Assembly: GCA_001817915.1 (NCBI GenBank)
Contig: MHJJ01000011.1
Location: 17,710-80,121 of the forward strand
Source of the DNA: Candidatus Harrisonbacteria bacterium RIFCSPLOWO2_01_FULL_44_18
Lineage (GTDB): Bacteria > Patescibacteriota > Minisyncoccia > UBA6257 > WO2-44-18
Length of the DNA stretch: 62,412 nucleotides
Reading direction: 5' to 3'
A program made the position numbers and the translations under genes. This document shows positions 1 through 62,412 of this stretch, piece by piece. The notes under the pieces are model-generated. The model worked only from the letters and a program-made list of their open reading frames with translations. It had not been told where the DNA came from and searched no databases. Within the stretch, counting starts at the first letter, position 1, and each line of letters opens with the position of its first letter.

Positions 1-278
1 CGCGGCACAAACCAATGAATAATATCAAACCGTTCTTTGGTGGTAAGGAAAAAATAGAGCTCGGCCAAAAAACGAAAGCCCCCGAATGGCTTCATAATTA
101 TTTCCCGAGCCTCTTGATATAAAGATTCTTCGGGAATTTTCTCAAAATGTATCAGAGTTAAATCTATTTCCGGATCTTTCAGAAATTCCTTCGCCAAGTG
201 ACGGAGATAAACCTCGGTTCCTTTGCCCGGCCTCCGATCCAACAAATGAGACATAAAAGCCACCTTAATTTTTTGCAT
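1..278 (-). CDS. glycosyltransferase (GT4-like), N-terminal part; gene continues beyond window start
   Basis: Own minus-strand translation from ATG at 278-276 gives MQKIKVAFMSHLLDRRPGKGTEVYLRHLAKEFLKDPEIDLTLIHFEK... The frame stays open to position 1. It is absent from the ORF track because the window truncates it. The N-terminal pattern resembles the other GT4 genes here. Confidence 0.5.
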   Translation of the reverse strand, partial: MQKIKVAFMSHLLDRRPGKGTEVYLRHLAKEFLKDPEIDLTLIHFEKIPEESLYQEAREIIMKPFGGFRFLAELYFFLTTKERFDIIHWFVP

Positions 279-279
279 A

Positions 280-409
280 CCAGGTTAGTAGAAACTCGAT
301 TATATTAATTCAATCATGACTTTTGTTATTACTTCATCTGTTACCAGGCGATGATTATGCCGATAGCCTTCTCCGCCTTTGGCGGAGCAATCGAGTTTTC
401 ACTACCTGG
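280..409. repeat. intergenic palindromic element with ~21-bp terminal inverted repeats
   Basis: 280-301 CCAGGTTAGTAGAAACTCGATT matches the reverse complement of 389-409 (CCAGGTAGTGAAAACTCGATT). A nested GC hairpin CTCCGCC-TTT-GGCGGAG lies at 371-387. The element fills the whole spacer between two co-directional genes. Confidence 0.6.
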
Positions 410-1781
410 CATAGTTCAAAATTGCTTTAGCGACGCGCTCCGCGGATTTTCCGTCAGTAAAAGCGCATTGGCGCAAAACAAGATTTTTTCTTTCCTCTTT
501 CCTTCTTTCAGGGTGTAAAAGCGCGTCATTAATCGCGTCATAAAGTTCTTTCTCGTTAAAAACAAAAGCAAGGGCATTTATTTTTTTTATATCCGCCAGA
601 TGCTCAAAATCAAAAAGTTTCTTGGCTGATTGATAATATCCCTTTTTCTGATAACCATCAAAAAGAACGCTGATTGTGGGCTTATCAAAAACACAGCTTT
701 CAATAAGAAAGGTTGACGACATCGCGAGCACCGCGTCAGCGTGAAAAAGCGAATTGACCATAAAATCCAAGGACTCTTCTTCAAATTCCCAATCATCCCG
801 TCCGGTTCCCAAATGCTCAACCGGCGAATGGATAAAAACTCTGGGAAGTTTCTCAACAACCGCCATTTTTTCTTTTGGAAAATCATATCGCGGGTATGGC
901 CGAACCAAAATTTGGGTGTCCGCCGGCAAAACGCCGGAGACGATCCCCTTTTGAATAATCTCAACCACATCCAGATCAAAAGCAATGCTGGCCTTGCCCG
1001 AGGCAGCGTATAAAACCAATTTTTTCTTAGGATCGCCGCCGATGCTTTTTATGAATTCATCGCGGCCGATAATTCCCCTTTTTTGAAAATATCTGTCATA
1101 TTGCGGAATTCCCGTGACCACGACTTTTTCCAAAGGGTAACCGGCAAACTTTTGCGCCTCCTCTTTAATTACCGGATTATGTACTATCAAACGATCGGGG
1201 AAAACGCAAAGCGGCGATTTAGTGGTTAAATTATCCCAACTCAAAATCATGCCCATTGTTTTAGTGTTTCTTCTTTTAGCTTCAAGCAGTAACCTGTAAT
1301 CATCTGGATTAATCATATTCGCGGCAAAAGCAAGATCGGGCCGGTATTTATCAAAAAGGCGTCCATAATAATTACTTGGAAGCCGGCCATAGACCCAGCG
1401 CATAAAAGAACGCCACCACGAAAAACCGCCCAAGTGCCAAACAAGTCTTTGTGCGGGAAAAAAAATCGGCTTCCATAAATATGAAGCATAAGAGCCAAAT
1501 CTTAACACCTGTGAATACTGCTGAATTTTGACGCTATTAGTATGAATAGCATCCACGGTTAGAAAATGAAAAAGGCGCTCTATCCAAGAATCCCTCGCTT
1601 CAACCGGCAAACGCTCAAATATGACATCCTCAAATTCTTTTTGGTAATAAGGTATTTTTTCTTCCGGAACAAGCGCCACAACGCGCGTGTCCCCCTCATT
1701 AAGCAAAACCGAAAGCGCGCCGCTTCGGAAAAGATTGCGAATCGCGAAAGTGTTATGAAGGGTGATAAAAATTGTTTTCAT
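402..1781 (-). CDS. uncharacterized GT-B-like polysaccharide biosynthesis protein (paralog of 14447..15835)
   Basis: 459-aa ORF whose start overlaps the stop of the upstream gene (1778-1781). It is clearly homologous by eye to 14447..15835. Shared features are the MKTIFI N-terminus, SWDNLT(T/A)(K/N)(S/K), IGGDPxKxLxLxAA and FDKP(T/V)I(S/N)V. I do not recognise the family. Confidence 0.6.
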   Translation of the reverse strand: MKTIFITLHNTFAIRNLFRSGALSVLLNEGDTRVVALVPEEKIPYYQKEFEDVIFERLPVEARDSWIERLFHFLTVDAIHTNSVKIQQYSQVLRFGSYASYLWKPIFFPAQRLVWHLGGFSWWRSFMRWVYGRLPSNYYGRLFDKYRPDLAFAANMINPDDYRLLLEAKRRNTKTMGMILSWDNLTTKSPLCVFPDRLIVHNPVIKEEAQKFAGYPLEKVVVTGIPQYDRYFQKRGIIGRDEFIKSIGGDPKKKLVLYAASGKASIAFDLDVVEIIQKGIVSGVLPADTQILVRPYPRYDFPKEKMAVVEKLPRVFIHSPVEHLGTGRDDWEFEEESLDFMVNSLFHADAVLAMSSTFLIESCVFDKPTISVLFDGYQKKGYYQSAKKLFDFEHLADIKKINALAFVFNEKELYDAINDALLHPERRKEERKNLVLRQCAFTDGKSAERVAKAILNYAR

Positions 1782-4216
1782 CTTTTAAGCAGGCCTTCTA
1801 TTAAATTTTTATAAGAATACCGTAAATTAACGGTGTGCGCGCCCGATGGAACAAAAATGCCCATATAAACTGAATTGCTTGTATAAAGCGGCGCTTCTTT
1901 ACCGTCAATAAAAACTTTCCAGCCCGGAATGTTGTTTCTAGCGACAATAAGAAATTCGTCATTGGCGGAAAAAGTTTTTATGACAATATCGGCGTTGTCT
2001 TGTTTCAATAATATAACTTCTCCGGCTTCTTGTTTGTTTGCGCGCGCAAAATTCGGACAAGCGGCGCATTCAATAAGAACGCGGAGCGGGTCGGCGCTTG
2101 TTTCTTTCAACATCTTGAATGCCCGCTCTTCGTCTTCGGAAATAAACGTAACTTGACCGGCAAAATAAACAAATGGCCTGGCTTCTTTATTTTCATAAAT
2201 GCCGATCGGGATGTTGTAGGGAGGGATCTGGCCGGAGAAAACTTTTTCAAATCTTGTTTCGTCCAGAGGAAAAACGCTGATTAGATATTTCACGCCGAGA
2301 AGATCCATCAGCCATTTATTTGATTGCACAACCGCGATTTTATCTTTTAATAAAGCTTTCGGGTCGTGAATAACCGGAACTTTTATGACGCTTTTCCCAT
2401 TGCCAAGATGAGCGGCCGCTCTGGCCATTCGGCGATTCATCAAATTGTCGTAATATCCCAAAGAGTTAATGCCGAAACGCTGATTTATATTGGGCTGAAG
2501 CGTTTCATAAAGAAAGAGGATGCGCCCGTCAATATCGTCCTGAAATTTTCTGTAAAATTCCGCTTGAGAATCGCCGGGAAGAACAGAAAGCGACAAACCC
2601 GGATAATTTTGTAAAAATTGAACCGTGGATGGCGCGTAATCGGCAAGCGACCGAGAATAGGTCTGGCGATAGAACGGGAAAACCGCGATAAAATTCAGCG
2701 CGACTAAAATAAAAGAAAGTCGGATAAAACGCGGCTCCGCCAACTTATTCCTCCGATAATAAAAAATTAACGCGGAAGTGGCTACCAGAAAAAACACCGG
2801 TAAAAACACCGAAGGGGAGGTGATGTCAAAAAGTCCCGTCAACCGCTGATAGTATCTGTCAATAAGGTCATGATAGAACTGCATGGGCTGAAGATATGGA
2901 CGAGCGGGATACATATAAAGATCAAAGTATCTATGGAGCCAAGCCAGTATCTTTTCCCCAAAAAGAGCCGTGATCGCGCTTAACATCAAAATGCCGGTGG
3001 CAACTATGCCGGAAAGCCACAAAAATAATTTGCAAATCGCGTTTTTTGAACGAGAGAAATTTTTTTCAAGAAATTGATCCATACCAAAACCAACCAATAA
3101 AGAAGAAACAAAGCCGGCCAGAAACATCCACCGTCCCGCTCCGCGTAGCATATTCATAATGGGCAATTTTGTAAAAATCCAGATAAGCGGCGAATAATTA
3201 ACGACTAAAAGAAGAATGAACAGGTAAAAAAAAGAGAGAAATCGCGCTAACCCTCGACGAACAGTAAAAGCGTAAAGAAGCAAAAATAAAGAGAGGGCTC
3301 CCAGATAAAAAGAAATTTGGGCGTCGGGAATGTGCGGCGGATGGAAAAAGGGAAGAAGAAAACGAACAAAGTCTTGAGGATTGGCGGCCCCAACCAACGC
3401 GGTCTCAAAACTAACGCCGCCAATACGGCTGGATTGAGGGATAAAAACTAAAACCGGAAGGATCTGCGCCAAGCCGATCGCTAAACCGACCGCCATAACC
3501 GCGAACCACTTGCCAACTACTTTGGCAATTTGAATCATGGGGACTTTTTCTCTCCAAGATCTCCACAGAAGATATAAAGAAAAAATCGCCAAACCAAGAA
3601 AGATTTCTTGTACCCAATTATAATTTGTGGAAAGCCAGAGAAAGCCGACGGATAACCCGCCGAGAAAAACCCAACGCCATCTTTTTTCCGCCCAAATTTT
3701 ATAAAAAATCAGAAAAAGAAGCGGCAAGTAAGGTACGCCGTTTGTGAGTGTTGACTCCCCCACGTAAAACCAAGCGCTGGCAATGTAAGTAATTCCGCCG
3801 ATGAGACGCCCCGCCCAAGACACTTTAAATTCTTTCAACAGACGCGCGGTAAAAAAAGCCCCCAAAACAAGGTGCAGAAAAGTAAGCCAATGATAAGCCG
3901 TTAGAACTTCAAGAAATCGAAAGAATAAATAATTGATCGGGTAGAAAAGTCCGCCGATGGTATTCAAAATGGTCGGAAAACCCCCGAAAGATATTGGGTT
4001 TAGTAAAAAACTTTCACCGGCGCGGATGGCGTTTTGATAAAAAGAAAAAGTTGGCTCGGCCGCCGTCAATAAATCCATGCGGTAAAGAACCCGAAAGCCA
4101 AGCAACTCGGGAGCAAGGGCGATAAAAATCGGCAACGAAAGCAAAAGAATATCCATCCACCACGACTCCTTATGTCGGACGATTTTTTCAAACAAAATTT
4201 TCATTTTACTCGGCAA
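1778..4216 (-). CDS. large polytopic membrane protein, GT-C-type (YfhO-like) putative glycosyltransferase
   Basis: 812-aa ORF. It has a long N-terminal region of many hydrophobic helices followed by a soluble C-terminal domain of a few hundred residues. It overlaps both neighbours, in operon style. Confidence 0.55.
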   Translation of the reverse strand: MPSKMKILFEKIVRHKESWWMDILLLSLPIFIALAPELLGFRVLYRMDLLTAAEPTFSFYQNAIRAGESFLLNPISFGGFPTILNTIGGLFYPINYLFFRFLEVLTAYHWLTFLHLVLGAFFTARLLKEFKVSWAGRLIGGITYIASAWFYVGESTLTNGVPYLPLLFLIFYKIWAEKRWRWVFLGGLSVGFLWLSTNYNWVQEIFLGLAIFSLYLLWRSWREKVPMIQIAKVVGKWFAVMAVGLAIGLAQILPVLVFIPQSSRIGGVSFETALVGAANPQDFVRFLLPFFHPPHIPDAQISFYLGALSLFLLLYAFTVRRGLARFLSFFYLFILLLVVNYSPLIWIFTKLPIMNMLRGAGRWMFLAGFVSSLLVGFGMDQFLEKNFSRSKNAICKLFLWLSGIVATGILMLSAITALFGEKILAWLHRYFDLYMYPARPYLQPMQFYHDLIDRYYQRLTGLFDITSPSVFLPVFFLVATSALIFYYRRNKLAEPRFIRLSFILVALNFIAVFPFYRQTYSRSLADYAPSTVQFLQNYPGLSLSVLPGDSQAEFYRKFQDDIDGRILFLYETLQPNINQRFGINSLGYYDNLMNRRMARAAAHLGNGKSVIKVPVIHDPKALLKDKIAVVQSNKWLMDLLGVKYLISVFPLDETRFEKVFSGQIPPYNIPIGIYENKEARPFVYFAGQVTFISEDEERAFKMLKETSADPLRVLIECAACPNFARANKQEAGEVILLKQDNADIVIKTFSANDEFLIVARNNIPGWKVFIDGKEAPLYTSNSVYMGIFVPSGAHTVNLRYSYKNLIEGLLKR

Positions 4217-4965
4217 AACATTAAAAGCGAGCTACCGGCAGGAATGGCGCGATATCTCATAAAAAACCGCTCAATATCCAGCCAGCGCAGTAATAAATTA
4301 TTTATGAGAGGCGGTTGAATAATATCCAGAGTATCCGCCGGCCGGCGAATGCCCATTAAAGTCAGAATAAATCTTTTAAGTTTGTGAAATAGGAAAAATG
4401 GTATGGCCGAGAAAACAAAATGACTTTCTTTTTTTATAATAAAGCCCGTTTCTCTTAATTTATCTCGCAGCTCAGAACTTTTATAGCGCCGGAGATGATG
4501 AAGAGCTTCATCATGCTCGCTCCAAAGCCAACGATGCGCGGGAACAGTGATTAATAATGAACCGCCGGGTCTTAGAACTCTCTTTATTTCAGACAGCGCG
4601 CGCCGATCATCCCAAATATGCTCCAAAACATCAAGCGCCATCACTAAATCAAAAGAAGCGGCATCAAAAGGCAAATTAGTCGCGTCCCCCAAAATCAACT
4701 TCTTAAAACCTTTATCGCTAGAAAATTTTAAGGCCTCTGTTGAAATATCCAGGCCCGTCACTTCCCCAAAATCTTTTACAACAAGGATATTCCCACCGGC
4801 GCCGCATCCAAAATCCAAAATTGACATTCTCGACGGCTTTTTCGGCAAATACCTTTCCAAAATGTCGCGCAAAATCTTTCGCCGGCCAACATTCCACCAA
4901 TAAAACTTCTCGCGCTCGTAAAGGCGCTGATATTCTATTAACTCCATGGAATTATTTGTTTTCAA
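4201..4965 (-). CDS. class I SAM-dependent methyltransferase
   Basis: Motif I ILDFGCGAGGN and the post-motif DLVMALDVLEHI; 254 aa. Confidence 0.85.
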   Translation of the reverse strand: MKTNNSMELIEYQRLYEREKFYWWNVGRRKILRDILERYLPKKPSRMSILDFGCGAGGNILVVKDFGEVTGLDISTEALKFSSDKGFKKLILGDATNLPFDAASFDLVMALDVLEHIWDDRRALSEIKRVLRPGGSLLITVPAHRWLWSEHDEALHHLRRYKSSELRDKLRETGFIIKKESHFVFSAIPFFLFHKLKRFILTLMGIRRPADTLDIIQPPLINNLLLRWLDIERFFMRYRAIPAGSSLLMFCRVK

Positions 4966-5035
4966 TTTTGTTATAAGCCGGAAAAATAACAGAGATCATG
5001 AATAAACATTACAATAAAAAAACCTCGGTCGCAAT

Positions 5036-5067
5036 AAAAAAGAGGGGGCGCTTACGCGAACCCCCTC
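5036..5067 (-). terminator. Rho-independent terminator of 5073..6179
   Basis: Minus strand reads GAGGGGGTTCGCGTAAGCGCCCCCTC followed by TTTTTTATT. The stem is at 5042-5067 and the T-run at 5036-5041. Confidence 0.7.
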
Positions 5068-5072
5068 AAAAA

Positions 5073-6179
5073 CTATGCCGATGTGCCGATGATCTGCTCA
5101 ATGACGTCGGCCATCTTGCGAAGCGCGGCGCCGCGCTCTGTCGGCCTCGGGCAAAGTTCCTGCTGGCGTGCGCGCATCTGTACAAACCCGTCGGCTGTGA
5201 GAAGAATCCTAATCTTGTCGGCGAGTTTGCTGGCATCGGCCACGACAAGCTCCGAAAGGCCGCTTCCAACCGCTTCAAGTACTCGGTTGCCACTTATCCG
5301 CTCAAGTATCCGAAACAGCACTTCGAAACCCAAGCTCACCACCGGAACGTTCTGATACGCGCCTTCGATCCCGATGGAGCCTCCGAACTCCACGATGATG
5401 TCAGCGCCGGGAACCATGTCGGACGTTGTGAGAACTTCTCTGCCAACGATTCTTGCCGGCACTGGACTGAAAAAGATAAGCTTATCATAAAGCTTCATCT
5501 CTTTCTGTGTCGCGGCATCGATGGCATAGGGAGTACGATCTCCCGGATGTGTGGCCAAGATCAACTGGAAGCGCTGCCCCTTCGCTCTAAGGAGCGAGAG
5601 TGCCTCCATTACAATGGTCCACGAAGCCATATTTCCAACCCCGAATTGGCCGCCGCCGCCGGCAGCGAGAACAATTTTCTCATCAATCGCAACTCCGAGC
5701 TTCGATCGTACTTCATCCCGAGTGAAACGTGGGAAGGCCATTTCCTCACGGAGTGGATTGCCAGTGCCGACGAGCCGCGCATTCGGAAAAACTTCATGCG
5801 CTACGTCGGCATCCGCCTGCGTTACGCCGAAGTAGAAAGCGGTAGCGGGGGCAAGTTTTTCAAACCAAGCCCCATTCCGCGCTCGCGCCCAGCAACGAGG
5901 GACATCGCCGTAGAAGCCGTAGGGCACTCCAGCAGTCCTTGTGGCTTCGCCAGCCGCGATCTCGGGTTGCGCGAGTTCAAGAGAAGAAGACATCCCAAGA
6001 ATGACAACACTTGCATGAGATGCCGCAAGCGCTATCTCCTCCGCCGTCTTTATCAGCGGCTTCCCTTCACCTATGAAAAGATCCACATCAAATCCGCGCT
6101 CCTTTAGAATCGGCTCCAAACGCTTGAAGCAACCTGAGGGAGCAAAATCTCTCGCGATAAGAACTGCTTTTCTGTTCAC
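5073..6179 (-). CDS. GC-rich Rossmann/GT-B-like protein of unknown function
   Basis: 368-aa minus-strand ORF with a protein-like sequence (AAGGGGQFGVGN glycine loop, alternating beta-alpha pattern). It has a GTG start preceded by GGAGGT at 6185-6190 and its own terminator. The equally long plus-strand ORF 4998..6107 is an Arg/Cys-rich shadow. Confidence 0.6.
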   Translation of the reverse strand: MNRKAVLIARDFAPSGCFKRLEPILKERGFDVDLFIGEGKPLIKTAEEIALAASHASVVILGMSSSLELAQPEIAAGEATRTAGVPYGFYGDVPRCWARARNGAWFEKLAPATAFYFGVTQADADVAHEVFPNARLVGTGNPLREEMAFPRFTRDEVRSKLGVAIDEKIVLAAGGGGQFGVGNMASWTIVMEALSLLRAKGQRFQLILATHPGDRTPYAIDAATQKEMKLYDKLIFFSPVPARIVGREVLTTSDMVPGADIIVEFGGSIGIEGAYQNVPVVSLGFEVLFRILERISGNRVLEAVGSGLSELVVADASKLADKIRILLTADGFVQMRARQQELCPRPTERGAALRKMADVIEQIIGTSA

Positions 6180-6308
6180 TGCGCACCTCCATTCTCAAAG
6201 TGCGATTCACCGCGACATTCTGCGGTAAAACCTATCGGACACCGATATTATCAGCAATCATAGCATACATCAGCCTTGCAGTCAAATAAAAATCTGCGAT
6301 CCCTTAAT

Positions 6309-7232
6309 TTATTTTTTTTCAAAAACTTTGCGGATGATGTAATGCGTGTCTCTTCGCCCCTCATAATATGATCGGAGCATGATCTCCGATAAAAATCCGA
6401 GCATGATAAGCAGAACTCCTAAAACAAAAAAGAGGGAGACAACGACAGGAAGCGGGGTTTGGGCAAAATTCCGAAGTCCCATCAATTTAAGAATAAGCGC
6501 CCACAGGGCGGCTAGAAAACCTATGCCGAAACTCGCGAGGCCAAATCCTCCAAAAAAAACGAGAGGGCGGGACGTACTCATTAAAAATTTAATAGTGAGG
6601 AGGTCAGCTACGTCTTTTGCTCCTTTTATAAAGGTATGCTTTGAAATTCCATGCATCCTTTCATAGTGCCGTACCGGAATTTCAGCGACTCGCGCTCCGC
6701 GCAAAACAAGAATGGCCCCCAGAAAAACGTGCATTTCTCCGTATAATCGGGCGCCTTTCATATATTCTTTTCGGAAAATTTTTATGGGACAGGCATAATC
6801 ATGAAAATATACGCCGAGAATTCTTCGGGCAAGAAAATTCGCGAAGCGGGAAAAAAGCCACCGTCCCAAAGAATCCTTTCTGTCTTTTCTCCACCCAACA
6901 ACAGCGTCATACCCTTCCCGAAGTTTTAAGAACATGGGCGCAATATCAAGGGGATCGGTTTGTAAATCTCCATCCATAATCACCACAATATCCCCCTGAG
7001 CCATATGAATCCCGGCATCCAACGCAGAGCTTTGCCCATAATTACGGGCAAATTCAATAATAGTAATCGGGGAAAGGGTATGTAATTTTTTTATAGTTCC
7101 GTCTGTAGAACCGTCATCCACAAAAATTATTTCATACGGCTCGTGAATATCATCAAGAGCCGATTTTGTCCGGCGGTGGAGTTCTTCAACGTTTCCTTCT
7201 TCATTTTTTACAGGAAAAATAACGGAAATCAT
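6309..7232 (-). CDS. polyprenol-phosphate glycosyltransferase, GT2 (GtrB/ArnC/DPM1-like)
   Basis: ISVIFPVKNEE, FVDDGSTDGT and DGDLQTDP (DxD) motifs, plus two C-terminal transmembrane helices. Confidence 0.85.
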   Translation of the reverse strand: MISVIFPVKNEEGNVEELHRRTKSALDDIHEPYEIIFVDDGSTDGTIKKLHTLSPITIIEFARNYGQSSALDAGIHMAQGDIVVIMDGDLQTDPLDIAPMFLKLREGYDAVVGWRKDRKDSLGRWLFSRFANFLARRILGVYFHDYACPIKIFRKEYMKGARLYGEMHVFLGAILVLRGARVAEIPVRHYERMHGISKHTFIKGAKDVADLLTIKFLMSTSRPLVFFGGFGLASFGIGFLAALWALILKLMGLRNFAQTPLPVVVSLFFVLGVLLIMLGFLSEIMLRSYYEGRRDTHYIIRKVFEKK

Positions 7233-7270
7233 AATACAAACATTATAGCTTACAAAATTTACACATTCAA

Positions 7271-7299
7271 TTGACAGTCTTATTGAAATATAATAATAT
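7271..7299 (+). promoter_or_regulatory. putative sigma70-type promoter for 7341..7916
   Basis: TTGACA at 7271-7276, a 17-nt spacer and TAATAT at 7294-7299. A strong GGAGGGACGGAGG RBS sits just before the ATG at 7341. Confidence 0.3.
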
Positions 7300-7340
7300 A
7301 CTAACAGCTTCTTTTACAATCCGAAGGAGGGACGGAGGAA

Positions 7341-7916
7341 ATGAAACAAAAAACGCCTTGTCTCATCGTAGTCTGTGGATGGCCAGTTTCGGGAAAAAGC
7401 ACAATTGCTGAAAATCTTTCAAAAGAGCTCAAGATCCACTGGGTTGACATTGATGATATAAGACGAATTATTTTTGGAATTCCGCACCCCCACCCCGATC
7501 AATCTCCGGAGCTTCGAGCGCGTGATAACCAGGAGATGAGCGAAAGTTATCAACTTCTGATGCATGTGGTTGACTTTCATTTGACATACAATCGCTCGCT
7601 GATAATTACGGCAACATTTTCAAGAAAAACCGGCCAGGACGCATTGCAAAATATATATGAAAAACATCCGTCTGTGCCAGTCAAGATTATACAATGCAAG
7701 CCAACCTTACTTGATGATACGGCGGTAGAAAAGAGAATTAGTAGCCGGGGTTTTGGAGAAAAATATATTGGCGGAGTAAATTCACTCGCGCGTTATCATG
7801 AAGTAAAAGACCGTTATGAGCCCATTGAGCTTCCCCACATTGAAATTGATACGTCAGGAGACATTTCTCAATGCGTAGAGGCGGCACTTAAATTTATTGC
7901 AGCTCACCAGCGCTAG
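7341..7916 (+). CDS. P-loop NTPase, kinase-like ATP-binding protein
   Basis: Walker A motif CGWPVSGKST near the N-terminus; 191 aa. It is the only plus-strand gene inside a long minus-strand run. Its 3' end overlaps the convergent hddC-like gene by 23 nt. Confidence 0.55.
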   Translation: MKQKTPCLIVVCGWPVSGKSTIAENLSKELKIHWVDIDDIRRIIFGIPHPHPDQSPELRARDNQEMSESYQLLMHVVDFHLTYNRSLIITATFSRKTGQDALQNIYEKHPSVPVKIIQCKPTLLDDTAVEKRISSRGFGEKYIGGVNSLARYHEVKDRYEPIELPHIEIDTSGDISQCVEAALKFIAAHQR

Positions 7917-8649
7917 GGCGCTGGTTTTTTATTTTCTTGAGATACGCCTCAACTGCCTTAAGTCGTTCAGGGGTGCCAATATCGCTAAGGTATTCACCAC
8001 ACTCATATCCATAGAAATACTCCCCTTGATTTAAGATATGAGGAAGAAGCTGATGATCAATTTCATAATAAACATTTTTCGGAATATACTTCAGAATTTT
8101 TTTATTAAAAATAAAAATGCTCCGCATTGATTTATATTTTTGCGGTAATACTGTATGCGGTTTTGGATAAATTTTTAAAAATCTCAAATTTTTATCAACT
8201 TCAACGAGATCAGAATCATAAGGATGGCCGGTGTCTCCTATAAGCTCCATGCCAACCGCTTTGATTTTTTCAAAAAACGCCCTTTTTTGATTTGTATAAT
8301 CAACGAGGCTAAAAACATCGCCATAAATTACAAAAAAATTATCTTTGAGTTTTTCTTCAAAATTTTTTATACCGCCGGCAGTTCCTAAAATCACTTTCTC
8401 AAACGCGTACTGAATTTTTATTCCAAAACGTTCCCCCGTGCCAAAATAGCTCTGTATTGCTTCGGGACAATAGTGAAGATTTATAAAAATTTCATTAATA
8501 CCGTGGAGCTTTAAATGCCTGATGTGGTGTTCCAGTAAAGGGGTTCCTAAAATCGGCACCATGACTTTGGGAATATTGTCCGTAAGAGGCCGGAGACGCT
8601 TTCCAAGGCCCGCCGAGAGAATTACTGCTTGCGTAATACTATAAGCCAT
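7894..8649 (-). CDS. hddC: sugar-1-phosphate nucleotidyltransferase, likely D-glycero-alpha-D-manno-heptose 1-phosphate guanylyltransferase
   Basis: N-terminal LSAGLGKRLRPLT nucleotidyltransferase motif; 251 aa. It lies directly downstream of gmhB, gmhA and hddA. Confidence 0.65.
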   Translation of the reverse strand: MAYSITQAVILSAGLGKRLRPLTDNIPKVMVPILGTPLLEHHIRHLKLHGINEIFINLHYCPEAIQSYFGTGERFGIKIQYAFEKVILGTAGGIKNFEEKLKDNFFVIYGDVFSLVDYTNQKRAFFEKIKAVGMELIGDTGHPYDSDLVEVDKNLRFLKIYPKPHTVLPQKYKSMRSIFIFNKKILKYIPKNVYYEIDHQLLPHILNQGEYFYGYECGEYLSDIGTPERLKAVEAYLKKIKNQRPSAGELQ

Positions 8650-9199
8650 ATTTTTTTATAATATCCACGGCGCGATATAAATTTTTTGCTTGAAAATCAG
8701 CCGCTGCCTGATATTTTCTATCCTGTCCTCCATAACCTGTTTTTACAAGAATCGATTTTAAGCCCGCTCTTTTCCCGGCAAGTATATCTGCCGTTCTGTC
8801 GCCAACGATAAAACTTTTATTTGGATCAATATTAAATATCCGAAGAGCTTTTTTTATCATGCCGATATTCGGTTTTCGGCACGAGCAACGAATTCTATAT
8901 TGTTTTAGATTTGCGTTCGGATGATGGGGACAATAATAGATGCCCTGAACGCGCGCGCCAGCTCTTTTGAGCCGTTCTAGTAAAACAGAATGCGCGTAAT
9001 CAACGTCTTGCTCGGTTGCCCAGCCGCGAGCAATAACCGGTTGATTTGTGATTATTATAACAAGATATTTTAGTAAATTTAATTTTTTGATCGCTTTCCC
9101 GACATTAGGCAAAAGTCGCAATTGGCTTAAATTCTTTAAAAGATCAGTTTCTTTATTAATGGTCCCGTCTCGATCTAAAAAAACAGCTTTTTGTTTCAT
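8639..9199 (-). CDS. gmhB: D,D-heptose 1,7-bisphosphate phosphatase (HAD-IIIA)
   Basis: FLDRDGTINK (HAD motif I), ITNQP, the CSCRKP zinc/loop motif and GDRTAD. Confidence 0.8.
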   Translation of the reverse strand: MKQKAVFLDRDGTINKETDLLKNLSQLRLLPNVGKAIKKLNLLKYLVIIITNQPVIARGWATEQDVDYAHSVLLERLKRAGARVQGIYYCPHHPNANLKQYRIRCSCRKPNIGMIKKALRIFNIDPNKSFIVGDRTADILAGKRAGLKSILVKTGYGGQDRKYQAAADFQAKNLYRAVDIIKKYGL

Positions 9200-9786
9200 T
9201 GCGCAATATGATCAAAATAATCTTGAAAGTATTTCGTTATTAAATGAAGGATAACGGCATGTATTCCTTCCACAAGATCGTATCTGCCTTTTTCCGTTTT
9301 TACGCAAATTTTTACATCAGCCAATTCATTTAATTTCCCTCCGTCAAATCCAGAAAGTCCAATTGTGGAAATATGATTTTGCTTGGCAAGCTCTATAGCT
9401 TTTACAATATTAGCCGAGTTGCCTGAACTGCTGATTGCGATAACGCAATCCCCTTCTTGAAGATAATTTTGAAGCGGTCCGACAAATACCATATCATACC
9501 CGATATCATTGGCCCACGCGGACAATTCTTCTTCGGTGGTCGGAAGGCGTATCGCCTGAAACCGTTTTGTGTGTTTCTCCAAATTATGGCTAAAAATTGT
9601 TTTATTAAAATCGCTCACCCAATGTGTCGCAAGCGCCAGAGATCCTCCGTTTCCAAAAATATAAATCCTTCCATCGCGCTCATATACGGACTGGATTGTA
9701 TTTAATGCTTTCGCTATTTCTTCCTTGGGAAGAGCTTGTATGGTTTTTTCAACTTCTTGAATGAACGTTTGAATATACTGTTCCAT
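9196..9786 (-). CDS. gmhA: phosphoheptose (sedoheptulose-7-phosphate) isomerase, SIS domain
   Basis: FGNGGSLALATHWVSDF and ISSSGNSANIVKAIE motifs; 196 aa. Confidence 0.8.
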   Translation of the reverse strand: MEQYIQTFIQEVEKTIQALPKEEIAKALNTIQSVYERDGRIYIFGNGGSLALATHWVSDFNKTIFSHNLEKHTKRFQAIRLPTTEEELSAWANDIGYDMVFVGPLQNYLQEGDCVIAISSSGNSANIVKAIELAKQNHISTIGLSGFDGGKLNELADVKICVKTEKGRYDLVEGIHAVILHLITKYFQDYFDHIAQ

Positions 9787-9788
9787 GA

Positions 9789-10805
9789 TTAGATAATTTT
9801 AGGATGAAGATTGTTAAAAAGAATATCCGTTCCTGACTGGGTAAACGTTACAGGAATTTCTTTAAAATCCGAAAGATTGTTTTTTGCAGCCGCTTGCCTC
9901 ATTGCTATCCGCATTGCCCCGTGAACCTCGGGATGTGCCAAAAATAAAATGCATCCACCGCCTCCAGCCCCTAAAACTTTTCCTCCCCACGCTCCAGCCG
10001 CTAATCCGGCTTCGTACAAATCGTCAATCATAGAATTAGAAACATTTGACGCAAATTTTTTCTTCAACATCCAGCCGTCATGCAAAAGAGATGCCATGCC
10101 GCGTATATCTCCCGCTAGAAGTTTCTCTTTAAAAGCACTTACTGAATCTGACATTTTTTTATATGTCTCAATATGCTCGCTTATTTTTGATTTTTGTTCA
10201 CTAAGGACACTTGACGCGGGTCTTGTAACACCAGTAAAGAAAAGAAGCGTGTTTTTTTCAAGCTTTGAACGCTTTAAGTAGTCAATAAGCACGGGCTCCA
10301 CCGAAACACTGTCATTAGCATTAAATTGAAATATATTGAACCCTCCAGTTGCTGACGCGTATTGATCTTGTTTTCCTATCGGTTCTTTTAATAGATCTAT
10401 CTCCAAGCGACAGGCGGCTTCCGCGAGTTCTCCCTTTCCGATTCTTTTTCCTTGAAATGCGTAGAGGCCCTTTAGAAGCGCCGTAGAAAAGCTGGACGAA
10501 GAACCAAGGCCGGTTTTTGCCGGAAGAGACGCGAACGACCCAATTTCCAGATTTCTTTCAATTCCAAAATCCATAAGCGCTGTTTTAATTCGAGTATGCT
10601 GAAGCTCGTTCGGATGGCTCGCGGTTTCAGAAATAGAATACCGAGCTGTAACCTTATCAATAAGAGGGGTTGGATTAATAACGAGATAAACATATTTATC
10701 AATAGTTGTCGAAAGAACCCGACCGGGATAGTGTCGGTAAAAATCAGGGAGGTCGGTTCCCCCACCAACAAAACTGATACGAAGTGGCGCGCGAACAAGA
10801 ATCAT
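9789..10805 (-). CDS. hddA: GHMP-family D-glycero-alpha-D-manno-heptose 7-phosphate kinase
   Basis: RAPLRISFVGGGTDLPDFY N-terminus typical of HddA-type GHMP kinases; GLGSSSSF motif; 338 aa. Confidence 0.75.
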   Translation of the reverse strand: MILVRAPLRISFVGGGTDLPDFYRHYPGRVLSTTIDKYVYLVINPTPLIDKVTARYSISETASHPNELQHTRIKTALMDFGIERNLEIGSFASLPAKTGLGSSSSFSTALLKGLYAFQGKRIGKGELAEAACRLEIDLLKEPIGKQDQYASATGGFNIFQFNANDSVSVEPVLIDYLKRSKLEKNTLLFFTGVTRPASSVLSEQKSKISEHIETYKKMSDSVSAFKEKLLAGDIRGMASLLHDGWMLKKKFASNVSNSMIDDLYEAGLAAGAWGGKVLGAGGGGCILFLAHPEVHGAMRIAMRQAAAKNNLSDFKEIPVTFTQSGTDILFNNLHPKII

Positions 10806-10899
10806 ATAGTATATAACTTCATAAAGATGCCTTTTTTGTATTATGGGCGTATCCTACGCTAAAAACCAGCCGTATGGCAACAAAAACAACATTTTCTAT

Positions 10900-11985
10900 T
10901 TAGAAAAATGTCTTCGGAATATGAAAAGATTTTTTTGTTTTGAAGGTCCGAAGCCAATCAATATAATCGCGAATGGATTTTTCTGGCCCGAAACGCGGTT
11001 TCCAGTGAAGTTTTTCCAATTTTGAGATGTTAGAAATCGCATGCCGCGTATCCGTACGCCGAAAACCAGATACTATAATAGGGGACGCGGAATCGGTGAT
11101 CTTTTTAACAAGCTTCGCAAAATCAAGCACTAAAATACCTCGCCCACCACCAACATTAAAAACTTTAAAGTCCGCTTTCGGATTATTCAGAACCACGATA
11201 TTTGCCGCAACAACATCTTCAATATTTACAAAATCCCGTTTCTGCTTGCCATCTTCATACACCGTAATTGGCTTGCCGGTTAAAGCCTGCACGCAAAAAA
11301 TTCTAAGAGCTCCGGAATACAGATTCCTTGGGGATTGTCTAGGTCCTTGTACAATCGAATAACGCATAAGAACGGTCGGTATCCCATATGTCTTTCCCAG
11401 ACGAAGCGCCGCCTCTTCTAGCGCGTGCTTAGAAAGCCCATAGGAATTTGTTGGCGTCACGCGCTGATCTTCACGAAATGGAATCGGCATTGCGGGTGCT
11501 TTATGGGAACACAAAATTTCCCAGCTCTTTTTCTGAAGCGCATGAACAGATCGCAATTCCGGGAAAAATGTTTCTCCGGTATGAGCGCATCGATACATGC
11601 CATCGCCATATACGAACTGGGAACTGGCAAGAATAACTTTTTTAATCGGGAGTTTTTTTTCAACTATTATTTCGTAAAGAAGCGCCGTGCTTACGGTATT
11701 TGTGGTAAAAAAAACACTAAAATCCGGGCGCTGATCCTGATACGCCGCAAAGTGATACACATACGATACCCCTCGTAATGCCCTGACCCAATCTTTCTTT
11801 TTTCTAACATCTCCCTTTATAAGCTCATATCCCCTTCCCCTCACGTATTCGGGCCATGTGTTGTTATGTACTGCGGATAAGAGATTATCTAAAATACGGA
11901 TTCGGTAGCCCTTTTTTGTCAAGGCATCGGCCGTATGAGAACCGATAAATCCGGCTCCTCCGGTAATAAGAATTTGTTTTTTCAT
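10900..11985 (-). CDS. NAD-dependent nucleotide-sugar epimerase/dehydratase/reductase (extended SDR)
   Basis: ITGGAGFIGSH Rossmann motif and the YGLSKHALE (YxxxK) catalytic motif. Confidence 0.8.
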   Translation of the reverse strand: MKKQILITGGAGFIGSHTADALTKKGYRIRILDNLLSAVHNNTWPEYVRGRGYELIKGDVRKKKDWVRALRGVSYVYHFAAYQDQRPDFSVFFTTNTVSTALLYEIIVEKKLPIKKVILASSQFVYGDGMYRCAHTGETFFPELRSVHALQKKSWEILCSHKAPAMPIPFREDQRVTPTNSYGLSKHALEEAALRLGKTYGIPTVLMRYSIVQGPRQSPRNLYSGALRIFCVQALTGKPITVYEDGKQKRDFVNIEDVVAANIVVLNNPKADFKVFNVGGGRGILVLDFAKLVKKITDSASPIIVSGFRRTDTRHAISNISKLEKLHWKPRFGPEKSIRDYIDWLRTFKTKKSFHIPKTFF

Positions 11986-11988
11986 ATA

Positions 11989-12687
11989 TTATTTTTTGCG
12001 AAGCACATAATAAATACTTTTCCCAAACCATTCATTTTCCGGAAAACGAAATTTGCGAAAAAAACCGTAAGGAAACTCTCCTTTGCAAAAACCTTTTTCA
12101 ATGATATTAAAATATTTTAAGACGGTTTTTTTAAAAACGCCTTTGGGAAATAAGGCAATATGGTCATTTTTTTCTTGCCACCGAGGCATATCGCCGCTTT
12201 TGAGAAAAATCAATCTATTAAAGATATTAAAAATGTTCGGGGTTGAAAGAAAAAATATTCCGCCGGGCTTCAAAACGCGGTTAACTTCTCTGATAAAATG
12301 GTGCGGATTTTCCAAATGTTCAATGACCTGCCAGGCGCTTACTGCGTCAAAAAAATCATCTGGCCAGGGCAACATTTCGAAATTTATATTGCCGACTTTG
12401 AATTCTCGAAAATATTTTTTTCTCTCGTTTGTCGCGTAATCGCCGGCATCGTATCCAAATACTTCCCAGAAGTCATCTCGCCGAAGCTGTTCGGCGAAAA
12501 AACCGTTTCCACAGCCGATGTCCAGAATACGGAAATCTTTTCGTACGCGCGCGTGAAACAAAGCCAGCGCTCTTCCTTGAACCACTATATCGCTTCCTCC
12601 GCCTTCATCCCAAGCATTCCGCAGATCGTTTCGCGCGGCAGGTAATTCGTTTGGATTTAAGTATTTCATCCCGCACATAACTAGCAC
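11989..12687 (-). CDS. class I SAM-dependent methyltransferase
   Basis: ILDIGCGNGFF and AWQVIEHLENP motifs. The track start is GTG at 12687. ATG at 12678 or 12669 is more likely, because the first codons lie inside an inverted-repeat arm. Confidence 0.8.
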   Translation of the reverse strand: MLVMCGMKYLNPNELPAARNDLRNAWDEGGGSDIVVQGRALALFHARVRKDFRILDIGCGNGFFAEQLRRDDFWEVFGYDAGDYATNERKKYFREFKVGNINFEMLPWPDDFFDAVSAWQVIEHLENPHHFIREVNRVLKPGGIFFLSTPNIFNIFNRLIFLKSGDMPRWQEKNDHIALFPKGVFKKTVLKYFNIIEKGFCKGEFPYGFFRKFRFPENEWFGKSIYYVLRKK

Positions 12688-12960
12688 AACAAGCTATGAC
12701 GCAATCTATCTTTGAGTCGGCGCCAGGCTTGACCATGCTACTTTAATGATGCCTCACGACGATAGGCATCTTCTTTGATGGCATATACCTCGCAGTAAAC
12801 AAGTTTGATGGGTAATCTTGATTTGGTGTATAAAACCTTTCCTTGCTTATGCTGTTCCAATCTCTTTTTGAAGTTATTGGTACAACCAATGTATATTGTA
12901 TTTAACTTTGTTTTGAGGAAATAAACGTAATACATAAGCAATGCTAATTATGTGCGGGAT
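12668..12960. mobile_element. GIY-YIG ORF bracketed by ~19-bp terminal inverted repeats (candidate small selfish element)
   Basis: 12668-12686 ATCCCGCACATAACTAGCA matches the reverse complement of 12942-12960 (ATCCCGCACATAATTAGCA), 18 of 19 positions. The arms enclose only the 65-aa GIY-YIG ORF. Confidence 0.45.
12738..12935 (-). CDS. GIY-YIG nuclease family protein (short, UPF0213-like)
   Basis: MYYVYFLKTKLNTIYIGCTNNFKKRLEQHKQGK...LVYCEVY...AYRREASLK carries the GIY / YIG / R / E pattern. The ATG at 12935 is preferred over the TTG at 12941. Confidence 0.75.
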   Translation of the reverse strand: MYYVYFLKTKLNTIYIGCTNNFKKRLEQHKQGKVLYTKSRLPIKLVYCEVYAIKEDAYRREASLK

Positions 12961-14316
12961 TCATCCCCTGAAAAATTCTCGCTTTAACAACGCCCTATCT
13001 TTTTCATCAAATTGAAAAAGCGTCCTGAAATTAAATGAGAGCGACGGAGCTATCCTTCTTAAAATATAATACCGCGCCGCCGTTAATGCAAAAACAAAAA
13101 CCACGGCATTAATAGCCGTACCGGCAATTCCAAAAATGATAATACCGATAGCAAGAGTTAATGGATATCCCAGTTTTGACAGATTGATAAAAAAAAGATT
13201 CTTTTGGGCGCGGAATGTGTATAGCGCCGCAGTCACGGCATTCGAAATAGGAATAACCAGAAATCTCAAAAGCATTATATTGAAAAGAAAGAGAGAGGGT
13301 AAGTATTTGGGGAAGACGAGTTTTAAAAATGGAGGCGCGAAAACATAGGCGACGATTCCCATCAATGCGTATAGCCAAGTAAAATATTTAATAGTCCGCT
13401 GAAAAAGAAACGAAAGCCGGTCGGGATCGGTAATCTCTCGCGGGAAAACAACTCTTAAAATCTTTTCTATCGGGATAAGATCGCCAAGAGCGCTGTAAAG
13501 AGAAGAAGCGACGGAAAAAAGCGCGACTGCCTCTATTCCAAGAAAATACTTTATAACCCAAGGTTCCAAATCTCCAATAATGCCGGTTTGATCATTGAGA
13601 AGAGACCACTTGCCGTGCGCTTTGATAGTTTCAAGAAATGAATAGGAGCCGCGTGGAATTTTTGACAAATCAATAATATTTTTTAAAACCGCCGGGAAAA
13701 ACACAATTAGCGGCAGAAAGGCGGAAAAAAGATACGCCAGAGCAACGCCGATGATTCCAAATTTATTAAAGACAACCAAAATTATAATAAGACAAAGATA
13801 GAAAAAGCGGCTTAAGAAAGTGAAGCCGGCCTCCGACGCGAATTTTGCCTGCGTGGAGAATAACAAAAGATAGATTCGCTTGATCGACATTAAAACAAAT
13901 GACGCAGAAAGAATCATCAGTATTGCTCTCGCGTCCGCGCCGATAAGCGTTGATATAAAAGGCGCGGCAAAAAAAACAACAACGGCAACAAAAAAACTTA
14001 ACGGAAAAACAATTCTGATAAACGCTCTCAATTCGGCGCGGTATCGCCCGACTTTACCCTCGCCAAGATCGCGCGCCATATCCGTTAGAAATATGTTTTC
14101 CAGAGTGGGAAGAGTAAGCGCGCCGATAATCGCGATGGCTGATTGCGCCAGTTGCCACACGCCGTACTCAAAAACGCTCAACGCCCGAATCACCAGAAAC
14201 GCGGCGGCAATATTTACTAACTGCGCAAGCAACTTAGCCGATGATAAAGCAACTATTCCCTCTTTGATTATTCGCGCAATCGATTTTTTACCCCCTTGAT
14301 TATTCATCCCACACAT
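12961..14316 (-). CDS. Wzx-like oligosaccharide/polysaccharide flippase (MOP superfamily)
   Basis: 451 aa with about 12 or more hydrophobic helices. The N-terminal pattern KEGIVALSSAKLLAQLVNIAAAFLVIRAL is typical of polysaccharide biosynthesis flippases. Confidence 0.7.
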   Translation of the reverse strand: MCGMNNQGGKKSIARIIKEGIVALSSAKLLAQLVNIAAAFLVIRALSVFEYGVWQLAQSAIAIIGALTLPTLENIFLTDMARDLGEGKVGRYRAELRAFIRIVFPLSFFVAVVVFFAAPFISTLIGADARAILMILSASFVLMSIKRIYLLLFSTQAKFASEAGFTFLSRFFYLCLIIILVVFNKFGIIGVALAYLFSAFLPLIVFFPAVLKNIIDLSKIPRGSYSFLETIKAHGKWSLLNDQTGIIGDLEPWVIKYFLGIEAVALFSVASSLYSALGDLIPIEKILRVVFPREITDPDRLSFLFQRTIKYFTWLYALMGIVAYVFAPPFLKLVFPKYLPSLFLFNIMLLRFLVIPISNAVTAALYTFRAQKNLFFINLSKLGYPLTLAIGIIIFGIAGTAINAVVFVFALTAARYYILRRIAPSLSFNFRTLFQFDEKDRALLKREFFRG

Positions 14317-14442
14317 AACAAGGATTGCCTTTCTCGAGCAATCACTTATTTTTTAATATATGGCCGTTTGGCTTCTGAAAACATAGTTCGTGTAGTAAAT
14401 TTTGGCAAAGGCAGAATTGCTAAATCCTTGTTATGTGTGGGG
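14308..14442. repeat. ORF-less miniature copy of the 12668-12960 inverted-repeat element
   Basis: Perfect 19-bp inverted repeat: 14308-14326 CCCACACATAACAAGGATT against 14424-14442. The arm core CCCRCACATAAC is shared with the GIY-YIG element. It fills the spacer between two genes. Confidence 0.6.
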
Positions 14443-14446
14443 TCCA

Positions 14447-15835
14447 TCATATTGTTGTGTCCAATGATTTTAGTATCGCGTCCGCTATGCGCTTGCCGGC
14501 GCCTCCGTCAAATTTCCAGCATTGCTCCTTAACGACGCGCGCCCTTCCTTCGCGATCAAGCTCGGGATGTTTTAAATAAAGATTTATGGACGCTATTAGG
14601 TCTTCGGCTGTTTTTGCCAAACGCACGCCGCCGCTTTTTAAAATCGGCTGATAATGCGTGTAGTGATGAAGCTGTAAAACGCTAGTAGAATCATAAAACG
14701 GCTTTTTTTCCCACCCGTCAAAACATACATTGATAACGGGCTTGTCAAATGCTGACGCGTCAATACTCATCGTTGATTGGATGGTGACGACAATGTCGCT
14801 GTAAAAAAGCGTATTATATAAATGCATCATATCATCGAAAAGCATTTCCTCCGATACGCCTCCCGGCGCGGGCAACTGAATACCCGGAACATCAAATAAA
14901 ATAGTTTTTGATTTTTTAAGCCCCCGATCAATCATGTGCGCGGCCGGATTTGGATGCATCCGCACCAAAATTTGAAGGTCTGATGGAAGATCGCCCCGAT
15001 CAATAGCATCGCTGATAATCTGGACATCTTGCCACTCGGTATCGCTAAAACTCTTCCCGATGGCGGCGAATAAAATCAAACGTTTGGCAGGATCTCCGCC
15101 GATGCGCTTAAAAAATGCCTCGCGAGCACAGGGTTTCTCCGTAAAATAATAATCGAAGTGGGGCATGCCGGCGATAATAATCCTATTTCCCGGGTAATCG
15201 CACAGCTTTTCGGCCTCTCTCTTCGTAATTTCATTTGGAACAATCAAAACATCGGGGTTTATTCTCATTGCGCTTTTGTTAGCCGTTAAATTATCCCAGG
15301 AATGAATAAGGCCGACCGTTTTAATTTTCCGGCGTTTGGCTTCGCGGATAAACGCCTGATCGCAGGCATGAATAATGTGGGGGGCGAAAACCAAATCGGG
15401 TTTGTATTGCTCAAAATATTTAGCAAGCTTAGTATCTCGCACTAAAAAATAATCTAGTAAACGGGCAGTTCTTCTTAGAAAAGAAAGATTGGAAAACAAT
15501 TTTATTAAAAGCCATGAAAAAAAATAAAAAATGTAATTATTTTCTTTTTCCAGACGCATTCGCCGCAAGCACTTTATCGTTTCATTATCAACAAAAAAAA
15601 GGGCCAGATGCCTGAAAAAAGAATCAAGTTTATTTAAGGGGTCGTTAAAATTATCCAGCGGCTCAAAAAATACGTTCTCCGCCCCAACTTCTTTTCTATA
15701 AAAATCTTTTTTATAAGAAGGGGCAAAAAGAACAACGCGAAGATCCTGCTTCTGCCTTAATTTCTTCCAAACGTCTGTTCTTAATATATTTCGCGCCACT
15801 GATGGCACAAAAATAGGAATAAAAATAGTTTTCAT
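14447..15835 (-). CDS. uncharacterized GT-B-like polysaccharide biosynthesis protein (paralog of 402..1781)
   Basis: 462 aa; shares its motifs with 402..1781 (see that entry). Confidence 0.6.
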   Translation of the reverse strand: MKTIFIPIFVPSVARNILRTDVWKKLRQKQDLRVVLFAPSYKKDFYRKEVGAENVFFEPLDNFNDPLNKLDSFFRHLALFFVDNETIKCLRRMRLEKENNYIFYFFSWLLIKLFSNLSFLRRTARLLDYFLVRDTKLAKYFEQYKPDLVFAPHIIHACDQAFIREAKRRKIKTVGLIHSWDNLTANKSAMRINPDVLIVPNEITKREAEKLCDYPGNRIIIAGMPHFDYYFTEKPCAREAFFKRIGGDPAKRLILFAAIGKSFSDTEWQDVQIISDAIDRGDLPSDLQILVRMHPNPAAHMIDRGLKKSKTILFDVPGIQLPAPGGVSEEMLFDDMMHLYNTLFYSDIVVTIQSTMSIDASAFDKPVINVCFDGWEKKPFYDSTSVLQLHHYTHYQPILKSGGVRLAKTAEDLIASINLYLKHPELDREGRARVVKEQCWKFDGGAGKRIADAILKSLDTTI

Positions 15836-16920
15836 TTTCTCACAATGCCGTCATAGATTTTTTTGTAAGCTTCGCGAACTTTTTCCCAGCTTTGACTGGC
15901 GGCGAATGTTCTTGATGCCCGGCTGAACTTATCTCGGAGTTCAGATGATGTCAGTAATTTTTCCAACATCGTAGCAACTTGTTGGTGATTCCGGCCGTCA
16001 ACCAAAAAACCGTTTTCATTATCCCTCATGGCATCTGATACGCCTCCCTCGCGAGAACCGACGACCGGCAAGCCGGCCGCCGCCGCTTCCAGAAAAACCA
16101 AGCCGAACCCCTCAAAATCGTGCCGGACGTTTCGCGGCAGAAGTATAAACAACTCGGCATTATGATACAAGTTGACTAGCGCGACATCATCTCCGACGTC
16201 AGTTAAAAAAATAATCCGGTCGGCAATGCGTAAAACTTGCGCCCGCCTAAGAAGCGTCTCCCGGTAATTGCCCGAATTTTTCCCCGCGATAACATATTTA
16301 AGCTTGGGGAATTTATCGGCTATCAGCGCAAAAGCCGCCAAAGAATCTTCGTAGCCTTTCCGCGGTTTAAGCAACCCGACGCTTAAAAGATAAGGACGCA
16401 TTTTGATAATTGATTCGGTTTGAAAATTGACAAGCTGGGGCAGCTTAGAAAATTTTTCATAATCCAAACCCAAAGTCACTACTTCAATATTAAGAAAAGG
16501 CGTCGCGCGCCTAACTCTGTCCCTGGTGTAATGGCTGATAGCAACCAAACGGCTGGCAAACAAGTAACTGAAAAAAAGAAAAGGATAGCGCCAACTGTAA
16601 AGAGGCTTCACCGAACCGGTTCCCACCAAAGTCACCGCGTATTTTTTCCAAAAAAGAATTGAAAGGATAAAAGCGATCGCGGCGTAAGGAAAACCATCAA
16701 GGGCGTGAATCAGATCGCAACCGCGAACCGCCGACATCAGACGGCGATACCCGTTCAACGGCAAAACGCCAGGAACGTTGGCCGGTTCACGGACAAAAAC
16801 TACCGTTTCCACACCAGGCAATTTTCGGATCTGGCCGATAAACTCGGAAGCAAATCTCCCGGAACCGTTATCAAGAGCGAGATTATGAGTTAAAAAACAA
16901 ATTTTCATTGGTTTTACCAA
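15832..16920 (-). CDS. glycosyltransferase family 4 (GT-B)
   Basis: C-terminal FGLVFLEAAAAGLPVVGSREGGVSDAM (E-x7-E region). Confidence 0.85.
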   Translation of the reverse strand: MVKPMKICFLTHNLALDNGSGRFASEFIGQIRKLPGVETVVFVREPANVPGVLPLNGYRRLMSAVRGCDLIHALDGFPYAAIAFILSILFWKKYAVTLVGTGSVKPLYSWRYPFLFFSYLFASRLVAISHYTRDRVRRATPFLNIEVVTLGLDYEKFSKLPQLVNFQTESIIKMRPYLLSVGLLKPRKGYEDSLAAFALIADKFPKLKYVIAGKNSGNYRETLLRRAQVLRIADRIIFLTDVGDDVALVNLYHNAELFILLPRNVRHDFEGFGLVFLEAAAAGLPVVGSREGGVSDAMRDNENGFLVDGRNHQQVATMLEKLLTSSELRDKFSRASRTFAASQSWEKVREAYKKIYDGIVRK

Positions 16921-16944
16921 AAAACATTAAAAAACTTCTTCTTG

Positions 16945-17991
16945 CTATTTTGCCGTAATCTTCGAAAAAACTTTTACCAAACCTTCCGCAAAACGTTTAT
17001 TCGTAAATAGAGTCATTGCCTTTTTTTGGGCCGCCTCGCCCATTTTTTTTGCCTCAGCGGGATTATTCCAAAGACGCATCATCGCTTCTCTAAGAAGAAC
17101 CGGGTCTTCGGGAGGAACAATCATACCATCAATTCCGTGTATGAAATTATTTACATGAGTTGAAGTAATAACCGCTTTTCCCGATGCCATCGCCTCAAGA
17201 AGGGAAAACTGGCCGGAACAATCCGCTCCCATCATTTTTTCGTCTCCATACACCGGAACGACAGAGAATGCCGCGTCGTGAAGCAAAATAGGTATGCTTT
17301 CCCGCGGAAACCATGATATGCGGACATTTGAAGGAATATTTTTTATTTGAGATAAGTTGCGAGACAGGGCCCCGATAACAAGAGATATATCGGTGCCTCT
17401 CACTGCTTCAATAAGAGTTTCGTAATCTCGTCCGAGATCGCGGCCGATACTGACCACATATCTTCCGGGAACTACCGGCGCGCCGGAAGGCCGGTGAAGA
17501 TACCGCGCGCTGTCAATGCAAGCCGGAACATGAAAAAGCTTTTTAGGGTCAAGTCCTTCGGCCTCAAGAAACTCTTTTTGCGGCATTACTTGGCAGATAA
17601 TCGCGTCTGCCGAAGCGAGGCCCTTTCGTATAATCCACCGAAAAATTCCGCGATTCCTTTTAAGAAGGCGCGAAAAGTATGAATTATAGGCAACCCACAG
17701 AGGTTTTTTCCTTCTCAGCAAAAATTTTACAAGGAAGAGCGTTATGGGGCTTGAACTGGAAAAAATAATGTCGTAGCGATGCAGTTTGAAAAGAACCGGA
17801 AGATCGGTCAGATGAAAGGAAATTTTTCGAAAAAATTCCGTCCATCGGTTTTCTAAAAAATCGGCCTGAATGCCATAATCGCGTAAATAATTTAGCCCGA
17901 GCAATTCCGTATCCGGCCCAGAACCGTCAAGGTAGGCTTGATAAATTTTCTTGCGAGAACCGGCATAAAGATACAAAACCCTTAAAGACAT
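16945..17991 (-). CDS. glycosyltransferase, GT4/GT1-like
   Basis: FSLLEAMASGKAVITS motif; 348 aa. Confidence 0.8.
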   Translation of the reverse strand: MSLRVLYLYAGSRKKIYQAYLDGSGPDTELLGLNYLRDYGIQADFLENRWTEFFRKISFHLTDLPVLFKLHRYDIIFSSSSPITLFLVKFLLRRKKPLWVAYNSYFSRLLKRNRGIFRWIIRKGLASADAIICQVMPQKEFLEAEGLDPKKLFHVPACIDSARYLHRPSGAPVVPGRYVVSIGRDLGRDYETLIEAVRGTDISLVIGALSRNLSQIKNIPSNVRISWFPRESIPILLHDAAFSVVPVYGDEKMMGADCSGQFSLLEAMASGKAVITSTHVNNFIHGIDGMIVPPEDPVLLREAMMRLWNNPAEAKKMGEAAQKKAMTLFTNKRFAEGLVKVFSKITAK

Positions 17992-18019
17992 GTCTCTTTT
18001 TCTAACCCGCCTATGTCGG

Positions 18020-19387
18020 CTAAAGTTTCCCTATTTTCTCTAAAATTCTTGAAAAATTCCTCGCAAAATCGAAAGCGGCATTAAGCGTCAAAAAAAGGAA
18101 AGATATTTGGGTTAATTTTAAAATGCTTTCCCAACGTCGGGCTATGGCATAGATTGCGTAACTGGAAAGCATTGCCAGTATCGGATATATTGGGTAGCGA
18201 TAACGAGTTTCTACGGTAATAAAAATAACGGCTAGGGGTATGCCTAGGAATAAAATCAAAAAAATAGTGAAACGATTTTGCCCGCCCAGAGAATAATCTT
18301 TTTCCCCTACTCTTCTTTTCAGCATCAGCAAAAAACCGGCGGCGCCTAAAGTCAAAAGCGCGATCGAATACGTTGCCGAAGCCAAAAGCGTAATCAACTT
18401 TTCCCATCCCTCAAGATACGGCCACCAACCGGTAGGGCGCAGAAAACTGAAGTAAGTAGAAGTCCGATAAATGGTCAATTTGGCAAAATGCGCGGGGTTT
18501 TGGATGATATACAAAAGCGTGTCTTTGAACATCTGTTTATCGGCAGTAATAAGATCATAAGATTTGTATTTTTTAACAAATTCGTATCGTGAATCATCAA
18601 GTTCTCCCGAAGCTTTGGGATGATTGCCGGCCAGAAAATTATTTCCGGAGACAACCGCGGTTGGAATAAATGAATGGTATATTGAATAGTTGCGTATGGT
18701 CCACGGCGTCAAAACGGCCGCGAACAGCAACAAAAAAAACAATAGATGTAAAAACTGTTTTTTAAAATAAAAAGCGAGGAGAAAAGGAAAAAGCAGAACG
18801 CCGAGGTTGGCGCGAACTAACACCAGCAATCCCAACAACAAGCCCAGCAAAACGGCCTTGGCAGTAGATGTTTTTTCAAAATACGAAAAAGCGTTGTAAA
18901 TTGTTAGCAACATGATAAAAATAGCCAGATTTTCGGTTAAAAGCATGGAACTCGCGATAATAAGGTCGGGGTGAAAGGCAAACAGAGCGGCGGCGCCAAT
19001 GCCTATCAGCGAATGCCAGCTTTCCTTAAATACTAATTTTGCTATGGCAAAAACAAGCCAAGCAGAAATGGCGTGAAAAGCGGCTTGGAATAGCCATACA
19101 ATCCAAAGATAGCGGCCAAATATCGCGTATATGGCCGCCAGAAAGAATTCATAACCGGGCCCAACCCGGATAATAACCCGATCCTTCGCGAGAGGAACAT
19201 CGGTTTCCAAACGATAGCCCTCGCCGGAAACTAAATTCTGGGCGATAAAGTCGTATGCCTCGGCATCAACTATCGGCTGAATTTTATAAAAAATGGAGTA
19301 AGCCGCCGAAATAAGAAAGGCCGTTATTACAATGCCGATTAAAAATTTTCTTTCGTGTTTTTCAATTGTATCAAGTAATGCCGTCAT
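18020..19387 (-). CDS. GT-C membrane glycosyltransferase, family 39/83-like (PMT/ArnT-type)
   Basis: 455 aa and polytopic. The first-loop motif VDAEAYDFIAQNLVSGEGY is typical of PMT_2/ArnT-like enzymes. Confidence 0.7.
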   Translation of the reverse strand: MTALLDTIEKHERKFLIGIVITAFLISAAYSIFYKIQPIVDAEAYDFIAQNLVSGEGYRLETDVPLAKDRVIIRVGPGYEFFLAAIYAIFGRYLWIVWLFQAAFHAISAWLVFAIAKLVFKESWHSLIGIGAAALFAFHPDLIIASSMLLTENLAIFIMLLTIYNAFSYFEKTSTAKAVLLGLLLGLLVLVRANLGVLLFPFLLAFYFKKQFLHLLFFLLLFAAVLTPWTIRNYSIYHSFIPTAVVSGNNFLAGNHPKASGELDDSRYEFVKKYKSYDLITADKQMFKDTLLYIIQNPAHFAKLTIYRTSTYFSFLRPTGWWPYLEGWEKLITLLASATYSIALLTLGAAGFLLMLKRRVGEKDYSLGGQNRFTIFLILFLGIPLAVIFITVETRYRYPIYPILAMLSSYAIYAIARRWESILKLTQISFLFLTLNAAFDFARNFSRILEKIGKL

Positions 19388-21060
19388 TTTCCGAATTTAT
19401 AAACTTCAATATAGGGGCCGAGTTGGCGAATATTGCCTAAAAGAGAAAAAGGACTAGATGGGTCCTGAAGAAGATTATGAATAGTAAAAATTGTCTCCGC
19501 TGGATAGAATGAAGCCGCCAACTCCTTTTTAAAGGGCATGGCTAAGGCGCGGCTTCTGTCTTCGCGGCTCCAAAAACTAAATAGATAGTAGCCGGAGGTA
19601 AACCTAGAAAAATCTATCGCTTTGTCCGGTAAATGAGCTTGATCTAGGACAAAATAGTTGGGCTTAGGGAACCGGTCGTCCGGGAGAGTAAGGAGATAGC
19701 TGTCGCGCGTATTAATCCAGAAAGGATTTTTCTCCTGTTGATAGAGAATCCCCGCCCGATTATTGTTCATAACCGTATTCGGCAAATCAAGTATTATTAC
19801 GCTACCGTCCGGCGCGTTGCGATAAATCCATTCTACGGCATCATTTCTTGTATCATTTTTCCGCAAAAGAAAAAAGTAATTAATGCCCGCAAACAGCTCG
19901 TAGCCCAACAATAAAAACAGAATTATCGCGCAAATCGCGCGTTTCAAGATTTTTGAAAGGGCCGATTCCCAAAGCGCGACGACAACAGCCGCGGCGCCAA
20001 TTGATAAAAAAGGCACTATCGGCAATAGATAACGATTCTCCAGTTCAGAAAATGTAATAGCGACTATCAAAAGATATAATAGCGGGAACCCTATCAGCAG
20101 AAATTTCCAAAATTTATTCCCCTCCCGGAAACACAAAAATACCAAACCAATTACGCCGACCGCGAGTAGCGCCGGGTTGTCATACCAAAGAAATAAAAAG
20201 GACCGGGGAATATTGTAAAAAAAACTGGAAGCGCTGGACAAGCCCTCCGCGGCCAGCGACAATTTATAACCGAACAAATCGGCAAGCGTAGCTAAGCTGC
20301 GCCCGAATTGTCTAAAAAAAGCAACGGGGTTAGCCCAAGAAAAAAACGCGACAATCGCCAACAATGCCGCGGACGAATAAATAAATTTCTTTTGAATCAA
20401 TCCCTTGCGATTGATATGCCACTGGAGCGCCGCCAGCCAAAAAACCAAAATAAGGGGAATATAGCCAACGCCGTACCCCAATCCGATAGCCAAAGCGGAA
20501 AGAAAATACCATTTTCTCTCCCGCGTTTCCATTAGACGCTGGAAGCTATAAATCGCGGCGATTATAAAAAAAGTGGCGGGCGCCCAAAATCGGCCCACTT
20601 GAGCCTCGTGAAGGTACAAAAAATCAAACGCTAAAAAAATTGCCGACAACAAGGCGACGCTGGGACTAAAAACGCGTCTAGCAAAAGCAAAAAGCAGATA
20701 AACGCCTCCGATGCCAAATAACGCCGAGATAATTCTGCCTACAATCAAAAATAATTCCCTGTTCAAAAGTACGAAATTCTGATAATCTCCGATTGACTCA
20801 AAAAAACCCAACACGATGCCGACGACTCCGATTAGGGCGTATGTCGGGGCGAGCAGATAAGAAAGCAGCGGCGGCAGATAATAGAAGTCAAAATTCGCGC
20901 GCAAAGTTTTTTGCGCGAGGAGAGAAAATCCGGCCGCGACCGAAACCAGCTCATCGCCAAAAAACGCCTGAGGCAAACCGTAACTCGCGGCGCCAAGATA
21001 CAAAATAAAGGCAATCGCGATAATGCCGGGAAGCGTAAAATAAAAAAAACGGGAATTCAT
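19384..21060 (-). CDS. GT-C membrane glycosyltransferase, ArnT/PMT-like
   Basis: 558 aa and polytopic, with a soluble C-terminal part. An acidic first-loop motif FFGDELVS is present. It overlaps both neighbours. Confidence 0.65.
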
Positions 21061-22004
21061 TTCAAATCGGCGTCAACCATCATTCTCACCAACTGGCGAA
21101 AATTAACTTTTGGCCGCCAGCCCAATTCTTTATTAGCTAACGAGGCATCGCCTTTGAGCAGATTAACTTCGAGCGGCCGAATAAATTTCTTATCAACCTT
21201 CACGTACTTCTTCCAGTCCAAATTGAGATAATCAAAAGCCTCTTTCACGAACTCTTTAACCGAATGTGTTTCGCCGGTGGCAATCACATAATCCTTCGGT
21301 CTTTTCTGCTGCATCATCAGCCACATAGCTTCCACATAATCGCCGGCAAAACCCCAGTCGCGGCGCGCTTCCAAATTTCCTAAACGCAGTTCTTTTGCCA
21401 AACCAAGTTTGACGCGAGCCGCGGCATCGGTAATTTTACGAGTAACAAATTCCAAACCGCGACGAGGCGACTCGTGATTAAACAAAATACCGGAAACGGC
21501 AAATATCCCATAGGATTCTCGATAGTTAACAGTAATCCAATGAGCGTAGAGTTTGGCCACGCCATAGGGGCTCCTCGGGTAAAAGGGGGTTTTTTCATTT
21601 TGCGGAACTTCTTTCGCGGCGCCAAACATCTCTGACGAAGATGCCTGATAAAATTTTATTTTCGGATTTGCTTGTCGGATTGCCTCCAGCATTCTTACAG
21701 CCCCAAGACCGGTAACTTCACCGGTGTAAACTGGCTGCTTCCATGACTCGGCGACAAATGACTGGGAAGCTAAATTATAAATCTCCTGCGGTTTTGTTTC
21801 CTTAATAGCATGAACCAGCGATGCTTCATCCAAAAGATCGCCGGAGAGCAACTCTATCTTGTCCAGTATATGAGCAATGTTTTCGTAATTTTTCTTACTG
21901 CTACGGCGCTCCAAGCCGAAAACTTTATAACCCTTCTTCAACAAAAACTCCGCGAGATATGACCCATCTTGACCGGTGACGCCAGAAATTAAAACGTTTC
22001 TCAT
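21057..22004 (-). CDS. gmd: GDP-mannose 4,6-dehydratase (or GDP-heptose 4,6-dehydratase, DmhA-like)
   Basis: [32 protein letters not shown] (YxxxK) and [10 protein letters not shown] motifs. Confidence 0.85.
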
Positions 22005-23119
22005 ATGATAGAAGAAAAAAGACGCGCGACTTTTTTAATATCGTACCTCTCCACCCATTTTTTCTCAATTTCGCTTATTTTAGCATAGGAGTCCCCGGAT
22101 AATCGTAAAGTTTCTTCAATCTTAGCCACAAACGCATCAACGTTTCTCAACGGCACAACATACGACAAAAGCTCAGGTGGCAACATCTCTTTTACTCCCC
22201 CAACATCAAACGCGACAAATGGCGTCCCGACAGCCATTGCCTCCAGTAAAACATGGGGGAATCCTTCTTCTTCGGAGGGCATAATAAAAACATCGGCTAT
22301 ACTATAATAACCGCTCAATTCGCTATTCGGTATCCAACCCAAAAATCTTACTTTGTCTTGTAATTGGTAATTAGTAATTAGTAATTGGATATTTTCTTTC
22401 TCTGGCCCATCTCCTATAATCACCGTCACCACATTCTCATCGCGTAGTTTATTTAGAATCTCCGGCAAATAATGCGCCCCCTTGCGCCTTGACAACCGAT
22501 GCGCAAATAAAATGACCTTGGCGTTTTCTGAAATTTTTAATTCTATTTTAAGCTTTGTTCTATTTACTAATTTCTGTTTACTGTTTACTTTCTCAAGATT
22601 TATCCAATTCGGCATCACTTTAATTTTTTCCAATGGCAGATGGTAATGCTGGGCATATTCTTTTTTAAGGCCTTCGGTGCCGGTTACTAAAAAAGTTATT
22701 AGTCTATAAGTTATAAGTTCGAAAGTTGCGCGCAGAAAATTTCTTTTATATTGCCAGGGCAAACCGCAATTCCAATAAAAAGTCCGGCCGCCAACCAACC
22801 TGGCAATGAGCGAGGAAAGAAAAGCGGATAGAAAAGAGTAATGGACGTAAAAGGTTTTATAACCCAATAAGCGAGCGTAAAATAAACGGCAATGCAGTTC
22901 GCACCAACGCAAGGGGAAAAATTGAAACCATAGAACCTGAACTCGCTGACAGCCCAGATCAATCCGCGGCCGCTCTCCCTTTTCAATAATCAAAAAGGTG
23001 TTAAAAAAATTACTGATTTCTCCGACAAAATCAACCAAATACGCAAAATGGGTGTGACTTTTGGGCCGATAATCCGGCAGTACATAGCACAGCTTCGGCT
23101 TATTATTGCTGTTTAACAT
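22001..23119 (-). CDS. glycosyltransferase family 4
   Basis: [29 protein letters not shown] motif. The start is moved to [14 protein letters not shown] (23119), because the track start at 23161 lies deep in the upstream gene. Confidence 0.8.
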
Positions 23120-23723
23120 TATGTTGAATGACAACAAACGTCGGCGACAGCAACCCCGCAAATTTTCTAATTTTCAATTTTAATACCGCGTAGGGAAAGT
23201 AACCTAAAATATCGGCGCTCGGAAACATTCCTCTTATATCGGCATAACTGAAAAAATGTTTATGGTCCAGATTTTGCAGTCTTTTGGGGGTTAGACCAAA
23301 AATTCCCAACAGCTTATATAACCAAAAATAGGAATTTGGTGTCGTAATAATAATTAATCCTCCGGGCTTAACAACTCGACGAATTTCACTGAGGATAGTA
23401 CGAATATTGGCGATGTGCTCAATAACCTCGCTGCACCATACTAAATCAAAATAATTGTCTGAAAGGGCAAGCGGCTTTTCCGCGTTTACAATAATTGTAT
23501 CTTGCCTACATTTTTCTCTATCAACGGAGGCGACCTGCCATCCTTTTGTTTTCAATTGATCGGTCCAATAACCATCTCCCGATCCTAAATCTAAAGCCCT
23601 TCTGCCCTCCCCGTCGCCAACAAAACCAAAAGCTATGCGCTTACCCTCGGTTCTATGCCGCAAACTGCCTTGGCCGAAATCTATTGGGACTTTCTTTAAT
23701 AAATCAAGTAAATTAAATCTCAT
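23103..23723 (-). CDS. class I SAM-dependent methyltransferase
   Basis: ALDLGSGDGYW and DLVWCSEVIEHI motifs. Confidence 0.8.
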   Translation of the reverse strand: MRFNLLDLLKKVPIDFGQGSLRHRTEGKRIAFGFVGDGEGRRALDLGSGDGYWTDQLKTKGWQVASVDREKCRQDTIIVNAEKPLALSDNYFDLVWCSEVIEHIANIRTILSEIRRVVKPGGLIIITTPNSYFWLYKLLGIFGLTPKRLQNLDHKHFFSYADIRGMFPSADILGYFPYAVLKLKIRKFAGLLSPTFVVIQHNVKQQ

Positions 23724-24673
23724 CTATTATCTATTTCTTCTTTAATCTTATAGGCCTCTTGATCACGAAAATCCTTGCTACTTCTTACGATAATCTCCGC
23801 CAAAAGGCCCATTAAAATAAACTGAAAACCAATAACTACAAAAATGGCGGTCAAGACGGGTAGCGGCGTTCTATTTAAATGAGTCCCTTCAAAAATCCTC
23901 AAAAATAAAGCCCATAGAAATATAAGGCCGCCTGAAATTAAACTGACAAATCCCGCTCCTCCGAAAAAATGCATCGGACGACGAGCGTATCTGTCAAAAA
24001 AGTAAAAAGAAACTATATCTAACAAAACTTTAAATGTTCTGGATAGGCCGTATTTTGATTTACCGTACTGCCGACTGCGATAACTAACTGCCACCTCGAC
24101 AATACGAGCGCCGCGGGAAGCAATATAAGCGGCCAGCATTCTGTGCATGTCGCCGCCAAGACTCACGCCCTTTAGAACCCTGCCGCGATAGACTTTAAGA
24201 GAACAACCATGATCGTGAAGTTTCACGCCAGTAACAAAAGAAATTAGCCGGTTAGCTATCCACGAAGGAATGCGTCTCGTTAAAATTTTGTCTTTCCAAC
24301 GATTTTTTCGCCAACCGGAAACAATATCAAAACCCTCATCAAGCTTTTCTAGTAGTTTCTCTATATCGCGGGGGTCGTTTTCTAAGTCTCCATCTATGGT
24401 CGCTATAATGTCGCCTTTCGCGACTTGAAAACCGGCATTGAAAGCAGCGGTTTGGCCGGAATTCTTTACAAAAGAAATAATCCTTGCCGGACGCAGCTTC
24501 TTTAGTTCGACCATCGTCTGATCAGTAGAGCCATCGTCAACAAAAATAATTTCAAATTTTTTAGCCAACCCGTTCAAAGAAAACAATAATTCATCGAACA
24601 ACCGCTTGACATTTTTTTCTTCGTTATAAACGGGGATGACAACCGAAATTAATTGATCATCCTTCATAGTCAA
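23720..24673 (-). CDS. polyprenol-phosphate glycosyltransferase, GT2 (GtrB/ArnC-like)
   Basis: ISVVIPVYNEE, FVDDGSTDQT and DGDLENDP motifs, plus C-terminal TM helices. It is a paralog of 6309..7232. Confidence 0.85.
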   Translation of the reverse strand: MTMKDDQLISVVIPVYNEEKNVKRLFDELLFSLNGLAKKFEIIFVDDGSTDQTMVELKKLRPARIISFVKNSGQTAAFNAGFQVAKGDIIATIDGDLENDPRDIEKLLEKLDEGFDIVSGWRKNRWKDKILTRRIPSWIANRLISFVTGVKLHDHGCSLKVYRGRVLKGVSLGGDMHRMLAAYIASRGARIVEVAVSYRSRQYGKSKYGLSRTFKVLLDIVSFYFFDRYARRPMHFFGGAGFVSLISGGLIFLWALFLRIFEGTHLNRTPLPVLTAIFVVIGFQFILMGLLAEIIVRSSKDFRDQEAYKIKEEIDNR

Positions 24674-24752
24674 AAGAATACCATCAGTAATAATATAAAT
24701 TCAATAGACTTGACTGCGGAACTATACGTGATAAGATCTTAAAATACTTAGT

Positions 24753-25139
24753 ATGAAAATTTTCAAAAACATAAAACCCGAATTCACTGATGAACGCGGA
24801 GAAATAACAACGATTCTTGATGACGGCAAAACCGCCATCCGCGGCGTTCTTATCATTACTTCTAAAAAAGGCTCAGTGCGCGGTAACCATTACCAAAAAA
24901 AGGACTCGCACTATTGTTACGTGCTTGTCGGAAAGATGAAGTATTTTGAAAAACCGATAAACGCCGACAATTCCAAAATGAAAACCGCGGTTTTGAAAAA
25001 AGGTGATATGGTTTATACTCCACCGATGGTGGTCCATGCCTTTCGATTTTTAGAAAACACAACTTGGGTATGCCTCGCTACCAAATCAAGAAAAAACGGC
25101 GCTTATGAAGAAGATACAGTCAGAGTTAAACTTATCTAA
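24753..25139 (+). CDS. cupin-fold NDP-sugar epimerase/ketoisomerase-like protein (RmlC/FdtA-like)
   Basis: 128 aa. FTDERGEI and VRGNHYQKK...VVHAF are cupin motifs. It lies directly upstream of an NDP-sugar C-methyltransferase. Confidence 0.5.
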   Translation: MKIFKNIKPEFTDERGEITTILDDGKTAIRGVLIITSKKGSVRGNHYQKKDSHYCYVLVGKMKYFEKPINADNSKMKTAVLKKGDMVYTPPMVVHAFRFLENTTWVCLATKSRKNGAYEEDTVRVKLI

Positions 25140-26370
25140 GGCGCGCTCGAATTGCCGCGTATGCTTGAGCGCCGATCTTCAAGAAGTTTTGTCCCTCGGC
25201 TCCACTCCCCCCGCTAACGCTTTTTTGAAAAAGGAAAATCTCGGCAAGGCCGAGCCATTTTTTCCTTTAACGCTCGATTTTTGCAAAAAGTGCGGCTTTA
25301 TTCAACTCCAGAATATCGTTTCGCCGGAGCTTTTGTTCCGTGATTATGTTTATGTATCTTCAACTTCGCCGGTTTTTGTGGCGCATTTTGAAGAACTCGC
25401 CGAAACGATCAAAAATCGCTTCGATTTTCCCGCAAATTCGCTGATTGTGGATATTGGCAGCAATGACGGCATTCTCCTTCAACCCTTCAAGGCGCGCGGT
25501 TGGAAAATTCTAGGAATAGATCCGGCGGTAAAAATCGCCGAGATGGCCACCGAAAACGGCATAGAAACCTGGCCCGAGTTTTTCAATCCAAAAATCGCCA
25601 AAAAAATCATTGCCGAAAAAGGCAAAGCCAAAATCGTCAGCGCCACCAGCGTCTTTCCTCATATTGACGACTTGGATAACATAGTCGCCGGCGTCAAAGA
25701 GCTTTTGGCCGAAGATGGATTTTTTCTGGTTGAAGCCTACTATCTGGCGGATCTGGTTGAAAAAAATCTTTTTGACACTATTTATCACGAGCACCTCTCA
25801 TACTTTACCGTCAAAACAATGTCCGAACTTTTCAAACGTCTTGGGATGGAAATTTTCAATGTGGAAAAAACCAACTCGCATGGAGGTTCTTTACGCGTTT
25901 TTGCCCAACGCAACAGAGGCGCCAGGCGAATAAACGCCGTGGCGCAAAAATTTATTGCCGAGGAAACCAAAAGGGGCTTTGATAGGGCCTTGACCTACTT
26001 GAATTTTTCAAATAAAATCGAGGAGAATAAGAATCGGCTCCTCCGGCTTTTAAACGATCTTAAAAAACGGAGTAAAAAAATCATCGGCTACGGCGCGCCA
26101 GCCAAAGGAAACACCTTATTGAATTATTTCCAAATCGGGCCAGAAACGCTAGACTATATAGTTGATGACAGCTCGTGGAAACAGGGACTCTACACGCCGG
26201 GGATGCATATTCCGGTAGTCAGTTCCGCCGAACTGTCCAAAAACAAACCCGATTACATTCTGATTCTTGCCTGGAACTTTGCCGAACCGATAATGAAAAA
26301 GCTTTCTCAATTTGCAAAAGAAGGAGGAAAGTTCATAGTTCCGATTCCCAATCCAACCATCAAACCATGA
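25105..26370 (+). CDS. NDP-hexose C-methyltransferase-type SAM methyltransferase (TylCIII-like architecture)
   Basis: N-terminal Cys4 zinc ribbon CRVC...CKKCG, SAM motif IVDIGSNDG, and a long C-terminal domain as in sugar C-methyltransferases. Confidence 0.65.
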   Translation: MKKIQSELNLSKARSNCRVCLSADLQEVLSLGSTPPANAFLKKENLGKAEPFFPLTLDFCKKCGFIQLQNIVSPELLFRDYVYVSSTSPVFVAHFEELAETIKNRFDFPANSLIVDIGSNDGILLQPFKARGWKILGIDPAVKIAEMATENGIETWPEFFNPKIAKKIIAEKGKAKIVSATSVFPHIDDLDNIVAGVKELLAEDGFFLVEAYYLADLVEKNLFDTIYHEHLSYFTVKTMSELFKRLGMEIFNVEKTNSHGGSLRVFAQRNRGARRINAVAQKFIAEETKRGFDRALTYLNFSNKIEENKNRLLRLLNDLKKRSKKIIGYGAPAKGNTLLNYFQIGPETLDYIVDDSSWKQGLYTPGMHIPVVSSAELSKNKPDYILILAWNFAEPIMKKLSQFAKEGGKFIVPIPNPTIKP

Positions 26371-27449
26371 CGGCTCAAGAATTAATCCGCGAGGACATAA
26401 AAGAAATAATCAGTTCGATACAAAAAGAAGCGCCTAAGTTTGAAGGCCAAACGGTTTTGATTTCCGGCGGCGCCGGATTTTTAGGCAGCTACATCGTATC
26501 TGTCTTTTTAGAATTAAATAAACAATTTAAAAAGCCATGCAAAGTTATCGCGATGGACAACTTCATCACCGGCTCAAAGAAAAATGTAATTAACGATGTT
26601 GAAAAAAATCTCAATTTTCAGTTTATAGAACATGATGTGCGAAACCCAATGCCGCTTAATATCAATGCCGACTACCTGATCCACGCCGCCGGCCTGGCTT
26701 CGCCGTATTACTATCGCAAATTCCCGCTGGAAACGATTGAGGTCGCCGTCAATGGCACTAAGAATTTTTTAGAATACGCCCGCCAAAAGAAAATAAAAAG
26801 CATGCTCTATTTTAGTTCCAGTGAGATCTACGGCGACCCAAATCCCAACGCCATTCCCACTCCAGAAACTTATTGGGGCAATGTTTCGGCAACCGGGCCG
26901 CGCGCCTGCTACGACGAGTCTAAACGCCTCGGCGAAACCCTCTGCGCAACTTATCATCAGCTTTACAACGTACCGGTGAAAGTCGTCCGGCCATTCAATG
27001 TTTATGGCCCGGGGATGAAAGTAAACGACTATCGGGTCATTCCTACATTCATGGTTAAAGCCATTCGAGGCGAAGCATTGCCAGTTCATGATAAAGGAAA
27101 CCAAACCCGCACTTTTTGTTATATCAGCGACGCCATCCAAGGATTTTTGAAAATACTGGCCTCGGATAAAAATGGAGAGGCTTTTAATGTCGGAACGGAC
27201 GATGAAGAAATAAATATGGTTAGCTTGGCTAATCTTGTAAGCCAATTATCCTCCAAATCAGTTCCGGTCCAATTGGTAAGTTATCCGGAATCCTATCCCG
27301 CCGGCGAACCGCAAAGACGCTGCCCGGACATCAGCAAAATTCAAAACACTCTCGGTTATCAACCAAAAGTAAATCTTAAAACCGGTCTTGCGCGCACTAT
27401 CGCGTGGTATCGCGATATTCTTGAAGATGACAAAACCACGTTCGCCTAA
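26367..27449 (+). CDS. NAD-dependent SDR, UDP-glucuronate decarboxylase / NDP-sugar 4,6-dehydratase-like
   Basis: ISGGAGFLGSY and YDESKRLGE (YxxxK) motifs. The start is set at the ATG of the ATGA overlap with the preceding stop (26367-26370), instead of the track start at 26175. Confidence 0.75.
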   Translation: MTAQELIREDIKEIISSIQKEAPKFEGQTVLISGGAGFLGSYIVSVFLELNKQFKKPCKVIAMDNFITGSKKNVINDVEKNLNFQFIEHDVRNPMPLNINADYLIHAAGLASPYYYRKFPLETIEVAVNGTKNFLEYARQKKIKSMLYFSSSEIYGDPNPNAIPTPETYWGNVSATGPRACYDESKRLGETLCATYHQLYNVPVKVVRPFNVYGPGMKVNDYRVIPTFMVKAIRGEALPVHDKGNQTRTFCYISDAIQGFLKILASDKNGEAFNVGTDDEEINMVSLANLVSQLSSKSVPVQLVSYPESYPAGEPQRRCPDISKIQNTLGYQPKVNLKTGLARTIAWYRDILEDDKTTFA

Positions 27450-28290
27450 CGGGATAAATTTTGCCCTTTTTGGTCTTGGGAAATTTGGAAAAAATTATCA
27501 GCGGCTTTTAAACCCTAAAGCCATCGTCACGGCGCATTCGGGAAACGCCGAAGATGTCTTTAAAAATCCTGAAATAGACGCGGTTGTAATCGCCACGCCG
27601 CCTTCTACGCACTTTGATCTAGCTAAAAAAGCTCTTGAAGCCGGCAAGCACGTACTTTTGGAAAAGCCGATGGTGTTGAGCGTCGCGGAAGCAAAAAAAC
27701 TTCGCCAGATTGTTAAAAAAAGCGGCAAGGTTTTTATGGTGGGCTATCAATACCTTTACAATGACTACATCAACTACCTTAAAAAGGAAATTGGGAGCGG
27801 GGCTTTCGGAAAAATTCTTGAAGTAAAAAACGAGCATCTGGTCAGCCCACCGCGAGAGGACGTGGATATTTTCTGGGACGCCGCTCCGCATCCGCTTGCG
27901 ATTTATCAATACTTCTTTTCGCCAGAGAAATTGATTTCTGCCGAAGGAAAAATCGAACACGATTCAGCCGCAGTAAAAGTAAAATTTGAAAACGCTCCCG
28001 TTCTTGAAATTATTGCTTCCACTTCCGGCGACGCAAAAACTAGAAAATTAATTGTTGTTGGCGAAAAGGCAACAGCCATCCTCGATGAAACTTTGGAAAA
28101 AGATAAATTGACCATCATAAAAAACGGGCGAACCGCGAATCCTCAAGTTAAATTTAAAGAACCACTCCGGAGCGAAGTGAAGCATTTTATCCAATGCATT
28201 CAAACCGGCAAAACTCCTTTAACTGATGTTGACTTTGGCGGCCAAATAACCGAATGGCTTAGTATAATCTCAAAAAGCGCCTCAAACTAA
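27427..28290 (+). CDS. Gfo/Idh/MocA-family NAD(P) oxidoreductase (sugar oxidoreductase)
   Basis: N-terminal FGLGKFGKNY Rossmann motif and the LLEKPM (EKP) motif. The start is moved to MTKPRSPNG. Confidence 0.7.
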   Translation: MTKPRSPNGINFALFGLGKFGKNYQRLLNPKAIVTAHSGNAEDVFKNPEIDAVVIATPPSTHFDLAKKALEAGKHVLLEKPMVLSVAEAKKLRQIVKKSGKVFMVGYQYLYNDYINYLKKEIGSGAFGKILEVKNEHLVSPPREDVDIFWDAAPHPLAIYQYFFSPEKLISAEGKIEHDSAAVKVKFENAPVLEIIASTSGDAKTRKLIVVGEKATAILDETLEKDKLTIIKNGRTANPQVKFKEPLRSEVKHFIQCIQTGKTPLTDVDFGGQITEWLSIISKSASN

Positions 28291-28294
28291 ATCC

Positions 28295-28927
28295 ATGGAG
28301 CGGTTTTGCGATAATCAAAAATTTCCCGAGCTGATGGTGAGGACGCTTTGTGATGATGACGGAATAAGAGTCGTGGACGCGGCTTATCTTTTTGCTCAAA
28401 CTACTGATAATGAAGATTCTGTGCTGATCGCCGGCACGCGCCTTTATAAAGATAATCGCGTTGGCCTTTTAGGAATATGCGCCGGGGATGATCGCGCCGC
28501 TGGTTATCCCGGTTTTAGCATCTGGAAAGAAAAGCTGACGCGGCTAGGCGTTCCTGAACATGCTATCATTGGCATTGATATTCCAGACGGAAATCTCAAC
28601 ACCCTCACAGAAGCGACGGCGCTGGTCCGAGAATCTAAAGGACGCGCTTTGAAAACTTTGTGCGTAATTGCTTCGCCGTTTCATCAAATTCGATGTTTCG
28701 TTTCCACGGTAAGCATAGTTTTACGAGAATATCCGGAACTGAAGGTTTATAGCAAAGTCGGATGTGCCCTGGAATGGAACAAGCGTGTCGCGCATTCACA
28801 GATGACGACGATGGGCAAGCGGTCTGAATTAATCGCCGGTGAGCTGGATAGAATTAATCGCTATCACGAAAAAGGCGACCTCGTCTCACCGGACGAAATC
28901 ATAAACTACCTTGACCAACGCGATTAA
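28295..28927 (+). CDS. YdcF/DUF218-like protein
   Basis: 210 aa. NTLTEA...VIASPFHQIRCF resembles the DUF218 SxxHxxR signature. Confidence 0.45.
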   Translation: MERFCDNQKFPELMVRTLCDDDGIRVVDAAYLFAQTTDNEDSVLIAGTRLYKDNRVGLLGICAGDDRAAGYPGFSIWKEKLTRLGVPEHAIIGIDIPDGNLNTLTEATALVRESKGRALKTLCVIASPFHQIRCFVSTVSIVLREYPELKVYSKVGCALEWNKRVAHSQMTTMGKRSELIAGELDRINRYHEKGDLVSPDEIINYLDQRD

Positions 28928-28936
28928 TAATAATTT

Positions 28937-29779
28937 TTAGATTACTGTTTTCAAAAACTTTTTGAATTCTTTTCTAATTTCCGGATGTTTCAACCCAAAA
29001 GCAACCTCGGTTTTTAAAAAACCGATTTTATTCCCGGTATCAAAATGCCTGCCCGAACATTCTAGCGCCAGAAGCTCACGCTCGTGGGAATATTCTTTTA
29101 ACGCGTCAGCCAATCTAATCTCTTGGCCCTTTTTGCGATTTTTTAACAATCTATCTAAATAATCAAAAATTTCTGGGGTAAGAATATATTTTCCGGTCAT
29201 AGCTAAATTGCTTGGCGCTTGTTGAACGGGGGGCTTTTCTACTATATCGCCTATCAGGAACACGCGGCCGATGGAACTTTTTGGAGAAATGATGCCATAA
29301 CGATCAACATGTCTTCTGGAAACGTGCTCAACCGATATAACCGGCTTTTGATATTTTTTAAAAACTTTTGCTAATTGTTTCAGAAAAGGTTTTTCTGACG
29401 GACTCAGCAAATCGCCCATGGTTACCGCGAAAGCCTCTTTTTTATTTATCATTCTACTGGCTAAGAAAATTGCGTGGCCATCGCCGAATCTTTCGTTGGT
29501 TTCGATAAAAGAAAATTTTAAACCGGGGAATTCTTTTAAAATTGATTCGCCGCTGCTGTCGCAAAAATATTTTTGTATCTCCTTTTTCCAAGGGTTGATT
29601 ATAAAAATAATATGCCGGATTCCTGATTCATACGCCTCGTCAACTAAATACCAACTCACTGGTTTATCCACTAAACGCAAAAGCTCTTTTGGCGTTACTC
29701 GAGTAATGGGCAATAGTCTTGTGCCGGCTCCAGCGGCGGGAATAATCAATTTTTTAATCTGTACGCCAGAATTTTCCAT
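28937..29779 (-). CDS. galU: UTP--glucose-1-phosphate uridylyltransferase
   Basis: IPAAGAGTRLLPITRVTPKELL N-terminus and the VEKP motif; 280 aa. Confidence 0.8.
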   Translation of the reverse strand: MENSGVQIKKLIIPAAGAGTRLLPITRVTPKELLRLVDKPVSWYLVDEAYESGIRHIIFIINPWKKEIQKYFCDSSGESILKEFPGLKFSFIETNERFGDGHAIFLASRMINKKEAFAVTMGDLLSPSEKPFLKQLAKVFKKYQKPVISVEHVSRRHVDRYGIISPKSSIGRVFLIGDIVEKPPVQQAPSNLAMTGKYILTPEIFDYLDRLLKNRKKGQEIRLADALKEYSHERELLALECSGRHFDTGNKIGFLKTEVAFGLKHPEIRKEFKKFLKTVI

Positions 29780-29811
29780 TTAATTTTATAATACCACTGG
29801 ATTTTAAAATG

Positions 29812-29832
29812 AAAAAGCGGGGAATGCCCCGC
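29812..29832 (-). terminator. Rho-independent terminator of 29834..30286
   Basis: Minus strand reads GCGGGG-CATT-CCCCGC followed by TTTTTCATTTT. Confidence 0.6.
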
Positions 29833-29833
29833 C

Positions 29834-30286
29834 TTACTTAAAAACTTGATTGAGATTCGGATCTGAAGGCCAACGAACAGTCACGCCGAAAGCAGGCGCC
29901 TTGAATACAAAAACCTGCTTTGTTATGCCCGGCCCTAGAACAACGTAATCCTGATTCTCACCGCGAAGAATAATATCCTGACATTCGCCATCTTTTCCCA
30001 AAGAGATTTTCAAAATACCTCCATAGATTACGATAAACTCGGTGCCATGAAAAGCCTTCCGCGGATAATCCGGTTGACTATCATAACGCCAAAGCTTTAC
30101 TTCCACTGCTGTCGTTTGGCCAAGGCCGCTTTGCATATGGCCTACCACCCATCCATGCGTAGCAGAAACGACCGACTCACCGACGCGCCCCGTTTTGACT
30201 TCCATCTCATCTATCCTCCAATTCGATTTTTTAATGAGCTTGTTTATTGTACTATTAAACACTTCAGATGTCAAACCCGATTTCAA
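29834..30286 (-). CDS. cupin-like beta-barrel protein, function unknown
   Basis: 150-aa ORF with a beta-rich sequence and its own terminator. I recognise no diagnostic motif. Confidence 0.4.
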   Translation of the reverse strand: MKSGLTSEVFNSTINKLIKKSNWRIDEMEVKTGRVGESVVSATHGWVVGHMQSGLGQTTAVEVKLWRYDSQPDYPRKAFHGTEFIVIYGGILKISLGKDGECQDIILRGENQDYVVLGPGITKQVFVFKAPAFGVTVRWPSDPNLNQVFK

Positions 30287-30785
30287 AAACCTTTCGCCAT
30301 TTATTTACCTCGCCCTCGGTATGATAAAGCGCAAGACGATTTACCGTCTGGCATAAACCAGCAAAATTTTTACCAGTTAAGTCCTTTTCCATCTTATTTT
30401 TCGTTTCTTTATCGAAAAGGCCATAAACCAAACTAAGATGGGGTTGATATTCGACTCGATCGGCAATGTTAAATATTGTTCGAGCCAATTTATCCGCGCC
30501 TATTAATTCTGGCGAGCGCTCCACTTCTAAAAAGAGTGGCTTGAAATAATTTTCTTCCCCGCGATATCTTCCAAAATAAACTGGAAAAGATTTTAATTTC
30601 TTAGCCAACTGTTCTGTTTTAAATTTAAGATCTCCCTCTATGCCCATTACTTGGCCCAACAAAGTAATATGCGGTTCAAAAACCGGAGCCCCGTATTTTC
30701 TCCCCAAATCCCGGATAATTGCGCAAAACTCATGAAAAAATCCGACATCAGGAATCAACCAAATGGAATAACCCTTGACTTTCAT
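30264..30785 (-). CDS. 2H phosphoesterase superfamily (LigT / cyclic phosphodiesterase-like)
   Basis: Two H-x-(T/S)-x motifs, PHITLLG and PHLSLVYG, at the spacing expected for 2H enzymes. Confidence 0.65.
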   Translation of the reverse strand: MKVKGYSIWLIPDVGFFHEFCAIIRDLGRKYGAPVFEPHITLLGQVMGIEGDLKFKTEQLAKKLKSFPVYFGRYRGEENYFKPLFLEVERSPELIGADKLARTIFNIADRVEYQPHLSLVYGLFDKETKNKMEKDLTGKNFAGLCQTVNRLALYHTEGEVNKWRKVFEIGFDI

Positions 30786-31483
30786 TGCTTAATAAATCTA
30801 GTTTTTATAATTGTCCAAAGAATCAAGAACCCGTGTTTCCAGTTAATTTTTTTGCCCTCTTCGTAATTGCGCGGGTAATAACGGATTGGCACATCCACGA
30901 TTTTATATCCCCGCTTTAAGATTTTACAAACCAATTCATTATCATAATCAAAGTTGTTAGTTTTCACCTCAATTGAATCAATAAGCTTTTTGGTAAAAGC
31001 TTTATAACAGCCCTCGTATTCACCGGCGTTGTTCCAGTAAAGCAAATTTGTAGTCCATGTAATAAAATGATTGCCAATCCAACTTAGCCAATAAAGCGGC
31101 TTTTTCTTGCGATCGTCTTTTTCCGGAGAAATACGCACGCCATTCGTGACTTCCGTTTTCCCCTCCAAAATCGGCTTAATTACTGCCAAATAATCATTCG
31201 GATCGTATTCCAAGTCGGCATCCTGCACAATAATAATTTCACCGGTCGCGTTTTTAAAACCGGTTTTCACCGCCCCGCCTTTCCCTAAATTCTTTTCATG
31301 AAAAATGTATCTTATGCCGGGAATATTTTTCAAAATTTCGCGGGTACCGTCTTTCGAGCCATCGTCAACCACGATAATTTCTTTTTCCAAGGGCAAGGTT
31401 ACTGCTTTTACGCGACGGATAATTTCTTCAATAGTGCTTTTTTCGTTATAAGCAGGGATGATAATTGATAATTTTTTATACAT
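30782..31483 (-). CDS. glycosyltransferase family 2
   Basis: LSIIIPAYNEK, VVDDGSKDGT and QDADLEYDP motifs. The start is moved to MYKKLSII (31483). Confidence 0.85.
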   Translation of the reverse strand: MYKKLSIIIPAYNEKSTIEEIIRRVKAVTLPLEKEIIVVDDGSKDGTREILKNIPGIRYIFHEKNLGKGGAVKTGFKNATGEIIIVQDADLEYDPNDYLAVIKPILEGKTEVTNGVRISPEKDDRKKKPLYWLSWIGNHFITWTTNLLYWNNAGEYEGCYKAFTKKLIDSIEVKTNNFDYDNELVCKILKRGYKIVDVPIRYYPRNYEEGKKINWKHGFLILWTIIKTRFIKQ

Positions 31484-31490
31484 AATTCGT

Positions 31491-33137
31491 TTATTTTTTT
31501 CTAAGGTAAAATTCTTCCTCGTCAAATAAATTAATCGGAAGAGTTACATTTAAAAATTTATGGAGCTTCAAATTTTTCTTAAAAAGCCTGCTCATTAAGT
31601 AAGATAAAGAAAGATATCTTGTAAGATGACGCCGCCGCGCCAATTCAAAACCGACTAATTGCCACAATTTTTCCAAAGAATCGGCGGTAAAATAATTCAA
31701 GTGCGACGGCAAAAACGCGTGCCAATTTTTCCCCAAAATGCGAGCCGTTAAGGAATCGATCATGGGTACGGTTATGGCCAAAATACCCCCTGGTTTTAAC
31801 TTAGCATACGCAAATTCAAAAAGATTTCTCGGATTTAAAACATGTTCGATAACATCAAAAGCGACGATAACCTCAAAAGAGGATTCCGGAAATATTTTGT
31901 TTGCATCCTCCATGAAAACACATGAAATATTTTCCAGTTTTAAACTGACCCGGGCAAATTCACACGACTCCGGCGATGGCTCTATGCCAAAAATTTCAAA
32001 GCCAGCTTTTTTAGCTTCGGATAGAAAGAACCCGGGTCCACAACCGACATCTAGCACCCTTGCGCCTCCTGAAGCGTTATCAACGAAAGATTTAATTCGA
32101 TGAACGGTTTTTTTAAAAGCTTTCCGACGACCGAATTCATCATTTAGATACACAAGATCTAACGGCTGGGCTTTATAATATCTTGAAAACTCTTCCGCTA
32201 TTTCGTTTCGATCTACAAAGTAAACTCCACAGCTAAGACATTTATAGATATTGCCGTGATCGGCGCCATCGGCGTCGGTTATAGCGTAACGCCCTTGTCT
32301 AAAAACCGGTTTCAAATCAATGGTTGCCGGAAACGCTAAGTAGGCATTGTTTCCGCCGCAATTGAAGCAGTGAACTGCCGAGGTTTTGATTTTGGGATGC
32401 AACTGCGCGAATTTCCTGATGCGAGATTTGTGCAACAAATATTTGCCCATCACCAGTAAAATATTCAGGCCATAAATAACACTGCGCCAAAAACCGATCA
32501 TGGATGCCTCTGGAAAATATCTGGTAGGTATAGGAACCTCTGCTATCTTAAATCCGGCTACTTTTGACTGAACAATAATTTCGGTGTCAAAGACAAAATC
32601 GTCGGAATTCAATTCAAACAAAAGATTTTCAAAAACCTTTCGGCTGTAAGCGCGAAACCCAGAGTGATATTCGCTCAAGTTTATACCCAGCACAAAGTTT
32701 TCCAACATGGTTAAACCAATATTGGCCGCAAACTTCCAATAAGGCATGCCGCCTTTAAGCGCGTTTTGGGAAATCAGCATCCTAGAACCGAAGACGGCAT
32801 CGGCCGCGCCATAAGCAATTGGTTTGGCTAATTCGGTCACTAACGCTGGGTCGTACTGAAAATCAGGATGAACCATTATGATAATATCGGCGCCTAATTT
32901 CAATGCCTCCCTATAACATGTTTTTTGGTTAGCGCCGTACCCACGATTTTTATCATGCGCGAAAACATACTTTAGGCCCAGTTCTTTTGCAACTTTTACA
33001 GTATCGTCCCGACTCGCGTCATCGACTAAAACAATGTCATCAACAACACCTTTTGGAATAGCGTTAATCGTTAGGCGCAAAGTTTTGGCCGCATTATAAG
33101 CTGGCAAAATAACTACGATTTTTTTATTATTAAGCAT
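31491..33137 (-). CDS. bifunctional GT2 glycosyltransferase / class I SAM methyltransferase fusion
   Basis: The N-terminal part has VVILPAYNAAKTL, LVDDASRDDT and a membrane segment. The central part has a CFNCG...CLSCG zinc ribbon. The C-terminal part has VLDVGCGPGFF and AFDVIEHV. Confidence 0.8.
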   Translation of the reverse strand: MLNNKKIVVILPAYNAAKTLRLTINAIPKGVVDDIVLVDDASRDDTVKVAKELGLKYVFAHDKNRGYGANQKTCYREALKLGADIIIMVHPDFQYDPALVTELAKPIAYGAADAVFGSRMLISQNALKGGMPYWKFAANIGLTMLENFVLGINLSEYHSGFRAYSRKVFENLLFELNSDDFVFDTEIIVQSKVAGFKIAEVPIPTRYFPEASMIGFWRSVIYGLNILLVMGKYLLHKSRIRKFAQLHPKIKTSAVHCFNCGGNNAYLAFPATIDLKPVFRQGRYAITDADGADHGNIYKCLSCGVYFVDRNEIAEEFSRYYKAQPLDLVYLNDEFGRRKAFKKTVHRIKSFVDNASGGARVLDVGCGPGFFLSEAKKAGFEIFGIEPSPESCEFARVSLKLENISCVFMEDANKIFPESSFEVIVAFDVIEHVLNPRNLFEFAYAKLKPGGILAITVPMIDSLTARILGKNWHAFLPSHLNYFTADSLEKLWQLVGFELARRRHLTRYLSLSYLMSRLFKKNLKLHKFLNVTLPINLFDEEEFYLRKK

Positions 33138-34767
33138 GGATGTTGGAAATTTCCCTGAAAAGGTAGTAAAATATTTAATTATGACTTACGGAAAGCATGC
33201 CATTTTTCTTACAGTAATTTTTTCAGCTGTTCTGCTTATCAATTTTACGCTTTCAATAATAACAAATATCCCCTTAAAAAACCAACTTTCCTCCGATGCC
33301 GAACTCCATCTGACTCATTGGCGCGAGTTTTCTACTAATGAAGGCAACGACTTTGCAAATGATGAAATGTTCAGGAAGGACACTCGTCCGCGGGGAGAAT
33401 TGCTTGTTAATAAATTATTGGTAAGGCTTGGCGAATGGTTAAAAGTCGGACTGCTTGAATGGAGTATCTGGGTTTCGAGTTTATCATTGGTTGTTTTTTT
33501 AAGCGGTATCTATTTCGTCGTTGCCTACAGTTTAAAAAAACCATGGTTAGGATTTCTGGTGGCTTTAGGAAGCATAATCCCTGCTTTTTCTCTTGGGGGA
33601 TCGACTTGGGGATTTCTAGCTCAAGGATTCTTGCCAAGAGAATTAGCTCTGGGCATAGCTGTATGGATTATGCTGATTTATTTCTACGGTCTGGAGAAAA
33701 ATCGTATTTGGGTCAGTCGTTTGGTTTTCCTGCTTGCCGGCATATTTTCCAATTGGTACCCGGTTCTATTCTTTCATTTTGCGGCAGTGTTTTTTATCGC
33801 CGAAATTATCCGCCTAAAGTCGATTAGAAAAGAATTGTTGATCTATGGACTGCTTTATGCCGCGGGGGCTTCATTCGCTTTAATGGATATATTCATAAAA
33901 TCCGCTCAGACTGCTCCGATTGATTTAGAGGTTTTCCGTTTTCGTTTTCGTTATATGCTGCTTTCATCCTTTGAATACACTTTTTTAAGATATTTGAGAA
34001 GATTTTTGATCTATATAGCAATAGTTACCGGACTCTTTATTTTTTCAAAAAAAACTTTAAATCGCGATGAATTGCGTCCCCTTTCACCCTGGTACGCTAT
34101 TTGGCTAAGCGCCGCTCTGATTTCACTTGCCGGCATTGTACTGGAAAATTTTACAACCTTTGCGAGATTTTTATTTTCCAGAGCTTCGGTTTGGTTTTTG
34201 TTTGCCTCAATGGTCATTATTGCCTACACAATTCATAGAATTTACGAAAAAAAGGTTAAAAATAGTCTTCTGTCCTCCACGGTTCTAGCAACCGGGATAT
34301 TGCTAATTTTCACAGGCCAATCAGCTATTCCCTCAATTTATCGGCAGATAAAAGATTTGAGAATCAATTCGGCAAATTATAATAATTACATCTCTTTACT
34401 GGAAAACCTAAAAGAAGTCACTCCAAACGATGCTATAATCTTAGCATCCCCCCGAGAGGCCAATAAAATTCGGGCCTATGGCGCTCGAGGAACTTACGTT
34501 TCTTGGAAAGAAGGTGGTATCGCTCTTCTTGATGGAAAGAGCGGGCGCGAATGGTTCGAGCGCTTGCATGAAGTAGATGCCGTTTTCGGGCAGAAAAATT
34601 TGGAAGCGCTGCAAAAATACGCGCAAGCAAAAAACATTCGTTATATTATTTATAATACAAATGAAATTTCTAACGATAATCAGCAATTAACTTTATTTCC
34701 CCTCTTAAAATCAGGGCCGTTTGTTCTTTCCGAAAACCTCAATTTTTCCGAGAAGAACAAAAACTGA
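33136..34767 (+). CDS. polytopic membrane protein with soluble C-terminal domain (possible GT-C / polymerase-like)
   Basis: 543-aa ORF with many hydrophobic helices. The start is uncertain (33136 or MTYGKH at 33181). I do not recognise the family. Confidence 0.5.
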   Translation: MDVGNFPEKVVKYLIMTYGKHAIFLTVIFSAVLLINFTLSIITNIPLKNQLSSDAELHLTHWREFSTNEGNDFANDEMFRKDTRPRGELLVNKLLVRLGEWLKVGLLEWSIWVSSLSLVVFLSGIYFVVAYSLKKPWLGFLVALGSIIPAFSLGGSTWGFLAQGFLPRELALGIAVWIMLIYFYGLEKNRIWVSRLVFLLAGIFSNWYPVLFFHFAAVFFIAEIIRLKSIRKELLIYGLLYAAGASFALMDIFIKSAQTAPIDLEVFRFRFRYMLLSSFEYTFLRYLRRFLIYIAIVTGLFIFSKKTLNRDELRPLSPWYAIWLSAALISLAGIVLENFTTFARFLFSRASVWFLFASMVIIAYTIHRIYEKKVKNSLLSSTVLATGILLIFTGQSAIPSIYRQIKDLRINSANYNNYISLLENLKEVTPNDAIILASPREANKIRAYGARGTYVSWKEGGIALLDGKSGREWFERLHEVDAVFGQKNLEALQKYAQAKNIRYIIYNTNEISNDNQQLTLFPLLKSGPFVLSENLNFSEKNKN

Positions 34768-35938
34768 AAGTTTTTTTGTATTGGGATAGGTATTCATTTT
34801 TGTTCTTAATGACGCCCTCCCCGATTCGGCCTCGGTAATTTTGCCGTGACCGCATAATCTCCAAAATACTCTCTGCAAGCGCTTTTGTATCACGCGGTTT
34901 TATAATAATGCCTGATTCCCCGAATTTTATAATTTCTGGAGCAACGCCGACATCAGTAGTTAATGCCGGACAACCGCTCGCGCCCGCTTCTACCAATGTT
35001 CTCCCATAACCTTCGTAATTGGAAGTTAACATAAAAAGATCGGCGGTTTTGTAGTAAGAGATTAAATCATCTGTCCACGATTCGAATACAATATTAGATT
35101 TTAGGTTGTAGCTTTTAGCTTTCAGCCGGAGCGCTTCGCGCTCTGGTCCGTCACCGACAATAAGTAACAAAATGGATCGCTCAATACTTTGGACTTCCGA
35201 TGTCCTAACATTAAACAGTTCTGCCATTGCCTCTATCGCCATACCGATATTCTTTTCCCTGGTCAGCCGCGAAGCCATTAAAATTATAAAATCGTAGCCG
35301 GGGTATTTTTTATGAAGATCGGTTTTTATCGGCGCGTTTTTTATTTTCTCCATATCAACGAATATTGGCAAAACGTGAATATTCGGGTCATCGCAAGACC
35401 TAAGGTCTTGCGATGACCTTAAAATTGAGTTTTTAATACGTTGAGATACAACTCGCAAACAATCGGCTTTTTTTACTAACCATTTTCCCAACAAAACGCG
35501 GATTTTATTTTTAAACGATTCCTGCCAAAAATAAGGACTTAGAAAATCGGTGTGAATTTGAATCTGGAGCGGCAAGCCGAATTTTCTTTTAAGCAAATAA
35601 CCGGCTAGGCCGGTTTCAAAAGGATCTTGAGCGGTAATTAGTAATTGGTAATTGCCTGCCTGCCGGTAGGCATGGGTAATTGGTAATTGGTTAATAATTT
35701 TTTTTCCAATCCTGTACGCATCTCGAAAATATAACGGTTTCCAACTTGTATTTGTCGAATAAGCCCATACATTGTTTGAAATTTTTTTCGCAGCACTCGG
35801 ATAATCGTTCGGATTATGTTTAGTATATGTGATAATGTGCAATTCTTGAACTAGTTGCCCATACTCAATCATCCGGGCTTGAACTTCAGAGCCGGCTTTA
35901 AATATATTTTGATCGGTTGATAACATTAGAACCCTCAT
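34739..35938 (-). CDS. glycosyltransferase family 4
   Basis: YEGYGRTLVEAGASGCPALTTDVGVAPEII motif; carries an in-frame heptamer-array insert (see findings). Confidence 0.8.
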   Translation of the reverse strand: MRVLMLSTDQNIFKAGSEVQARMIEYGQLVQELHIITYTKHNPNDYPSAAKKISNNVWAYSTNTSWKPLYFRDAYRIGKKIINQLPITHAYRQAGNYQLLITAQDPFETGLAGYLLKRKFGLPLQIQIHTDFLSPYFWQESFKNKIRVLLGKWLVKKADCLRVVSQRIKNSILRSSQDLRSCDDPNIHVLPIFVDMEKIKNAPIKTDLHKKYPGYDFIILMASRLTREKNIGMAIEAMAELFNVRTSEVQSIERSILLLIVGDGPEREALRLKAKSYNLKSNIVFESWTDDLISYYKTADLFMLTSNYEGYGRTLVEAGASGCPALTTDVGVAPEIIKFGESGIIIKPRDTKALAESILEIMRSRQNYRGRIGEGVIKNKNEYLSQYKKTFSFCSSRKN

Positions 35939-36045
35939 CCCGTTAGAAGTGGAACCTATTTTGACGCGAACCTTTAATCATTGTTTTATTGCCGGACATA
36001 TCCCGTATAGTTATGGCGGCCGCGTTGGGCGCCGCTTCTAACGGG
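35939..36045. repeat. palindromic intergenic element, termini CCCGTTAGAAG
   Basis: 35939-35952 CCCGTTAGAAGTGG matches the reverse complement of 36032-36045 (CCCGTTAGAAGCGG). It occupies the entire spacer between two GT4 genes. Its terminal core is shared with the clpB insert. Confidence 0.6.
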
Positions 36046-36047
36046 AT

Positions 36048-37151
36048 TCATACAAATAACTTAAGATATTCTTCAACGACTTTTTGCCAATTCGGACCTG
36101 GCGGCAAAATAGAAAACGCTGAAACCGCCCAGCGAAAACCTTCCGGCTGCAATAACTTGATAATTTTTTCTTCCAATTCTTGCTCATTTTTCGGATCAAA
36201 CAAAAACTCCTCCGGCAATCGCACGCTCAAGCCGTTTTCATTGCTCAATAGCGAGGGCTTTCCGGCCGAAAGGCATTCCAAAATAAAATTGGGATTGAAC
36301 TCAGTAAAAGAGGGGCCGACGCAGACCGCGGCTTCTTTAATTTTTTCTAAAAGCTTCTCCCGTGAAAGCGACGGGAGAATTTTGATGTATGCCGTGGACA
36401 ACAAACTCTTAGAAAACTTGATTAATTCCTCTTTTTCCGGGCCGTCACCGGTTAAAATCAACCGCCCTCGGCTGATTTTCTGACGAACCCCGTCAAAAAC
36501 TCTTAGCAAAAATTTGAGATTTTTGTAAGCAACAAATCGGCCGGTAAATAAAATGACTGGGTCTCCTTCGCCTGAAAAATTGGTTGAAAAATTACCAAGT
36601 TCAACCGGATTCAAAATAACTTTTATTTTTTCTCCAGGAACGCCGTAATATTTTTCATAAACCTCCTTTAAGAACGGGGCGACTACAATTACCTTCTCCG
36701 CGCCGCGCAAAACATAACGAATCAGGCGAAACAACGCTGGCCTATCCGCTAAATACTGGCTATTTCGATAGTATTCGGTAAATGACAAGACTGTTTTCCC
36801 TTTTCCCGCCACTCGCTCCCAAAGAAGATCGCCCCCAATCCGAACAAAAAATTTTTTCCCCAGAATTTTAGCGGCTAGTAGAGCCGGTAACCCGGCAGCC
36901 GCGGCGTCCTGGGCAAAAATCAAATCAGATTTCATCGCCAGGCGCAAACAAGTCAAAAAATAAAATAAGTGCCTCAAGCCGAAAGGAATTTTCCGGGAAA
37001 TACCAACTACTCTTGAATCGCTAGGATTGCCGTAGCTGATTATTCTTACTTCCCATCCTATTTTGGAAAATTCCTCCGCCAGTTTTTTTGAATGAGTTGC
37101 CGGACCGCCGACATCGGGCGGATAAATTCCGGTAGCGATTAGAATGCGCAT
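36048..37151 (-). CDS. glycosyltransferase family 4
   Basis: MRILIATGIYPPDVGGPATH N-terminus; 367 aa. The plus-strand ORF 35989..36483 is a shadow. Confidence 0.85.
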   Translation of the reverse strand: MRILIATGIYPPDVGGPATHSKKLAEEFSKIGWEVRIISYGNPSDSRVVGISRKIPFGLRHLFYFLTCLRLAMKSDLIFAQDAAAAGLPALLAAKILGKKFFVRIGGDLLWERVAGKGKTVLSFTEYYRNSQYLADRPALFRLIRYVLRGAEKVIVVAPFLKEVYEKYYGVPGEKIKVILNPVELGNFSTNFSGEGDPVILFTGRFVAYKNLKFLLRVFDGVRQKISRGRLILTGDGPEKEELIKFSKSLLSTAYIKILPSLSREKLLEKIKEAAVCVGPSFTEFNPNFILECLSAGKPSLLSNENGLSVRLPEEFLFDPKNEQELEEKIIKLLQPEGFRWAVSAFSILPPGPNWQKVVEEYLKLFV

Positions 37152-39310
37152 AATCTTGTAAAAATCTTATTCATTTTTCCGGCAATTATATCCCAAGAAT
37201 AATTTTTTACCACTAATGCTCGCCCGGCTTGAGAAATTTTTTGGCGCAAATCGGCATCCGTTAGCAATAATTTTATTTTTTCGGCCAAATCTACCGGATC
37301 GTCAACGCGACAAAAAAAGCCGGTCTCGCCCTCTTTGAGAAAATCGGGAATTCCGCCGACAGGCGTGCCAATAATCGGCAAACCGGCAGCCATGGCTTCC
37401 AAAAAAGAACTGCCCAAACCCTCAGAACGAGAGGGACGGACAAAAATGTCGGCTTTCGCTAAATAATCAGGAATTCTCTCTGGATCAACGTGCCCCAAAA
37501 ACTCGACTTGGTCTTGTATTTTCAAATCGATTGCTAATTTTTTAAGATTTTCCTCCTCCGGCCCTCCGCCTAAAATTTGAATTGTGAACTTAGAATTAGA
37601 AGTTAAGGCCTTTAATTCCGCCGCCGCGCGAATTAAAGTATCAATACCATTTTTATGGACTAGCCGCGAAGTCGTAATAATTATTTTCTCTTTTTTCGTA
37701 CTTTCGTATTTTTTCGTATTTTCGTAAGATTTTATATCAACACCGTTGGGCACTACCTCAATCGGACATCTTGCGCCATGCCGCCGAGCAAAATCAGCCA
37801 AATAATTGCTAATGGTTTGGATATAATCGGCCTTTTTAAAAATCAGCCGCCAAAGCGGATAAAAAATCCCGACACGACGCAATATATGCCCCTCGGAATC
37901 GCCTTCCTGTAAAGTCAAAAGCATAGGCACCCGCGGGTGGCGTAATTTAAAAAGCAGAGCCGCTAGACCGCCATAAGCCGCCATCATTGCCCAAATAGCA
38001 TCAAAAGGCTGCTGTTTGTGCAATTTTTCCGCCGCTCGCCAAGCTCGAAAAACGTACAAAGCTTTCTGCCAGAAATGGCCATAATAATTCTTGGCACTTG
38101 GCACTTGGCACTTGGCACTTTGTCCTACTCTCACTACTTCAACATTGCCTATTTTCTCTTGTCTTGGCCATTCTCGATTAAACCTGTGCGTAAAACAAGT
38201 AAAGCGATGCTGGAGTAGACGATCGGTTATCTCTTTAACCGCAAGTTCGGCGCCGCCGACGAAAGGGATATAAGCCAAAGAAAATATGCCAATATGCGTA
38301 GTTCCCGTATCAATCCGTGTCGTAATCCGCGTTTTTCCGCGTCTTTTGAGAAAATGATAATAAAATTCCCAAAGCCCGCCAAGTGAAGCCAGCGCCATTA
38401 TCATAAAAAGATTTAAAAATGATAAAGCCGCCGCTCTTTCCGACGCTAAACCAGTTTGAACCAGTAAGTATATCAAGCCACCCTCTCTTAAGCCAATGCC
38501 GGCAATTGTAATGGGTATTGTTATCAAAATGATTACCAGGGAATTAAAAAAAACAATAGTCCAAAAACCGACGCCCAAGCCCAGGGCTTCACTGATCACG
38601 TAAAGAGCGGCTGCCCCTGATAAAACTCCTATTAAAGAAAGTGACAAGGATTTTAACAATTGATACTTCCTTTTTCGACATGTAATAAGCACGCTCAAAA
38701 CAAAAACCAAAAATTTCCGCAACGATGCCAGCGGTATCTTTACAAAAATTTTAATTAAAAAATCGAATAGATTTGAAAAAATAAAACCGAGTCCCAAAAC
38801 CGCCATTAATAAAAGTACCGCGCCGATAATAAAGGAACTTGACCCCAAATAATTAATTGACGGATGTCTAATTATAAAAAAAATGCCGGCAAAAATTACA
38901 TATCCGAGCAACCCCATCCCAACATCAATAAAAGAAAGCAAAAAAATCTGATTTTTCATCTCGCATTCTCCCCGATGGTCTCTGGCAATTTGATAAGCTC
39001 GCACTAAATCCCCGGTGATTTTTCCGCCCGGCAAAACTATACCGTAAAATATACCCACCAGATTGTATAAAAATAAACGGGGAGATTTAATTTTGACGTT
39101 AAAAATCTCCAGCAAAGCTCCCCATCTTAAACTATTGATCCACCACCCAATTCCCGATAAAAGTACGGCTAGTAAAAAAGAATCAATGTCCACATTGCGC
39201 ATCTCAGAAAAAAATCGCGGTAGATCAATCTTGCTCAATAAAAACCAGATTAAAATAGCGGTGGCCGCGATCTTTAGCAAGTAGATTAGATTTTTTAACA
39301 TTGTTATCAT
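37139..39310 (-). CDS. fusion of flippase-like membrane domain (LPG-synthase-TM / UPF0104-like) and GT4 glycosyltransferase
   Basis: The N-terminal ~330 aa are polytopic. The C-terminal GT4 domain carries SEGLGSSFLEAMAAGLPIIGTPVGGIPDFL. Confidence 0.7.
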   Translation of the reverse strand: MITMLKNLIYLLKIAATAILIWFLLSKIDLPRFFSEMRNVDIDSFLLAVLLSGIGWWINSLRWGALLEIFNVKIKSPRLFLYNLVGIFYGIVLPGGKITGDLVRAYQIARDHRGECEMKNQIFLLSFIDVGMGLLGYVIFAGIFFIIRHPSINYLGSSSFIIGAVLLLMAVLGLGFIFSNLFDFLIKIFVKIPLASLRKFLVFVLSVLITCRKRKYQLLKSLSLSLIGVLSGAAALYVISEALGLGVGFWTIVFFNSLVIILITIPITIAGIGLREGGLIYLLVQTGLASERAAALSFLNLFMIMALASLGGLWEFYYHFLKRRGKTRITTRIDTGTTHIGIFSLAYIPFVGGAELAVKEITDRLLQHRFTCFTHRFNREWPRQEKIGNVEVVRVGQSAKCQVPSAKNYYGHFWQKALYVFRAWRAAEKLHKQQPFDAIWAMMAAYGGLAALLFKLRHPRVPMLLTLQEGDSEGHILRRVGIFYPLWRLIFKKADYIQTISNYLADFARRHGARCPIEVVPNGVDIKSYENTKKYESTKKEKIIITTSRLVHKNGIDTLIRAAAELKALTSNSKFTIQILGGGPEEENLKKLAIDLKIQDQVEFLGHVDPERIPDYLAKADIFVRPSRSEGLGSSFLEAMAAGLPIIGTPVGGIPDFLKEGETGFFCRVDDPVDLAEKIKLLLTDADLRQKISQAGRALVVKNYSWDIIAGKMNKIFTRLCAF

Positions 39311-39354
39311 ATTATAACAATTTAAAGCCGGGTATTGTTATACAGAACACAATC

Positions 39355-40521
39355 ATGAAAAAAGTTAAAATACTCTATTTAATTACTAAAGATGGCGTCG
39401 GCGGCGCTCAAAAATACGTACATGACCTTGCGGAAAAGCTTGACAAGGAAAAATTTGAAATAGAAATTTTAACTGGCGGCAAAGAGGGCGCGCGATACCT
39501 GTCTAACGCATTTCGTCCTTATTTCTTTTTTATAAATGACTGGCTGGCAGTCGTCGAATTATTTTCAAAATTGCGCCAAATAAAACCAAACATTCTGCAC
39601 TTAAACAGCTCTAAAGCCGGCATTGTCGGCTCTCTCTCCGCTTGGCTTTATAGGGCCATTGGGCGTATTGGACTTATTGGTCTAATTGGTCCTATTAAAG
39701 TTATTTTCACTGCCCACGGCTGGGTTTTTAATCCCAATAATAATTTAAGCCGGTTACGCCGTCAATTTTATATTTGGCTCCACAAATTGGCCGCTAAATT
39801 CCAAGACCATATCATTAATGTTTCCGAGTATGACCGCCAATTAGCTCTTAAACACAAAATCGCACCTCCGGAAAAACTGGTAACTATTCATAACGGCATA
39901 GATCATCAAAATCTAAAATTTTTTGATAAACAGACCGCCCGCAAAACCCTTTTAAAACTTGCTAACTTATCAACTTATAAACTTATAAACTCGACTTGGG
40001 TTGGCTCCATCGGCCGCTTAGTCAAAGAGAAAAATTATGAAACTTTTATAGAAGCTGCTTCTTTATTGAAAGATAAATCGGTAAAATTCTTTATTATCGG
40101 CAGCGGACCGGAACATAAGAAATTAGAAACGGGAATCGAAAAATTAGGATTAGGGGGTAGATTTTTTATTATTGAAAATCTCGCGCCGGCGGCGCCCTAC
40201 TTAAAGGCTTTTGATATTTTTGTTTTGAGCTCTATAAAAGAAGGCCTGCCTTACACGCTTTTAGAAGCGATGGCCGCCGAATTGCCAATTATCACTACCC
40301 GGGTCGGCGGAATGACCGAAATAATTGACAAACCGGATAACGGAAAGAATGGATTAGCGGTATTGCCTCGAGAACCCGAAGAATTATCCCGAGCAATTAA
40401 TTATCTTTTGGAAAATCCGCAAATAGCTCGGCAATTGGCGGTTCAGGCCTATAAAAAACTTAAAAACAATTTAGGAATAGAAAAAATGGCGGAAAAAACA
40501 AAAAATATCTATATTTGTTAG
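39355..40521 (+). CDS. glycosyltransferase family 4
   Basis: MKKVKILYLITKDGVGGAQKY N-terminus and KEGLPYTLLEAMAAELPIITTRVGGMTEII motif. The start is moved to 39355. Confidence 0.85.
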   Translation: MKKVKILYLITKDGVGGAQKYVHDLAEKLDKEKFEIEILTGGKEGARYLSNAFRPYFFFINDWLAVVELFSKLRQIKPNILHLNSSKAGIVGSLSAWLYRAIGRIGLIGLIGPIKVIFTAHGWVFNPNNNLSRLRRQFYIWLHKLAAKFQDHIINVSEYDRQLALKHKIAPPEKLVTIHNGIDHQNLKFFDKQTARKTLLKLANLSTYKLINSTWVGSIGRLVKEKNYETFIEAASLLKDKSVKFFIIGSGPEHKKLETGIEKLGLGGRFFIIENLAPAAPYLKAFDIFVLSSIKEGLPYTLLEAMAAELPIITTRVGGMTEIIDKPDNGKNGLAVLPREPEELSRAINYLLENPQIARQLAVQAYKKLKNNLGIEKMAEKTKNIYIC

Positions 40522-41207
40522 GGACTGGCAGTTGATTTATAAGATTCTAGGGCCCGCAATAAAGATTCATCGCCAGGCAAGATTTTCAAACCTCTTTGTA
40601 AAACTTGTTCTACTTGATCGCTTTTTTCTTTATAGAAAACCGAATAAAATTCCGCTAGCCCCAAATAAAGATAGGGTAGGGCAGAATCAATTTCAATGGC
40701 CTTTAAATAGTTTTCTTCGGCTTTTAAATTATCTTTTAAATAGCCCGCGTAAAGACCGCCGAGATTGTAATAAGGAGTCGAGAACTCCGGATTGACGATT
40801 TTTGCGTATTCCCAGGCATCGCGGGCCCCCTCATAATTGTTAAAAAACTTTTTCAAAACGCCAACTCTCACCCAGGCCTCAGCGTCTCCAGGATTTTCCG
40901 TGAGAGTTTTCTTAAAATTAGCGAGTTCTTGTTTATATTTTTCCAAATAATCTGCCGGTACTTGCTGTATAAAAGGATCATTGCCAATGTTATCAATTGG
41001 ATCGCCGGTATAAGACGATAACTTCCCGAGTTCAACGGATGTTGGGCTATCTTGGGCATTCAAAGCAGCTGGAGAAACATCGCTATTTTCATAAACTCCG
41101 GCCGGCGTTTGTGCCGTTTGCTCTATTTTACTCTGACGGAAAAACCATAGCCAAAAAACACCGCTGACCAAAACTAAAACTATAAGTAGAATTAAGCCTT
41201 TTTTCAT
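40518..41207 (-). CDS. membrane-anchored TPR repeat protein
   Basis: N-terminal TM helix, then TPR-like repeats (AEAWVRVGVL...YEGARDAWEYAKIVNP...YYNLGGLY...AEENYLKAIEID). Confidence 0.7.
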   Translation of the reverse strand: MKKGLILLIVLVLVSGVFWLWFFRQSKIEQTAQTPAGVYENSDVSPAALNAQDSPTSVELGKLSSYTGDPIDNIGNDPFIQQVPADYLEKYKQELANFKKTLTENPGDAEAWVRVGVLKKFFNNYEGARDAWEYAKIVNPEFSTPYYNLGGLYAGYLKDNLKAEENYLKAIEIDSALPYLYLGLAEFYSVFYKEKSDQVEQVLQRGLKILPGDESLLRALESYKSTASP

Positions 41208-41240
41208 ATTACCGATGCGAAAATTATTTTTAGCATCGGC

Positions 41241-42647
41241 TTATCTAAACCAGCCGAGAATTACCTGCAACAAATTTCCAAGAAAAGAAGATTTGACTTG
41301 GCTGCCGCTCGGCAAAGTCCGCTGATCAAAAGGATAAGCGCCAATATCCGCCCTGGTACCATCTGGATCTTTAGAAAAAGCCGGATCGCCGGCGTCAATC
41401 ATTATTGAATTTGACCGCAGTTGATAATTGTCCGCTCCGGCAAAAAGCGGGTCGGTGGAAAAATTGTTGATCCCCGAAGGAGTAAATTTTTCTCGCCTTC
41501 TGAAAGTGTAATAATTTTCCGTGGCGTTGTTCCAAACATTAGTATAAGAAATTTTCAAGATTTCGTGTTCTTTCTCCGCGGAGCCCTGAGACGCCGCCAC
41601 TCCATATTCTCGATTGGAAACTATTATGTTGTTGATTAATTTATGATTGCCGCCGACCGAATCAAGATAATAGCCTGTATTATTTTTCGCAATCGTATTA
41701 TTTTCTGCGCTGACAACGCCACCGTAAGCCGCGTTATCATAAATGCCAAAAGATTTATTATTGATAATCAAATTATTTTTTAAAAGTATTGAACCGGCCA
41801 CGGCAAACACTGATATGCCGATTGAACTATTCTTGATAATAGAGTTTTTTACCGTAACGGCCGCTTCTTCTCTGGGAATATTTAAATAGACAGCTATGTT
41901 ATCAAGATTAGTATTGACGGTAAGCCCGTCAATAACCGCGGAATTAACGCCGTCTGTCAAAACAATGCCCAAGCCTTTATCGGGATTAATAATAGTTGCT
42001 TCCGCGCCTTGCTCGCTTTGAATAGTTAACGCGTTGGTTTTAACAAAAAGATTTTCTTGATAAACGCCCGGCGATATTAGAATTACGTCTCCTGAACAAG
42101 CGGCATCAATAGCTGACTGAATAGCGGCGTATTCAGACGGGATTTTTCGAGTTTTGCAAACCGGCTCAAGAGAGAGCACCGCGACCGCCGGCTCTGGCTC
42201 CGGCTTAATCTCAATTGCTTCTCTGGCCGCGGGTTCCTCCGCGACCACTGGCGCTGACACAAGTAGTTCGTTAAGTTTGGCGCGGGTAAAAGCGCCAACT
42301 CGCCCATAACCGGTAGTTTCCGGCGTCCCGGAACTGACAATTCCATATTTAACCTGAAATCTCTTTACGGCCGCTTCAGTCAGCAAACCAAAATAACCGG
42401 TTACCAAGCCTTCGGGATAAACATCCGGCCATTGTTTCAAAAATTTCTGCAATTCTTCAACTTGCGGATTCTGAAATCCTTTGTATAGAGATTCAGTGAA
42501 CCCCGTTACTCCCCGGTCTAAAGGTCGGAACATCTCCTCCGATCTGAAGACTGGGGTATCGGGGAGTAACGGGGTGAATACGGCCGCCGAAGCGGTCAGA
42601 TAGGAAAACAAACCGAAAATAATTAAAAGCAAAAACAGTTTTCTCAT
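41241..42647 (-). CDS. secreted protein: PG_binding_1-like domain plus right-handed beta-helix repeats
   Basis: Signal peptide MRKLFLLLIIFGLFSYLTASA. VEELQKFLKQ...GYFGLLTEAAVKRFQVKYGI is a peptidoglycan-binding-type motif. Repeated NxxIxNN beta-helix turns follow. Confidence 0.7.
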   Translation of the reverse strand: MRKLFLLLIIFGLFSYLTASAAVFTPLLPDTPVFRSEEMFRPLDRGVTGFTESLYKGFQNPQVEELQKFLKQWPDVYPEGLVTGYFGLLTEAAVKRFQVKYGIVSSGTPETTGYGRVGAFTRAKLNELLVSAPVVAEEPAAREAIEIKPEPEPAVAVLSLEPVCKTRKIPSEYAAIQSAIDAACSGDVILISPGVYQENLFVKTNALTIQSEQGAEATIINPDKGLGIVLTDGVNSAVIDGLTVNTNLDNIAVYLNIPREEAAVTVKNSIIKNSSIGISVFAVAGSILLKNNLIINNKSFGIYDNAAYGGVVSAENNTIAKNNTGYYLDSVGGNHKLINNIIVSNREYGVAASQGSAEKEHEILKISYTNVWNNATENYYTFRRREKFTPSGINNFSTDPLFAGADNYQLRSNSIMIDAGDPAFSKDPDGTRADIGAYPFDQRTLPSGSQVKSSFLGNLLQVILGWFR

Positions 42648-42653
42648 ATTTCT

Positions 42654-42695
42654 AAACTAATAACTTATAACTTATACCTTATAACTTATAATACC
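42654..42695. repeat. heptanucleotide array (TAACTTA)n
   Basis: 42661-42688 reads TAACTTA TAACTTA TACCTTA TAACTTA, with degenerate units on both sides. It lies immediately upstream of the start of 41241..42647. Confidence 0.8.
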
Positions 42696-42706
42696 CTACT
42701 CCGCCA

Positions 42707-42746
42707 TCTAAAACAAACCCCGCCCTTTCTATGAAAGGGCGGGGTT
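42707..42746 (-). terminator. strong Rho-independent terminator of the 1206-aa surface-protein gene
   Basis: Perfect 14-bp stem AACCCCGCCCTTTC / GAAAGGGCGGGGTT (42716-42746) with a 3-nt loop, followed on the minus strand by TTGTTTTAG. Confidence 0.8.
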
Positions 42747-42818
42747 GTTCACTCTATAGAGCTCAAGCTCCCTGAGCAGCGCCGAAAGGGCTTGCCCTGA
42801 GCGGCGTCGAAGGGATCT

Positions 42819-45800
42819 CTACGGAGTTAGAGTTTCAGATGTCATATTGGTGCTCGGCAAACCATCCACTTGGAATCCATTCACCCAATCATAAGAGGCA
42901 ACGCCGGAAGTAGTAGTGGAGTTACCGGACCAAATGAAGTCATCATGAACAGCGAAACCGTCAACAAGGGCCGCCGTGGTAGCAAACGCATAGTTACCGG
43001 CGCCAGATCCAACCCAGCTATCGGCATTATCGCCGCCAATAGTATTGGATCCCGCGGTATAAGAAGCATCTCCCAGCAAGCTAACGCTCACCGTAGAAGA
43101 AGTAGCGCTCATGTTGGCAACCGTACCGGTTAACTCATAGTAACGAGTTGTTCCGGCCGGAACTTGAATGGCTTCATTAGTGCCACCTTGTGCTACCGGG
43201 TCAAAGTAGAATTCCCACGCAGTGCCGCCACCACTAGTTAACGTCATAGATGAACTATTTACCAAGCCGTTGTTGCTATAGGCCGCCTGTGAAAACGCGG
43301 AATCAGAGTAACCACGAACCTGCAAATTAGTGATAGCAAAGGACGGGAGACCCGAAGTTGAAGTAGCGATATCGAGTGTGAACTTATAGAGACCAACTGT
43401 GCCAGCTGACGGCGCGGTTACCGAGAAACGGTACAGCGGAATATTGGCATTTATCAGCTTTGTGCTCGGTAAAGCCAGTTTAGTCAACTTCGGAATGGCC
43501 TTAAAGATTCTGGCGCCGCTAGAAGCCGTGGTGGCTCCGGTAGCGTAAACCGTACTGCCAGAAGAAAGACCAGTGCCTCGAGTGGCATTACCCGCGGAAT
43601 CAGCATTAGCGCCATCATACTCAACCCTTACCAAGTGGCCAGGTCTTGCTGGATCTGACGTGCCAATAGCCGCGAGATCGCCTTTAATGGTCAAAGTCTT
43701 ATCAGCATCCTTCGGAACAACGAACGCGGTCAAAGTAGCAGTAGCATTGTCACCAGTCAAGACAGATTCGCCAACCTTAGTAGCACCATCCCACAATGTA
43801 ACCTTCACCAAGTCTTGAGGAGTATTTGAACCAGTGCCTCCCAATACCAAACCTAACTGCTTAACTTCAACAGCTTCATTAGCGCTAGTAAATCTCAATA
43901 CTGCTAAAGTGTTGTCGGTGGTATTGGCATTTATCAATCTTATACCCGGACTTGACGAATCCAAAGCAACGGCAATAGTGCCGGCATTAGTCAGAGTAAT
44001 CGCCTGACCGGTAGTATCGTCATAGGTCTCTGTAATTGTTGAACCAGAGGTCATGCCAGTCGGAATCATATCATCGGCATCGCCCGGAATTTCCAGAGTC
44101 CAGTTGTAGGTGGTAGTAGTGGTTGTCGTAGTAGCGCTCGTATTGCACTTTAAGGCCAAAGTCTTAACTACTCCTTTAGGAATAATCCAGCTCTGATCAA
44201 AAGTGAACACTTTATCAACGGCAGTGGCATCGGCATTGGCGCCGTCTCTGACGTTAGTTCCGGTGTTTAGCGCCTTACTGCCATCCCATAACTGACAATT
44301 CGTCAGGTCATCGTTGGAATTGACTTGACCAAAGTTAAATTCAACCTCCGTTGAATTTAACCTGACATCTTCGCCTGACGCGGTTGTGTCAAACGAGAGG
44401 TTAGCAAGAGTCAAACCCTTAACACCAGCCACCATAGTCTGCGTAACCGGCGTAGGCAAGGTTGACACCCTCAAAGCTCCGGCTTTTACCGTCATAGTAT
44501 TGCCGGTAATAGCGGTAGATGGAGTCGGCGTAATAGTCACGCCGCTAGTTGTACCTCTTACGGTTGACCAACCCGATGGAGTTGTGGACGCGGACACCGT
44601 ATTGTCAGTCGCATAGTCAGTACTCAACTGACCTTTTAGCGTAAAGGTGTTAGTACCAATTGGGAAGACGACAGTATCGGTGAATGTCAAGTTCGGGCTG
44701 GTGGCGGCAATATCTACCGGTCCAGCAACCGCCTTGCCAGTTGAATCAACCAATGTGACGTTAGTTATGTCCTGCGTGCCGGCAGTAAGACTAGTGCCAG
44801 CCCATCGGCTGAATCTAAATACCATTTGGGCAACACTGACCGGCTCGCCTTTTACGATGACGTCAAAAGCGCCCAATGGCTGATTAGCCAAGTTGATAGC
44901 AACATTTTGAGACGGAACTGCGTTTGATGCCATAACTTGGATAGTTCCAGCGCCGATAGTCGTTGTAAAGGCGTCAAACCTTGGTTCAGCATCTTGAAAT
45001 TCGCCGTCATCATCGTTGTCAGCGGAAGTTTCTGTCGCGCTTGGCAACAGGGTATAGCCGTAAGTCAAGCCCATAACTTGCAAATCGCCATAGCGGTATA
45101 GATCAAAATCAATTGTTCTATTTGAACCATCCGCTACGTCGCCCTTGATAGACATTTCCTTATTCAATCCTTTCGCGATTTTAACTCCCTCGCCGAATGT
45201 GGCAACGTAATACTTACCGTCCGAACTAACAGTTGTCGGATATTCGACGCCATCCAAAACAACTTTAATATTAGCTACGTCGCTAACGCTCGCGGAACCG
45301 GATTGATTCCAACTAACAGACTTTACTAGGACGTCCTCGTTAGAACCCGCGGTTAATCTCAGGCCGGAAGTAGTGTACCCGGTAGTGCCAATTTCTTTTG
45401 TTTGGCCAGATCCCGGATCAAAAGATCCTCGCGCGAGAGTTACCGTGCCAACAGCTAAAGTGCTGTTAACGGTCATTACGGGTCCTGTTAACGGGAAGCT
45501 GGCAACAACAGTCACGGGGCTGGCTTCAGCGTCAACGGCTACCAAGCTCAAAGAAGCTAATTGGCCCTGGTAGTCATTCTGATCGCTGTCAGAATCACCG
45601 GCCAAAGTTATTGTCCTGCTTTGACCCGCCTTGACAACAAATTTTTCAGTTAATTTAAGACGGTGATCCGCGCCAAAAGTCTTAGAAGTGCCCATGCGGA
45701 TACCATCTTCGCCTAAAGCGATTACTCCGCTGAAAATCGCGTCATTGGCTTGGCCAGTTCTTTCAATCGTCAAAGATTTAACGGTAATGTCTGCGTCTGC

Positions 45801-46439
45801 CGATGCTGTTAATGACAGCTTTGTAAATGGTCGGCTGGCAAAACTCTCACCGAATAAACCTGGAGCCGGTTGATCTGGAGCTAAGGCAACAGTAAGAGTT
45901 GCCGCGCCAACGGCCGGAGCAGTCGGGGTTGTCGGAGTTGTCGGGGTTGTCGGGGTTGTCGGGGCAGTCGGGGTCGTCGGGGCTACCGCTAATGAAGCGT
46001 ATTTAGCCCTAGACACTGGACCCCAATATCCGGCTGCTGGAGAAACACCTTTCGCTGACTGCCATTTGGCGACAGCCGCTTTGGTTAATGAACCAAAGTA
46101 GGTAGTTTCATTGCCCGGAGAACCAGAACCGCTTGCCACGACTTGATAGCCGGCGCTGTTAAGGGCTTGCTGTAAACATTTCACGTCATCGCCTTTTGAG
46201 CCAACGGTGAGGTCGCGGCTAAAAGTGCAAGCAACGGAAACGCCAGCGCCGCCTTGCGTACCAGCTAATTGAGTCTGCAATAGAGCAATCTGAGCTAACA
46301 ACGCGTTGATTTGCGTTTGCAAATCAGCCACCGATTGCGCTTGCGCGATCGGCAAAAGCATTGCTGAGCCAGAAAGCCAAACAGCGGTTGTCACTGAAAG
46401 CGCAACCGATGTTATCTTTTTCGTTAATTTACTACTCAT
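42819..46439 (-). CDS. giant secreted cell-surface (S-layer-like) protein with PG-binding domain
   Basis: 1206 aa. Signal peptide ending AQAQS, coiled-coil LQTQINALLAQIALLQTQLA, PG_binding_1-like GDDVKCLQQALNSAGY...KAAVAKWQSAKGV, a PT-rich linker, then about 1000 aa of Thr/Ser/Val/Ala/Gly-rich beta-type sequence. It has its own strong terminator. Confidence 0.75.
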   Translation of the reverse strand: MSSKLTKKITSVALSVTTAVWLSGSAMLLPIAQAQSVADLQTQINALLAQIALLQTQLAGTQGGAGVSVACTFSRDLTVGSKGDDVKCLQQALNSAGYQVVASGSGSPGNETTYFGSLTKAAVAKWQSAKGVSPAAGYWGPVSRAKYASLAVAPTTPTAPTTPTTPTTPTTPTAPAVGAATLTVALAPDQPAPGLFGESFASRPFTKLSLTASADADITVKSLTIERTGQANDAIFSGVIALGEDGIRMGTSKTFGADHRLKLTEKFVVKAGQSRTITLAGDSDSDQNDYQGQLASLSLVAVDAEASPVTVVASFPLTGPVMTVNSTLAVGTVTLARGSFDPGSGQTKEIGTTGYTTSGLRLTAGSNEDVLVKSVSWNQSGSASVSDVANIKVVLDGVEYPTTVSSDGKYYVATFGEGVKIAKGLNKEMSIKGDVADGSNRTIDFDLYRYGDLQVMGLTYGYTLLPSATETSADNDDDGEFQDAEPRFDAFTTTIGAGTIQVMASNAVPSQNVAINLANQPLGAFDVIVKGEPVSVAQMVFRFSRWAGTSLTAGTQDITNVTLVDSTGKAVAGPVDIAATSPNLTFTDTVVFPIGTNTFTLKGQLSTDYATDNTVSASTTPSGWSTVRGTTSGVTITPTPSTAITGNTMTVKAGALRVSTLPTPVTQTMVAGVKGLTLANLSFDTTASGEDVRLNSTEVEFNFGQVNSNDDLTNCQLWDGSKALNTGTNVRDGANADATAVDKVFTFDQSWIIPKGVVKTLALKCNTSATTTTTTTTYNWTLEIPGDADDMIPTGMTSGSTITETYDDTTGQAITLTNAGTIAVALDSSSPGIRLINANTTDNTLAVLRFTSANEAVEVKQLGLVLGGTGSNTPQDLVKVTLWDGATKVGESVLTGDNATATLTAFVVPKDADKTLTIKGDLAAIGTSDPARPGHLVRVEYDGANADSAGNATRGTGLSSGSTVYATGATTASSGARIFKAIPKLTKLALPSTKLINANIPLYRFSVTAPSAGTVGLYKFTLDIATSTSGLPSFAITNLQVRGYSDSAFSQAAYSNNGLVNSSSMTLTSGGGTAWEFYFDPVAQGGTNEAIQVPAGTTRYYELTGTVANMSATSSTVSVSLLGDASYTAGSNTIGGDNADSWVGSGAGNYAFATTAALVDGFAVHDDFIWSGNSTTTSGVASYDWVNGFQVDGLPSTNMTSETLTP
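45919..45981. repeat. 7 x 9-bp tandem repeat encoding the Pro-Thr linker
   Basis: Units GCAGTCGGG / GTTGTCGGR; the minus strand encodes PTTPTAPTTPTTPTTPTTPTAP. Confidence 0.9.
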
Positions 46440-46485
46440 TTTAATTAATTATTTTAATTTAACTTTAATTTTCGACTCTAATTCA

Positions 46486-46839
46486 GAACCTATCTCAATA
46501 ATAGCTCCCAAACGTGATACTAGTCAATTTTATTCAGAACAAGGCGAGAGGAGGAAACTGTGCTTTACGCACGTTGACGACGACCAACGCAGTTATGAAT
46601 AAAATTGGCTGTGTCCCTTCGGGTTGTTGCTAAAATGAAATAGATCAAGGAGTGACGACGAAATTGTGGTTTTACCACATTGAGGAGGAACGACGCGGAG
46701 ATATTTCATTTTAGCTAACAACGCGTTTAGGGATTATTATTGAGATAGGTTCAAGATTATCCGCTTTACTTCTCGACCGACCCCATTAATCCGCTTGAGT
46801 GAGGTTTAGCAGATTAAAATGGAAAGTAAATGATAATCT
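46486..46839 (+). ncRNA. candidate novel structured RNA (family not recognised)
   Basis: An 18-bp closing helix 46486-46503/46735-46752, nested arms, a UUCG-type hairpin at 46615-46623 and two covarying 38-nt modules at 46548-46583 and 46654-46689. A second hairpin domain lies at 46754-46839. T.G pairs and purine-rich boxes favour the plus strand. Details are in the findings. Confidence 0.45.
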
Positions 46840-46853
46840 CTTGGTTTCTAATT

Positions 46854-46877
46854 AAAAAACTCGCTTTTTAGAGCGAG
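46854..46877 (-). terminator. putative Rho-independent terminator downstream of 47129..47770
   Basis: Minus strand reads CTCGCT-CTAAAA-AGCGAG followed by TTTTTTAATT. Confidence 0.5.
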
Positions 46878-46994
46878 GCCGAAACGGAGTAATCGCGAAT
46901 AATGCTAACCCGATTCGAAATAATGCGAACAAATTATTAGCATTATTTTGCCAAAATTCGCATTATTAGCGATTACTCCGAATGATTCGGCCTC
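46875..46994. repeat. MITE-like palindromic element, copy A (94-bp core 46886-46979)
   Basis: The core termini GGAGTAATCGC / GCGATTACTCC and internal AATAATGC / GCATTATT repeats match copy B at 58968-59061 in reverse orientation, at high identity by eye. An extra outer inverted repeat is GAGGCCGAA (46875-46883) against TTCGGCCTC (46986-46994). Confidence 0.75.
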
Positions 46995-47065
46995 ACTCCG
47001 AACCGTAAATTCCTAAACCTTTTAAGGTTACCTAGGATATAACGAAATATGGGCTATTTTATTAC

Positions 47066-47125
47066 AACTCCACCAAAATATACGAATTCGTATATTAGTG
47101 CTTGATTAGCTATATTAGTGGAGTT
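47066..47125. repeat. ORF-less copy of the inverted repeats that flank the GxxExxY gene
   Basis: 47066-47082 AACTCCACCAAAATATA and 47111-47125 TATATTAGTGGAGTT form the inverted repeat. The central perfect palindrome is TATACGAATTCGTATA (47079-47094). The right half closely matches the reverse complement of 54415-54447. Confidence 0.6.
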
Positions 47126-47128
47126 TAT

Positions 47129-47770
47129 CTATGAACGGAATACATAGAAACTGGCTGGCCCGCCATTGCCGATTCTTTCCAAAATTGCCTGATTGCAAAG
47201 TTTTTGCAAATCATATCGCAAAGTCCTTTCACTAACATCAGGAAATGCGGCAAGGATATCTTTTAAGGCGATTTTGCCGGATTGCCGAATTTTCTCAATA
47301 ATTGCCGATTGCCGAATTGTTCCATTAATTCCATTATTATTGCCGTTGCCATTACCGTTATCCATGCCTACCCGCAAACAAATATCATCGTTTCCGCTAT
47401 CAACGTCTGACTTATTGCCGCTAATTGCCTCTTTTTCTACGACAACCGGCAACTTAGAAAAAACAGTTCCTAAATCAGGCAATCCTTCTAATCCTGCTGA
47501 TTGCCGAATTGCCGCATTAAGACTATCAAGTTCTTGGAGTAATATTTTAGCGTTAATAGGTTCAATTTCATAAATCGTCTTTCCTAGTGTAACTAACGCC
47601 CATATAATATCTGTAGTGCTTAAGGCTCTTTCAAAATCGCGGCTGGCCGTATCCTCTAATAACTGGAACGCCAACCTTTCCAGTCTTTGTCTAAAATCTG
47701 CCCTCCGGATATAGACCGAGACCTTGACAAGCGCCAAACTAATTTCTTGGGACTTCTGTTTAATAAACAT
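47129..47770 (-). CDS. DeoR-type winged-helix transcriptional regulator with helical N-terminal domain
   Basis: The C-terminal IIEKIRQSGKIALKDILAAFPDVSERTLRYDLQKLCNQAILERIGNGG matches the DeoR HTH pattern. There is a low-complexity NGNGNGNNNG linker. The start is probably MFIKQK. Confidence 0.6.
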   Translation of the reverse strand: MFIKQKSQEISLALVKVSVYIRRADFRQRLERLAFQLLEDTASRDFERALSTTDIIWALVTLGKTIYEIEPINAKILLQELDSLNAAIRQSAGLEGLPDLGTVFSKLPVVVEKEAISGNKSDVDSGNDDICLRVGMDNGNGNGNNNGINGTIRQSAIIEKIRQSGKIALKDILAAFPDVSERTLRYDLQKLCNQAILERIGNGGPASFYVFRS

Positions 47771-47900
47771 TAGTAACAAGTTTAAAAAATAAATCGGCCG
47801 GCGTCAAGGAGTGGACCACGAACCGTTCTACCTCGAGAAAACCAACTCACGGTGGCTCAAGATGTAAATATGAATTATAATAATAAATTATAATAATGAT

Positions 47901-48737
47901 ATGAAAAACAAAATAACAAAGGCCATTCTCCCAGTCGCCGGATTAGGCACTCGAGTAATGCCCTTAACCCTGCATCAGCCAAAAGCGATGATCGGCATAG
48001 TGGACAGGCCGGTTGTTCATTACGTAATTGATGAAATGATTTCTGCCGGAATCAAAGAAATTATTTTAGTTATAAGCCCCCGTCATTCGGAGTTTAAAAA
48101 ATATATTTCCTATTTGCTCCGTCAAGATCCCGCCTGGAGGAAAATCATTTTTCGCGTCGTCACGCAAAAAACGCCGCTGGGCAATGGCGATGCCATTTTT
48201 GTGGCCAGAAGATTTATCAAAAATGAACCATTTTTAGTCGGCTTTGGCGACGATCTTTTGGCCGATATTAATCCTCCGCTTAAACAATTGACCAGTCTCT
48301 TTCATAAAATTAAAGCTCCGATACTGGTTTTAGAATCGGTGCCTAAAAAATTGGTCTCGCGCTACGGCGTGGTAAAAATCAAAAAAGCCGGCGTCCATCG
48401 CGACATTTATCAAATCACCGATATTATTGAAAAACCCTCGCCAGAAAAAGCGCCTTCTAATTTAACTGTCGTGGGGCGCTATATTCTGACGCCCAAAATT
48501 CTGGAGGAAATTAAAAAATTGTATCCGACGGCAAAAAGGGGCAAGGAATTATACCTTACCGACGCGTTAAAAACCTATCTTCGCGATGTAGGAAAAATAT
48601 ACGGCTGGCATTTTCGCGGCGCGCGTTTTGATTGCGGGTCAAAAATCGGCATCCTCAAAGCGCAAGCCTACTTTGGAACGCGCCATCCGGAATTTAAAAA
48701 AGAGTTCAAAAAATATCTCAAGAAAATTAACATTTAA
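47901..48737 (+). CDS. galU: UTP--glucose-1-phosphate uridylyltransferase (second copy)
   Basis: ILPVAGLGTRVMPLTLHQPKAMI N-terminus and the IEKP motif; 278 aa. It is a paralog of 28937..29779. Confidence 0.8.
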   Translation: MKNKITKAILPVAGLGTRVMPLTLHQPKAMIGIVDRPVVHYVIDEMISAGIKEIILVISPRHSEFKKYISYLLRQDPAWRKIIFRVVTQKTPLGNGDAIFVARRFIKNEPFLVGFGDDLLADINPPLKQLTSLFHKIKAPILVLESVPKKLVSRYGVVKIKKAGVHRDIYQITDIIEKPSPEKAPSNLTVVGRYILTPKILEEIKKLYPTAKRGKELYLTDALKTYLRDVGKIYGWHFRGARFDCGSKIGILKAQAYFGTRHPEFKKEFKKYLKKINI

Positions 48738-48745
48738 CAATCAAT

Positions 48746-48891
48746 CAGTTACCAGTTACCAGTTACCAGTTACCAGTTACCAGTTACCAGTTACCAGTTA
48801 CCAGTTACCAGTTACCAGTTACCAGTTACCAGTTACCAGTTACCAGTTACCAGTTACCAGTTACCAGTTACCAGTTACCAGTTACCAGTTA
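48746..48891. repeat. perfect heptanucleotide microsatellite (CAGTTAC) x 20 plus a partial unit
   Basis: Counted directly: 20 identical units at 48746-48885, then CAGTTA. It fills the whole convergent spacer. The stop codon of 48889..49623 lies in the last unit. Confidence 0.97.
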
Positions 48892-49623
48892 TACAGTCCA
48901 CTTTGAAGCGATAAATATCGTCAGCATTAACAGAATAAAGATACTTACATCAACAAGAATAGCTCTGCGGCTCAATGACCCTTTAACGTAACGGCTTGCC
49001 AGGTCGCTCAAAATAAAAACCGGCAAAATCATTAAATTCGCGGAGTTAAGAAATCCCAACGGAAGCAAGCTGACTGCCCAGACGGCCTCAAAAATCACTA
49101 AAGCCAAAACCCACGCGATTAAATTTCGCCGCTTAAATTCAGGCGCCGAGAATTTAACAAATTCCCTAAAAAGCAAGAAAGCGGCGAAAAACACCACCAA
49201 AGATTTCGGAATAAAATAGCCGCCGCGATCGGATAGAAAGAAAATGACGAAAGTCGCGTAAAATAAAAACAAGTTTAACGCGGAATACCACTGGCCGCGG
49301 CTGATAAACGCCAAATTTTTCAATCCCAGAATCAAATAAAATAAAAAAGAAAAGAAAATATCCGCGATAACAAAAATAAAAAGCCCGTCAATTGTTTTGG
49401 CGCCGATTAACGATAAAACAGTCAAAACGCCAAATGAGGAAAGAAGGGCAAAACTGTTAAAAATTGGCTGGGAATATAAAAATCCCGCCGACAATAAAAA
49501 AAATAAAATCGGCGCAAGACCGAAATCGCCGATTTTCACTAAGGCCAAAAAACTGCCAAAAATTGCCGCCTTAACGGCTAACGACGAAAGCGGATTCTTT
49601 AAAAGATACCTTAACTTTTTCAC
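48889..49623 (-). CDS. polytopic membrane protein, unknown function
   Basis: 244-aa ORF, strongly hydrophobic with about 7 helices. Its start overlaps the end of clpB. Confidence 0.55.
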
Positions 49624-52267
49624 CGTCTTTGATTTGGCCTTTTATTATTTGATCGGCCAGCTTATCCAAAATCATTTTTTGAACCAGCCGCCTAATCGGG
49701 CGAGCGCCGTATTCCGGACTAAATCCATTTTCCACCAAATAATTCTTGGCGGCGGCGTCAACGGCGATCTTTATGTCGCGCTCCGCCAATTTCTCCTTCA
49801 CTTGATTTAACGAAATTTCAACGATTTTTTCAATATCCCCTTTGCGCAACGGATTGAAAATTATAATCTCGTCGATCCGGTTCAAAAATTCCGGTTTGAA
49901 ACTCTGCTTCAGCGCTTCTTGAATTTTTTGCCTAAAACTCTCTTCTTGAAATTGCGCTTCGTTGTCGCCCAAGGAAGAAAAACCCAAATTTGACATCTCT
50001 CGGAGATAATGACTGCCGACATTGGAAGTCATAATAATTATGGAGTTTTTGAAATTAACCGTCTTGCCTTTGCCGTCCGTCAGCCGGCCGTTGTCCAAAA
50101 TCTGCAGCAAGATATTAAAAACTTCCGGGTGCGCCTTTTCTATCTCGTCGAAAAGAATCAAACTGTAAGGCCGGTGCCGCAAAGTTTCAGTCAGCTGGCC
50201 GCCTTCTTCAAACCCGACATATCCGGGCGGCGAACCGATCAAGCGCGCCACCGAATGCTTTTCCATAAACTCGGACATATCAATCCTAACCAAAGCTTTC
50301 TCGTCGTTAAACATAAATTCTGACAGCACTCTGGCTAATTCAGTTTTGCCTACGCCGGTCGGACCTAAAAACATAAATGAACCCAACGGACGATTCTCGT
50401 CGGATAAACCCGCCCTGGCCCTTCTCAGGGCACTAGCCACCGCCGTGATGGCTTGATTCTGCCCAATCACTCTTCTGGATATGGCCTCTTCAATGCGCGA
50501 CAACTTCTGGGTTTCCGACTCTAACATTTTGGTCACCGGAATACCGGTCCACCGCGAAACCACAGCGGCAATATCTTCATCATCAACAACTTCTTTGATA
50601 AATCCTTCGCTGGCAGATTCGCCAACCTTAGGCCTGGCGAAATTTCTTTTCTCAAATGCCTTATATTCTTTCTCGGCTGCCGGCAATTCACCATAAATAA
50701 CCTGCGCCACCCTTTCCAAATTTCCTTCCCGCTCAGCTACTTCGGCCTGATGCCGCAAATCCTCAATCCGCTTTCTTAAATTATGGAGATTCTCAAAAGC
50801 TATTTTTTCGGCATGCCAAGTCGCTGACAACTCCGTATTTTTCTCTTTCAAATCAGCTAATCCATCTTCAATTATTTTAAGCCGATTCTTGGTTTTGAGA
50901 CTTGCCCCGTTAGAGGCAAAGGCGCGTTGCGAGCCCTCGCGGCCTCTAACGGGGCTTGCTGATTCTCCGATCAACGCCGACCGCTCAATTTCCAAACGGG
51001 TAATCTCTTTTCGCGTTTTTTCAATTTCTTGAGGCAAACTTTCAGTCGCCAAACGCCGAGCCGCGGCCGCTTCGTCAATCAAGTCAACGGCTTTATCGGG
51101 CAAAAATCTGTCGGTGATGTAACGAGCGGAAAAATTTACCGCGGCGATCAGCGCCTCGTCGCTGATTCTCAAACCATGATGAATTTCATATTTTTCTTTG
51201 ACTCCGCGTAAAATCGCGATAGCGTCTTCAATGCCCGGCTCCTCAACCATAATCGGCTGAAAACGCCTTTCCAGCGCCGCGTCTTTTTCAATGTAACGCT
51301 GATATTCCCTAATGGTGGTGGCGCCAATAGCGTGAAGTTCGCCTCTGGCCAATGCCGGTTTTAAAAGATTAGAAGCGTCAATCGCTCCTTCGGCGGCTCC
51401 GGCGCCGACAATCATATGAATTTCATCAATAAAAAGAATCAATCGGCCGGCCGAATTTTGAATTTCCCGAACAAAAGCCTTGAGACGATCTTCAAATTCG
51501 CCTCGAAATTTAGTGCCGGCGATCAAAGATCCTAAATCAAGCATAATAATCTCTTTGCCCTTGAGAGTTTCCGGCACTTCTCCGGCCACTATTCGCTGCG
51601 CCAATCCTTCAACGATGGCGGTTTTACCGACACCGGACTCGCCTATCAAAACCGGATTGTTTTTGGTACGGCGGGAAAGCACTTGCATAAGCCGCCGCAA
51701 TTCTTCCTCGCGGCCGATCACCGGATCTAATTTTCCGTCGCGGGCTCGCTCGGTCAAATTAATCGCGTATTTATCAAGAACCTGAAATTTACTTTCCGGC
51801 ATCTCGTCGGTAATCCGGGCGGATCCTCTCAATTGAGCCAACGCCCTCAAAGCCATGTCTCGGCGCAGTTTGAATTTTTCCAAAATCATTTGAGCCGAAG
51901 AAACGACGTCAAGAATGCTTAATAATAAATGTTCGCAGGAAATAAACTCGTCTTTTTGAGAAAGCGCGATTTTAGCGGCCCGGTCAATCACTTGCATCAC
52001 TTCTTGAGATAAATAAAGCTGGCCGACATTAGAGGCGGCAAAAATCTTGGGCAGTTTTTTAAGCTCCTCTTCAACTTCTTGATCTAGGGTCGCCAAATTC
52101 ACTCCTGATTTTATCAAAAGCGGCCTGACCAATGATTGCTCATCATTGATCAAGCTGGCTAAAAGATGCACCGCTTTAAATTCGCCGTGATTTCTTTGAG
52201 TAGCCAAATCTTGGGCGCTTTGCAGCGCTTCCTGCGCTCTAATCGTAAACCGATGAAAACTTCTCAT
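49571..52267 (-). CDS. clpB: ATP-dependent chaperone/disaggregase ClpB
   Basis: Clp N-domain, Walker A motifs [18 protein letters not shown] and [14 protein letters not shown], and a coiled-coil M domain; 898 aa. Confidence 0.95.
50900..50959. repeat. GC-rich palindromic 60-nt insertion translated in frame within clpB
   Basis: Arms GCCCCGTTAGAGGC (50904-50917) and GCCTCTAACGGGGC (50942-50955), flanked by direct CTTGC. It encodes [20 protein letters not shown] (codons 437-456). Confidence 0.7.
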
Positions 52268-52322
52268 ATTCTATTTAATTATAAAATTTATAACGGTTAT
52301 AAATTATACTATAACATAATGC

Positions 52323-52349
52323 TTAGCACTCCGCAAGGGAGAGTGCTAA
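52323..52349 (-). promoter_or_regulatory. CIRCE operator (HrcA binding site) upstream of clpB
   Basis: TTAGCACTC-cgcaaggga-GAGTGCTAA is a perfect match to the CIRCE consensus TTAGCACTC-N9-GAGTGCTAA. It lies 56 nt upstream of the clpB ATG, with TATAAT-like sequence between the two. Confidence 0.85.
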
Positions 52350-52369
52350 CCATTTTAATCCTGCTTTGG

Positions 52370-53779
52370 CTACCGGCGAATTTTGAGAAATTTTATTAAC
52401 GTGGCAATTGTATAATCAATATCTCTTTTTGCCGTTTGCCGGCCCAGACTGAATCTTAAACTGCTTGAAGCTCGATCCAAAGAAAACCCCATTGCCCGCA
52501 AAACATAAGATGTCTTCGAAACGCGCGAAGAACAGGCGGCTCCCAAAGAAGCCGCGATGCCGGCCAAATCCAGTTTTATCAATAGTTCTTGCGCCCTATT
52601 CCCGGGAAAATAAATATTAAGATTATTCGGCAATCGCTCTTTCATTGAACCGTTAACGGCAATCTTAGAATTTATTTTCTTAAACCCGCGCCAAAAGTAA
52701 TCGCGTAATTTACCAACTCTTTTATTCTCTAATTCGCGCGAATTAGAGATAAGTTCCACCGCCTTGGCGAAACCGACTATATAAGGAACGTTATCGGTTC
52801 CGGAACGCAAACCGAATTCCTGGCCGCTACCAGTAATAATTGGAGAAATGTAATTGGTAATTGGTAATTGGTAATTGGTTCTTTGTGATTTTATTCCCGA
52901 ATCACTATTTACCATTTGCCAATTCCGGGCGTATAAAACGCCGATTCCCTTCGGCCCGTAAATTTTGTGAGCCGAGAGAGTCATTAAATCAACGCCTAAA
53001 TTTTCCGGCCGGCAATCTAGATATTGAAAAGACTGGGCGGCGTCGGTGTGGAAAAGAGGGTAACTGGTAACTGGTAACTGGCAACTGAAGATAGGTATTT
53101 TTTTTCTATTTACTAATTTCCAATTACTAATTACTTCCGCGATAGCGGAAATCGGCTGAATCGCGCCAATTTCGTTATTGGCATGCATTATTGAAACTAA
53201 AACCGTCCGTTCATCAAGGGCAGTTTTTATTTTTTTCAAGTCAACGATTCCATCTTTCGAAACCGGAATATAAACAACCTCAATGCCGTCTTTTTCCAAA
53301 TCTCGGCAAGTTTCCAAAATAGATTCATGCTCAATGGTCGAAACAATAATTTTTGGCTGTAAAAAGTTTTGAACGAAGGCAGATTGCTTTGAGGAACATC
53401 CCGCAGACACGCTGGGCTTGGTTCCCGACGAAAGTCGGGACCAGCGCGCCGAGGGAGAAGAAATTTTTGCCGCTGGAGCAAAAATATTCTGGTTCCGAAA
53501 AGCAGTCGCCTGAGAATATACAAAACTTTTTACGGCGCCGCGGAGCGCCAAATTATTCGCTTCAGTTGCCGATCCGGTAAAAATTATTTCGCGATAATCA
53601 GCGCCAAGAGACTTGGCAATGCCCAAGCGCGCCTTAAATACCGCCGCTGAAGCCTCTTGGCCAAATCTGTGGAGAGCGGAAGGATTGCCAAAAATTTTAG
53701 AAAAATACGGCCGCATCGCCGCTGTCACTGCCGGATCAACTGGCGTTGAAGCCGCGTAATCAAAATAAATTCTTTTCAT
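52370..53779 (-). CDS. iscS: cysteine desulfurase (class V aminotransferase, IscS/NifS type) carrying three in-frame insertions
   Basis: YFDYAASTPVDP, FTGSATEANN, SIMHANNEIG, PLP-lysine SAHKIYGPKG, GQEFGLRSGT and active-site loop SLGAACSS. It is 469 aa against about 380-400 for typical family members. Confidence 0.85.
   Translation of the reverse strand: MKRIYFDYAASTPVDPAVTAAMRPYFSKIFGNPSALHRFGQEASAAVFKARLGIAKSLGADYREIIFTGSATEANNLALRGAVKSFVYSQATAFRNQNIFAPAAKISSPSARWSRLSSGTKPSVSAGCSSKQSAFVQNFLQPKIIVSTIEHESILETCRDLEKDGIEVVYIPVSKDGIVDLKKIKTALDERTVLVSIMHANNEIGAIQPISAIAEVISNWKLVNRKKIPIFSCQLPVTSYPLFHTDAAQSFQYLDCRPENLGVDLMTLSAHKIYGPKGIGVLYARNWQMVNSDSGIKSQRTNYQLPITNYISPIITGSGQEFGLRSGTDNVPYIVGFAKAVELISNSRELENKRVGKLRDYFWRGFKKINSKIAVNGSMKERLPNNLNIYFPGNRAQELLIKLDLAGIAASLGAACSSRVSKTSYVLRAMGFSLDRASSSLRFSLGRQTAKRDIDYTIATLIKFLKIRR
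52850..52925. repeat. inverted heptamer-array element inside iscS (copy 1)
   Basis: (GTAATTG)x4 at 52850-52877, a 27-nt spacer, then CTATTTA CCATTTG CCAATTC at 52905-52925. It is translated as QMVNSDSGIKSQRTNYQLPITNY. Confidence 0.7.
53060..53133. repeat. inverted heptamer-array element inside iscS (copy 2)
   Basis: (GTAACTG)x3 GCAACTG at 53060-53087, an 18-nt spacer, then CTATTTA CTAATTT CCAATTA CTAATTA at 53106-53133. It is translated as ..NWKLVNRKKIPIFSCQLPVTSY. Confidence 0.7.
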
Positions 53780-53927
53780 AATTCTATTATATTTATTTCT
53801 ATCAATTCTTCAATTCCCTTATTCGCGCGAATTAGACCATAAACAAAAATTAAACCATATCTTAAATTTTAATTGATGCTTTACGAAAAATAATAAAAGT
53901 TATATCCTATATCTAACATTTAAAAAC

Positions 53928-54416
53928 ATGGCAAGCGTTTATTTATTCAATACTTCTTTTGGTTTAAAAATTAATCCCGACCAAGTAGTCCAAGAAATGA
54001 TCAACTTCATGAAAGCGGACACTCGGCGCGATTATAAAATAACCATCGGCACCGATTCTGAAAAGGCGCCGGACAAAACCGCGGATTTCGTTACCGCCAT
54101 TGTCATTCACAGAGTCGGCAACGGCGGCCGTTATTTTTGGCGACGCATTGACGAGGTGGAAAAATATCATACGCTGCGCGATCGAATCATGCAAGAAGTG
54201 CTGATTTCTCTAGATGTGGCAAAAGTTTTTTTGAGCTCAATCAAGAAATTTGATGTGCCCCATTTTGATTTTGAAATCCATATTGATGTCGGAGAAAACG
54301 GCGCGACCAAAATAATGATTCAGGAACTTGTCGGCATGATTCGCGCCAACAACTTTGAAGCCAAAACAAAACCTTACAGCTATGCCGCCTCAAAAGTCGC
54401 GGATCGCCACGTATAA
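53928..54416 (+). CDS. YkuK/DUF458-family RNase H-like protein
   Basis: 162 aa. YKITIGTDSEKAPDKTADFVTAIVIHRVGNGGRYFW matches the DUF458 pattern. Confidence 0.65.
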   Translation: MASVYLFNTSFGLKINPDQVVQEMINFMKADTRRDYKITIGTDSEKAPDKTADFVTAIVIHRVGNGGRYFWRRIDEVEKYHTLRDRIMQEVLISLDVAKVFLSSIKKFDVPHFDFEIHIDVGENGATKIMIQELVGMIRANNFEAKTKPYSYAASKVADRHV

Positions 54417-54874
54417 CTCCACCAATATACTAATCAAGCGCTAATATGGCAAATAAGGATGCGGTGCTAATATATCCGGAACTAAGTTATAAAATAATTG
54501 GCGCCGCTTTTAAGGTAAATAATAATTTAGACTGGGGGCACAAAGAAATTACTTACCAAGGGGCACTGGCACTTGAATTTGATAATCTAGGATTAAAATT
54601 TGAGAGAGAAAAATTCGTCAACATTCGATACGACGATTGTAGTATCGGCAGGGAATTTCTTGATTTTGTCGTGGATGGAAAAATTGTTGTGGAGCTAAAG
54701 GTTACTCCAAAATTCGGCTATGTTCATATAAATCAAGTCGTTTCTTACTTAAAAAATTCTAATTTACAACTAGCAATTTTAATCTACTTTACTAAAGAGG
54801 GGGTGTGTTATCGCAGAATTTTGAATAGTAACTAATTTGTATATTGGCGCTATATTGGCTATATTGGTGGGGTT
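54415..54874. mobile_element. GxxExxY-protein ORF bracketed by terminal inverted repeats (candidate small selfish element)
   Basis: 54415-54429 AACTCCACCAATATA matches the reverse complement of 54860-54874 (AACCCCACCAATATA), 14 of 15 positions. Extended similarity of about 35 nt includes TATATTGG repeats. An ORF-less copy lies at 47066-47125. Confidence 0.5.
54446..54835 (+). CDS. GxxExxY family protein (PD-(D/E)XK nuclease-like fold)
   Basis: 129 aa. YKIIGAAFKV...WGHKEITYQGALALEF...DFVVDGKIVVELK has the layout typical of GxxExxY proteins. Confidence 0.75.
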   Translation: MANKDAVLIYPELSYKIIGAAFKVNNNLDWGHKEITYQGALALEFDNLGLKFEREKFVNIRYDDCSIGREFLDFVVDGKIVVELKVTPKFGYVHINQVVSYLKNSNLQLAILIYFTKEGVCYRRILNSN

Positions 54875-54876
54875 CT

Positions 54877-55440
54877 ATGGACAAATTGGTAATTGATATC
54901 GAAACCAAAAATAGTTTTGCCGATGTCGGCGGCCAAGATCATCTTAACGATCTCTTAATTTCGGGTGTCGGAGTTTATTCGTATAACCGAAACACTTTTT
55001 TATATTTTGACGAAAATCAACTAAATGATTTGGCGCCGGTTTTGCAAAAAGCGGGATTGATAATCGGTTTTAGCATCAATCGCTTTGATATTCCGGTGTT
55101 GGCCAATTATTTTAATTTTAATCTCTTTGCCGTGCCGCGGCTTGATCTCTTGGATGAAATTGAACTCCTACTCGGACAAAGAGTGGGCTTAGACCTCTTG
55201 GCAAAAACTAATTTGGGAATCGGCAAAACACACTACAGCCTGGAAGCAATCAAACTCTATAGAGATGGCAACTTTGAAGAATTGAAAAATTATTGTTTAA
55301 ATGACGTGAAAATCACTAAAGAACTCTACGAACTAGCCCAAAAACAAGGACATCTTTTAGTGCCGAAAAAAATTACCGGCGAACTAATCAAGGTAAACTT
55401 CGGCTGGCAAGAATATCATTTGCCGGCCACTCTCCTGTGA
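54877..55440 (+). CDS. DEDD-family 3'-5' exonuclease / RNase H-like domain protein
   Basis: VIDIETKN (Exo I), GFSINRFDIPVL (Exo II) and YCLNDVKITKELY (Exo III, Y-x3-D). The start is moved to MDKLVIDIE. Confidence 0.65.
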   Translation: MDKLVIDIETKNSFADVGGQDHLNDLLISGVGVYSYNRNTFLYFDENQLNDLAPVLQKAGLIIGFSINRFDIPVLANYFNFNLFAVPRLDLLDEIELLLGQRVGLDLLAKTNLGIGKTHYSLEAIKLYRDGNFEELKNYCLNDVKITKELYELAQKQGHLLVPKKITGELIKVNFGWQEYHLPATLL

Positions 55441-55442
55441 AT

Positions 55443-56345
55443 CTACCCCAATAATAATCTTTTAATTTCTGGCAGTCGCTGGCGAAAAACATCTTTATCT
55501 TTTGCTTCCAAATTCAGCCGTAATAAATTCTCGGTATTTGACGGCCGCAAATTGAACCACCAATCATCGAATTCCATCTTCAAGCCGTCGAGATGGGAAA
55601 TTTTTCTGGCTTGATTTTCATAAACTCTTTCAACTCGGCGCGTTATTTTTTGCTTGTCCCTAACTCTAAAATTTAATTCGCCTGAATTGTAATACCTCGG
55701 AAACGCGTCAATCCATTCCGCCAGCCCGGAACCCAACCGCGATACCGCGTTGATAAACTGAATAGCGGCGAAAATTCCTGAATCAGCGTAATAATCGTCT
55801 TTGGCAAAATGAAAATAATAATGGCCGGATAACTCGCCAGCAAAATTCACTTTTTTCTGCTTCATAAGTATTTTTATGAAATAGTGGCCGACGCGCGAAT
55901 CAAATATTTTCTTGCCGGCTTTTTTCAAAAGTTCCCGCCCTAGATATCCGATGCGCGTATCAACGATCGCCGGGCCTTTATAATTTTTGCCAATAAACGC
56001 GATCACAATATCCGCCGCCACCGGCCGGCCGGCGTTATCCGCAAAAAACACCCGATCGCCGTCGCCATCAAAAATTACTCCCAGATCGGCTTTGTGTTTT
56101 CTAACCGCTAATCGCAAATCGCTCATCGCCCCCCGTTCCATCGGATTCGGCCCATGCGCCGGAAAATTGCCGTCTATCTTATCGTTTATTAGAATAACCT
56201 CCAATTTCCCAATAACATAATTTCTTAATTTCTTAATAACAAGCGCCGTGGCTCCATTCGAACAATCAAAAACCACCCGCATTGGACGCCGAAGCTTCAA
56301 AAATCTCTTAAGAAAACTGGCATAAAAATTAAAATAATCTTTCAT
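55443..56345 (-). CDS. phosphomannomutase/phosphoglucomutase, C-terminal fragment (domains II-IV)
   Basis: VVFDCSNGA, FDGDGDRVFFAD (metal-binding loop) and GELSGHYYF. It is in the same frame as 56370..56825 but separated from it by TGA and TAA. Confidence 0.7.
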   Translation of the reverse strand: MKDYFNFYASFLKRFLKLRRPMRVVFDCSNGATALVIKKLRNYVIGKLEVILINDKIDGNFPAHGPNPMERGAMSDLRLAVRKHKADLGVIFDGDGDRVFFADNAGRPVAADIVIAFIGKNYKGPAIVDTRIGYLGRELLKKAGKKIFDSRVGHYFIKILMKQKKVNFAGELSGHYYFHFAKDDYYADSGIFAAIQFINAVSRLGSGLAEWIDAFPRYYNSGELNFRVRDKQKITRRVERVYENQARKISHLDGLKMEFDDWWFNLRPSNTENLLRLNLEAKDKDVFRQRLPEIKRLLLG

Positions 56346-56369
56346 TTTCTTAATAACTTAATTTCTCAA

Positions 56370-56825
56370 TCACTTAATAACTAGGTTTTTAATTTCTCTT
56401 CCGCTCAGCGGTACGGCTTTTGGCCCAACAACTTTTAATCCGTTGTATTCTTTGGGATTATGCGAAGCGGTAATCATAATTCCGCCGTCGGTTTTTAGTT
56501 TATTGACCAAAAAATAAAGCATCGGCGTCGTAATCATTCCCGCTTCAATAACTTTCATTCTCATGTTCTTGAGAACGTTGGAATGACGTAATTCCTTTAA
56601 AACTAATTTATATAATGAAGGTGAACTTAAGCGGGCATCGTGGCCGACAACAATAACGCTTTGCGATTTGCGCTTTGTCCCGACTTTGTCGAGGACTCGC
56701 GACTTTGTCGGAGCGATTTGCCAATGTTGTGCCAGCGCTTTCACAATTTCAGTAACGGCCGCTTCGTCGATTTCCTCCGGATAGCGGCCGCGAATATCGT
56801 AGGCTTTAAATATACTTGGATTCAT
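56370..56825 (-). CDS. phosphomannomutase/phosphoglucomutase, N-terminal fragment (domain I with catalytic serine loop)
   Basis: FKAYDIRGRYPEEI, VVGHDARLSS and ITASHNPKEYNGLK (active-site TASHNP). It ends at TGA at 56370-56372. Confidence 0.7.
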   Translation of the reverse strand: MNPSIFKAYDIRGRYPEEIDEAAVTEIVKALAQHWQIAPTKSRVLDKVGTKRKSQSVIVVGHDARLSSPSLYKLVLKELRHSNVLKNMRMKVIEAGMITTPMLYFLVNKLKTDGGIMITASHNPKEYNGLKVVGPKAVPLSGREIKNLVIK

Positions 56826-56842
56826 ATTATTATTTTAATGTA

Positions 56843-58966
56843 ATGTCTCGAAAAAACAAAAAATTCTTTTCGGAAAAATTGGAAAAAATCAGCGGCGACA
56901 CCAAAAGAAGCGTAGCGGCGATTCTGCTGATCGGCATGGCAGTAATTTTAATACTTGCCAGTCTTAACGCGGCGGGACCGGCTGGCCGCCTTATTTACGG
57001 AAGTCTGGGTAAATTATTCGGCTGGGGATATTTTCTTTTCCCGAGCATCGCTTTAATTGTGGCGATACTTTTTCTAATCTCTAATCAGCAAAAATTCTTT
57101 AGCATTACTTTTGTCGGCGCGATTTTATTCATTGTCTCCGGCTTGGGCCTTATTGATATTCTCTTTCCCGGGCGAGGAGGACTTATAGGAAATCTTTTCG
57201 GCGCTTTGGAAAATCCATTTGGCTACGCCGCTTCTATTGTTATCGCCGCCACTTTTCTCATAGCCTCCCTTTTAATCACTCTTAACGCTTCTATCCGATT
57301 TAAAAAGAAACCGGCGGAAGAAAAAATCATTAAGAATGCCGCGGAAATCAAAATCGCCGAAGAACCAAAATTCCAAATTGAACAAAAACAATCCGAAACT
57401 ATGGATATCCCCGAAGCCGAGTCAGACTCGGCCGAAATTTCGAAAAAATCCGAAGAATCGGGGATCTCCGCCGAAGGCGGGTCCGCCTCGGGCGGAAAAG
57501 ATAAAAAATTAAAACCCGCCAGCTCGCCGATTCATCAACTCAAAACTATCCGTTATACGGCTCCGCCGCTTTCACTTTTAAAATCTTCTGTAGAAAAACC
57601 CACTTCCGGCGACTTGCGCGCCAACGCCAACATTATTAAAAGAACTTTGGATGGCTTTGGCGTATCCGTGGAAATGGGCGAAATCAACATCGGCCCGAAA
57701 GTAACGCGTTATACTTTAAAACCCGCCGAGGGAATAAAATTGAGCCGCATCACCGCTTTAAATCAGGACCTGTCTTTGGCGCTGGCCGCGCATCCTATCC
57801 GCATTGAAGCGCCCATACCGGGTAAATCGCTGGTAGGCATTGAAGTGCCGAATAAAGCCGCGGCTATTGTGCGCCTGGGAAGTTTGATGAACTATCCGGA
57901 ATTTCAGAATTCCGGTCCGTTAACTTTTATCCTCGGCAGGGATGTTACTGGCGAACCGATTATCGCCGATATTGAAAAAATGCCCCACCTTTTGGTGGCG
58001 GGCAGTACCGGCAGCGGAAAATCCGTGGCGCTCCACTCGCTTCTTGTTTCATTATTATATAAAAATTCTCCGGAGACGCTCCGACTCATTTTAATAGACC
58101 CTAAAAAAGTTGAACTTTCTGTCTATGACGGCATACCTCATCTTATTTCACCGGTTATAACTGACGGCAAAAAAACCATTGGCGTGTTTCGCTGGGCGAT
58201 TCAAGAAATGGAAAGGCGATATGAAATCCTGCTTGATGCCGGCTCTCGGGATATAACGAGTTATAACAAATCGCAGCCGCAGTCCCTTCCTTATATTTTA
58301 TTAGTGATCGATGAATTAGCTGATTTAATGGCGGCATACGGACGGGAAATAGAAAATTACGTTGTTCGGCTGGCGCAAATGGCGCGCGCCACCGGCATTC
58401 ATTTAATCGTTTCTACTCAAAGACCATCGGTGGAAGTGATAACCGGATTAATTAAAGCGAACATAACCGCCCGAGTCGCTCTTCAAGTGGCCAGCCAAGT
58501 GGATTCCCGCACGATATTGGACGGTGCCGGCGCTGAAAAACTCCTTGGCGGCGGCGACATGCTCTTTATTTCCGCGGAGTCTTTTAAGCCAAAAAGAATT
58601 CAAGGCGCGTATATTTCGGAAGAAGAAATAAATAAAGTGGCGGATTTTATAAAAGAAAATAATCCGGCATCGGAAGAAACAAAACCAAATGAACTTACCG
58701 CCGCTGAAGCGCTGGAGTCAATGAATAAAGAAAATATATTTGACGACTATACTCCCGATGATGACGATGAATTATATGACGAAGCAATTAAAGTCGTAAC
58801 GGAAGCCAAAAAAGCCTCGGCCTCTCTGCTGCAACGGCGTCTTAAAATCGGCTACGCGCGGGCAGCCCGATTGCTGGATATTATGGAGGCCAAGGGCGCT
58901 ATTGGACCGGGAGACGGCGCCAAACCAAGAGAGGTCTTCCTAAAACAAGAAGATGGTGTATTATAA
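56843..58966 (+). CDS. ftsK: DNA translocase FtsK/SpoIIIE
   Basis: N-terminal TM helices, a variable linker, the motor domain with Walker A AGSTGSGKSV, and a C-terminal gamma domain ASLLQRRLKIGYARAARLLDIME. The start is moved to MSRKNKK. Confidence 0.9.
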   Translation: MSRKNKKFFSEKLEKISGDTKRSVAAILLIGMAVILILASLNAAGPAGRLIYGSLGKLFGWGYFLFPSIALIVAILFLISNQQKFFSITFVGAILFIVSGLGLIDILFPGRGGLIGNLFGALENPFGYAASIVIAATFLIASLLITLNASIRFKKKPAEEKIIKNAAEIKIAEEPKFQIEQKQSETMDIPEAESDSAEISKKSEESGISAEGGSASGGKDKKLKPASSPIHQLKTIRYTAPPLSLLKSSVEKPTSGDLRANANIIKRTLDGFGVSVEMGEINIGPKVTRYTLKPAEGIKLSRITALNQDLSLALAAHPIRIEAPIPGKSLVGIEVPNKAAAIVRLGSLMNYPEFQNSGPLTFILGRDVTGEPIIADIEKMPHLLVAGSTGSGKSVALHSLLVSLLYKNSPETLRLILIDPKKVELSVYDGIPHLISPVITDGKKTIGVFRWAIQEMERRYEILLDAGSRDITSYNKSQPQSLPYILLVIDELADLMAAYGREIENYVVRLAQMARATGIHLIVSTQRPSVEVITGLIKANITARVALQVASQVDSRTILDGAGAEKLLGGGDMLFISAESFKPKRIQGAYISEEEINKVADFIKENNPASEETKPNELTAAEALESMNKENIFDDYTPDDDDELYDEAIKVVTEAKKASASLLQRRLKIGYARAARLLDIMEAKGAIGPGDGAKPREVFLKQEDGVL

Positions 58967-58967
58967 C

Positions 58968-59061
58968 GAAGTAATCGCTAATAATGCGAATTACAGCAAA
59001 ATAATGCCAATAACGTATTCGCGTTATTTCGAAACAGATTAGCATTATTCGCGATTACTCC
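58968..59061. repeat. MITE-like palindromic element, copy B
   Basis: A 94-bp element between ftsK and the rodZ-like gene. Its reverse complement aligns along its full length with 46886-46979. Confidence 0.75.
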
Positions 59062-59065
59062 GATT

Positions 59066-59701
59066 ATGGAAACGAAATTATTAAAAGATTTAATAAACGA
59101 ACAACTGGAAATTAAGGGATTGAATTTAGAAAGATTAGCTCAAGCCACCAATATCCCCTTAAGATACTTGGAATCTTTAGTAAGGGGCGATTATAAAAAA
59201 CTGCCGGCCGCCCTTTACGTGCGCAACTATCTAAACAAGATTGCGATGATTCTAAATTTGAATAACGAAGAATTGTGGCAGTTTTATCAACGAGAGACTC
59301 TTCCGGAAAAATCAGGACCAACAGACGTCTTACCCTTCAATCGATTTGCCTTGAAATCGATCAAAAAAAGAATAATTATAGTAGCGGCGGCGATTATCTT
59401 GGTAATTCTGTATCTTTTATTAAACGCGGGGCGGCTGTTGGGTTCGCCAGAATTAGAAATTGCCAATCCAACCTCGCCTACCGTAGTTGTTTCGGAATCA
59501 ACTATTGCTTTAGCCGGCCGGACTGATTCGGATGACAAATTGTTAATTAATGACGAAGAGGTTTACATTGACAAAAACGGCCAATTCCAGAAAGATTATA
59601 ATTTACAGCCGGGATTAAATACTGTTGCCTTTTCCGTTAAAAGATTTTTAGGGAAAGAAACTAAAATAGTAAGACAAATAATATATCAGCCGCAACCATG
59701 A
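59066..59701 (+). CDS. RodZ-like HTH / membrane protein
   Basis: N-terminal HTH LNLERLAQATNIPLRYLESLVRGDY, a single TM helix, and a C-terminal beta-rich domain. Confidence 0.6.
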   Translation: METKLLKDLINEQLEIKGLNLERLAQATNIPLRYLESLVRGDYKKLPAALYVRNYLNKIAMILNLNNEELWQFYQRETLPEKSGPTDVLPFNRFALKSIKKRIIIVAAAIILVILYLLLNAGRLLGSPELEIANPTSPTVVVSESTIALAGRTDSDDKLLINDEEVYIDKNGQFQKDYNLQPGLNTVAFSVKRFLGKETKIVRQIIYQPQP

Positions 59702-59776
59702 GAATTATGAATCATGAATTATAAATTACGGATTAGATAATTGCCGCCATAATTCATAATTCAAAATTCATACTTC
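59702..59776. repeat. inverted heptamer arrays immediately upstream of recA
   Basis: GAATTAT GAATCAT GAATTAT AAATTAC at 59702-59729, a 19-nt centre, then ATAATTC ATAATTC AAAATTC ATACTTC at 59749-59776. Confidence 0.7.
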
Positions 59777-59783
59777 AAAAAAT

Positions 59784-60779
59784 ATGGCCACGAAGGGAAA
59801 CGAAGAAAAAAAAGAAAATATAGATAGCTTATTGGAAGCGCTACAAAGTAAGTTTGGCGAAGGCGCCATTATGAAGTTGGGCGACGCCAAGAAAGTAAAT
59901 GTTGATGTGATTCCAACCGGCTCTTTTTCTTTAGATCTTGCTTTAGGCGTCGGCGGTTTGCCGAAAGGACGGATCATAGAAATTTTTGGCCCGGAAGGTA
60001 GCGGAAAAACTACATTGGCTTTGAATGTTGTCGCTCAAGCGCAGAAAAAAGGCGGCAAAGCGGCTTTTATTGACGCCGAACACGCGATGGATCCAGAATA
60101 TGCCGAAAGATTGGGAGTAAAAGTAAAAGAACTTTTGATTTCCCAGCCCGACAACGGCGAAGAGGCGCTGAATATCTTAGAAAGTCTGGTGCGCTCGGAA
60201 ATGATTGACGTGGTAGTGGTGGATTCCGTGGCCGCTTTAACGCCCAAAGCCGAGATTGAAGGCGAAATGGGCCAGCAGTTCATGGGACTGCAAGCGCGCA
60301 TGATGTCGCAAGCTCTCCGCAAACTCACCGCCATCGCCGCCAAGTCAAACACGATGATTATTTTTATAAACCAATTGCGCGAAAAAATAGGCGTGTTCTT
60401 TGGAAATCCCGAAACAACGCCCGGCGGCCGCGCCCTCAAATTTTATTGCTCGGTGCGCATTGATGTTCGCCGCGCGGCGCAAATTAAAAAAGGCGAGGAA
60501 GCGGTAGGCAATCGAGTGAAAGCCAAGGTGGTAAAAAATAAAGTAGCGGCGCCATTTAAAATCGCGGAGTTTGATATTATGTACGGCGAGGGAATTTCTT
60601 ACGAAGGGGATGTTGCCAACGCTGCTTTAAAATACGGAGTGATTACCAAATCCGGAGCTAGTTACAGTTTCGAGGGGGAAAAATTGGGCGTGGGAATCGA
60701 AAACGTAAAAGCCAAACTTAAAGAAGATAAAAAACTCTTGAACGCGATTGAAAAGAAAGTACGGGAAGTCGCGAAATAA
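59784..60779 (+). CDS. recA: recombinase RecA
   Basis: [11 protein letters not shown], Walker [32 protein letters not shown] and QLREKIGV. Confidence 0.97.
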
Positions 60780-60787
60780 CTCGCAAA

Positions 60788-61345
60788 ATGTTTAGACATT
60801 CTCCGATCTTTTGGGTTGCTCTTTTTTCCTCTTTAGCAACCGGTATTTACGGATTTATCACTAAACAGGAAGTATTAGCTATTCCATATACGTTTATCAA
60901 CCCCTCCCTTCTTTTTCTAATCACTTCTCTCAAAAAATTTGAATCGGTAAAAAGACGTTTGGAAATACTGGCCGCGCTTGTTATTTTTCTGAATATCCCC
61001 GGCAGCGTCTATTTGCATAGAATTGGATTTCAATATGACATTATTCTCCACTTTTTTGTGTCTTTTGCCGCATTCCAAACCGCTTATCTGATATTGCCTC
61101 TGCTTTTAAAAAAGCCGTACGTTCCCAGAACTACCGCCGCGTTAATCACGATTGCCGGCGGTTTTATATTCGAAGGAGTCCAAAAATTATCAGATACGCT
61201 ATTTAGCACCGCTTTGTTTTTTGATATCGCTCAATCAACGCAGCTGGATTTTATTATTGACATTTTAGTCAATATCCTCGGCGTTCTTGTCGGCGCAATA
61301 TTCCTCAAATTCACATCTGCGCAAAGTTCGTCTCAGGCAATCTAA
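60788..61345 (+). CDS. small polytopic membrane protein, unknown function
   Basis: 185-aa hydrophobic ORF directly after recA. Confidence 0.5.
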   Translation: MFRHSPIFWVALFSSLATGIYGFITKQEVLAIPYTFINPSLLFLITSLKKFESVKRRLEILAALVIFLNIPGSVYLHRIGFQYDIILHFFVSFAAFQTAYLILPLLLKKPYVPRTTAALITIAGGFIFEGVQKLSDTLFSTALFFDIAQSTQLDFIIDILVNILGVLVGAIFLKFTSAQSSSQAI

Positions 61346-62292
61346 ACCAGCATCTTTACTAATTGCGCCACTTTATCAGGATCATGCCGGATTAAGCCGT
61401 ATTTTCTTATTAAATTGGCGGCGATCGGCGTCGGTTTTTTTAGATTCTCAATATCCGGCTCTACGAATTCCGCTTTTTCTTTAATGTACGGCCGGAATCT
61501 CATTGATGACGGTTTAGTTTTATTAAAAATAGCGTAATCCAAAACATTTTTTCCTAAATAATGTTCGATGGCGTTTAAAAAATCTGATGCTTGAAAACCG
61601 GTTGTCTCTCCGAATTTAGTCATTATATTTACAAAATAAATTTTTTTACCCTGAGCCCGTCGAAGGGCTTGTCCCATGCCGTCCACTAAAAGATTGGGAA
61701 TAATGCTGGTGTAAAGATCGCCGGGACCGATTATAATCGCATCGGCTTCCAAGATCGCTTTTTTTGCCTTTGGATTTAATGATACTTGCGGCTTAAGCCA
61801 AACTTTTCTGATTTGAATATTCCCGTCATGTTGAGGAATATCAATATCGCTTTCTCCGCGAATAGTTCGTCCATCTTCCAGCTCTGCCATCAAGTAAGTG
61901 GTTTTTAAAGTAACCGGAAGCACTTGCCCCCGGACAGAAAGAATTTTACTGGCCTCTTCAATCGCCGTTTCAAAACCGCCGGTAATTCTTTCCAGCGCCG
62001 TAATCATCAAATTTCCAAAGCTGTGTCCCGACAATCCGCTTCCTTCGTTAAATCGATAATTGAAAAGCTCGGATAAATTTTTATTATCCGAAGCGGAAAG
62101 AGCAATCAAGGCGCGGCGAATATCGCCCGGCGGCAAAATACCAAATTCTTCCCGCAAAACTCCAGTTGAGCCGCCGTCATCCGCCATTGTTACAATCGCA
62201 GTCAGATTATTAAAATACTGCTTAAGGCCAGACAAAACCGTAAATACGCCCGTCCCACCACCTATGACGACAATTTTTTTATCGCTTTTCAT
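61342..62292 (-). CDS. yvcK: YvcK/CofD-like gluconeogenesis factor (UPF0052)
   Basis: IVVIGGGTGVFTVLSGLK, TMADDGGSTGVLREEFGILPPGDIRRALIALS and IGPGDLYTSIIPNLLV. Confidence 0.8.
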   Translation of the reverse strand: MKSDKKIVVIGGGTGVFTVLSGLKQYFNNLTAIVTMADDGGSTGVLREEFGILPPGDIRRALIALSASDNKNLSELFNYRFNEGSGLSGHSFGNLMITALERITGGFETAIEEASKILSVRGQVLPVTLKTTYLMAELEDGRTIRGESDIDIPQHDGNIQIRKVWLKPQVSLNPKAKKAILEADAIIIGPGDLYTSIIPNLLVDGMGQALRRAQGKKIYFVNIMTKFGETTGFQASDFLNAIEHYLGKNVLDYAIFNKTKPSSMRFRPYIKEKAEFVEPDIENLKKPTPIAANLIRKYGLIRHDPDKVAQLVKMLV

Positions 62293-62371
62293 TATCTTTA
62301 ATCAAGACTCTCATTAGTTCAAACTAACAAAAACCAAGGAAAGTTATCTAAAATTTGAATTTCAATATTTG

Positions 62372-62401
62372 TCTCCCTTCGGGAGATGTCCCGCGGGGAC
62401 A
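62372..62401. repeat. two adjacent GC-rich hairpins at window edge
   Basis: TCTCCC-TTC-GGGAGA at 62372-62386 and TGTCCC-GCG-GGGACA at 62387-62401. The context is cut by the window end. Confidence 0.5.
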
Positions 62402-62412
62402 GGGTTTCGGGA

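Follow-up and report, generated by a model that had tools for sequence, protein, structure and literature searches.

The window analyzed here is a 62,412-nt stretch of the genome of a Candidatus Harrisonbacteria bacterium, in which all of the genes between 11989 and 15835 are on the minus strand. In the direction of the genes, these encode a glycerophosphotransferase-like protein (Glyphos_transf; 14447–15835), a multi-pass membrane protein (12961–14307; called a flippase in the initial annotation) with 448–451 aa and no Pfam match at E up to 0.01, and a class I SAM methyltransferase (11989–12669). The start of the membrane-protein gene adjoins one repeat-bounded segment (element B) and its stop adjoins another (element A), and the start codon of the methyltransferase gene adjoins the far side of element A. 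The question is whether the small nuclease gene within element A is a resident of this operon or arrived there by insertion. We interpret 12664–12964 as the insertion of a palindrome-ended element, about 290–295 bp in length, whose sole cargo is a single-domain Ssn/Slx1-like GIY-YIG nuclease; we give this interpretation a probability of roughly 70%.

Element A together with its two boundary hexamers occupies 12664–12964 on the minus strand, with a CCC…GGG core at 12670–12958. Its arms, both listed with plus-strand positions (12668–12686 on the left and 12942–12960 on the right), are inverted, that is, 12668–12686 (+) and 12942–12960 (−) are identical at 18 of 19 positions and have the sequence ATCCCGCACATAA(C/T)TAGCA; a search with the arm pattern gave three matches versus 0.02 expected by chance. 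As first described, these arms enclose only one ORF, and this ORF encodes a GIY-YIG domain protein. The right arm starts one base past the TGA of the upstream membrane-protein gene; the ancestral stop codon of the nuclease (12681–12683) is located within the left arm, as are two of the three bases of the methyltransferase ATG. Read on the gene strand, the element directly follows the membrane-protein TGA and ends with …GGG, after which the methyltransferase ATG follows. The boundary hexamers are TTTCAT (12664–12669) and ATTCAT (12959–12964), that is, ATGAAA and ATGAAT on the gene strand; the motif TCATCCC noted earlier at both outer edges is indeed present at 12666–12672 and 12961–12967.

The methyltransferase start is most likely the ATG at 12669–12667 (MKYL…) and not MCGM, because the methyltransferases of relatives begin at MKYL or MEYL; with this start, the left arm overlaps two bases of the start codon alone. 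The overlap of the left arm with the first methyltransferase codons (MCGM) that had been proposed is confined to these two bases, and the “MCGM” extension is, as judged from the sequence, arm sequence.

The nuclease ORF (12738–12941, minus strand) matches Pfam PF01541 (E 2.4e-13; 50.6 bits versus a cut-off of 22.6). Its length is 65 aa from the ATG (12738–12935, 65 codons) or 67 aa from an upstream TTG, and it ends at a premature TAG (12738–12740). Past the TAG, the frame is still open for the 18 codons of the former C-terminus (12684–12737, minus strand); the ancestral frame of 84 codons fills the whole inter-arm space and ends at the TAG within the left arm. An intact counterpart (L051/L071) is located at an unrelated locus in the genome of another genus: a 297-bp element with the same arms and an 84-codon ORF whose stop codon is inside the far arm. 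When read through its TAG, the window ORF shares 59% identity over 83 aa with this intact homologue, the 18 post-TAG codons included; because the alignment continues across the TAG, the window ORF is a nonsense-truncated copy of the 84-codon nuclease. The original count of 65 aa is correct from the ATG, although it describes the truncated form of this longer frame. Contigs from independent samples have the same sequence, and no variant was reported at the TAG.

Across 26 homologues (window copy included), Y5, Y16, G18, H30, and E62 are invariant and R26 is nearly so; the truncated window ORF keeps the catalytic Tyr, Tyr, Arg, His, and Glu. The last helix in a model of the intact homologue (mean pLDDT 89.7) is formed by residues 69–84, and by alignment to this model the truncated ORF is predicted to have lost it. 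The best structural matches of the model are UPF0213, Slx1, and I-TevI, with UPF0213 and Slx1 the nearest solved structures; an NCBIfam search with the nuclease returned no useful family. We recognized no transposase in element A, the only ORF of which is the GIY-YIG nuclease.

The regions of elements A and B fold as long-range hairpins in ssDNA (z = −4.0 and −4.8, respectively, versus shuffles), in agreement with the hairpin-forming shell that the initial annotation described. The RNA of the element B region folds as well (z = −3.0), and this would also be expected of a small gene of the ordinary kind that is inherited vertically, with RNA hairpins between the operon genes as terminators or regulators; such a gene would also be in keeping with the presence of the arm at two loci only in this genome and with the shortest relatives of the arms, members of 22–30 nt that resemble simple hairpins and are followed by a T-run in 8 of 33 cases. 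However, no T-run follows the arms of element A or B, an Rfam search of 11900–15000 at E up to 1 was negative, arms of this family are found at unrelated loci in many genomes, and empty sites exist (vide infra); we regard the vertically inherited gene as very improbable. We also rejected translational coupling as the main role of the hairpin; although the RNA does fold, this leaves the dispersed copies and the empty sites unaccounted for. In one run (X4), a contig joins 12686 to 12939 and skips the nuclease ORF, with only 22 nt on one side of the joint; the joint may reflect either an allele of element A that lacks the ORF or a repeat artefact.

The arm core ATCCCRYACATAA is found in the 752-kb genome only in the four arms of elements A and B. 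Of the 21 species genomes in the bacterial family, 15 contain it, with as many as 18 matches in one genome (the reversed pattern, used as a control, gave 0–1 per genome), and the matches are mostly inverted pairs that enclose 26–297 bp. ORF-less members with the same termini (26–232 bp) occur in related genomes, and element B is one of these; all members of the arm family have only approximately 14 terminal nt in common, and their interiors differ. Several hairpins of 22–27 nt with the same core (five loci among others) have ACRCGTCC on one side and a T-run on the other; these look like a separate, terminator-like repeat unit.

Element B (14302–14441, minus strand) is the miniature copy that had been reported 1.4 kb from the nuclease ORF. 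Its arm pair (14299–14326 and 14423–14450; 86% complementary over 28 nt) encloses 96 non-coding nt and no ORF, and the core CCCRCACATAAC is common to the arm pairs of elements A and B. Its exact bounds are provided by an empty site: contigs of a co-occurring strain with ~91% identity (runs X4 and X6) join 14301 to 14442, and in this strain the stop codon (TGA) of the upstream gene and the start codon (ATG) of the membrane-protein gene overlap as ATGA. On the gene strand, the inserted 140 nt consist of CCC…GGG followed by ATGAAT; because they end with ATGAAT after GGG, element B brings a new start codon to the membrane-protein gene. The hexamer that precedes the element, ATGGAC, is the original and matches the new ATGAAT at four of six positions. 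The membrane-protein gene predates the arrival of element B; the insertion is only loosely dated, because the evidence consists of assembled contigs of a diverged strain. By analogy with this empty site, the upstream hexamer of element A (12959–12964) would be the original host hexamer.

In most relatives, the membrane-protein gene is missing from its position between the glycerophosphotransferase and methyltransferase genes, and these two genes are direct neighbors in that order. The possibility that the membrane-protein gene is a cassette carried between elements A and B was ruled out, as the gene was present before element B.

We compared the empty and occupied junctions at the methyltransferase start by reading the sequences directly. 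Two relatives (L002 and L006) have an empty site, that is, an uninterrupted ATGA stop/start overlap; in a third (L007), the methyltransferase ATG itself is the site of a member of another arm family (ATCCCGTTAGAAAT…), with ATGAAAT on both sides; and a fourth (L009) has an ORF-less element of the window’s own arm family at the methyltransferase start. An ORF of at least 60 codons starts at the GGG-ATG junction in 18 of the 26 arm-family members of at least 50 bp. The comparisons suggest that the elements rebuild the start codons of the genes on which they land. At the G008:C2 locus (L009/L025; about 24985–25094), the glycerophosphotransferase ORF has no stop codon before the element, and a TAA inside the arm ends the ORF.

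The initial annotation had read the locus as one copy of a small selfish element family, and it proposed a search for the arm in the genome and its relatives, a comparison of copies with and without the ORF, and a comparison of empty with occupied sites. The results of all three favor that reading: the arm is a dispersed repeat in 15 of the 21 family genomes, the ORF-bearing and ORF-less copies have their termini in common, and empty sites are found both at the methyltransferase start (the ATGA overlaps of L002 and L006) and in the co-occurring strain, which lacks element B exactly. The contrary case that it described, an arm confined to the two loci of the window and no empty sites in relatives, did not arise: the arm is at two loci in this genome, yet it is dispersed in relatives, and empty sites exist. 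The small number of copies in this genome (two, the single ORF of which is truncated) does count against a mobile element; with one truncated copy and one miniature, the element family in this genome is probably no longer autonomous.

Is the arrangement in element A particular to this arm family? Each genome of the bacterial family contains 1–10 small GIY-YIG genes, and about two-thirds of the 30 such loci that we inspected are tightly bracketed by inverted repeats, with units of 268–326 bp and at least eight arm types; proteins with the same arm type average 68% identity versus 43% between types. A scan of species genomes with an alignment of five sequences as the query identified >530 relatives, the best 80 of which are mostly from Patescibacteria (CPR). 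Among these best 80 of >530 homologues, 72 are bracketed by inverted repeats in units of 269–445 bp (269–331 bp in all but one), the arms mostly begin (A)(T/C)CCC…CAC, and seven have the window’s arm type; several other lineages of the CPR contain further intact copies with this arm type. Boundary direct repeats of 5 nt or more are present in 22 of the 72 bracketed loci (31%), compared with 3.4% in mismatched-pair controls. The boundary repeats are imperfect, as are those at element B, where the hexamers of the proven insertion match at four of six positions, and they may represent either target-site duplications or mimicry of the target by the tail of the element. Placement at start codons is a trait of the ATCCC-type subfamilies and is seen in only seven of the 72 bracketed loci from the best 80; in seven of eight copies of the window’s arm type from other genomes, ATGAA follows the right arm on the ORF strand, as expected if a host gene with the same orientation starts there. 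These sequence comparisons point to a class of palindrome-ended GIY-YIG elements that is common in CPR bacteria, with the window copy a decayed member.

The closest described systems are the Ssn proteins of the cd10448 clade, single-domain GIY-YIG nucleases that bind NTS/SRM hairpin repeats in ssDNA (Chenal et al., 2025, Nat Commun; PMC11893778). These nucleases cut just upstream of the hairpin, and the ssn genes are bracketed by the repeats, an arrangement in which the authors noted an IS-like layout (PMC11893778). We recovered a 94-aa SsnA orthologue from N. gonorrhoeae, accompanied by 16 copies of the NTS within 2.6 kb; the intact homologue of the window nuclease is 44% identical to this NTS-flanked protein over 64 aa (E 5e-14), and a profile comparison with SsnA (hhalign) gave a probability of 98%. 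In both cases, a single-domain GIY-YIG protein (about 85–95 aa in both; 84–87 aa for the intact forms here) is encoded by a gene that is bracketed by hairpin-forming repeats, the repeats recur elsewhere without the gene, and the protein and repeat variants co-vary. However, the NTS/SRM repeats are self-contained hairpins of 20–50 nt on each side of the gene, whereas the arms here are the halves of one hairpin with the gene as its loop; the C-terminus of the element protein differs from that of SsnA; and ends that adjoin start codons, boundary repeats, empty sites, and miniatures of 26–232 bp are absent from the published account (PMC11893778). The published degenerate SRM pattern has no match in the whole 752-kb genome, and this counts against the assignment. 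We would group the element with the Ssn/hairpin-repeat kind as a variant, one for which the comparative evidence suggests mobility and the mechanism is conjectural. The first description of the locus stated that no such family was known to be described; in view of the Ssn proteins with their hairpin repeats (PMC11893778), the kind is better called not wholly undescribed.

In Neisseria, NTS and SsnA have been proposed to limit the recombination of incoming ssDNA (PMC11893778). A domesticated system of this type, in which the repeats serve the host (e.g., by limiting recombination of incoming ssDNA around glycan genes) and are maintained by selection and not by transposition, would be in keeping with the similarity of the protein to SsnA and with the repeats on either side of a surface-glycan membrane-protein gene, which recall the NTS-gene-NTS layout (PMC11893778). 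The window ORF, however, is nonsense-truncated, the genome has only two copies of the repeat, the membrane-protein gene was present before element B arrived, and the precise placement at start codons and the empty sites resemble insertion events; we therefore judge domestication to be improbable.

The arrangement also resembles REP/REPIN sequences and their RAYT partners, in which a gene-bearing member is flanked by inverted palindromic repeats and ORF-less hairpin doublets are dispersed; the CGTC-tagged REPs have been reported without a dedicated enzyme (PMC3116915; PMC3733652). The partner here is a GIY-YIG nuclease, in contrast to the HUH tyrosine transposase of the RAYT systems. The genome does contain three RAYT-like Y1_Tnp genes (C12:483-758, C14:91619-91840, and C10:16730-16954; 234–242 aa), a point against the interpretation that the nuclease belongs to a mobile element of its own. 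Another enzyme, such as a RAYT-like Y1 transposase or the host replication/repair machinery, could mobilize the hairpins, with the GIY-YIG gene as a passenger or a secondary invader of the loop. Most of the ORF-less members have only ~14 terminal nt in common with the ORF-bearing copies, and integration is not explained by GIY-YIG chemistry alone: GIY-YIG enzymes are hydrolytic nucleases, and to our knowledge they have no strand-transfer chemistry, which makes it questionable whether an 84-aa protein could be the only factor in transposition. Against another enzyme, each Y1_Tnp gene has REP-like palindromes of its own on both sides, and these bear no relation to the GIY-YIG arms; in 72 of the best 80 loci, the nuclease ORF takes up the inter-arm space; the arms encode the C-terminus and the stop codon of the nuclease; and the protein types and arm types co-vary. 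We find mobilization by another enzyme unlikely, although less so than domestication, and membership in the REPIN/RAYT systems was rejected because the Y1 (HUH) genes carry other palindromes.

Other known systems share some of these features. MITEs (e.g., the Correia elements of Neisseria) and the palindromic elements of Rickettsia are likewise short, hairpin-forming insertions with terminal inverted repeats that leave host genes functional. For MITEs, a parent element with a gene for a known transposase can usually be identified, whereas the sole gene-bearing form here encodes an 84-aa nuclease. GIY-YIG ORFs have been described in non-intron insertions of CPR rRNA genes, where they are sparse and outside a homing context (J Bacteriol 2024; PMC11270868). 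The host group and the protein family are the same as those considered here, and homologues in our set also occur in SSU and LSU rRNA genes; unlike our elements, the insertions in the portion of that article considered here are presented without mention of inverted-repeat shells, sites in protein genes, or miniatures. A homing endonuclease in a self-splicing intron, suggested by the link that the initial annotation drew to homing endonucleases, was rejected: 11900–15000 contains no Rfam intron match, and the copies are at many unrelated sites. Integron attC sites were rejected as well; the arms loosely resemble RYYYAAC…GTTRRRY, with one mismatch each, but there is no cassette array, and copies are located in rRNA genes and at the starts of single genes.

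How might such an element move? In the mechanism that we envisage, the arms would pair when the DNA is single-stranded, and the nuclease would recognize the foot of the hairpin and cut next to it, in the manner of SsnA at NTS hairpins. Once excised or copied, the element would re-enter adjacent to hexamers similar to its own ATGAAT tail; such hexamers are common at gene starts. The tail would provide a new ATG, the host gene would survive, and the element would be transcribed along with the host operon. In its fullest form, this proposal is that an 84-residue nuclease and the hairpin formed by its own flanks constitute a complete, autonomous mobile element of ~290 bp, which would be the smallest known and would represent a new class of transposition: it would move via an ssDNA hairpin, target ATGAAT-like sites (often start codons), rebuild the start codon, and have seeded MITE-like families across the CPR and other phyla. 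We advance this fuller proposal tentatively, as a serious possibility and with distinctly less confidence than the insertion itself.

If the nuclease drives these elements, the Ssn family would gain an origin in selfish elements, and the enzyme missing for a large class of bacterial palindromic repeats would be supplied; an extremely compact mobile unit would then be able to occupy start codons and, in other genomes, rRNA genes and positions at or within RNase P RNA genes, and leave these genes functional. Such elements could account for many of the peculiar N-terminal extensions in CPR annotations and for many of the small “hypothetical” ORFs there, and many natural nuclease/hairpin pairs would be on offer for ssDNA tools.

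The sites occupied by homologous elements in other CPR genomes include the interiors of SSU rRNA genes (four loci: L149, L158, L179, and L197) and LSU rRNA genes (L136 and L139). Four further elements (L130, L174, L176, and L191) are at or inside RNase P RNA genes; the sequences on either side resemble the P2/P4 strands, and helix P3 may thus be replaced by the arms. Seven elements of the ACCCCGCACC arm type (L072, L074, L075, L140, L152, L164, and L165) have the direct repeat TTGAC on either side, a sequence similar to a −35 promoter hexamer; elements of this type may land in or create promoters. Outside the window, the same genome contains another small GIY-YIG gene (contig C8:18448-18663) that, as read by eye, is located between a sequence like the 5′-half of a tRNA and an apparently complete tRNA gene; the arrangement is suggestive of a tRNA-gene-associated insertion and a partial duplication.

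Follow-up and report, generated by a model that had tools for sequence, protein, structure and literature searches.

The longest non-coding stretch in the window (the whole 62,412-nt stretch of DNA analysed here) is a 689-nt spacer between a DeoR gene and a surface-protein gene, and the question it raises is what the strongly folding segment within it represents. An earlier reading made from the sequence alone (hereafter, the sequence-only reading), which had likewise picked out this spacer as the largest in the window, proposed a structured RNA of ~350 nt at 46486-46839, built of two domains, transcribed from the plus strand, and linked to the surface-protein gene. Its helices P1, P2, and P4, the CCCTTCGGG hairpin, and modules A and B are all found where it had placed them (Table 1), and the 354-nt stretch folds well below its shuffled versions on the plus (-132.8 kcal/mol, z = -9.6) and minus (-114 kcal/mol, z = -8.9) strands. 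The tip region of each arm is a 36-nt module with two 8-nt purine boxes opposed across a small hairpin, the boxes GAGGAGGA and GACGACGA being swapped between modules A and B. Four G.U pairs on the plus strand (46504:46734, 46515:46723, 46518:46613, and 46524:46608) had also been correctly noted.

The extent of the unit had to be revised. The presumed second domain, 46754-46839, does not fold significantly on the plus strand (z = -1.3) and does so better on the minus strand (z = -3.0), has no homologue in members of the family described below, and corresponds in position to a long hairpin of two orthologous leaders (L137 and L139). The element proper is thus 267 nt long (46486-46752; -112.6 kcal/mol on the plus and -90.3 kcal/mol on the minus strand), and the remainder of the ~350 nt is unrelated leader sequence. 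On one side the element is flanked by this native leader hairpin, and on the other by a conserved segment containing GTCGAAAA. The spacer is identical across contigs of the same strain; since the locus is the same in seven independent assemblies, an assembly artefact is unlikely. No further copies of the element were found within the window.

Table 1. Coordinates of the element, its parts, and the adjacent features in the window.
Feature	Position	Strand	Basis and remarks
P1, 5' strand	46486..46520	+	GAACCTATCTCAATAATA (18 perfect bp, 46486-46503/46735-46752), then imperfect extension CCCAAACGTG...
Arm A (P2), long hairpin in the family "sense" orientation	46521..46611	+	nhmmer profile match and predicted fold; helix strands 46521-46540/46592-46611
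Module A, GAGGAGGA-AACT-GTGC-TTTAC-GCAC-GTT-GACGACGA	46548..46583	+	G.A/A.G/G-C box helix with hairpin cap
Centre hairpin CCCTTCGGG at the four-way junction	46615..46623	+	Sequence and predicted fold
Arm B (P4), inverted relative to the family	46624..46721	+	Profile matches the minus strand here; helix strands 46624-46642/46702-46721
Module B, GACGACGA-AATT-GTGG-TTTTA-CCAC-ATT-GAGGAGGA	46654..46689	+	Its pattern retrieved the family
P1, 3' strand	46722..46752	+	Pairs with the 46486..46520 side
Native surface-protein leader hairpin (earlier "second domain"), not part of the element	46754..46839	-	Folding z and position in orthologues
Different palindromic repeat, not part of the element	46862..47006		Sits within a conserved terminator-like motif

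Comparison with Rfam 15 gave nothing for 46486-46839 at E <= 10, nothing for canonical family members at E <= 1 (hence no match to a ribozyme or intron family), and nothing for the whole window at the gathering threshold, in agreement with the earlier statement that no hallmarks of RNase P, tmRNA, 6S, or SRP are recognisable here. Several other identities were considered and rejected. A CsrA/RsmA-sequestering RNA, which had been suggested on account of the GGA motifs, is unlikely from their placement: the GGA triplets are part of helix strands, opposite GAC boxes, and not of hairpin loops, half of the boxes are GAC, and there is no match to CsrB, RsmY, or RsmZ in Rfam. An integron attC site is rejected, as most members have AATG...CATT, not AAC...GTT, beside the hairpin; a K-turn is rejected on sequence. 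No GTAG-type motif is seen in the family alignment.

The module pattern, relaxed and scanned against one genome per species, yielded nine loci, compared with about one expected by chance by our own estimate, and a second pattern scanned against metagenome contigs yielded at least 120 loci (more than 120 among the matches listed); in viral contigs, the pattern scans returned only chance matches in coding sequence. The genome loci come from metagenome-assembled genomes of Saccharibacteria, Paceibacterota/Paceibacteria (Parcubacteria), Harrisonbacteria, an unclassified "bacterium", and an Acidobacteriota of 65% GC. Full copies are built alike, with P1, arm A, the centre hairpin, and arm B joined without a single unpaired junction residue, and contain no ORF. 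Almost all members measure 265-277 nt from end to end, and the fold, the size, and the sequence of the internal loops are kept across phyla and over 40-69% GC; the Acidobacteriota copy, at 277 nt and 69% GC, has the same fold. The window copy falls within this length range and has a closing helix of the expected kind (about 20 bp or more). The swap of boxes between modules A and B, which the sequence-only reading had seen in one copy, is a feature of the whole family.

Conservation is distributed unevenly over the element: in the family alignment, helix sequences vary and internal loops are conserved. The closing helix, 22-25 bp long, is free in sequence and kept in pairing, P1 having no fewer than eight unrelated sequences, always paired. 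Homologues of the window version of P1 are present in six members (L132, L122, L010, L015, L030, and L100). The centre hairpin is found in all canonical members as a CCC/GGG stem with a variable loop (TTCG, GAA, TGCG, or GCAGC). Taken together with the data on gain and loss given below, we consider it rather probable that the segment 46486-46752 represents a single member of a widespread family of selfish insertion elements of ~270 nt, ORF-less, symmetrical with respect to the strands, and absent from Rfam. The family is apparently undescribed and uncatalogued; no prior description was found in the literature searched.

The covariation analysis was performed on an alignment of 43 non-redundant members, for which RNAalifold predicts 67 pairs. 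Compensatory double changes are observed in 65 of these pairs, and changes on both sides in all 17 pairs of P1. Paired cells make up 86% of the alignment at these positions, compared with 64% in shuffled alignments and 35-44% when the pairing partners are displaced. There are 679 cells with double changes (shuffles, 229), and the covariation score of 0.595 (shuffles, 0.21) is not reached in any of 500 shuffles. Hence, the compensatory changes that had been noticed between the two modules of the window copy extend to the family, the structure is conserved, and selection acts on how a single strand folds.

Covariation is also seen in the small hairpin between the fixed boxes, with variants GTGC/GCAC, GTAC/GTAC, GCGG/CCGC, GTAG/CTAC, and others. 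The scheme of module A recurs in 43 relatives with Watson-Crick substitutions, and in most members the box region reads as a repeated series of G.A, A.G, and G-C. Some members replace G.A steps with Watson-Crick pairs (L035, L097, L010, L087, L031, and L129c1), another has A-T in place of the G-C pairs of the box (L061), and in one more the scheme is lengthened (L011). Because relatives swap G.A steps for Watson-Crick pairs, or G-C for A-T, the box region is, by these substitutions, a real helix, as the sequence-only reading had proposed.

The window copy differs from the family in one respect. In canonical members, the purine modules of arms A and B lie on opposite strands, so that each strand reads as a 5' purine arm, the centre hairpin, and a 3' pyrimidine arm. 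In the window, positions 4-156 of the family profile match the plus strand at 46485-46637 (P1 and arm A; nhmmer E = 7e-15), whereas positions 151-233 match the minus strand at 46712-46633 (arm B; E = 8.5e-16); arm B has no profile match on the plus strand, and the opposite strand lacks the purine module seen in canonical members. Identity to the closest relative (L132), which resides in a different genomic context, rises from 216/273 (79%) to 234/273 (86%) when arm B of the window copy is reverse-complemented. By these alignments, the window copy is a rearranged member of the family with arm B inverted, presumably via recombination across the arm's own inverted repeat of 14-19 bp. With the arm inverted, both purine modules come to lie on the plus strand, an arrangement peculiar to this copy and not a family feature, and the modules so placed, along with the four plus-strand G.U pairs, account for the plus strand folding better by 22 kcal/mol.

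In the family as a whole, the two strands are equivalent in most respects. The difference in folding between them is -0.2 +/- 8.6 kcal/mol (26 versus 35 in a set of 62 members), and among helix pairs predicted on both strands, G.T (105) and A.C (93) are similarly frequent; an initial count of 203 G.U versus 105 A.C owed its excess to structure prediction from one strand only. Orientation relative to flanking ORFs is random (upstream, 14 same and 16 opposite; downstream, 15 and 19), and there is no preference for either side that would suggest an own promoter. According to the predicted folds, either single strand, RNA or ssDNA, would form a closed four-way junction free of linkers. The argument of the sequence-only reading for transcription of the plus strand therefore does not carry over: family strands fold equally, and the bias of the window copy stems from the inverted arm.

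This bears on whether the locus encodes a dedicated plus-strand RNA of ~350 nt, divergent from the surface-protein gene or antisense to its leader, or a sponge of the CsrA type. The copy does lie 46 nt upstream of the start codon, and its better plus-strand fold, four G.U pairs, and two purine modules on one strand would all suit such a gene. However, the synteny of DeoR and the surface protein is kept in relatives (63-70% identity of the surface protein), and the four orthologous spacers (L137-L141, 364-551 nt) hold no copy in an nhmmer search at E <= 10, which largely refutes a gene of this kind and, with relatives of the element located in unrelated contexts, dissolves the supposed link to the surface-protein gene. 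Since the inversion of arm B explains the plus bias, the second domain is unsupported, and the placement of the GGA triplets and the share of GAC boxes speak against a sponge, we find it scarcely credible that a dedicated RNA gene resides here. The window copy is a lineage-specific insertion; it is probably a passenger without dedicated function, which may have an effect on the leader of the gene that follows it.

In close relatives, occupied and empty sites are observed both at the window locus and in near-identical 23S genes. Members of the same subtype occupy different 23S sites (L108/L088 and L117), each site being empty in the other, and a further 23S site (L012/L074) is empty in L108 and L117; removal of the insert there restores the uninterrupted sequence exactly, with no duplication. 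Copies are gained and lost between close relatives. The window copy itself is intergenic; others are located within 23S or 16S genes or in leaders of rRNA (L029, L071, L037, and copy 3 of L012), with two copies within a 23S gene and a partial third directly upstream in one case (L012). Inserts at the tips of rRNA helices, with the ends pairing as a long stem, are seen in L012, L014, L074, L081, L088, L108, and L117. Outside rRNA, one copy (L092, positions 715-987) interrupts a tmRNA gene (648-1276) directly 3' of pseudoknot 1, in the orientation opposite to the gene-sense orientation of rRNA copies. Essential structured RNAs tolerate the element at the tips of their loops. Nested copies also occur (L084, L056, and L090), and copies paired on one contig bracket housekeeping genes (hisS, HIT, yqeY, ybeY, and ftsA; dnaG and rpoD; rmuC). 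The copy number per genome looks low, and the copies are old and divergent.

A tRNA or tmRNA nature had to be considered for the GGGAGCAGGATTCGAACC subtype of the closing helix and was rejected, as ARAGORN is negative and a real tmRNA gene is present only in L092; there, ARAGORN makes no tmRNA call even with the element removed in silico.

The ends of the element show little of what a terminal-repeat transposon would leave. Direct repeats in the flanks are at the level of the shuffled control (2.80 versus 2.78 +/- 0.11), giving no sign of target-site duplication; palindromic flanks are at control level only; and no end sequence is conserved in the family. Classical cut-and-paste transposition is unlikely, because there is no target-site duplication and the ends are not conserved in sequence. 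No insertion sequence or transposase was seen near the copies, the genes between and beside them being housekeeping ones, and a tblastn search of ~0.9 Mb of flanks gave no match to an IS200/IS608-type or Y1-like transposase, a weak test. A mild enrichment of the dinucleotide TA is confined to the vicinity of one end, the 5' end of the rRNA-sense strand (35/54 versus a background of 44%).

Action at the level of DNA may also be considered, with the nested palindromes extruded as a cruciform or hairpin, or the GASGASGA boxes serving as duplex sites for a nucleoid, replication, or recombination protein. Strand-symmetric folding, a junction without linker residues, and the near-equal numbers of G.T and A.C in pairs predicted on both strands would be natural for such a role, and the inversion of the arm in the window shows DNA recombination across arm repeats. 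We nevertheless hold it to be improbable: pairing is kept while the sequence drifts, which is unexpected for protein sites on duplex DNA, the presence of Watson-Crick pairs in place of G.A steps speaks for a folded single strand, and the uniform orientation of the copies in rRNA genes is left unaccounted for.

This orientation is a departure from symmetry. All 13 rRNA-associated copies, at no fewer than eight sites, have the same orientation, and the rRNA-sense strand has three conserved G.U pairs; together, these observations point to a strand-specific constraint at the RNA level beyond the symmetric model. Due to them and to the enrichment of TA at one end, two explanations at the RNA level stay alive beside that of a selfish insertion.

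The first is a structured RNA module useful to the host, either a processing or insulator domain excised from precursors or a protein-binding G.A scaffold, duplicated and embedded in rRNA precursors. The retention of fold, size (265-277 nt), and internal loops across phyla and GC contents, the combination of variable helices with conserved internal loops, which is the pattern of a functional RNA and the reverse of that in MITEs, the single orientation in rRNA genes, the conserved G.U pairs, and the copies in rRNA leaders all agree with it, and the preservation of the fold in old, divergent copies of low number fits it equally. It is harder to reconcile with the random orientation relative to neighbouring genes and the lack of a consistent promoter, with presence and absence differing among near-identical rRNA genes and at the window locus, with nested copies and strand-symmetric folding, and with the interruption of a tmRNA gene by an oppositely oriented copy. 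Moreover, the window copy, with its arm flipped, is otherwise intact in the assemblies of the strain. On this balance we regard a host-useful module as unlikely.

The second, to which we assign only a very small chance, is a new self-cleaving or self-splicing RNA, in which the two internal loops would dock, like those of the hairpin ribozyme, and cut the element out of its host RNAs. The conserved internal loops in two neighbouring arms of the four-way junction, the restriction of copies in rRNA genes to the sense orientation, the same design in both polarities, as in viroid-like RNAs, and the exact restoration of 23S on removal of the L012/L074 insert are what one would expect from it. The internal loops, however, read as regular helices of G.A and G-C and not as a catalytic core, no nucleotides are conserved at the element ends, no Rfam ribozyme or intron matches at E <= 10, the tmRNA copy has the opposite orientation, and intergenic copies are oriented randomly.

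A selfish mobile element thus remains the preferred reading, and its design suggests how such an element could persist. The fold has four parts: a closing helix, a 5' arm with a purine-purine interior (tandem G.A/A.G steps with G-C pairs in between) and a hairpin cap, a tiny centre hairpin, and a 3' complementary pyrimidine arm, by virtue of which the opposite strand likewise starts with a purine arm. A transcript or a DNA single strand of either polarity could then collapse into an autonomous closed four-way junction and, in consequence, be tolerated by the host. At 22-25 bp, the closing helix would be long enough to act as a substrate of RNase III, as in the intervening sequences of 23S genes and in Correia/NEMIS elements. 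The conserved module lined with G.A pairs, one per strand, might be the handle for a putative trans-acting factor, and this factor would copy or process the folded strand in a way resembling that of REPIN and RAYT. Whether these elements form a new class of mobile or processed element, with a folded single strand recognised by putative machinery or acting through its own catalysis, and spread across rRNA, tmRNA, and intergenic DNA from CPR to Acidobacteriota, is a more ambitious claim that we advance tentatively and with some doubt.

Among the closest known systems are the classical intervening sequences (IVS) of 23S genes, found in Salmonella, Leptospira, Coxiella, and others, whose long terminal stem is a substrate of RNase III. 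They resemble the present family in lacking ORFs, in sitting at rRNA helix tips with their ends paired as a long stem, and in their patchy occurrence among close relatives. The family differs in being found also in intergenic DNA and a tmRNA gene, and in its conserved 270-nt interior with a four-way junction and helices lined with G.A pairs; its rRNA sites are, we presume, not the classical IVS sites in helix 25 and helix 45. [quoted passage not shown] The family provides one concrete, alignable class of such inserts, shared with intergenic DNA and a tmRNA gene. A family profile would improve the annotation of rRNA and tmRNA in CPR genomes, and would keep copies from being misread as regulatory RNAs specific to a locus, as happened with the window copy.

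Small palindromic repeats of the MITE kind (Correia/NEMIS, ERIC, RUP, and those of Rickettsia) are likewise short and non-coding, with filled and empty sites. Rickettsia palindromic elements lie inside tmRNA and RNase P RNA genes and thus share the tmRNA gene as a host, and transcripts of Correia/NEMIS elements are cut by RNase III (Delihas, 2008, PMC2229807). The present family was rejected as a MITE, as it has no target-site duplication and no matching insertion sequence with which its terminal repeats would be shared; these repeats are its least conserved part, covarying among at least eight types, while the internal loops are the most conserved, and the family crosses phyla at constant length. 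The sequence-only reading had set its RNA gene against a nested MITE lacking conservation in relatives: mobile insertion, the one half of that description, holds, and the other does not, the fold being conserved across phyla. Free helices, conserved internal loops of tandem G.A pairs, constant length, and equal strands make up a design unusual for a bacterial repeat.

REP and REPIN elements are mobilised by RAYT transposases of the HUH Y1 type, and the ends of IS200/IS605 are comparable. Here, the similarity is in two hairpin modules in inverted arrangement with one recognisable hairpin per strand, in selection acting on the fold of a single strand, in the absence of target duplication, and in the age and persistence of the elements. 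The present family differs in having no GTAG-type motif, a low copy number, and no orientation bias relative to neighbours; each of its modules is at the tip of an arm of its own and the two are not paired together, and no RAYT or Y1 gene is seen in the flanks (by the weak tblastn test of ~0.9 Mb, which covered flanks only). The hairpin ribozyme and viroid-like RNAs are similar in their four-way junction, internal loops in two adjacent arms, size of ~270 nt, and both polarities folding alike; the present family, in contrast, is chromosomal DNA with a fixed permutation and has no match to Rfam in sequence or structure. The family may, therefore, be a tractable model of folded-strand elements that spread without terminal-repeat transposases or target duplications.

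Downstream of the leader hairpin, the window contains another strongly folding segment, the palindromic repeat listed last in Table 1 (z of about -10 on both strands). In Rfam, it gives only chance miRNA-like matches. A second copy, 87% identical, is located at 58967-59065 of the window, and the repeat is also present in L103.

Copies of the element, the ~270-nt four-way-junction family, lie inside structural RNA genes. At locus L012, a single 23S rRNA gene, 4295 nt long versus a model of 2925 positions, contains two full copies, and a partial third lies just upstream of where the gene starts (5' side). Placed by eye against the E. coli 23S rRNA, the 23S sites of L081, L012/L014, L117, L088/L108, and L012/L074 are taken to be near positions 225, 280, 900 (tip of helix 38), 1580, and 2405 (tip of helix 88). 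In this by-eye numbering, they presumably differ from the sites known for classical IVSs, which lie in helices 25 and 45.

At L092, the element interrupts the tmRNA gene immediately 3' of pseudoknot 1; ~37 nt separate the insertion from the tag reading frame, GCAAATCATTCACCTGTATACGCTTACGCCTAATAA, downstream. In Rfam, the tmRNA match has E = 1.9e-15, with a score below the gathering cut-off, and ARAGORN makes no tmRNA call at this locus, even with the element removed in silico.

Coordinates of the genes, repeats, and motifs discussed
Feature	Location	Strand	Remarks
23S rRNA gene	L012 664-4958	-	element copies 1672-1922, 4246-4508, 5050-5187
tmRNA gene with element inside	L092 648-1276; element 715-987	+ (gene)	
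Extra arm-B hairpins	just 3' of GAGGAGGA box		L028, L034, L037
Shared spacer motif	window ~46853-47003	minus	also in L137, L138, L139, L140 spacers
Second palindromic repeat, unrelated to element	window 46862-47006 and 58967-59065; L103 ~1574-1627	both strands fold	

A minority clade (L112, L044, L046, L115, L061) has the first-arm box order GAC...GAG, not GAG...GAC, hence its two arms are true inverted repeats of each other and a long rod fold would be fully Watson-Crick at the boxes; in majority members, the rod fold would put G.G or C.C at each third box position. The arms also vary in content. Three members carry additional hairpins, differing in sequence, at the same insertion point in arm B; that of L037, where arm A is wholly missing, is a (CCTGCCTGCCG)n-type perfect palindrome. 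Single-arm forms of ~160 nt are seen at L020, L027, L060, L070, L094, and L099.

The commonest subtype of the closing helix, GGGAGCAGGATTCGAACC...GGTTCGAATCCTGCxCTCC (L033, L042, L052, L101, L104, L096, L136, and others), resembles the T-arm and acceptor end of a tRNA, base-paired here with the complementary strand of the same helix. Real tRNA genes adjoin several copies of the element (L037, L080, L035). The subtype may derive from tRNA-like sequence or may target it.

All orthologous DeoR-to-surface-protein spacers have in common gagtgaggcc-(variable hairpin)-ggcctcgctctaaaaagcgag-TTTTTT. The ggcctc of this motif can pair in either of two ways, with the preceding gaggcc or as part of the terminator stem that follows, an arrangement that looks like an attenuator or terminator. 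The segment at 46754-46839, which the sequence-only reading had proposed as a second domain of the RNA, lies outside the element; it folds better on the gene strand (minus; z = -3.0) and is the positional counterpart of a long hairpin in the orthologous leaders of L137 and L139, with conserved closing pairs ccgtc..tacct..gccca / tgggcgg..tagacgg. After the leader hairpin, just upstream of the start codon, there is a conserved GTCGAAAA box.

In the window, the variable hairpin of the spacer motif is the host site of the second palindromic repeat, whose core is CGGAGTAATCGCGAATAATGC...GCATTATTAGCGATTACTCCG and whose fold has z ~ -10, plus and minus strands alike. Its miRNA-precursor matches in Rfam were rejected as spurious. 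The two window copies are 87% identical. One copy exactly fills an intergenic gap, and a further copy is carried by a Harrisonbacteria MAG (L103).

What the first reader, a model, noticed from the sequence alone, without database searches (positions are those of the whole stretch)
50900..50959. 60-nt GC-rich palindromic element translated in frame in the ClpB middle domain
Codons 437-456 ([20 protein letters not shown]) are encoded by a near-perfect palindrome. It has 14-bp arms GCCCCGTTAGAGGC / GCCTCTAACGGGGC, an inner GCGAG-CC-CTCGC hairpin, and a direct CTTGC on both sides that looks like a target-site duplication. Its GC content is far above the rest of clpB. By comparison with E. coli ClpB as I recall it, the segment between ALxxES and the conserved W...EK motif is about 19-20 residues longer here, which matches the element. 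It lies in the coiled-coil M domain, where an extra loop may be tolerated.
Basis: partly seen in the sequence, partly recalled or inferred. Interest (0 to 1): 0.7.

Follow-up and report, generated by a model that had tools for sequence, protein, structure and literature searches.

The report
Tiny mobile palindrome inside clpB
The GC-rich palindrome in clpB is a real 50-bp insertion that adds 18 residues to a ClpB loop. It is an ORF-less miniature of a widespread, apparently undescribed family of ~275-bp elements whose only gene is an 86-residue GIY-YIG nuclease.

Summary
Window 50905-50954 is a 50-bp palindromic element (13-bp terminal inverted repeats CCCCGTTAGAGGC, GC 0.70). It is flanked by a 4-bp duplication (CTTG). 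The 54 inserted bases equal 18 codons and lie in frame in clpB (49571..52267, minus strand).

All but one of the 119 closest ClpB relatives lack residues at most insert columns, and none has the insert peptide; three solved ClpBs are 19 residues shorter there. AlphaFold2 places the insert in a low-confidence loop between the first two M-domain helices.

The element is one copy of a dispersed family:
- Two more copies lie in the window.
- At least 120 loci were found in genomes of Patescibacteria, Omnitrophota, Planctomycetota, Elusimicrobia and others.
- Contig depth rises about 100-fold exactly over the element in the source metagenomes.

Copies share the ends YCCCGTTAGA..TCTAACGGGR and a 4-bp YNNR duplication. 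Of 45 copies deep inside long ORFs, 43 have lengths divisible by three.

Full-length relatives (~275 bp, 71 of 80 loci) have the same ends and encode only a UPF0213/Slx1-like GIY-YIG nuclease (dN/dS about 0.13). An empty site and internally deleted intermediates occur in the same metagenomes.

Whether the nuclease itself moves the elements is inferred, not shown. I found no paper describing this family.

The parts
49571..52267 (-). clpB ORF, 898 aa, host gene of the insertion
   Evidence: ORF listed. E = 2.5e-267 to M. tuberculosis ClpB and 3.7e-267 to T. thermophilus ClpB, aligned over the full length. Walker A and B motifs of both AAA+ modules can be read in the translation.
50905..50954 (.). 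Miniature ORF-less palindromic element, 50 bp: CCCCGTTAGAGGC..GCCTCTAACGGGG. It is translated on the minus strand as (S)[16 protein letters not shown](A).
   Evidence: Borders come from the family register and from metagenome contigs that match only 50905..50954 with unrelated flanks. It belongs to the 48-nt-core subfamily seen at 21 other loci.
50905..50917 (.). Left terminal inverted repeat, 13 bp including the variable first base
50942..50954 (.). Right terminal inverted repeat, 13 bp
50901..50904 (.). Left copy of the 4-bp target-site duplication, CTTG
   Evidence: Read. The register L[-5..-2] = R[2..5] matches at 70-81% of 134 copies, against about 25% at other offsets.
50955..50958 (.). 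Right copy of the 4-bp target-site duplication, CTTG
50929..50940 (.). Inner palindrome GCGAGCCCTCGC. It is conserved in the 48-nt-core subfamily.
   Evidence: Interiors of this length class show no excess predicted structure (mean z = 0.11).
42501..42574 (.). Second family copy, 74 bp, duplication TGAA at 42497-42500 and 42575-42578. The 78 inserted bases equal 26 codons. It lies in frame near the N-terminus of a secreted protein with PG_binding_1 and beta-helix domains (ORF 41241..42647, minus strand).
35938..36046 (.). Third family copy, 109 bp, flanked by CTCA and TTCA. It fills the gap between two glycosyltransferase genes. The upstream TGA stop and downstream ATG start sit in the duplicated ATGA-type target. 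It looks like a remnant of a longer element.
12669..12959 (-). Full-length-type relative, 291 bp, with variant inverted repeats CCCGCACATAA / TTATGTGCGGG and duplication TTCA (12665-68 and 12960-63). It encodes a GIY-YIG ORF at 12690..12935 that has an in-frame TAG. It is inserted at an ATGA stop/start overlap.
   Evidence: tblastn E = 1.9e-12, 41% identity to the L062 nuclease. Sequence read. Pfam GIY-YIG E = 2.2e-13.

Best explanation
The clpB palindrome is a non-autonomous, ORF-less miniature of a family of very small mobile elements.

Full-length members are about 275 bp. They have 12-bp terminal inverted repeats (Y)CCCGTTAGAGA.. and a single ORF for an 86-aa UPF0213-type GIY-YIG nuclease. 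The last codons of that ORF lie inside the right repeat. Insertion duplicates 4 bp of a YNNR target.

Internal deletion yields derivatives down to 24-70 bp that keep only the ends. One such 50-bp copy entered a CTTG site in the clpB codons for the loop between M-domain helices 1 and 2. Because 50 + 4 = 54 nt is stop-free in that frame, the gene stayed open. The element is now read as an 18-residue disordered loop, and the insertion is fixed in the population sampled.

Shown here: the insertion, the borders, the duplication, the multi-copy family, the full-length partner, an empty site, deletion intermediates, the frame-preserving filter in ORFs, and the loop location.

Inferred: the GIY-YIG nuclease recognises the repeats (possibly as a hairpin or branched structure, given its Slx1-like fold). 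It makes the staggered target cut. Host ligation or repair completes transposition. The miniatures are moved in trans. ClpB with the insert is still functional.
For: The insertion is real and sits in frame in clpB. Contig depth rises from about 10 to 800-2400 exactly over 50905-50954, and the flanks of those contigs are heterogeneous.

Family size and shape:
- The genome scan found at least 120 loci, against about 4 expected by my own calculation.
- 134 unique copies share the ends. The base pair just outside CCCG..CGGG is complementary in 96% of them. A 4-bp repeat is present in one fixed register. Targets are TNNA or CNNG.
- 43 of 45 copies deep in ORFs have lengths divisible by three. Non-coding copies split 31/17/21 across the three remainders.
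- The 48-nt-core subfamily gives the recurrent peptide [14 protein letters not shown] in eight unrelated ORFs plus clpB's own.

Full-length partner:
- The first example is L062. 71 of 80 metagenome loci encoding relatives have both repeats, a modal length of 275 nt, and the same duplication register.
- Pfam GIY-YIG E = 2e-16. PDB UPF0213 1zg2 E = 1.9e-9.
- AlphaFold2 pLDDT 92.8. Closest folds are 1zg2, then Slx1, then I-TevI.
- 45 of 48 ORFs are intact, and dN/dS is about 0.13.

Mobility and miniaturisation:
- The runs that hold the window organism also hold abundant full-length copies.
- They hold an empty-site contig lacking exactly the element plus one TGAG.
- They hold contigs with internal deletions of 69-194 nt.
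- A truncated 142-nt intermediate is L057.

Location and fixation: the insert is a loop with pLDDT below 50 between two long helices. All three cluster members, on 13 contigs, carry it.
Against: - No biochemical or genetic evidence shows that the GIY-YIG protein moves anything. GIY-YIG enzymes are hydrolytic nucleases with no known strand-transfer chemistry.
- No full-length copy with the exact clpB-type repeat (..AGAGGC) was seen in this 62-kb window. The window's own GIY-YIG copy has a different repeat and an in-frame stop.
- Homology between the 48-nt interior and full-length subterminal sequence is weak by eye and was not tested formally.
- No RNA or protein data exist for clpB. No RNA run was available.
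- Contigs cannot exclude rare empty alleles.
- Taxonomic breadth rests on metagenome bins, some of which may be mis-binned.
Confidence: 0.8

Rival explanations
1. The element is an ordinary miniature inverted-repeat element (MITE) moved by an unidentified conventional transposase (DDE or other). The GIY-YIG ORF would be only a passenger, or a homing-endonuclease gene that colonised the palindrome.
For: A 4-bp duplication and inverted repeats are the signature of DDE transposition. GIY-YIG nucleases have no known joining activity. Homing-endonuclease genes are known to invade other selfish elements (established knowledge).
Against: - In 71 of 80 loci the only thing between the repeats is the 86-aa ORF, and elements are about 275 bp.
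- The ORF's C-terminus and stop are built into the right repeat and the duplication.
- Divergent GIY-YIG copies come with divergent repeats but the same architecture (window 12669-12959 and L105).
- No longer element with these ends and another gene was seen in about 1 Mb of loci.
Confidence: 0.13
2. The element is removed or skipped at expression, like an intron or a translational bypass element such as T4 gene 60 or the mitochondrial byps. The extra peptide would then be absent from ClpB.
For: A strong mRNA hairpin (-40 kcal/mol), flanking direct repeats that could act as take-off and landing sites, and TAG/TAA codons in one frame of the repeats.
Against: - Copies inside ORFs are almost always a multiple of three long and stop-free (43 of 45), while non-coding copies are not. 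That filter is expected only if ribosomes read through.
- No Rfam intron or ribozyme matched.
- No conserved junction nucleotides were found.
Confidence: 0.04
3. The insert has been co-opted. The extra loop at the M-domain tip would alter ClpB regulation or its DnaK coupling, and it is kept by selection rather than merely tolerated.
For: It is fixed in all sampled variants. The site is the tip of the regulatory coiled coil (its role is established knowledge for ClpB and Hsp104). Several other lineages carry unrelated inserts in the same loop.
Against: The peptide matches the one the same element produces in unrelated proteins. It is predicted to be disordered. Recurrent inserts at one loop are equally well explained by permissiveness.
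Confidence: 0.1
4. The feature is an assembly artefact or a native lineage-specific loop, not an insertion.
For: Assemblies break at the element (contigs end at 50957-59 and start at 50930).
Against: Independent contigs from several runs span the element with both flanks and no differences (X6 50600-51014, X12 50846-51116, X17 50805-50961). The reading frame is preserved. The same sequence recurs in many other contexts.
Confidence: 0.01

Closest known systems
Rickettsia palindromic elements (RPE)
   Same: Short palindromic repeats that insert in frame into protein-coding genes, are translated as extra surface segments, and are tolerated in essential proteins.
   Different: By established knowledge, RPEs are about 100-150 bp, confined to Rickettsia, and have no known enzyme partner. 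The element here is 24-70 bp, has defined 12-bp ends and a 4-bp duplication, spans many phyla, and has a full-length form encoding a nuclease. Sequence similarity to RPEs was not tested.
Bacterial MITEs, for example Correia/NEMIS and IS-derived MITEs
   Same: Non-autonomous, with terminal inverted repeats, a target duplication and many copies. They derive by internal deletion from a longer element with the same ends.
   Different: The longer element encodes no known transposase, only an 86-aa GIY-YIG nuclease. Both full-length and miniature forms are far smaller than any IS/MITE pair known to me. A third of the copies lie inside ORFs. A survey of MITEs in 183,232 genomes does not mention endonucleases or any of these phyla.
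REP/REPIN elements with RAYT transposases
   Same: Short GC-rich palindromes spread through a genome and linked to one small, single-gene enzyme flanked by the same palindromes.
   Different: RAYTs are HUH Y1 transposases. REPs carry a GTAG or CGTC tag, are extragenic and make no duplication (PMC3733652 abstract and established knowledge). Here the enzyme is GIY-YIG, a 4-bp duplication is present, and intragenic copies are common.
GIY-YIG homing endonucleases (I-TevI, Seg proteins) and UPF0213/Slx1 nucleases
   Same: The same catalytic fold. Pfam PF01541, sequence hit to UPF0213 BH0048, and fold matches to Slx1 and I-TevI. All are selfish-gene contexts.
   Different: Homing enzymes are larger and have separate DNA-binding domains. 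They target one cognate site and spread by repair from the donor allele, without inverted repeats or duplications. Here there are hundreds of unrelated YNNR sites, with repeats and duplications. UPF0213 has no assigned function.
Non-intron insertions with GIY-YIG ORFs in CPR rRNA genes (Tsurumaki et al. 2024, PMC11270868)
   Same: The same bacteria. [quoted passage not shown] It also reports many short ORF-less insertions under 200 bp. These are probably the same family.
   Different: That paper does not mention inverted repeats or palindromes, and its passages on the GIY-YIG insertions concern rRNA genes and describe no miniatures. I did not check its sequences.
Yeast mitochondrial GC clusters and byp elements
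   Same: 30-60-bp GC-rich mobile palindromes in an AT-rich genome that can sit inside coding sequences.
   Different: They occur in organelles, no enzyme partner is known, and byps are skipped by the ribosome. Here the multiple-of-three rule indicates read-through.

Membership tests
ClpB/Hsp104 disaggregase (host gene) | N domain, two AAA+ modules and a coiled-coil M domain inserted in the first module | tested here: met
   Full-length alignment to solved ClpBs at E about 1e-267. AlphaFold2 shows long helices 389-436, 455-513 and 517-543.
MITE (non-autonomous inverted-repeat element) | Terminal inverted repeats | tested here: met
   13-bp perfect repeats in clpB. The ends are conserved in 134 copies.
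MITE (non-autonomous inverted-repeat element) | Target-site duplication of fixed length | tested here: met
   4 bp, matching at 70-81% per position in one register only. An empty site lacks the element plus one copy of the duplication.
MITE (non-autonomous inverted-repeat element) | Many dispersed copies with no coding capacity | tested here: met
   Depth spike with heterogeneous flanks. At least 120 genome loci. The elements are 24-123 nt long.
MITE (non-autonomous inverted-repeat element) | A longer autonomous relative with the same ends that encodes a transposase | tested here: inconclusive
   A longer relative with the same ends exists. Its only protein is a GIY-YIG nuclease, which is not a recognised transposase, and activity was not tested.
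Rickettsia palindromic elements | About 100-150-bp RPE consensus families in Rickettsia | tested here: not met
   The element is 50 bp and is found in Patescibacteria and other phyla. Sequence comparison with RPE consensus sequences was not done.
REP/REPIN-RAYT | Partner enzyme is an HUH Y1 (IS200/IS605-like) transposase, and there is no target duplication | tested here: not met
   The partner is PF01541 GIY-YIG, and a duplication is present.
Integron attC site | 5'-RYYYAAC ... GTTRRRY-3' core order, sited at the ends of gene cassettes | tested here: not met
   The order is reversed here (GTTAGA at the 5' end, TCTAAC at the 3' end), as read. Copies are solitary and lie inside genes.
Self-splicing intron, ribozyme or other curated RNA family | Match to an Rfam covariance model | tested here: not met
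   No hit at gathering threshold in the window or in 18 loci. Only chance-level hits appeared at E up to 10.
GIY-YIG homing endonuclease gene | GIY-YIG catalytic domain | tested here: met
   Pfam E = 2.3e-16. Y5, R26, H30 and E62 are invariant and Y16 nearly so in 47 sequences.
GIY-YIG homing endonuclease gene | Spread to one cognate, long recognition site without repeats or duplication | tested here: not met
   Insertions lie at many unrelated sites that share only YNNR, and they carry repeats and a duplication.

The most novel reading that the evidence does not exclude
These ~275-bp elements would be a new class of autonomous bacterial transposable element. Their sole protein is an 86-aa Slx1/UPF0213-like GIY-YIG nuclease that recognises its own 12-bp inverted repeats, perhaps as a hairpin or branched structure, and cuts YNNR targets with a 4-nt stagger. 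They would be the smallest autonomous DNA transposons known. This reading would give the large UPF0213 family a function. It would also identify the source of short in-frame inserts scattered through proteins, and probably rRNA genes, of Patescibacteria, Omnitrophota, Planctomycetota and others.
Probability: 0.5. Interest if true: 0.9.

Novelty: new variant of a known kind. Interest (0 to 1): 0.8.

Why it matters
- It explains a class of odd GC-rich, palindrome-encoded inserts in conserved proteins of ultra-small groundwater bacteria. It also gives annotators a simple signature: YCCCGTTAGA..TCTAACGGGR plus a 4-bp repeat.
- It shows that an essential chaperone tolerates an 18-residue parasite-derived loop at the tip of its regulatory coiled coil.
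- It links thousands of 'GIY-YIG nuclease family' or mis-named 'excinuclease ABC subunit C' mini-genes to a mobile lifestyle. The evidence is inverted repeats, duplications, an empty site and deletion derivatives.
- If the nuclease is the mobilising enzyme, this is a transposition route outside the DDE, HUH, serine and tyrosine classes, carried on an element smaller than any known IS.
- The elements break short-read assemblies, which matters for binning and for gene calling in these phyla.

Tried and rejected
- **Other copies in the window by arm sequence:** only chance-level near-matches to the 14-mer. The family was instead found through the inverted-repeat list and the CCCGTTA pairs.
- **Rfam:** nothing found.
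- **Literal sequence search in papers:** only unrelated primers. Seven further literature searches found no description of the family.
- **Integron attC, REP/RAYT, IS5-type YTAR targets and group I/II introns:** considered and rejected on core order, partner enzyme, target sequence and Rfam results respectively.
- **Empty clpB allele:** not found in 8 runs or in the 90% identity protein cluster.
- **RNA runs for clpB:** none available.
- **Five-sequence GIY-YIG alignment:** too divergent for the locus finder. A two-sequence alignment worked.
- **Phage and plasmid collections:** no relative of the nuclease. Only 2 miniature-pattern hits in 2.9 million viral contigs.
- **Peptide search for [10 protein letters not shown]-type inserts:** A concatenated 54-aa query gave only 63 candidates, which says nothing about prevalence.
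- **Repeat class versus protein clade:** my ungapped identity comparison was too crude to use.
Full report
**1. The observation**

clpB occupies 49571..52267 on the minus strand and encodes 898 aa. The plus strand at 50901-50959 reads CTTG-CCCCGTTAGAGGC-aaaggcgcgttgcgagccctcgcg-GCCTCTAACGGGG-CTTG-C.

- The repeat finder reports perfect 14-nt arms at 50904-50917 and 50942-50955 with 24 nt between them.
- The stretch folds far better than shuffles: RNA -40.2 kcal/mol, z = -4.7; DNA z = -3.9; none of 200 shuffles does as well.
- The 50-nt element has GC 0.70 against 0.466 for the gene. That puts it in the top 0.1% of 50-nt windows in clpB.
- Residues 437-456 read [20 protein letters not shown].

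The description is accurate.

**2. It is an insertion**

HMMER alignments to M. tuberculosis, T. thermophilus and E. coli ClpB leave 19 query residues unmatched at exactly this point. I aligned the 119 closest database relatives, which are Patescibacteria at 70-76% identity.

- Most read ..SALxKExxxxxKxRLK.. with gaps under the insert. None has the insert peptide.
- A minority carry other, mostly Lys-rich, inserts in the same loop. One of them, P0082, covers nearly all the insert columns with unrelated sequence.
- On the coding strand the element is bracketed by GCAAG...GCAAG spaced 54 nt apart.
- Removing 54 nt gives an intact 880-aa ORF reading ..[16 protein letters not shown]...
- The 19-residue excess is therefore 18 inserted codons plus one residue of ordinary loop variation.

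AlphaFold2 with a 42-sequence alignment gave mean pLDDT 69. It places residues 437-454 as a non-helical segment, with pLDDT below 50 for 438-455, between helices 389-436 and 455-513. This is the turn between the first two helices of the M-domain coiled coil. By established ClpB nomenclature that turn is the tip of motif 1. I did not test that mapping separately.

**3. It is one copy of a dispersed repeat**

Two more CCCGTTA...TAACGGG palindromes lie in the window.

- The first is at 42501-42574. It is flanked by TGAA/TGAA, and its 78 inserted bases equal 26 codons. It lies in frame in a secreted PG-binding/beta-helix protein.
- The second is at 35938-36046. It fills the space between two glycosyltransferase genes, whose stop and start codons lie in the duplicated target.
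- Six of the nine CCCGTTA heptamers in the window belong to these three pairs.

I laid the contigs of eight groundwater, soil and sediment metagenomes that contain this organism on the locus.

- Depth is about 10 in the clpB flanks. It is 800-2400 exactly over 50905-50954 in X1, X3 and X5, about 450 in X10, and 10-20 in the low-coverage runs that still show a spike (X6, X12, X15).
- Many short contigs match only those 50 bases and have unrelated flanks.
- No contig skips the element, and several span it with both flanks.

An exact-pattern scan of one genome per prokaryotic species used CCCGTTAGARG-N15-45-CYTCTAACGGG. I calculate about 4 chance matches for this pattern: 596 Gb x 31 spacings x 2.3e-13. 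The hits are in many Patescibacteria classes. They are also in Omnitrophota, Planctomycetota, Elusimicrobia, Nitrospirae, Riflebacteria, Ratteibacteria and others. Several genomes have multiple copies.

**4. Anatomy of the family**

I analysed 134 unique copies.

- The base just outside CCCG...CGGG is complementary in 96% of copies (C:G 69%, T:A 28%).
- A direct repeat occurs in a single register. L[-5..-2] = R[2..5] matches at 0.78, 0.72, 0.70 and 0.81 per position, against about 0.25 at other offsets. The duplication is therefore 4 bp.
- Targets are YNNR: mostly TTTA/TAAA, TTGA/TCAA and TTCA/TGAA, with some CNNG such as the CTTG in clpB.
- This sets the clpB borders at 50905-50954. The fifth matching base (CTTGC) and the 14th arm pair are by-products of the CNNG target.
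- Elements nest inside each other and form tandem arrays that share one duplicated copy.

Forty-five of 136 copies lie deep inside long ORFs, and 43 of those have core lengths divisible by three. Non-coding copies split 31/17/21 across the three remainders. My ORF criterion partly builds in the first result. The contrast still shows that only frame-preserving, stop-free insertions persist in genes, which argues that ribosomes read through them.

The clpB copy belongs to a 48-nt-core subfamily with 22 copies in this sample. Twelve of these lie in long ORFs. They give the recurrent peptide [10 protein letters not shown](A/P/V)xASNG on one strand and mostly [16 protein letters not shown] on the other.

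Interiors of the 60-66-nt classes are more structured than shuffles or random genomic controls. Mean z is about -2, against -0.2 for the controls. The 26-nt interior of the clpB type is not more structured (z = 0.1).

**5. The full-length partner**

Unpaired termini in the loci led to longer elements with the same ends. L062 1618-1890 is 273 nt with flanks ACTCAT/ACTCAT. It encodes an 86-aa protein whose last codons (..KRFLSLTG) lie in the right repeat. L057 holds a truncated 142-nt version.

The protein is a GIY-YIG nuclease:
- Pfam E = 2.3e-16.
- Sequence hit to UPF0213 protein BH0048, PDB 1zg2, E = 1.9e-9.
- AlphaFold2 pLDDT 92.8.
- The best folds are 1zg2, then the structure-specific nuclease Slx1 (TM 0.60-0.64), then I-TevI.

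A metagenome scan found 491 encoded relatives.
- Of the best 80, 71 unique loci have both repeats.
- The modal length is 275 nt, and the repeats pair for 12 nt.
- They show the same duplication register and 94% outer-base complementarity.
- In 29 cases the stop codon falls in the duplicated TGAA/TAAA.
- Many sit exactly on a host ATGAA start. The nuclease's TGA then overlaps a regenerated host ATG.
- Many database gene calls are 94 aa because they start at the host-derived ATG.
- 45 of 48 ORFs are intact, and median dN/dS is 0.13.
- 4666 relatives exist at E <= 1e-5. They are named 'GIY-YIG nuclease family protein', 'putative endonuclease' or, wrongly, 'excinuclease ABC subunit C'.

The window itself has a divergent copy at 12669-12959, with 41% protein identity and an in-frame TAG. 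It has the same architecture but different repeats (CCCGCACATAA), and it is inserted at an ATGA stop/start overlap. L105 is similar.

**6. Evidence of movement and miniaturisation**

I laid the same four metagenomes on a full-length element, L121.

- Depth is in the hundreds over the ORF and 2000-3000 over the right end.
- The flanks are heterogeneous at both borders.
- One contig type lacks exactly the element plus one TGAG copy. This is an empty site reading ..CCATGAGTGAAC...
- Contigs with internal deletions of 69-194 nt are present.

These are the intermediates expected between 275-bp and 50-bp forms.

**7. Mechanism**

Shown: the borders, the duplication, the copy number, the partner, the empty site, the deletion series, the reading-frame filter and the loop location.

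Inferred:
- The nuclease recognises its repeats, perhaps as a hairpin or branched DNA given its Slx1-like fold.
- It makes a 4-nt staggered cut at YNNR.
- Host ligation or repair completes insertion.
- ORF-less copies are moved in trans.

No known GIY-YIG enzyme performs strand transfer, so the joining step is unexplained.

For clpB itself, the most likely reading is a tolerated and now fixed parasite scar. All three protein variants of the 90% cluster, on 13 contigs, carry the identical insert. The Walker motifs are intact.

**8. Comparison with known systems**

- In behaviour it most resembles Rickettsia palindromic elements and MITEs.
- In its pairing of small palindromes with a single tiny gene it recalls REP/RAYT. 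However, the enzyme class, the duplication and the frequency of intragenic copies all differ.
- It fails the tests for attC, introns and classical homing.
- The closest literature is a 2024 survey of CPR rRNA insertions (PMC11270868). [quoted passage not shown]
- Another paper lists GIY-YIG genes among those predicted to transfer from Patescibacteria to other bacteria.
- Eight searches, including the literal sequence, found no description of the family. A large MITE survey does not mention endonucleases or any of these phyla.
- The library lacks most subscription journals, so prior description cannot be excluded.

**9. Verdict**

The element is a new variant of a known kind, the in-frame miniature palindromic mobile element. 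Its apparent partner would be categorically new if the nuclease proves to be the mobilising enzyme.

Noticed in passing
window 48746-48891; 53059-53087; 52850-52879; 35641-35689: A heptamer microsatellite, CAGTTAC, occurs in 21 copies between genes. Four copies lie inside the class-V aminotransferase (cysteine desulfurase-like) ORF 52370..53779. The variant CAATTAC occurs in that ORF and in a glycosyltransferase ORF. The Pfam match to Aminotran_5 is split into 3 stretches, so these look like repeat-derived in-frame inserts (peptide QLPVTSY).
   Followed up: partly
window 46885-46980 and 58967-59062: A second, unrelated palindromic repeat family of about 96 nt (CGGAGTAATCGCGAATAATGCTAA...TTAGCATTATTCGCGATTACTCCG). 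Both copies are intergenic. One fills the gap between a stop codon and the next start codon.
   Followed up: partly
window 12669-12959: A full-length-type GIY-YIG element with variant inverted repeats (CCCGCACATAA) and an in-frame TAG in its ORF. It is inserted at the ATGA overlap between a 451-aa ORF and a methyltransferase gene.
   Followed up: yes
ClpB relatives P0046, P0050, P0057, P0062, P0077, P0082, P0097 (alignment): Other Patescibacteria ClpBs carry unrelated inserts of 10-25 residues in the same M-domain loop. Most are Lys-rich. P0062 has PAGGHGLPADRNGG. The loop appears generally permissive.
   Followed up: no
L043 1654-2238 (minus strand): A prepilin-like ORF in a Riflebacteria bin carries two element copies at its GFT|LIE site. 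GGNTTYAC, the coding sequence for GFT, matches the commonest target flanks GTTTAC and GTTCAC.
   Followed up: partly
L025, L036, L044, L068, L083, L126, L129, L139, L150, L162: Elements are nested inside one another or lie in tandem arrays sharing one duplicated target copy. This suggests repeated hits on the regenerated target.
   Followed up: partly
window 45922-45982: A 9-nt tandem repeat, GTCGGGGTT x 6.8, lies inside the 1206-aa ORF 42819..46439.
   Followed up: no
L105 5200-5560: A GIY-YIG element with repeats CCGCACACTAA/TTAGTGTGCGG and flanks CCTAT/CCTAT sits immediately after what looks like the 3' end of a tRNA gene.
   Followed up: no
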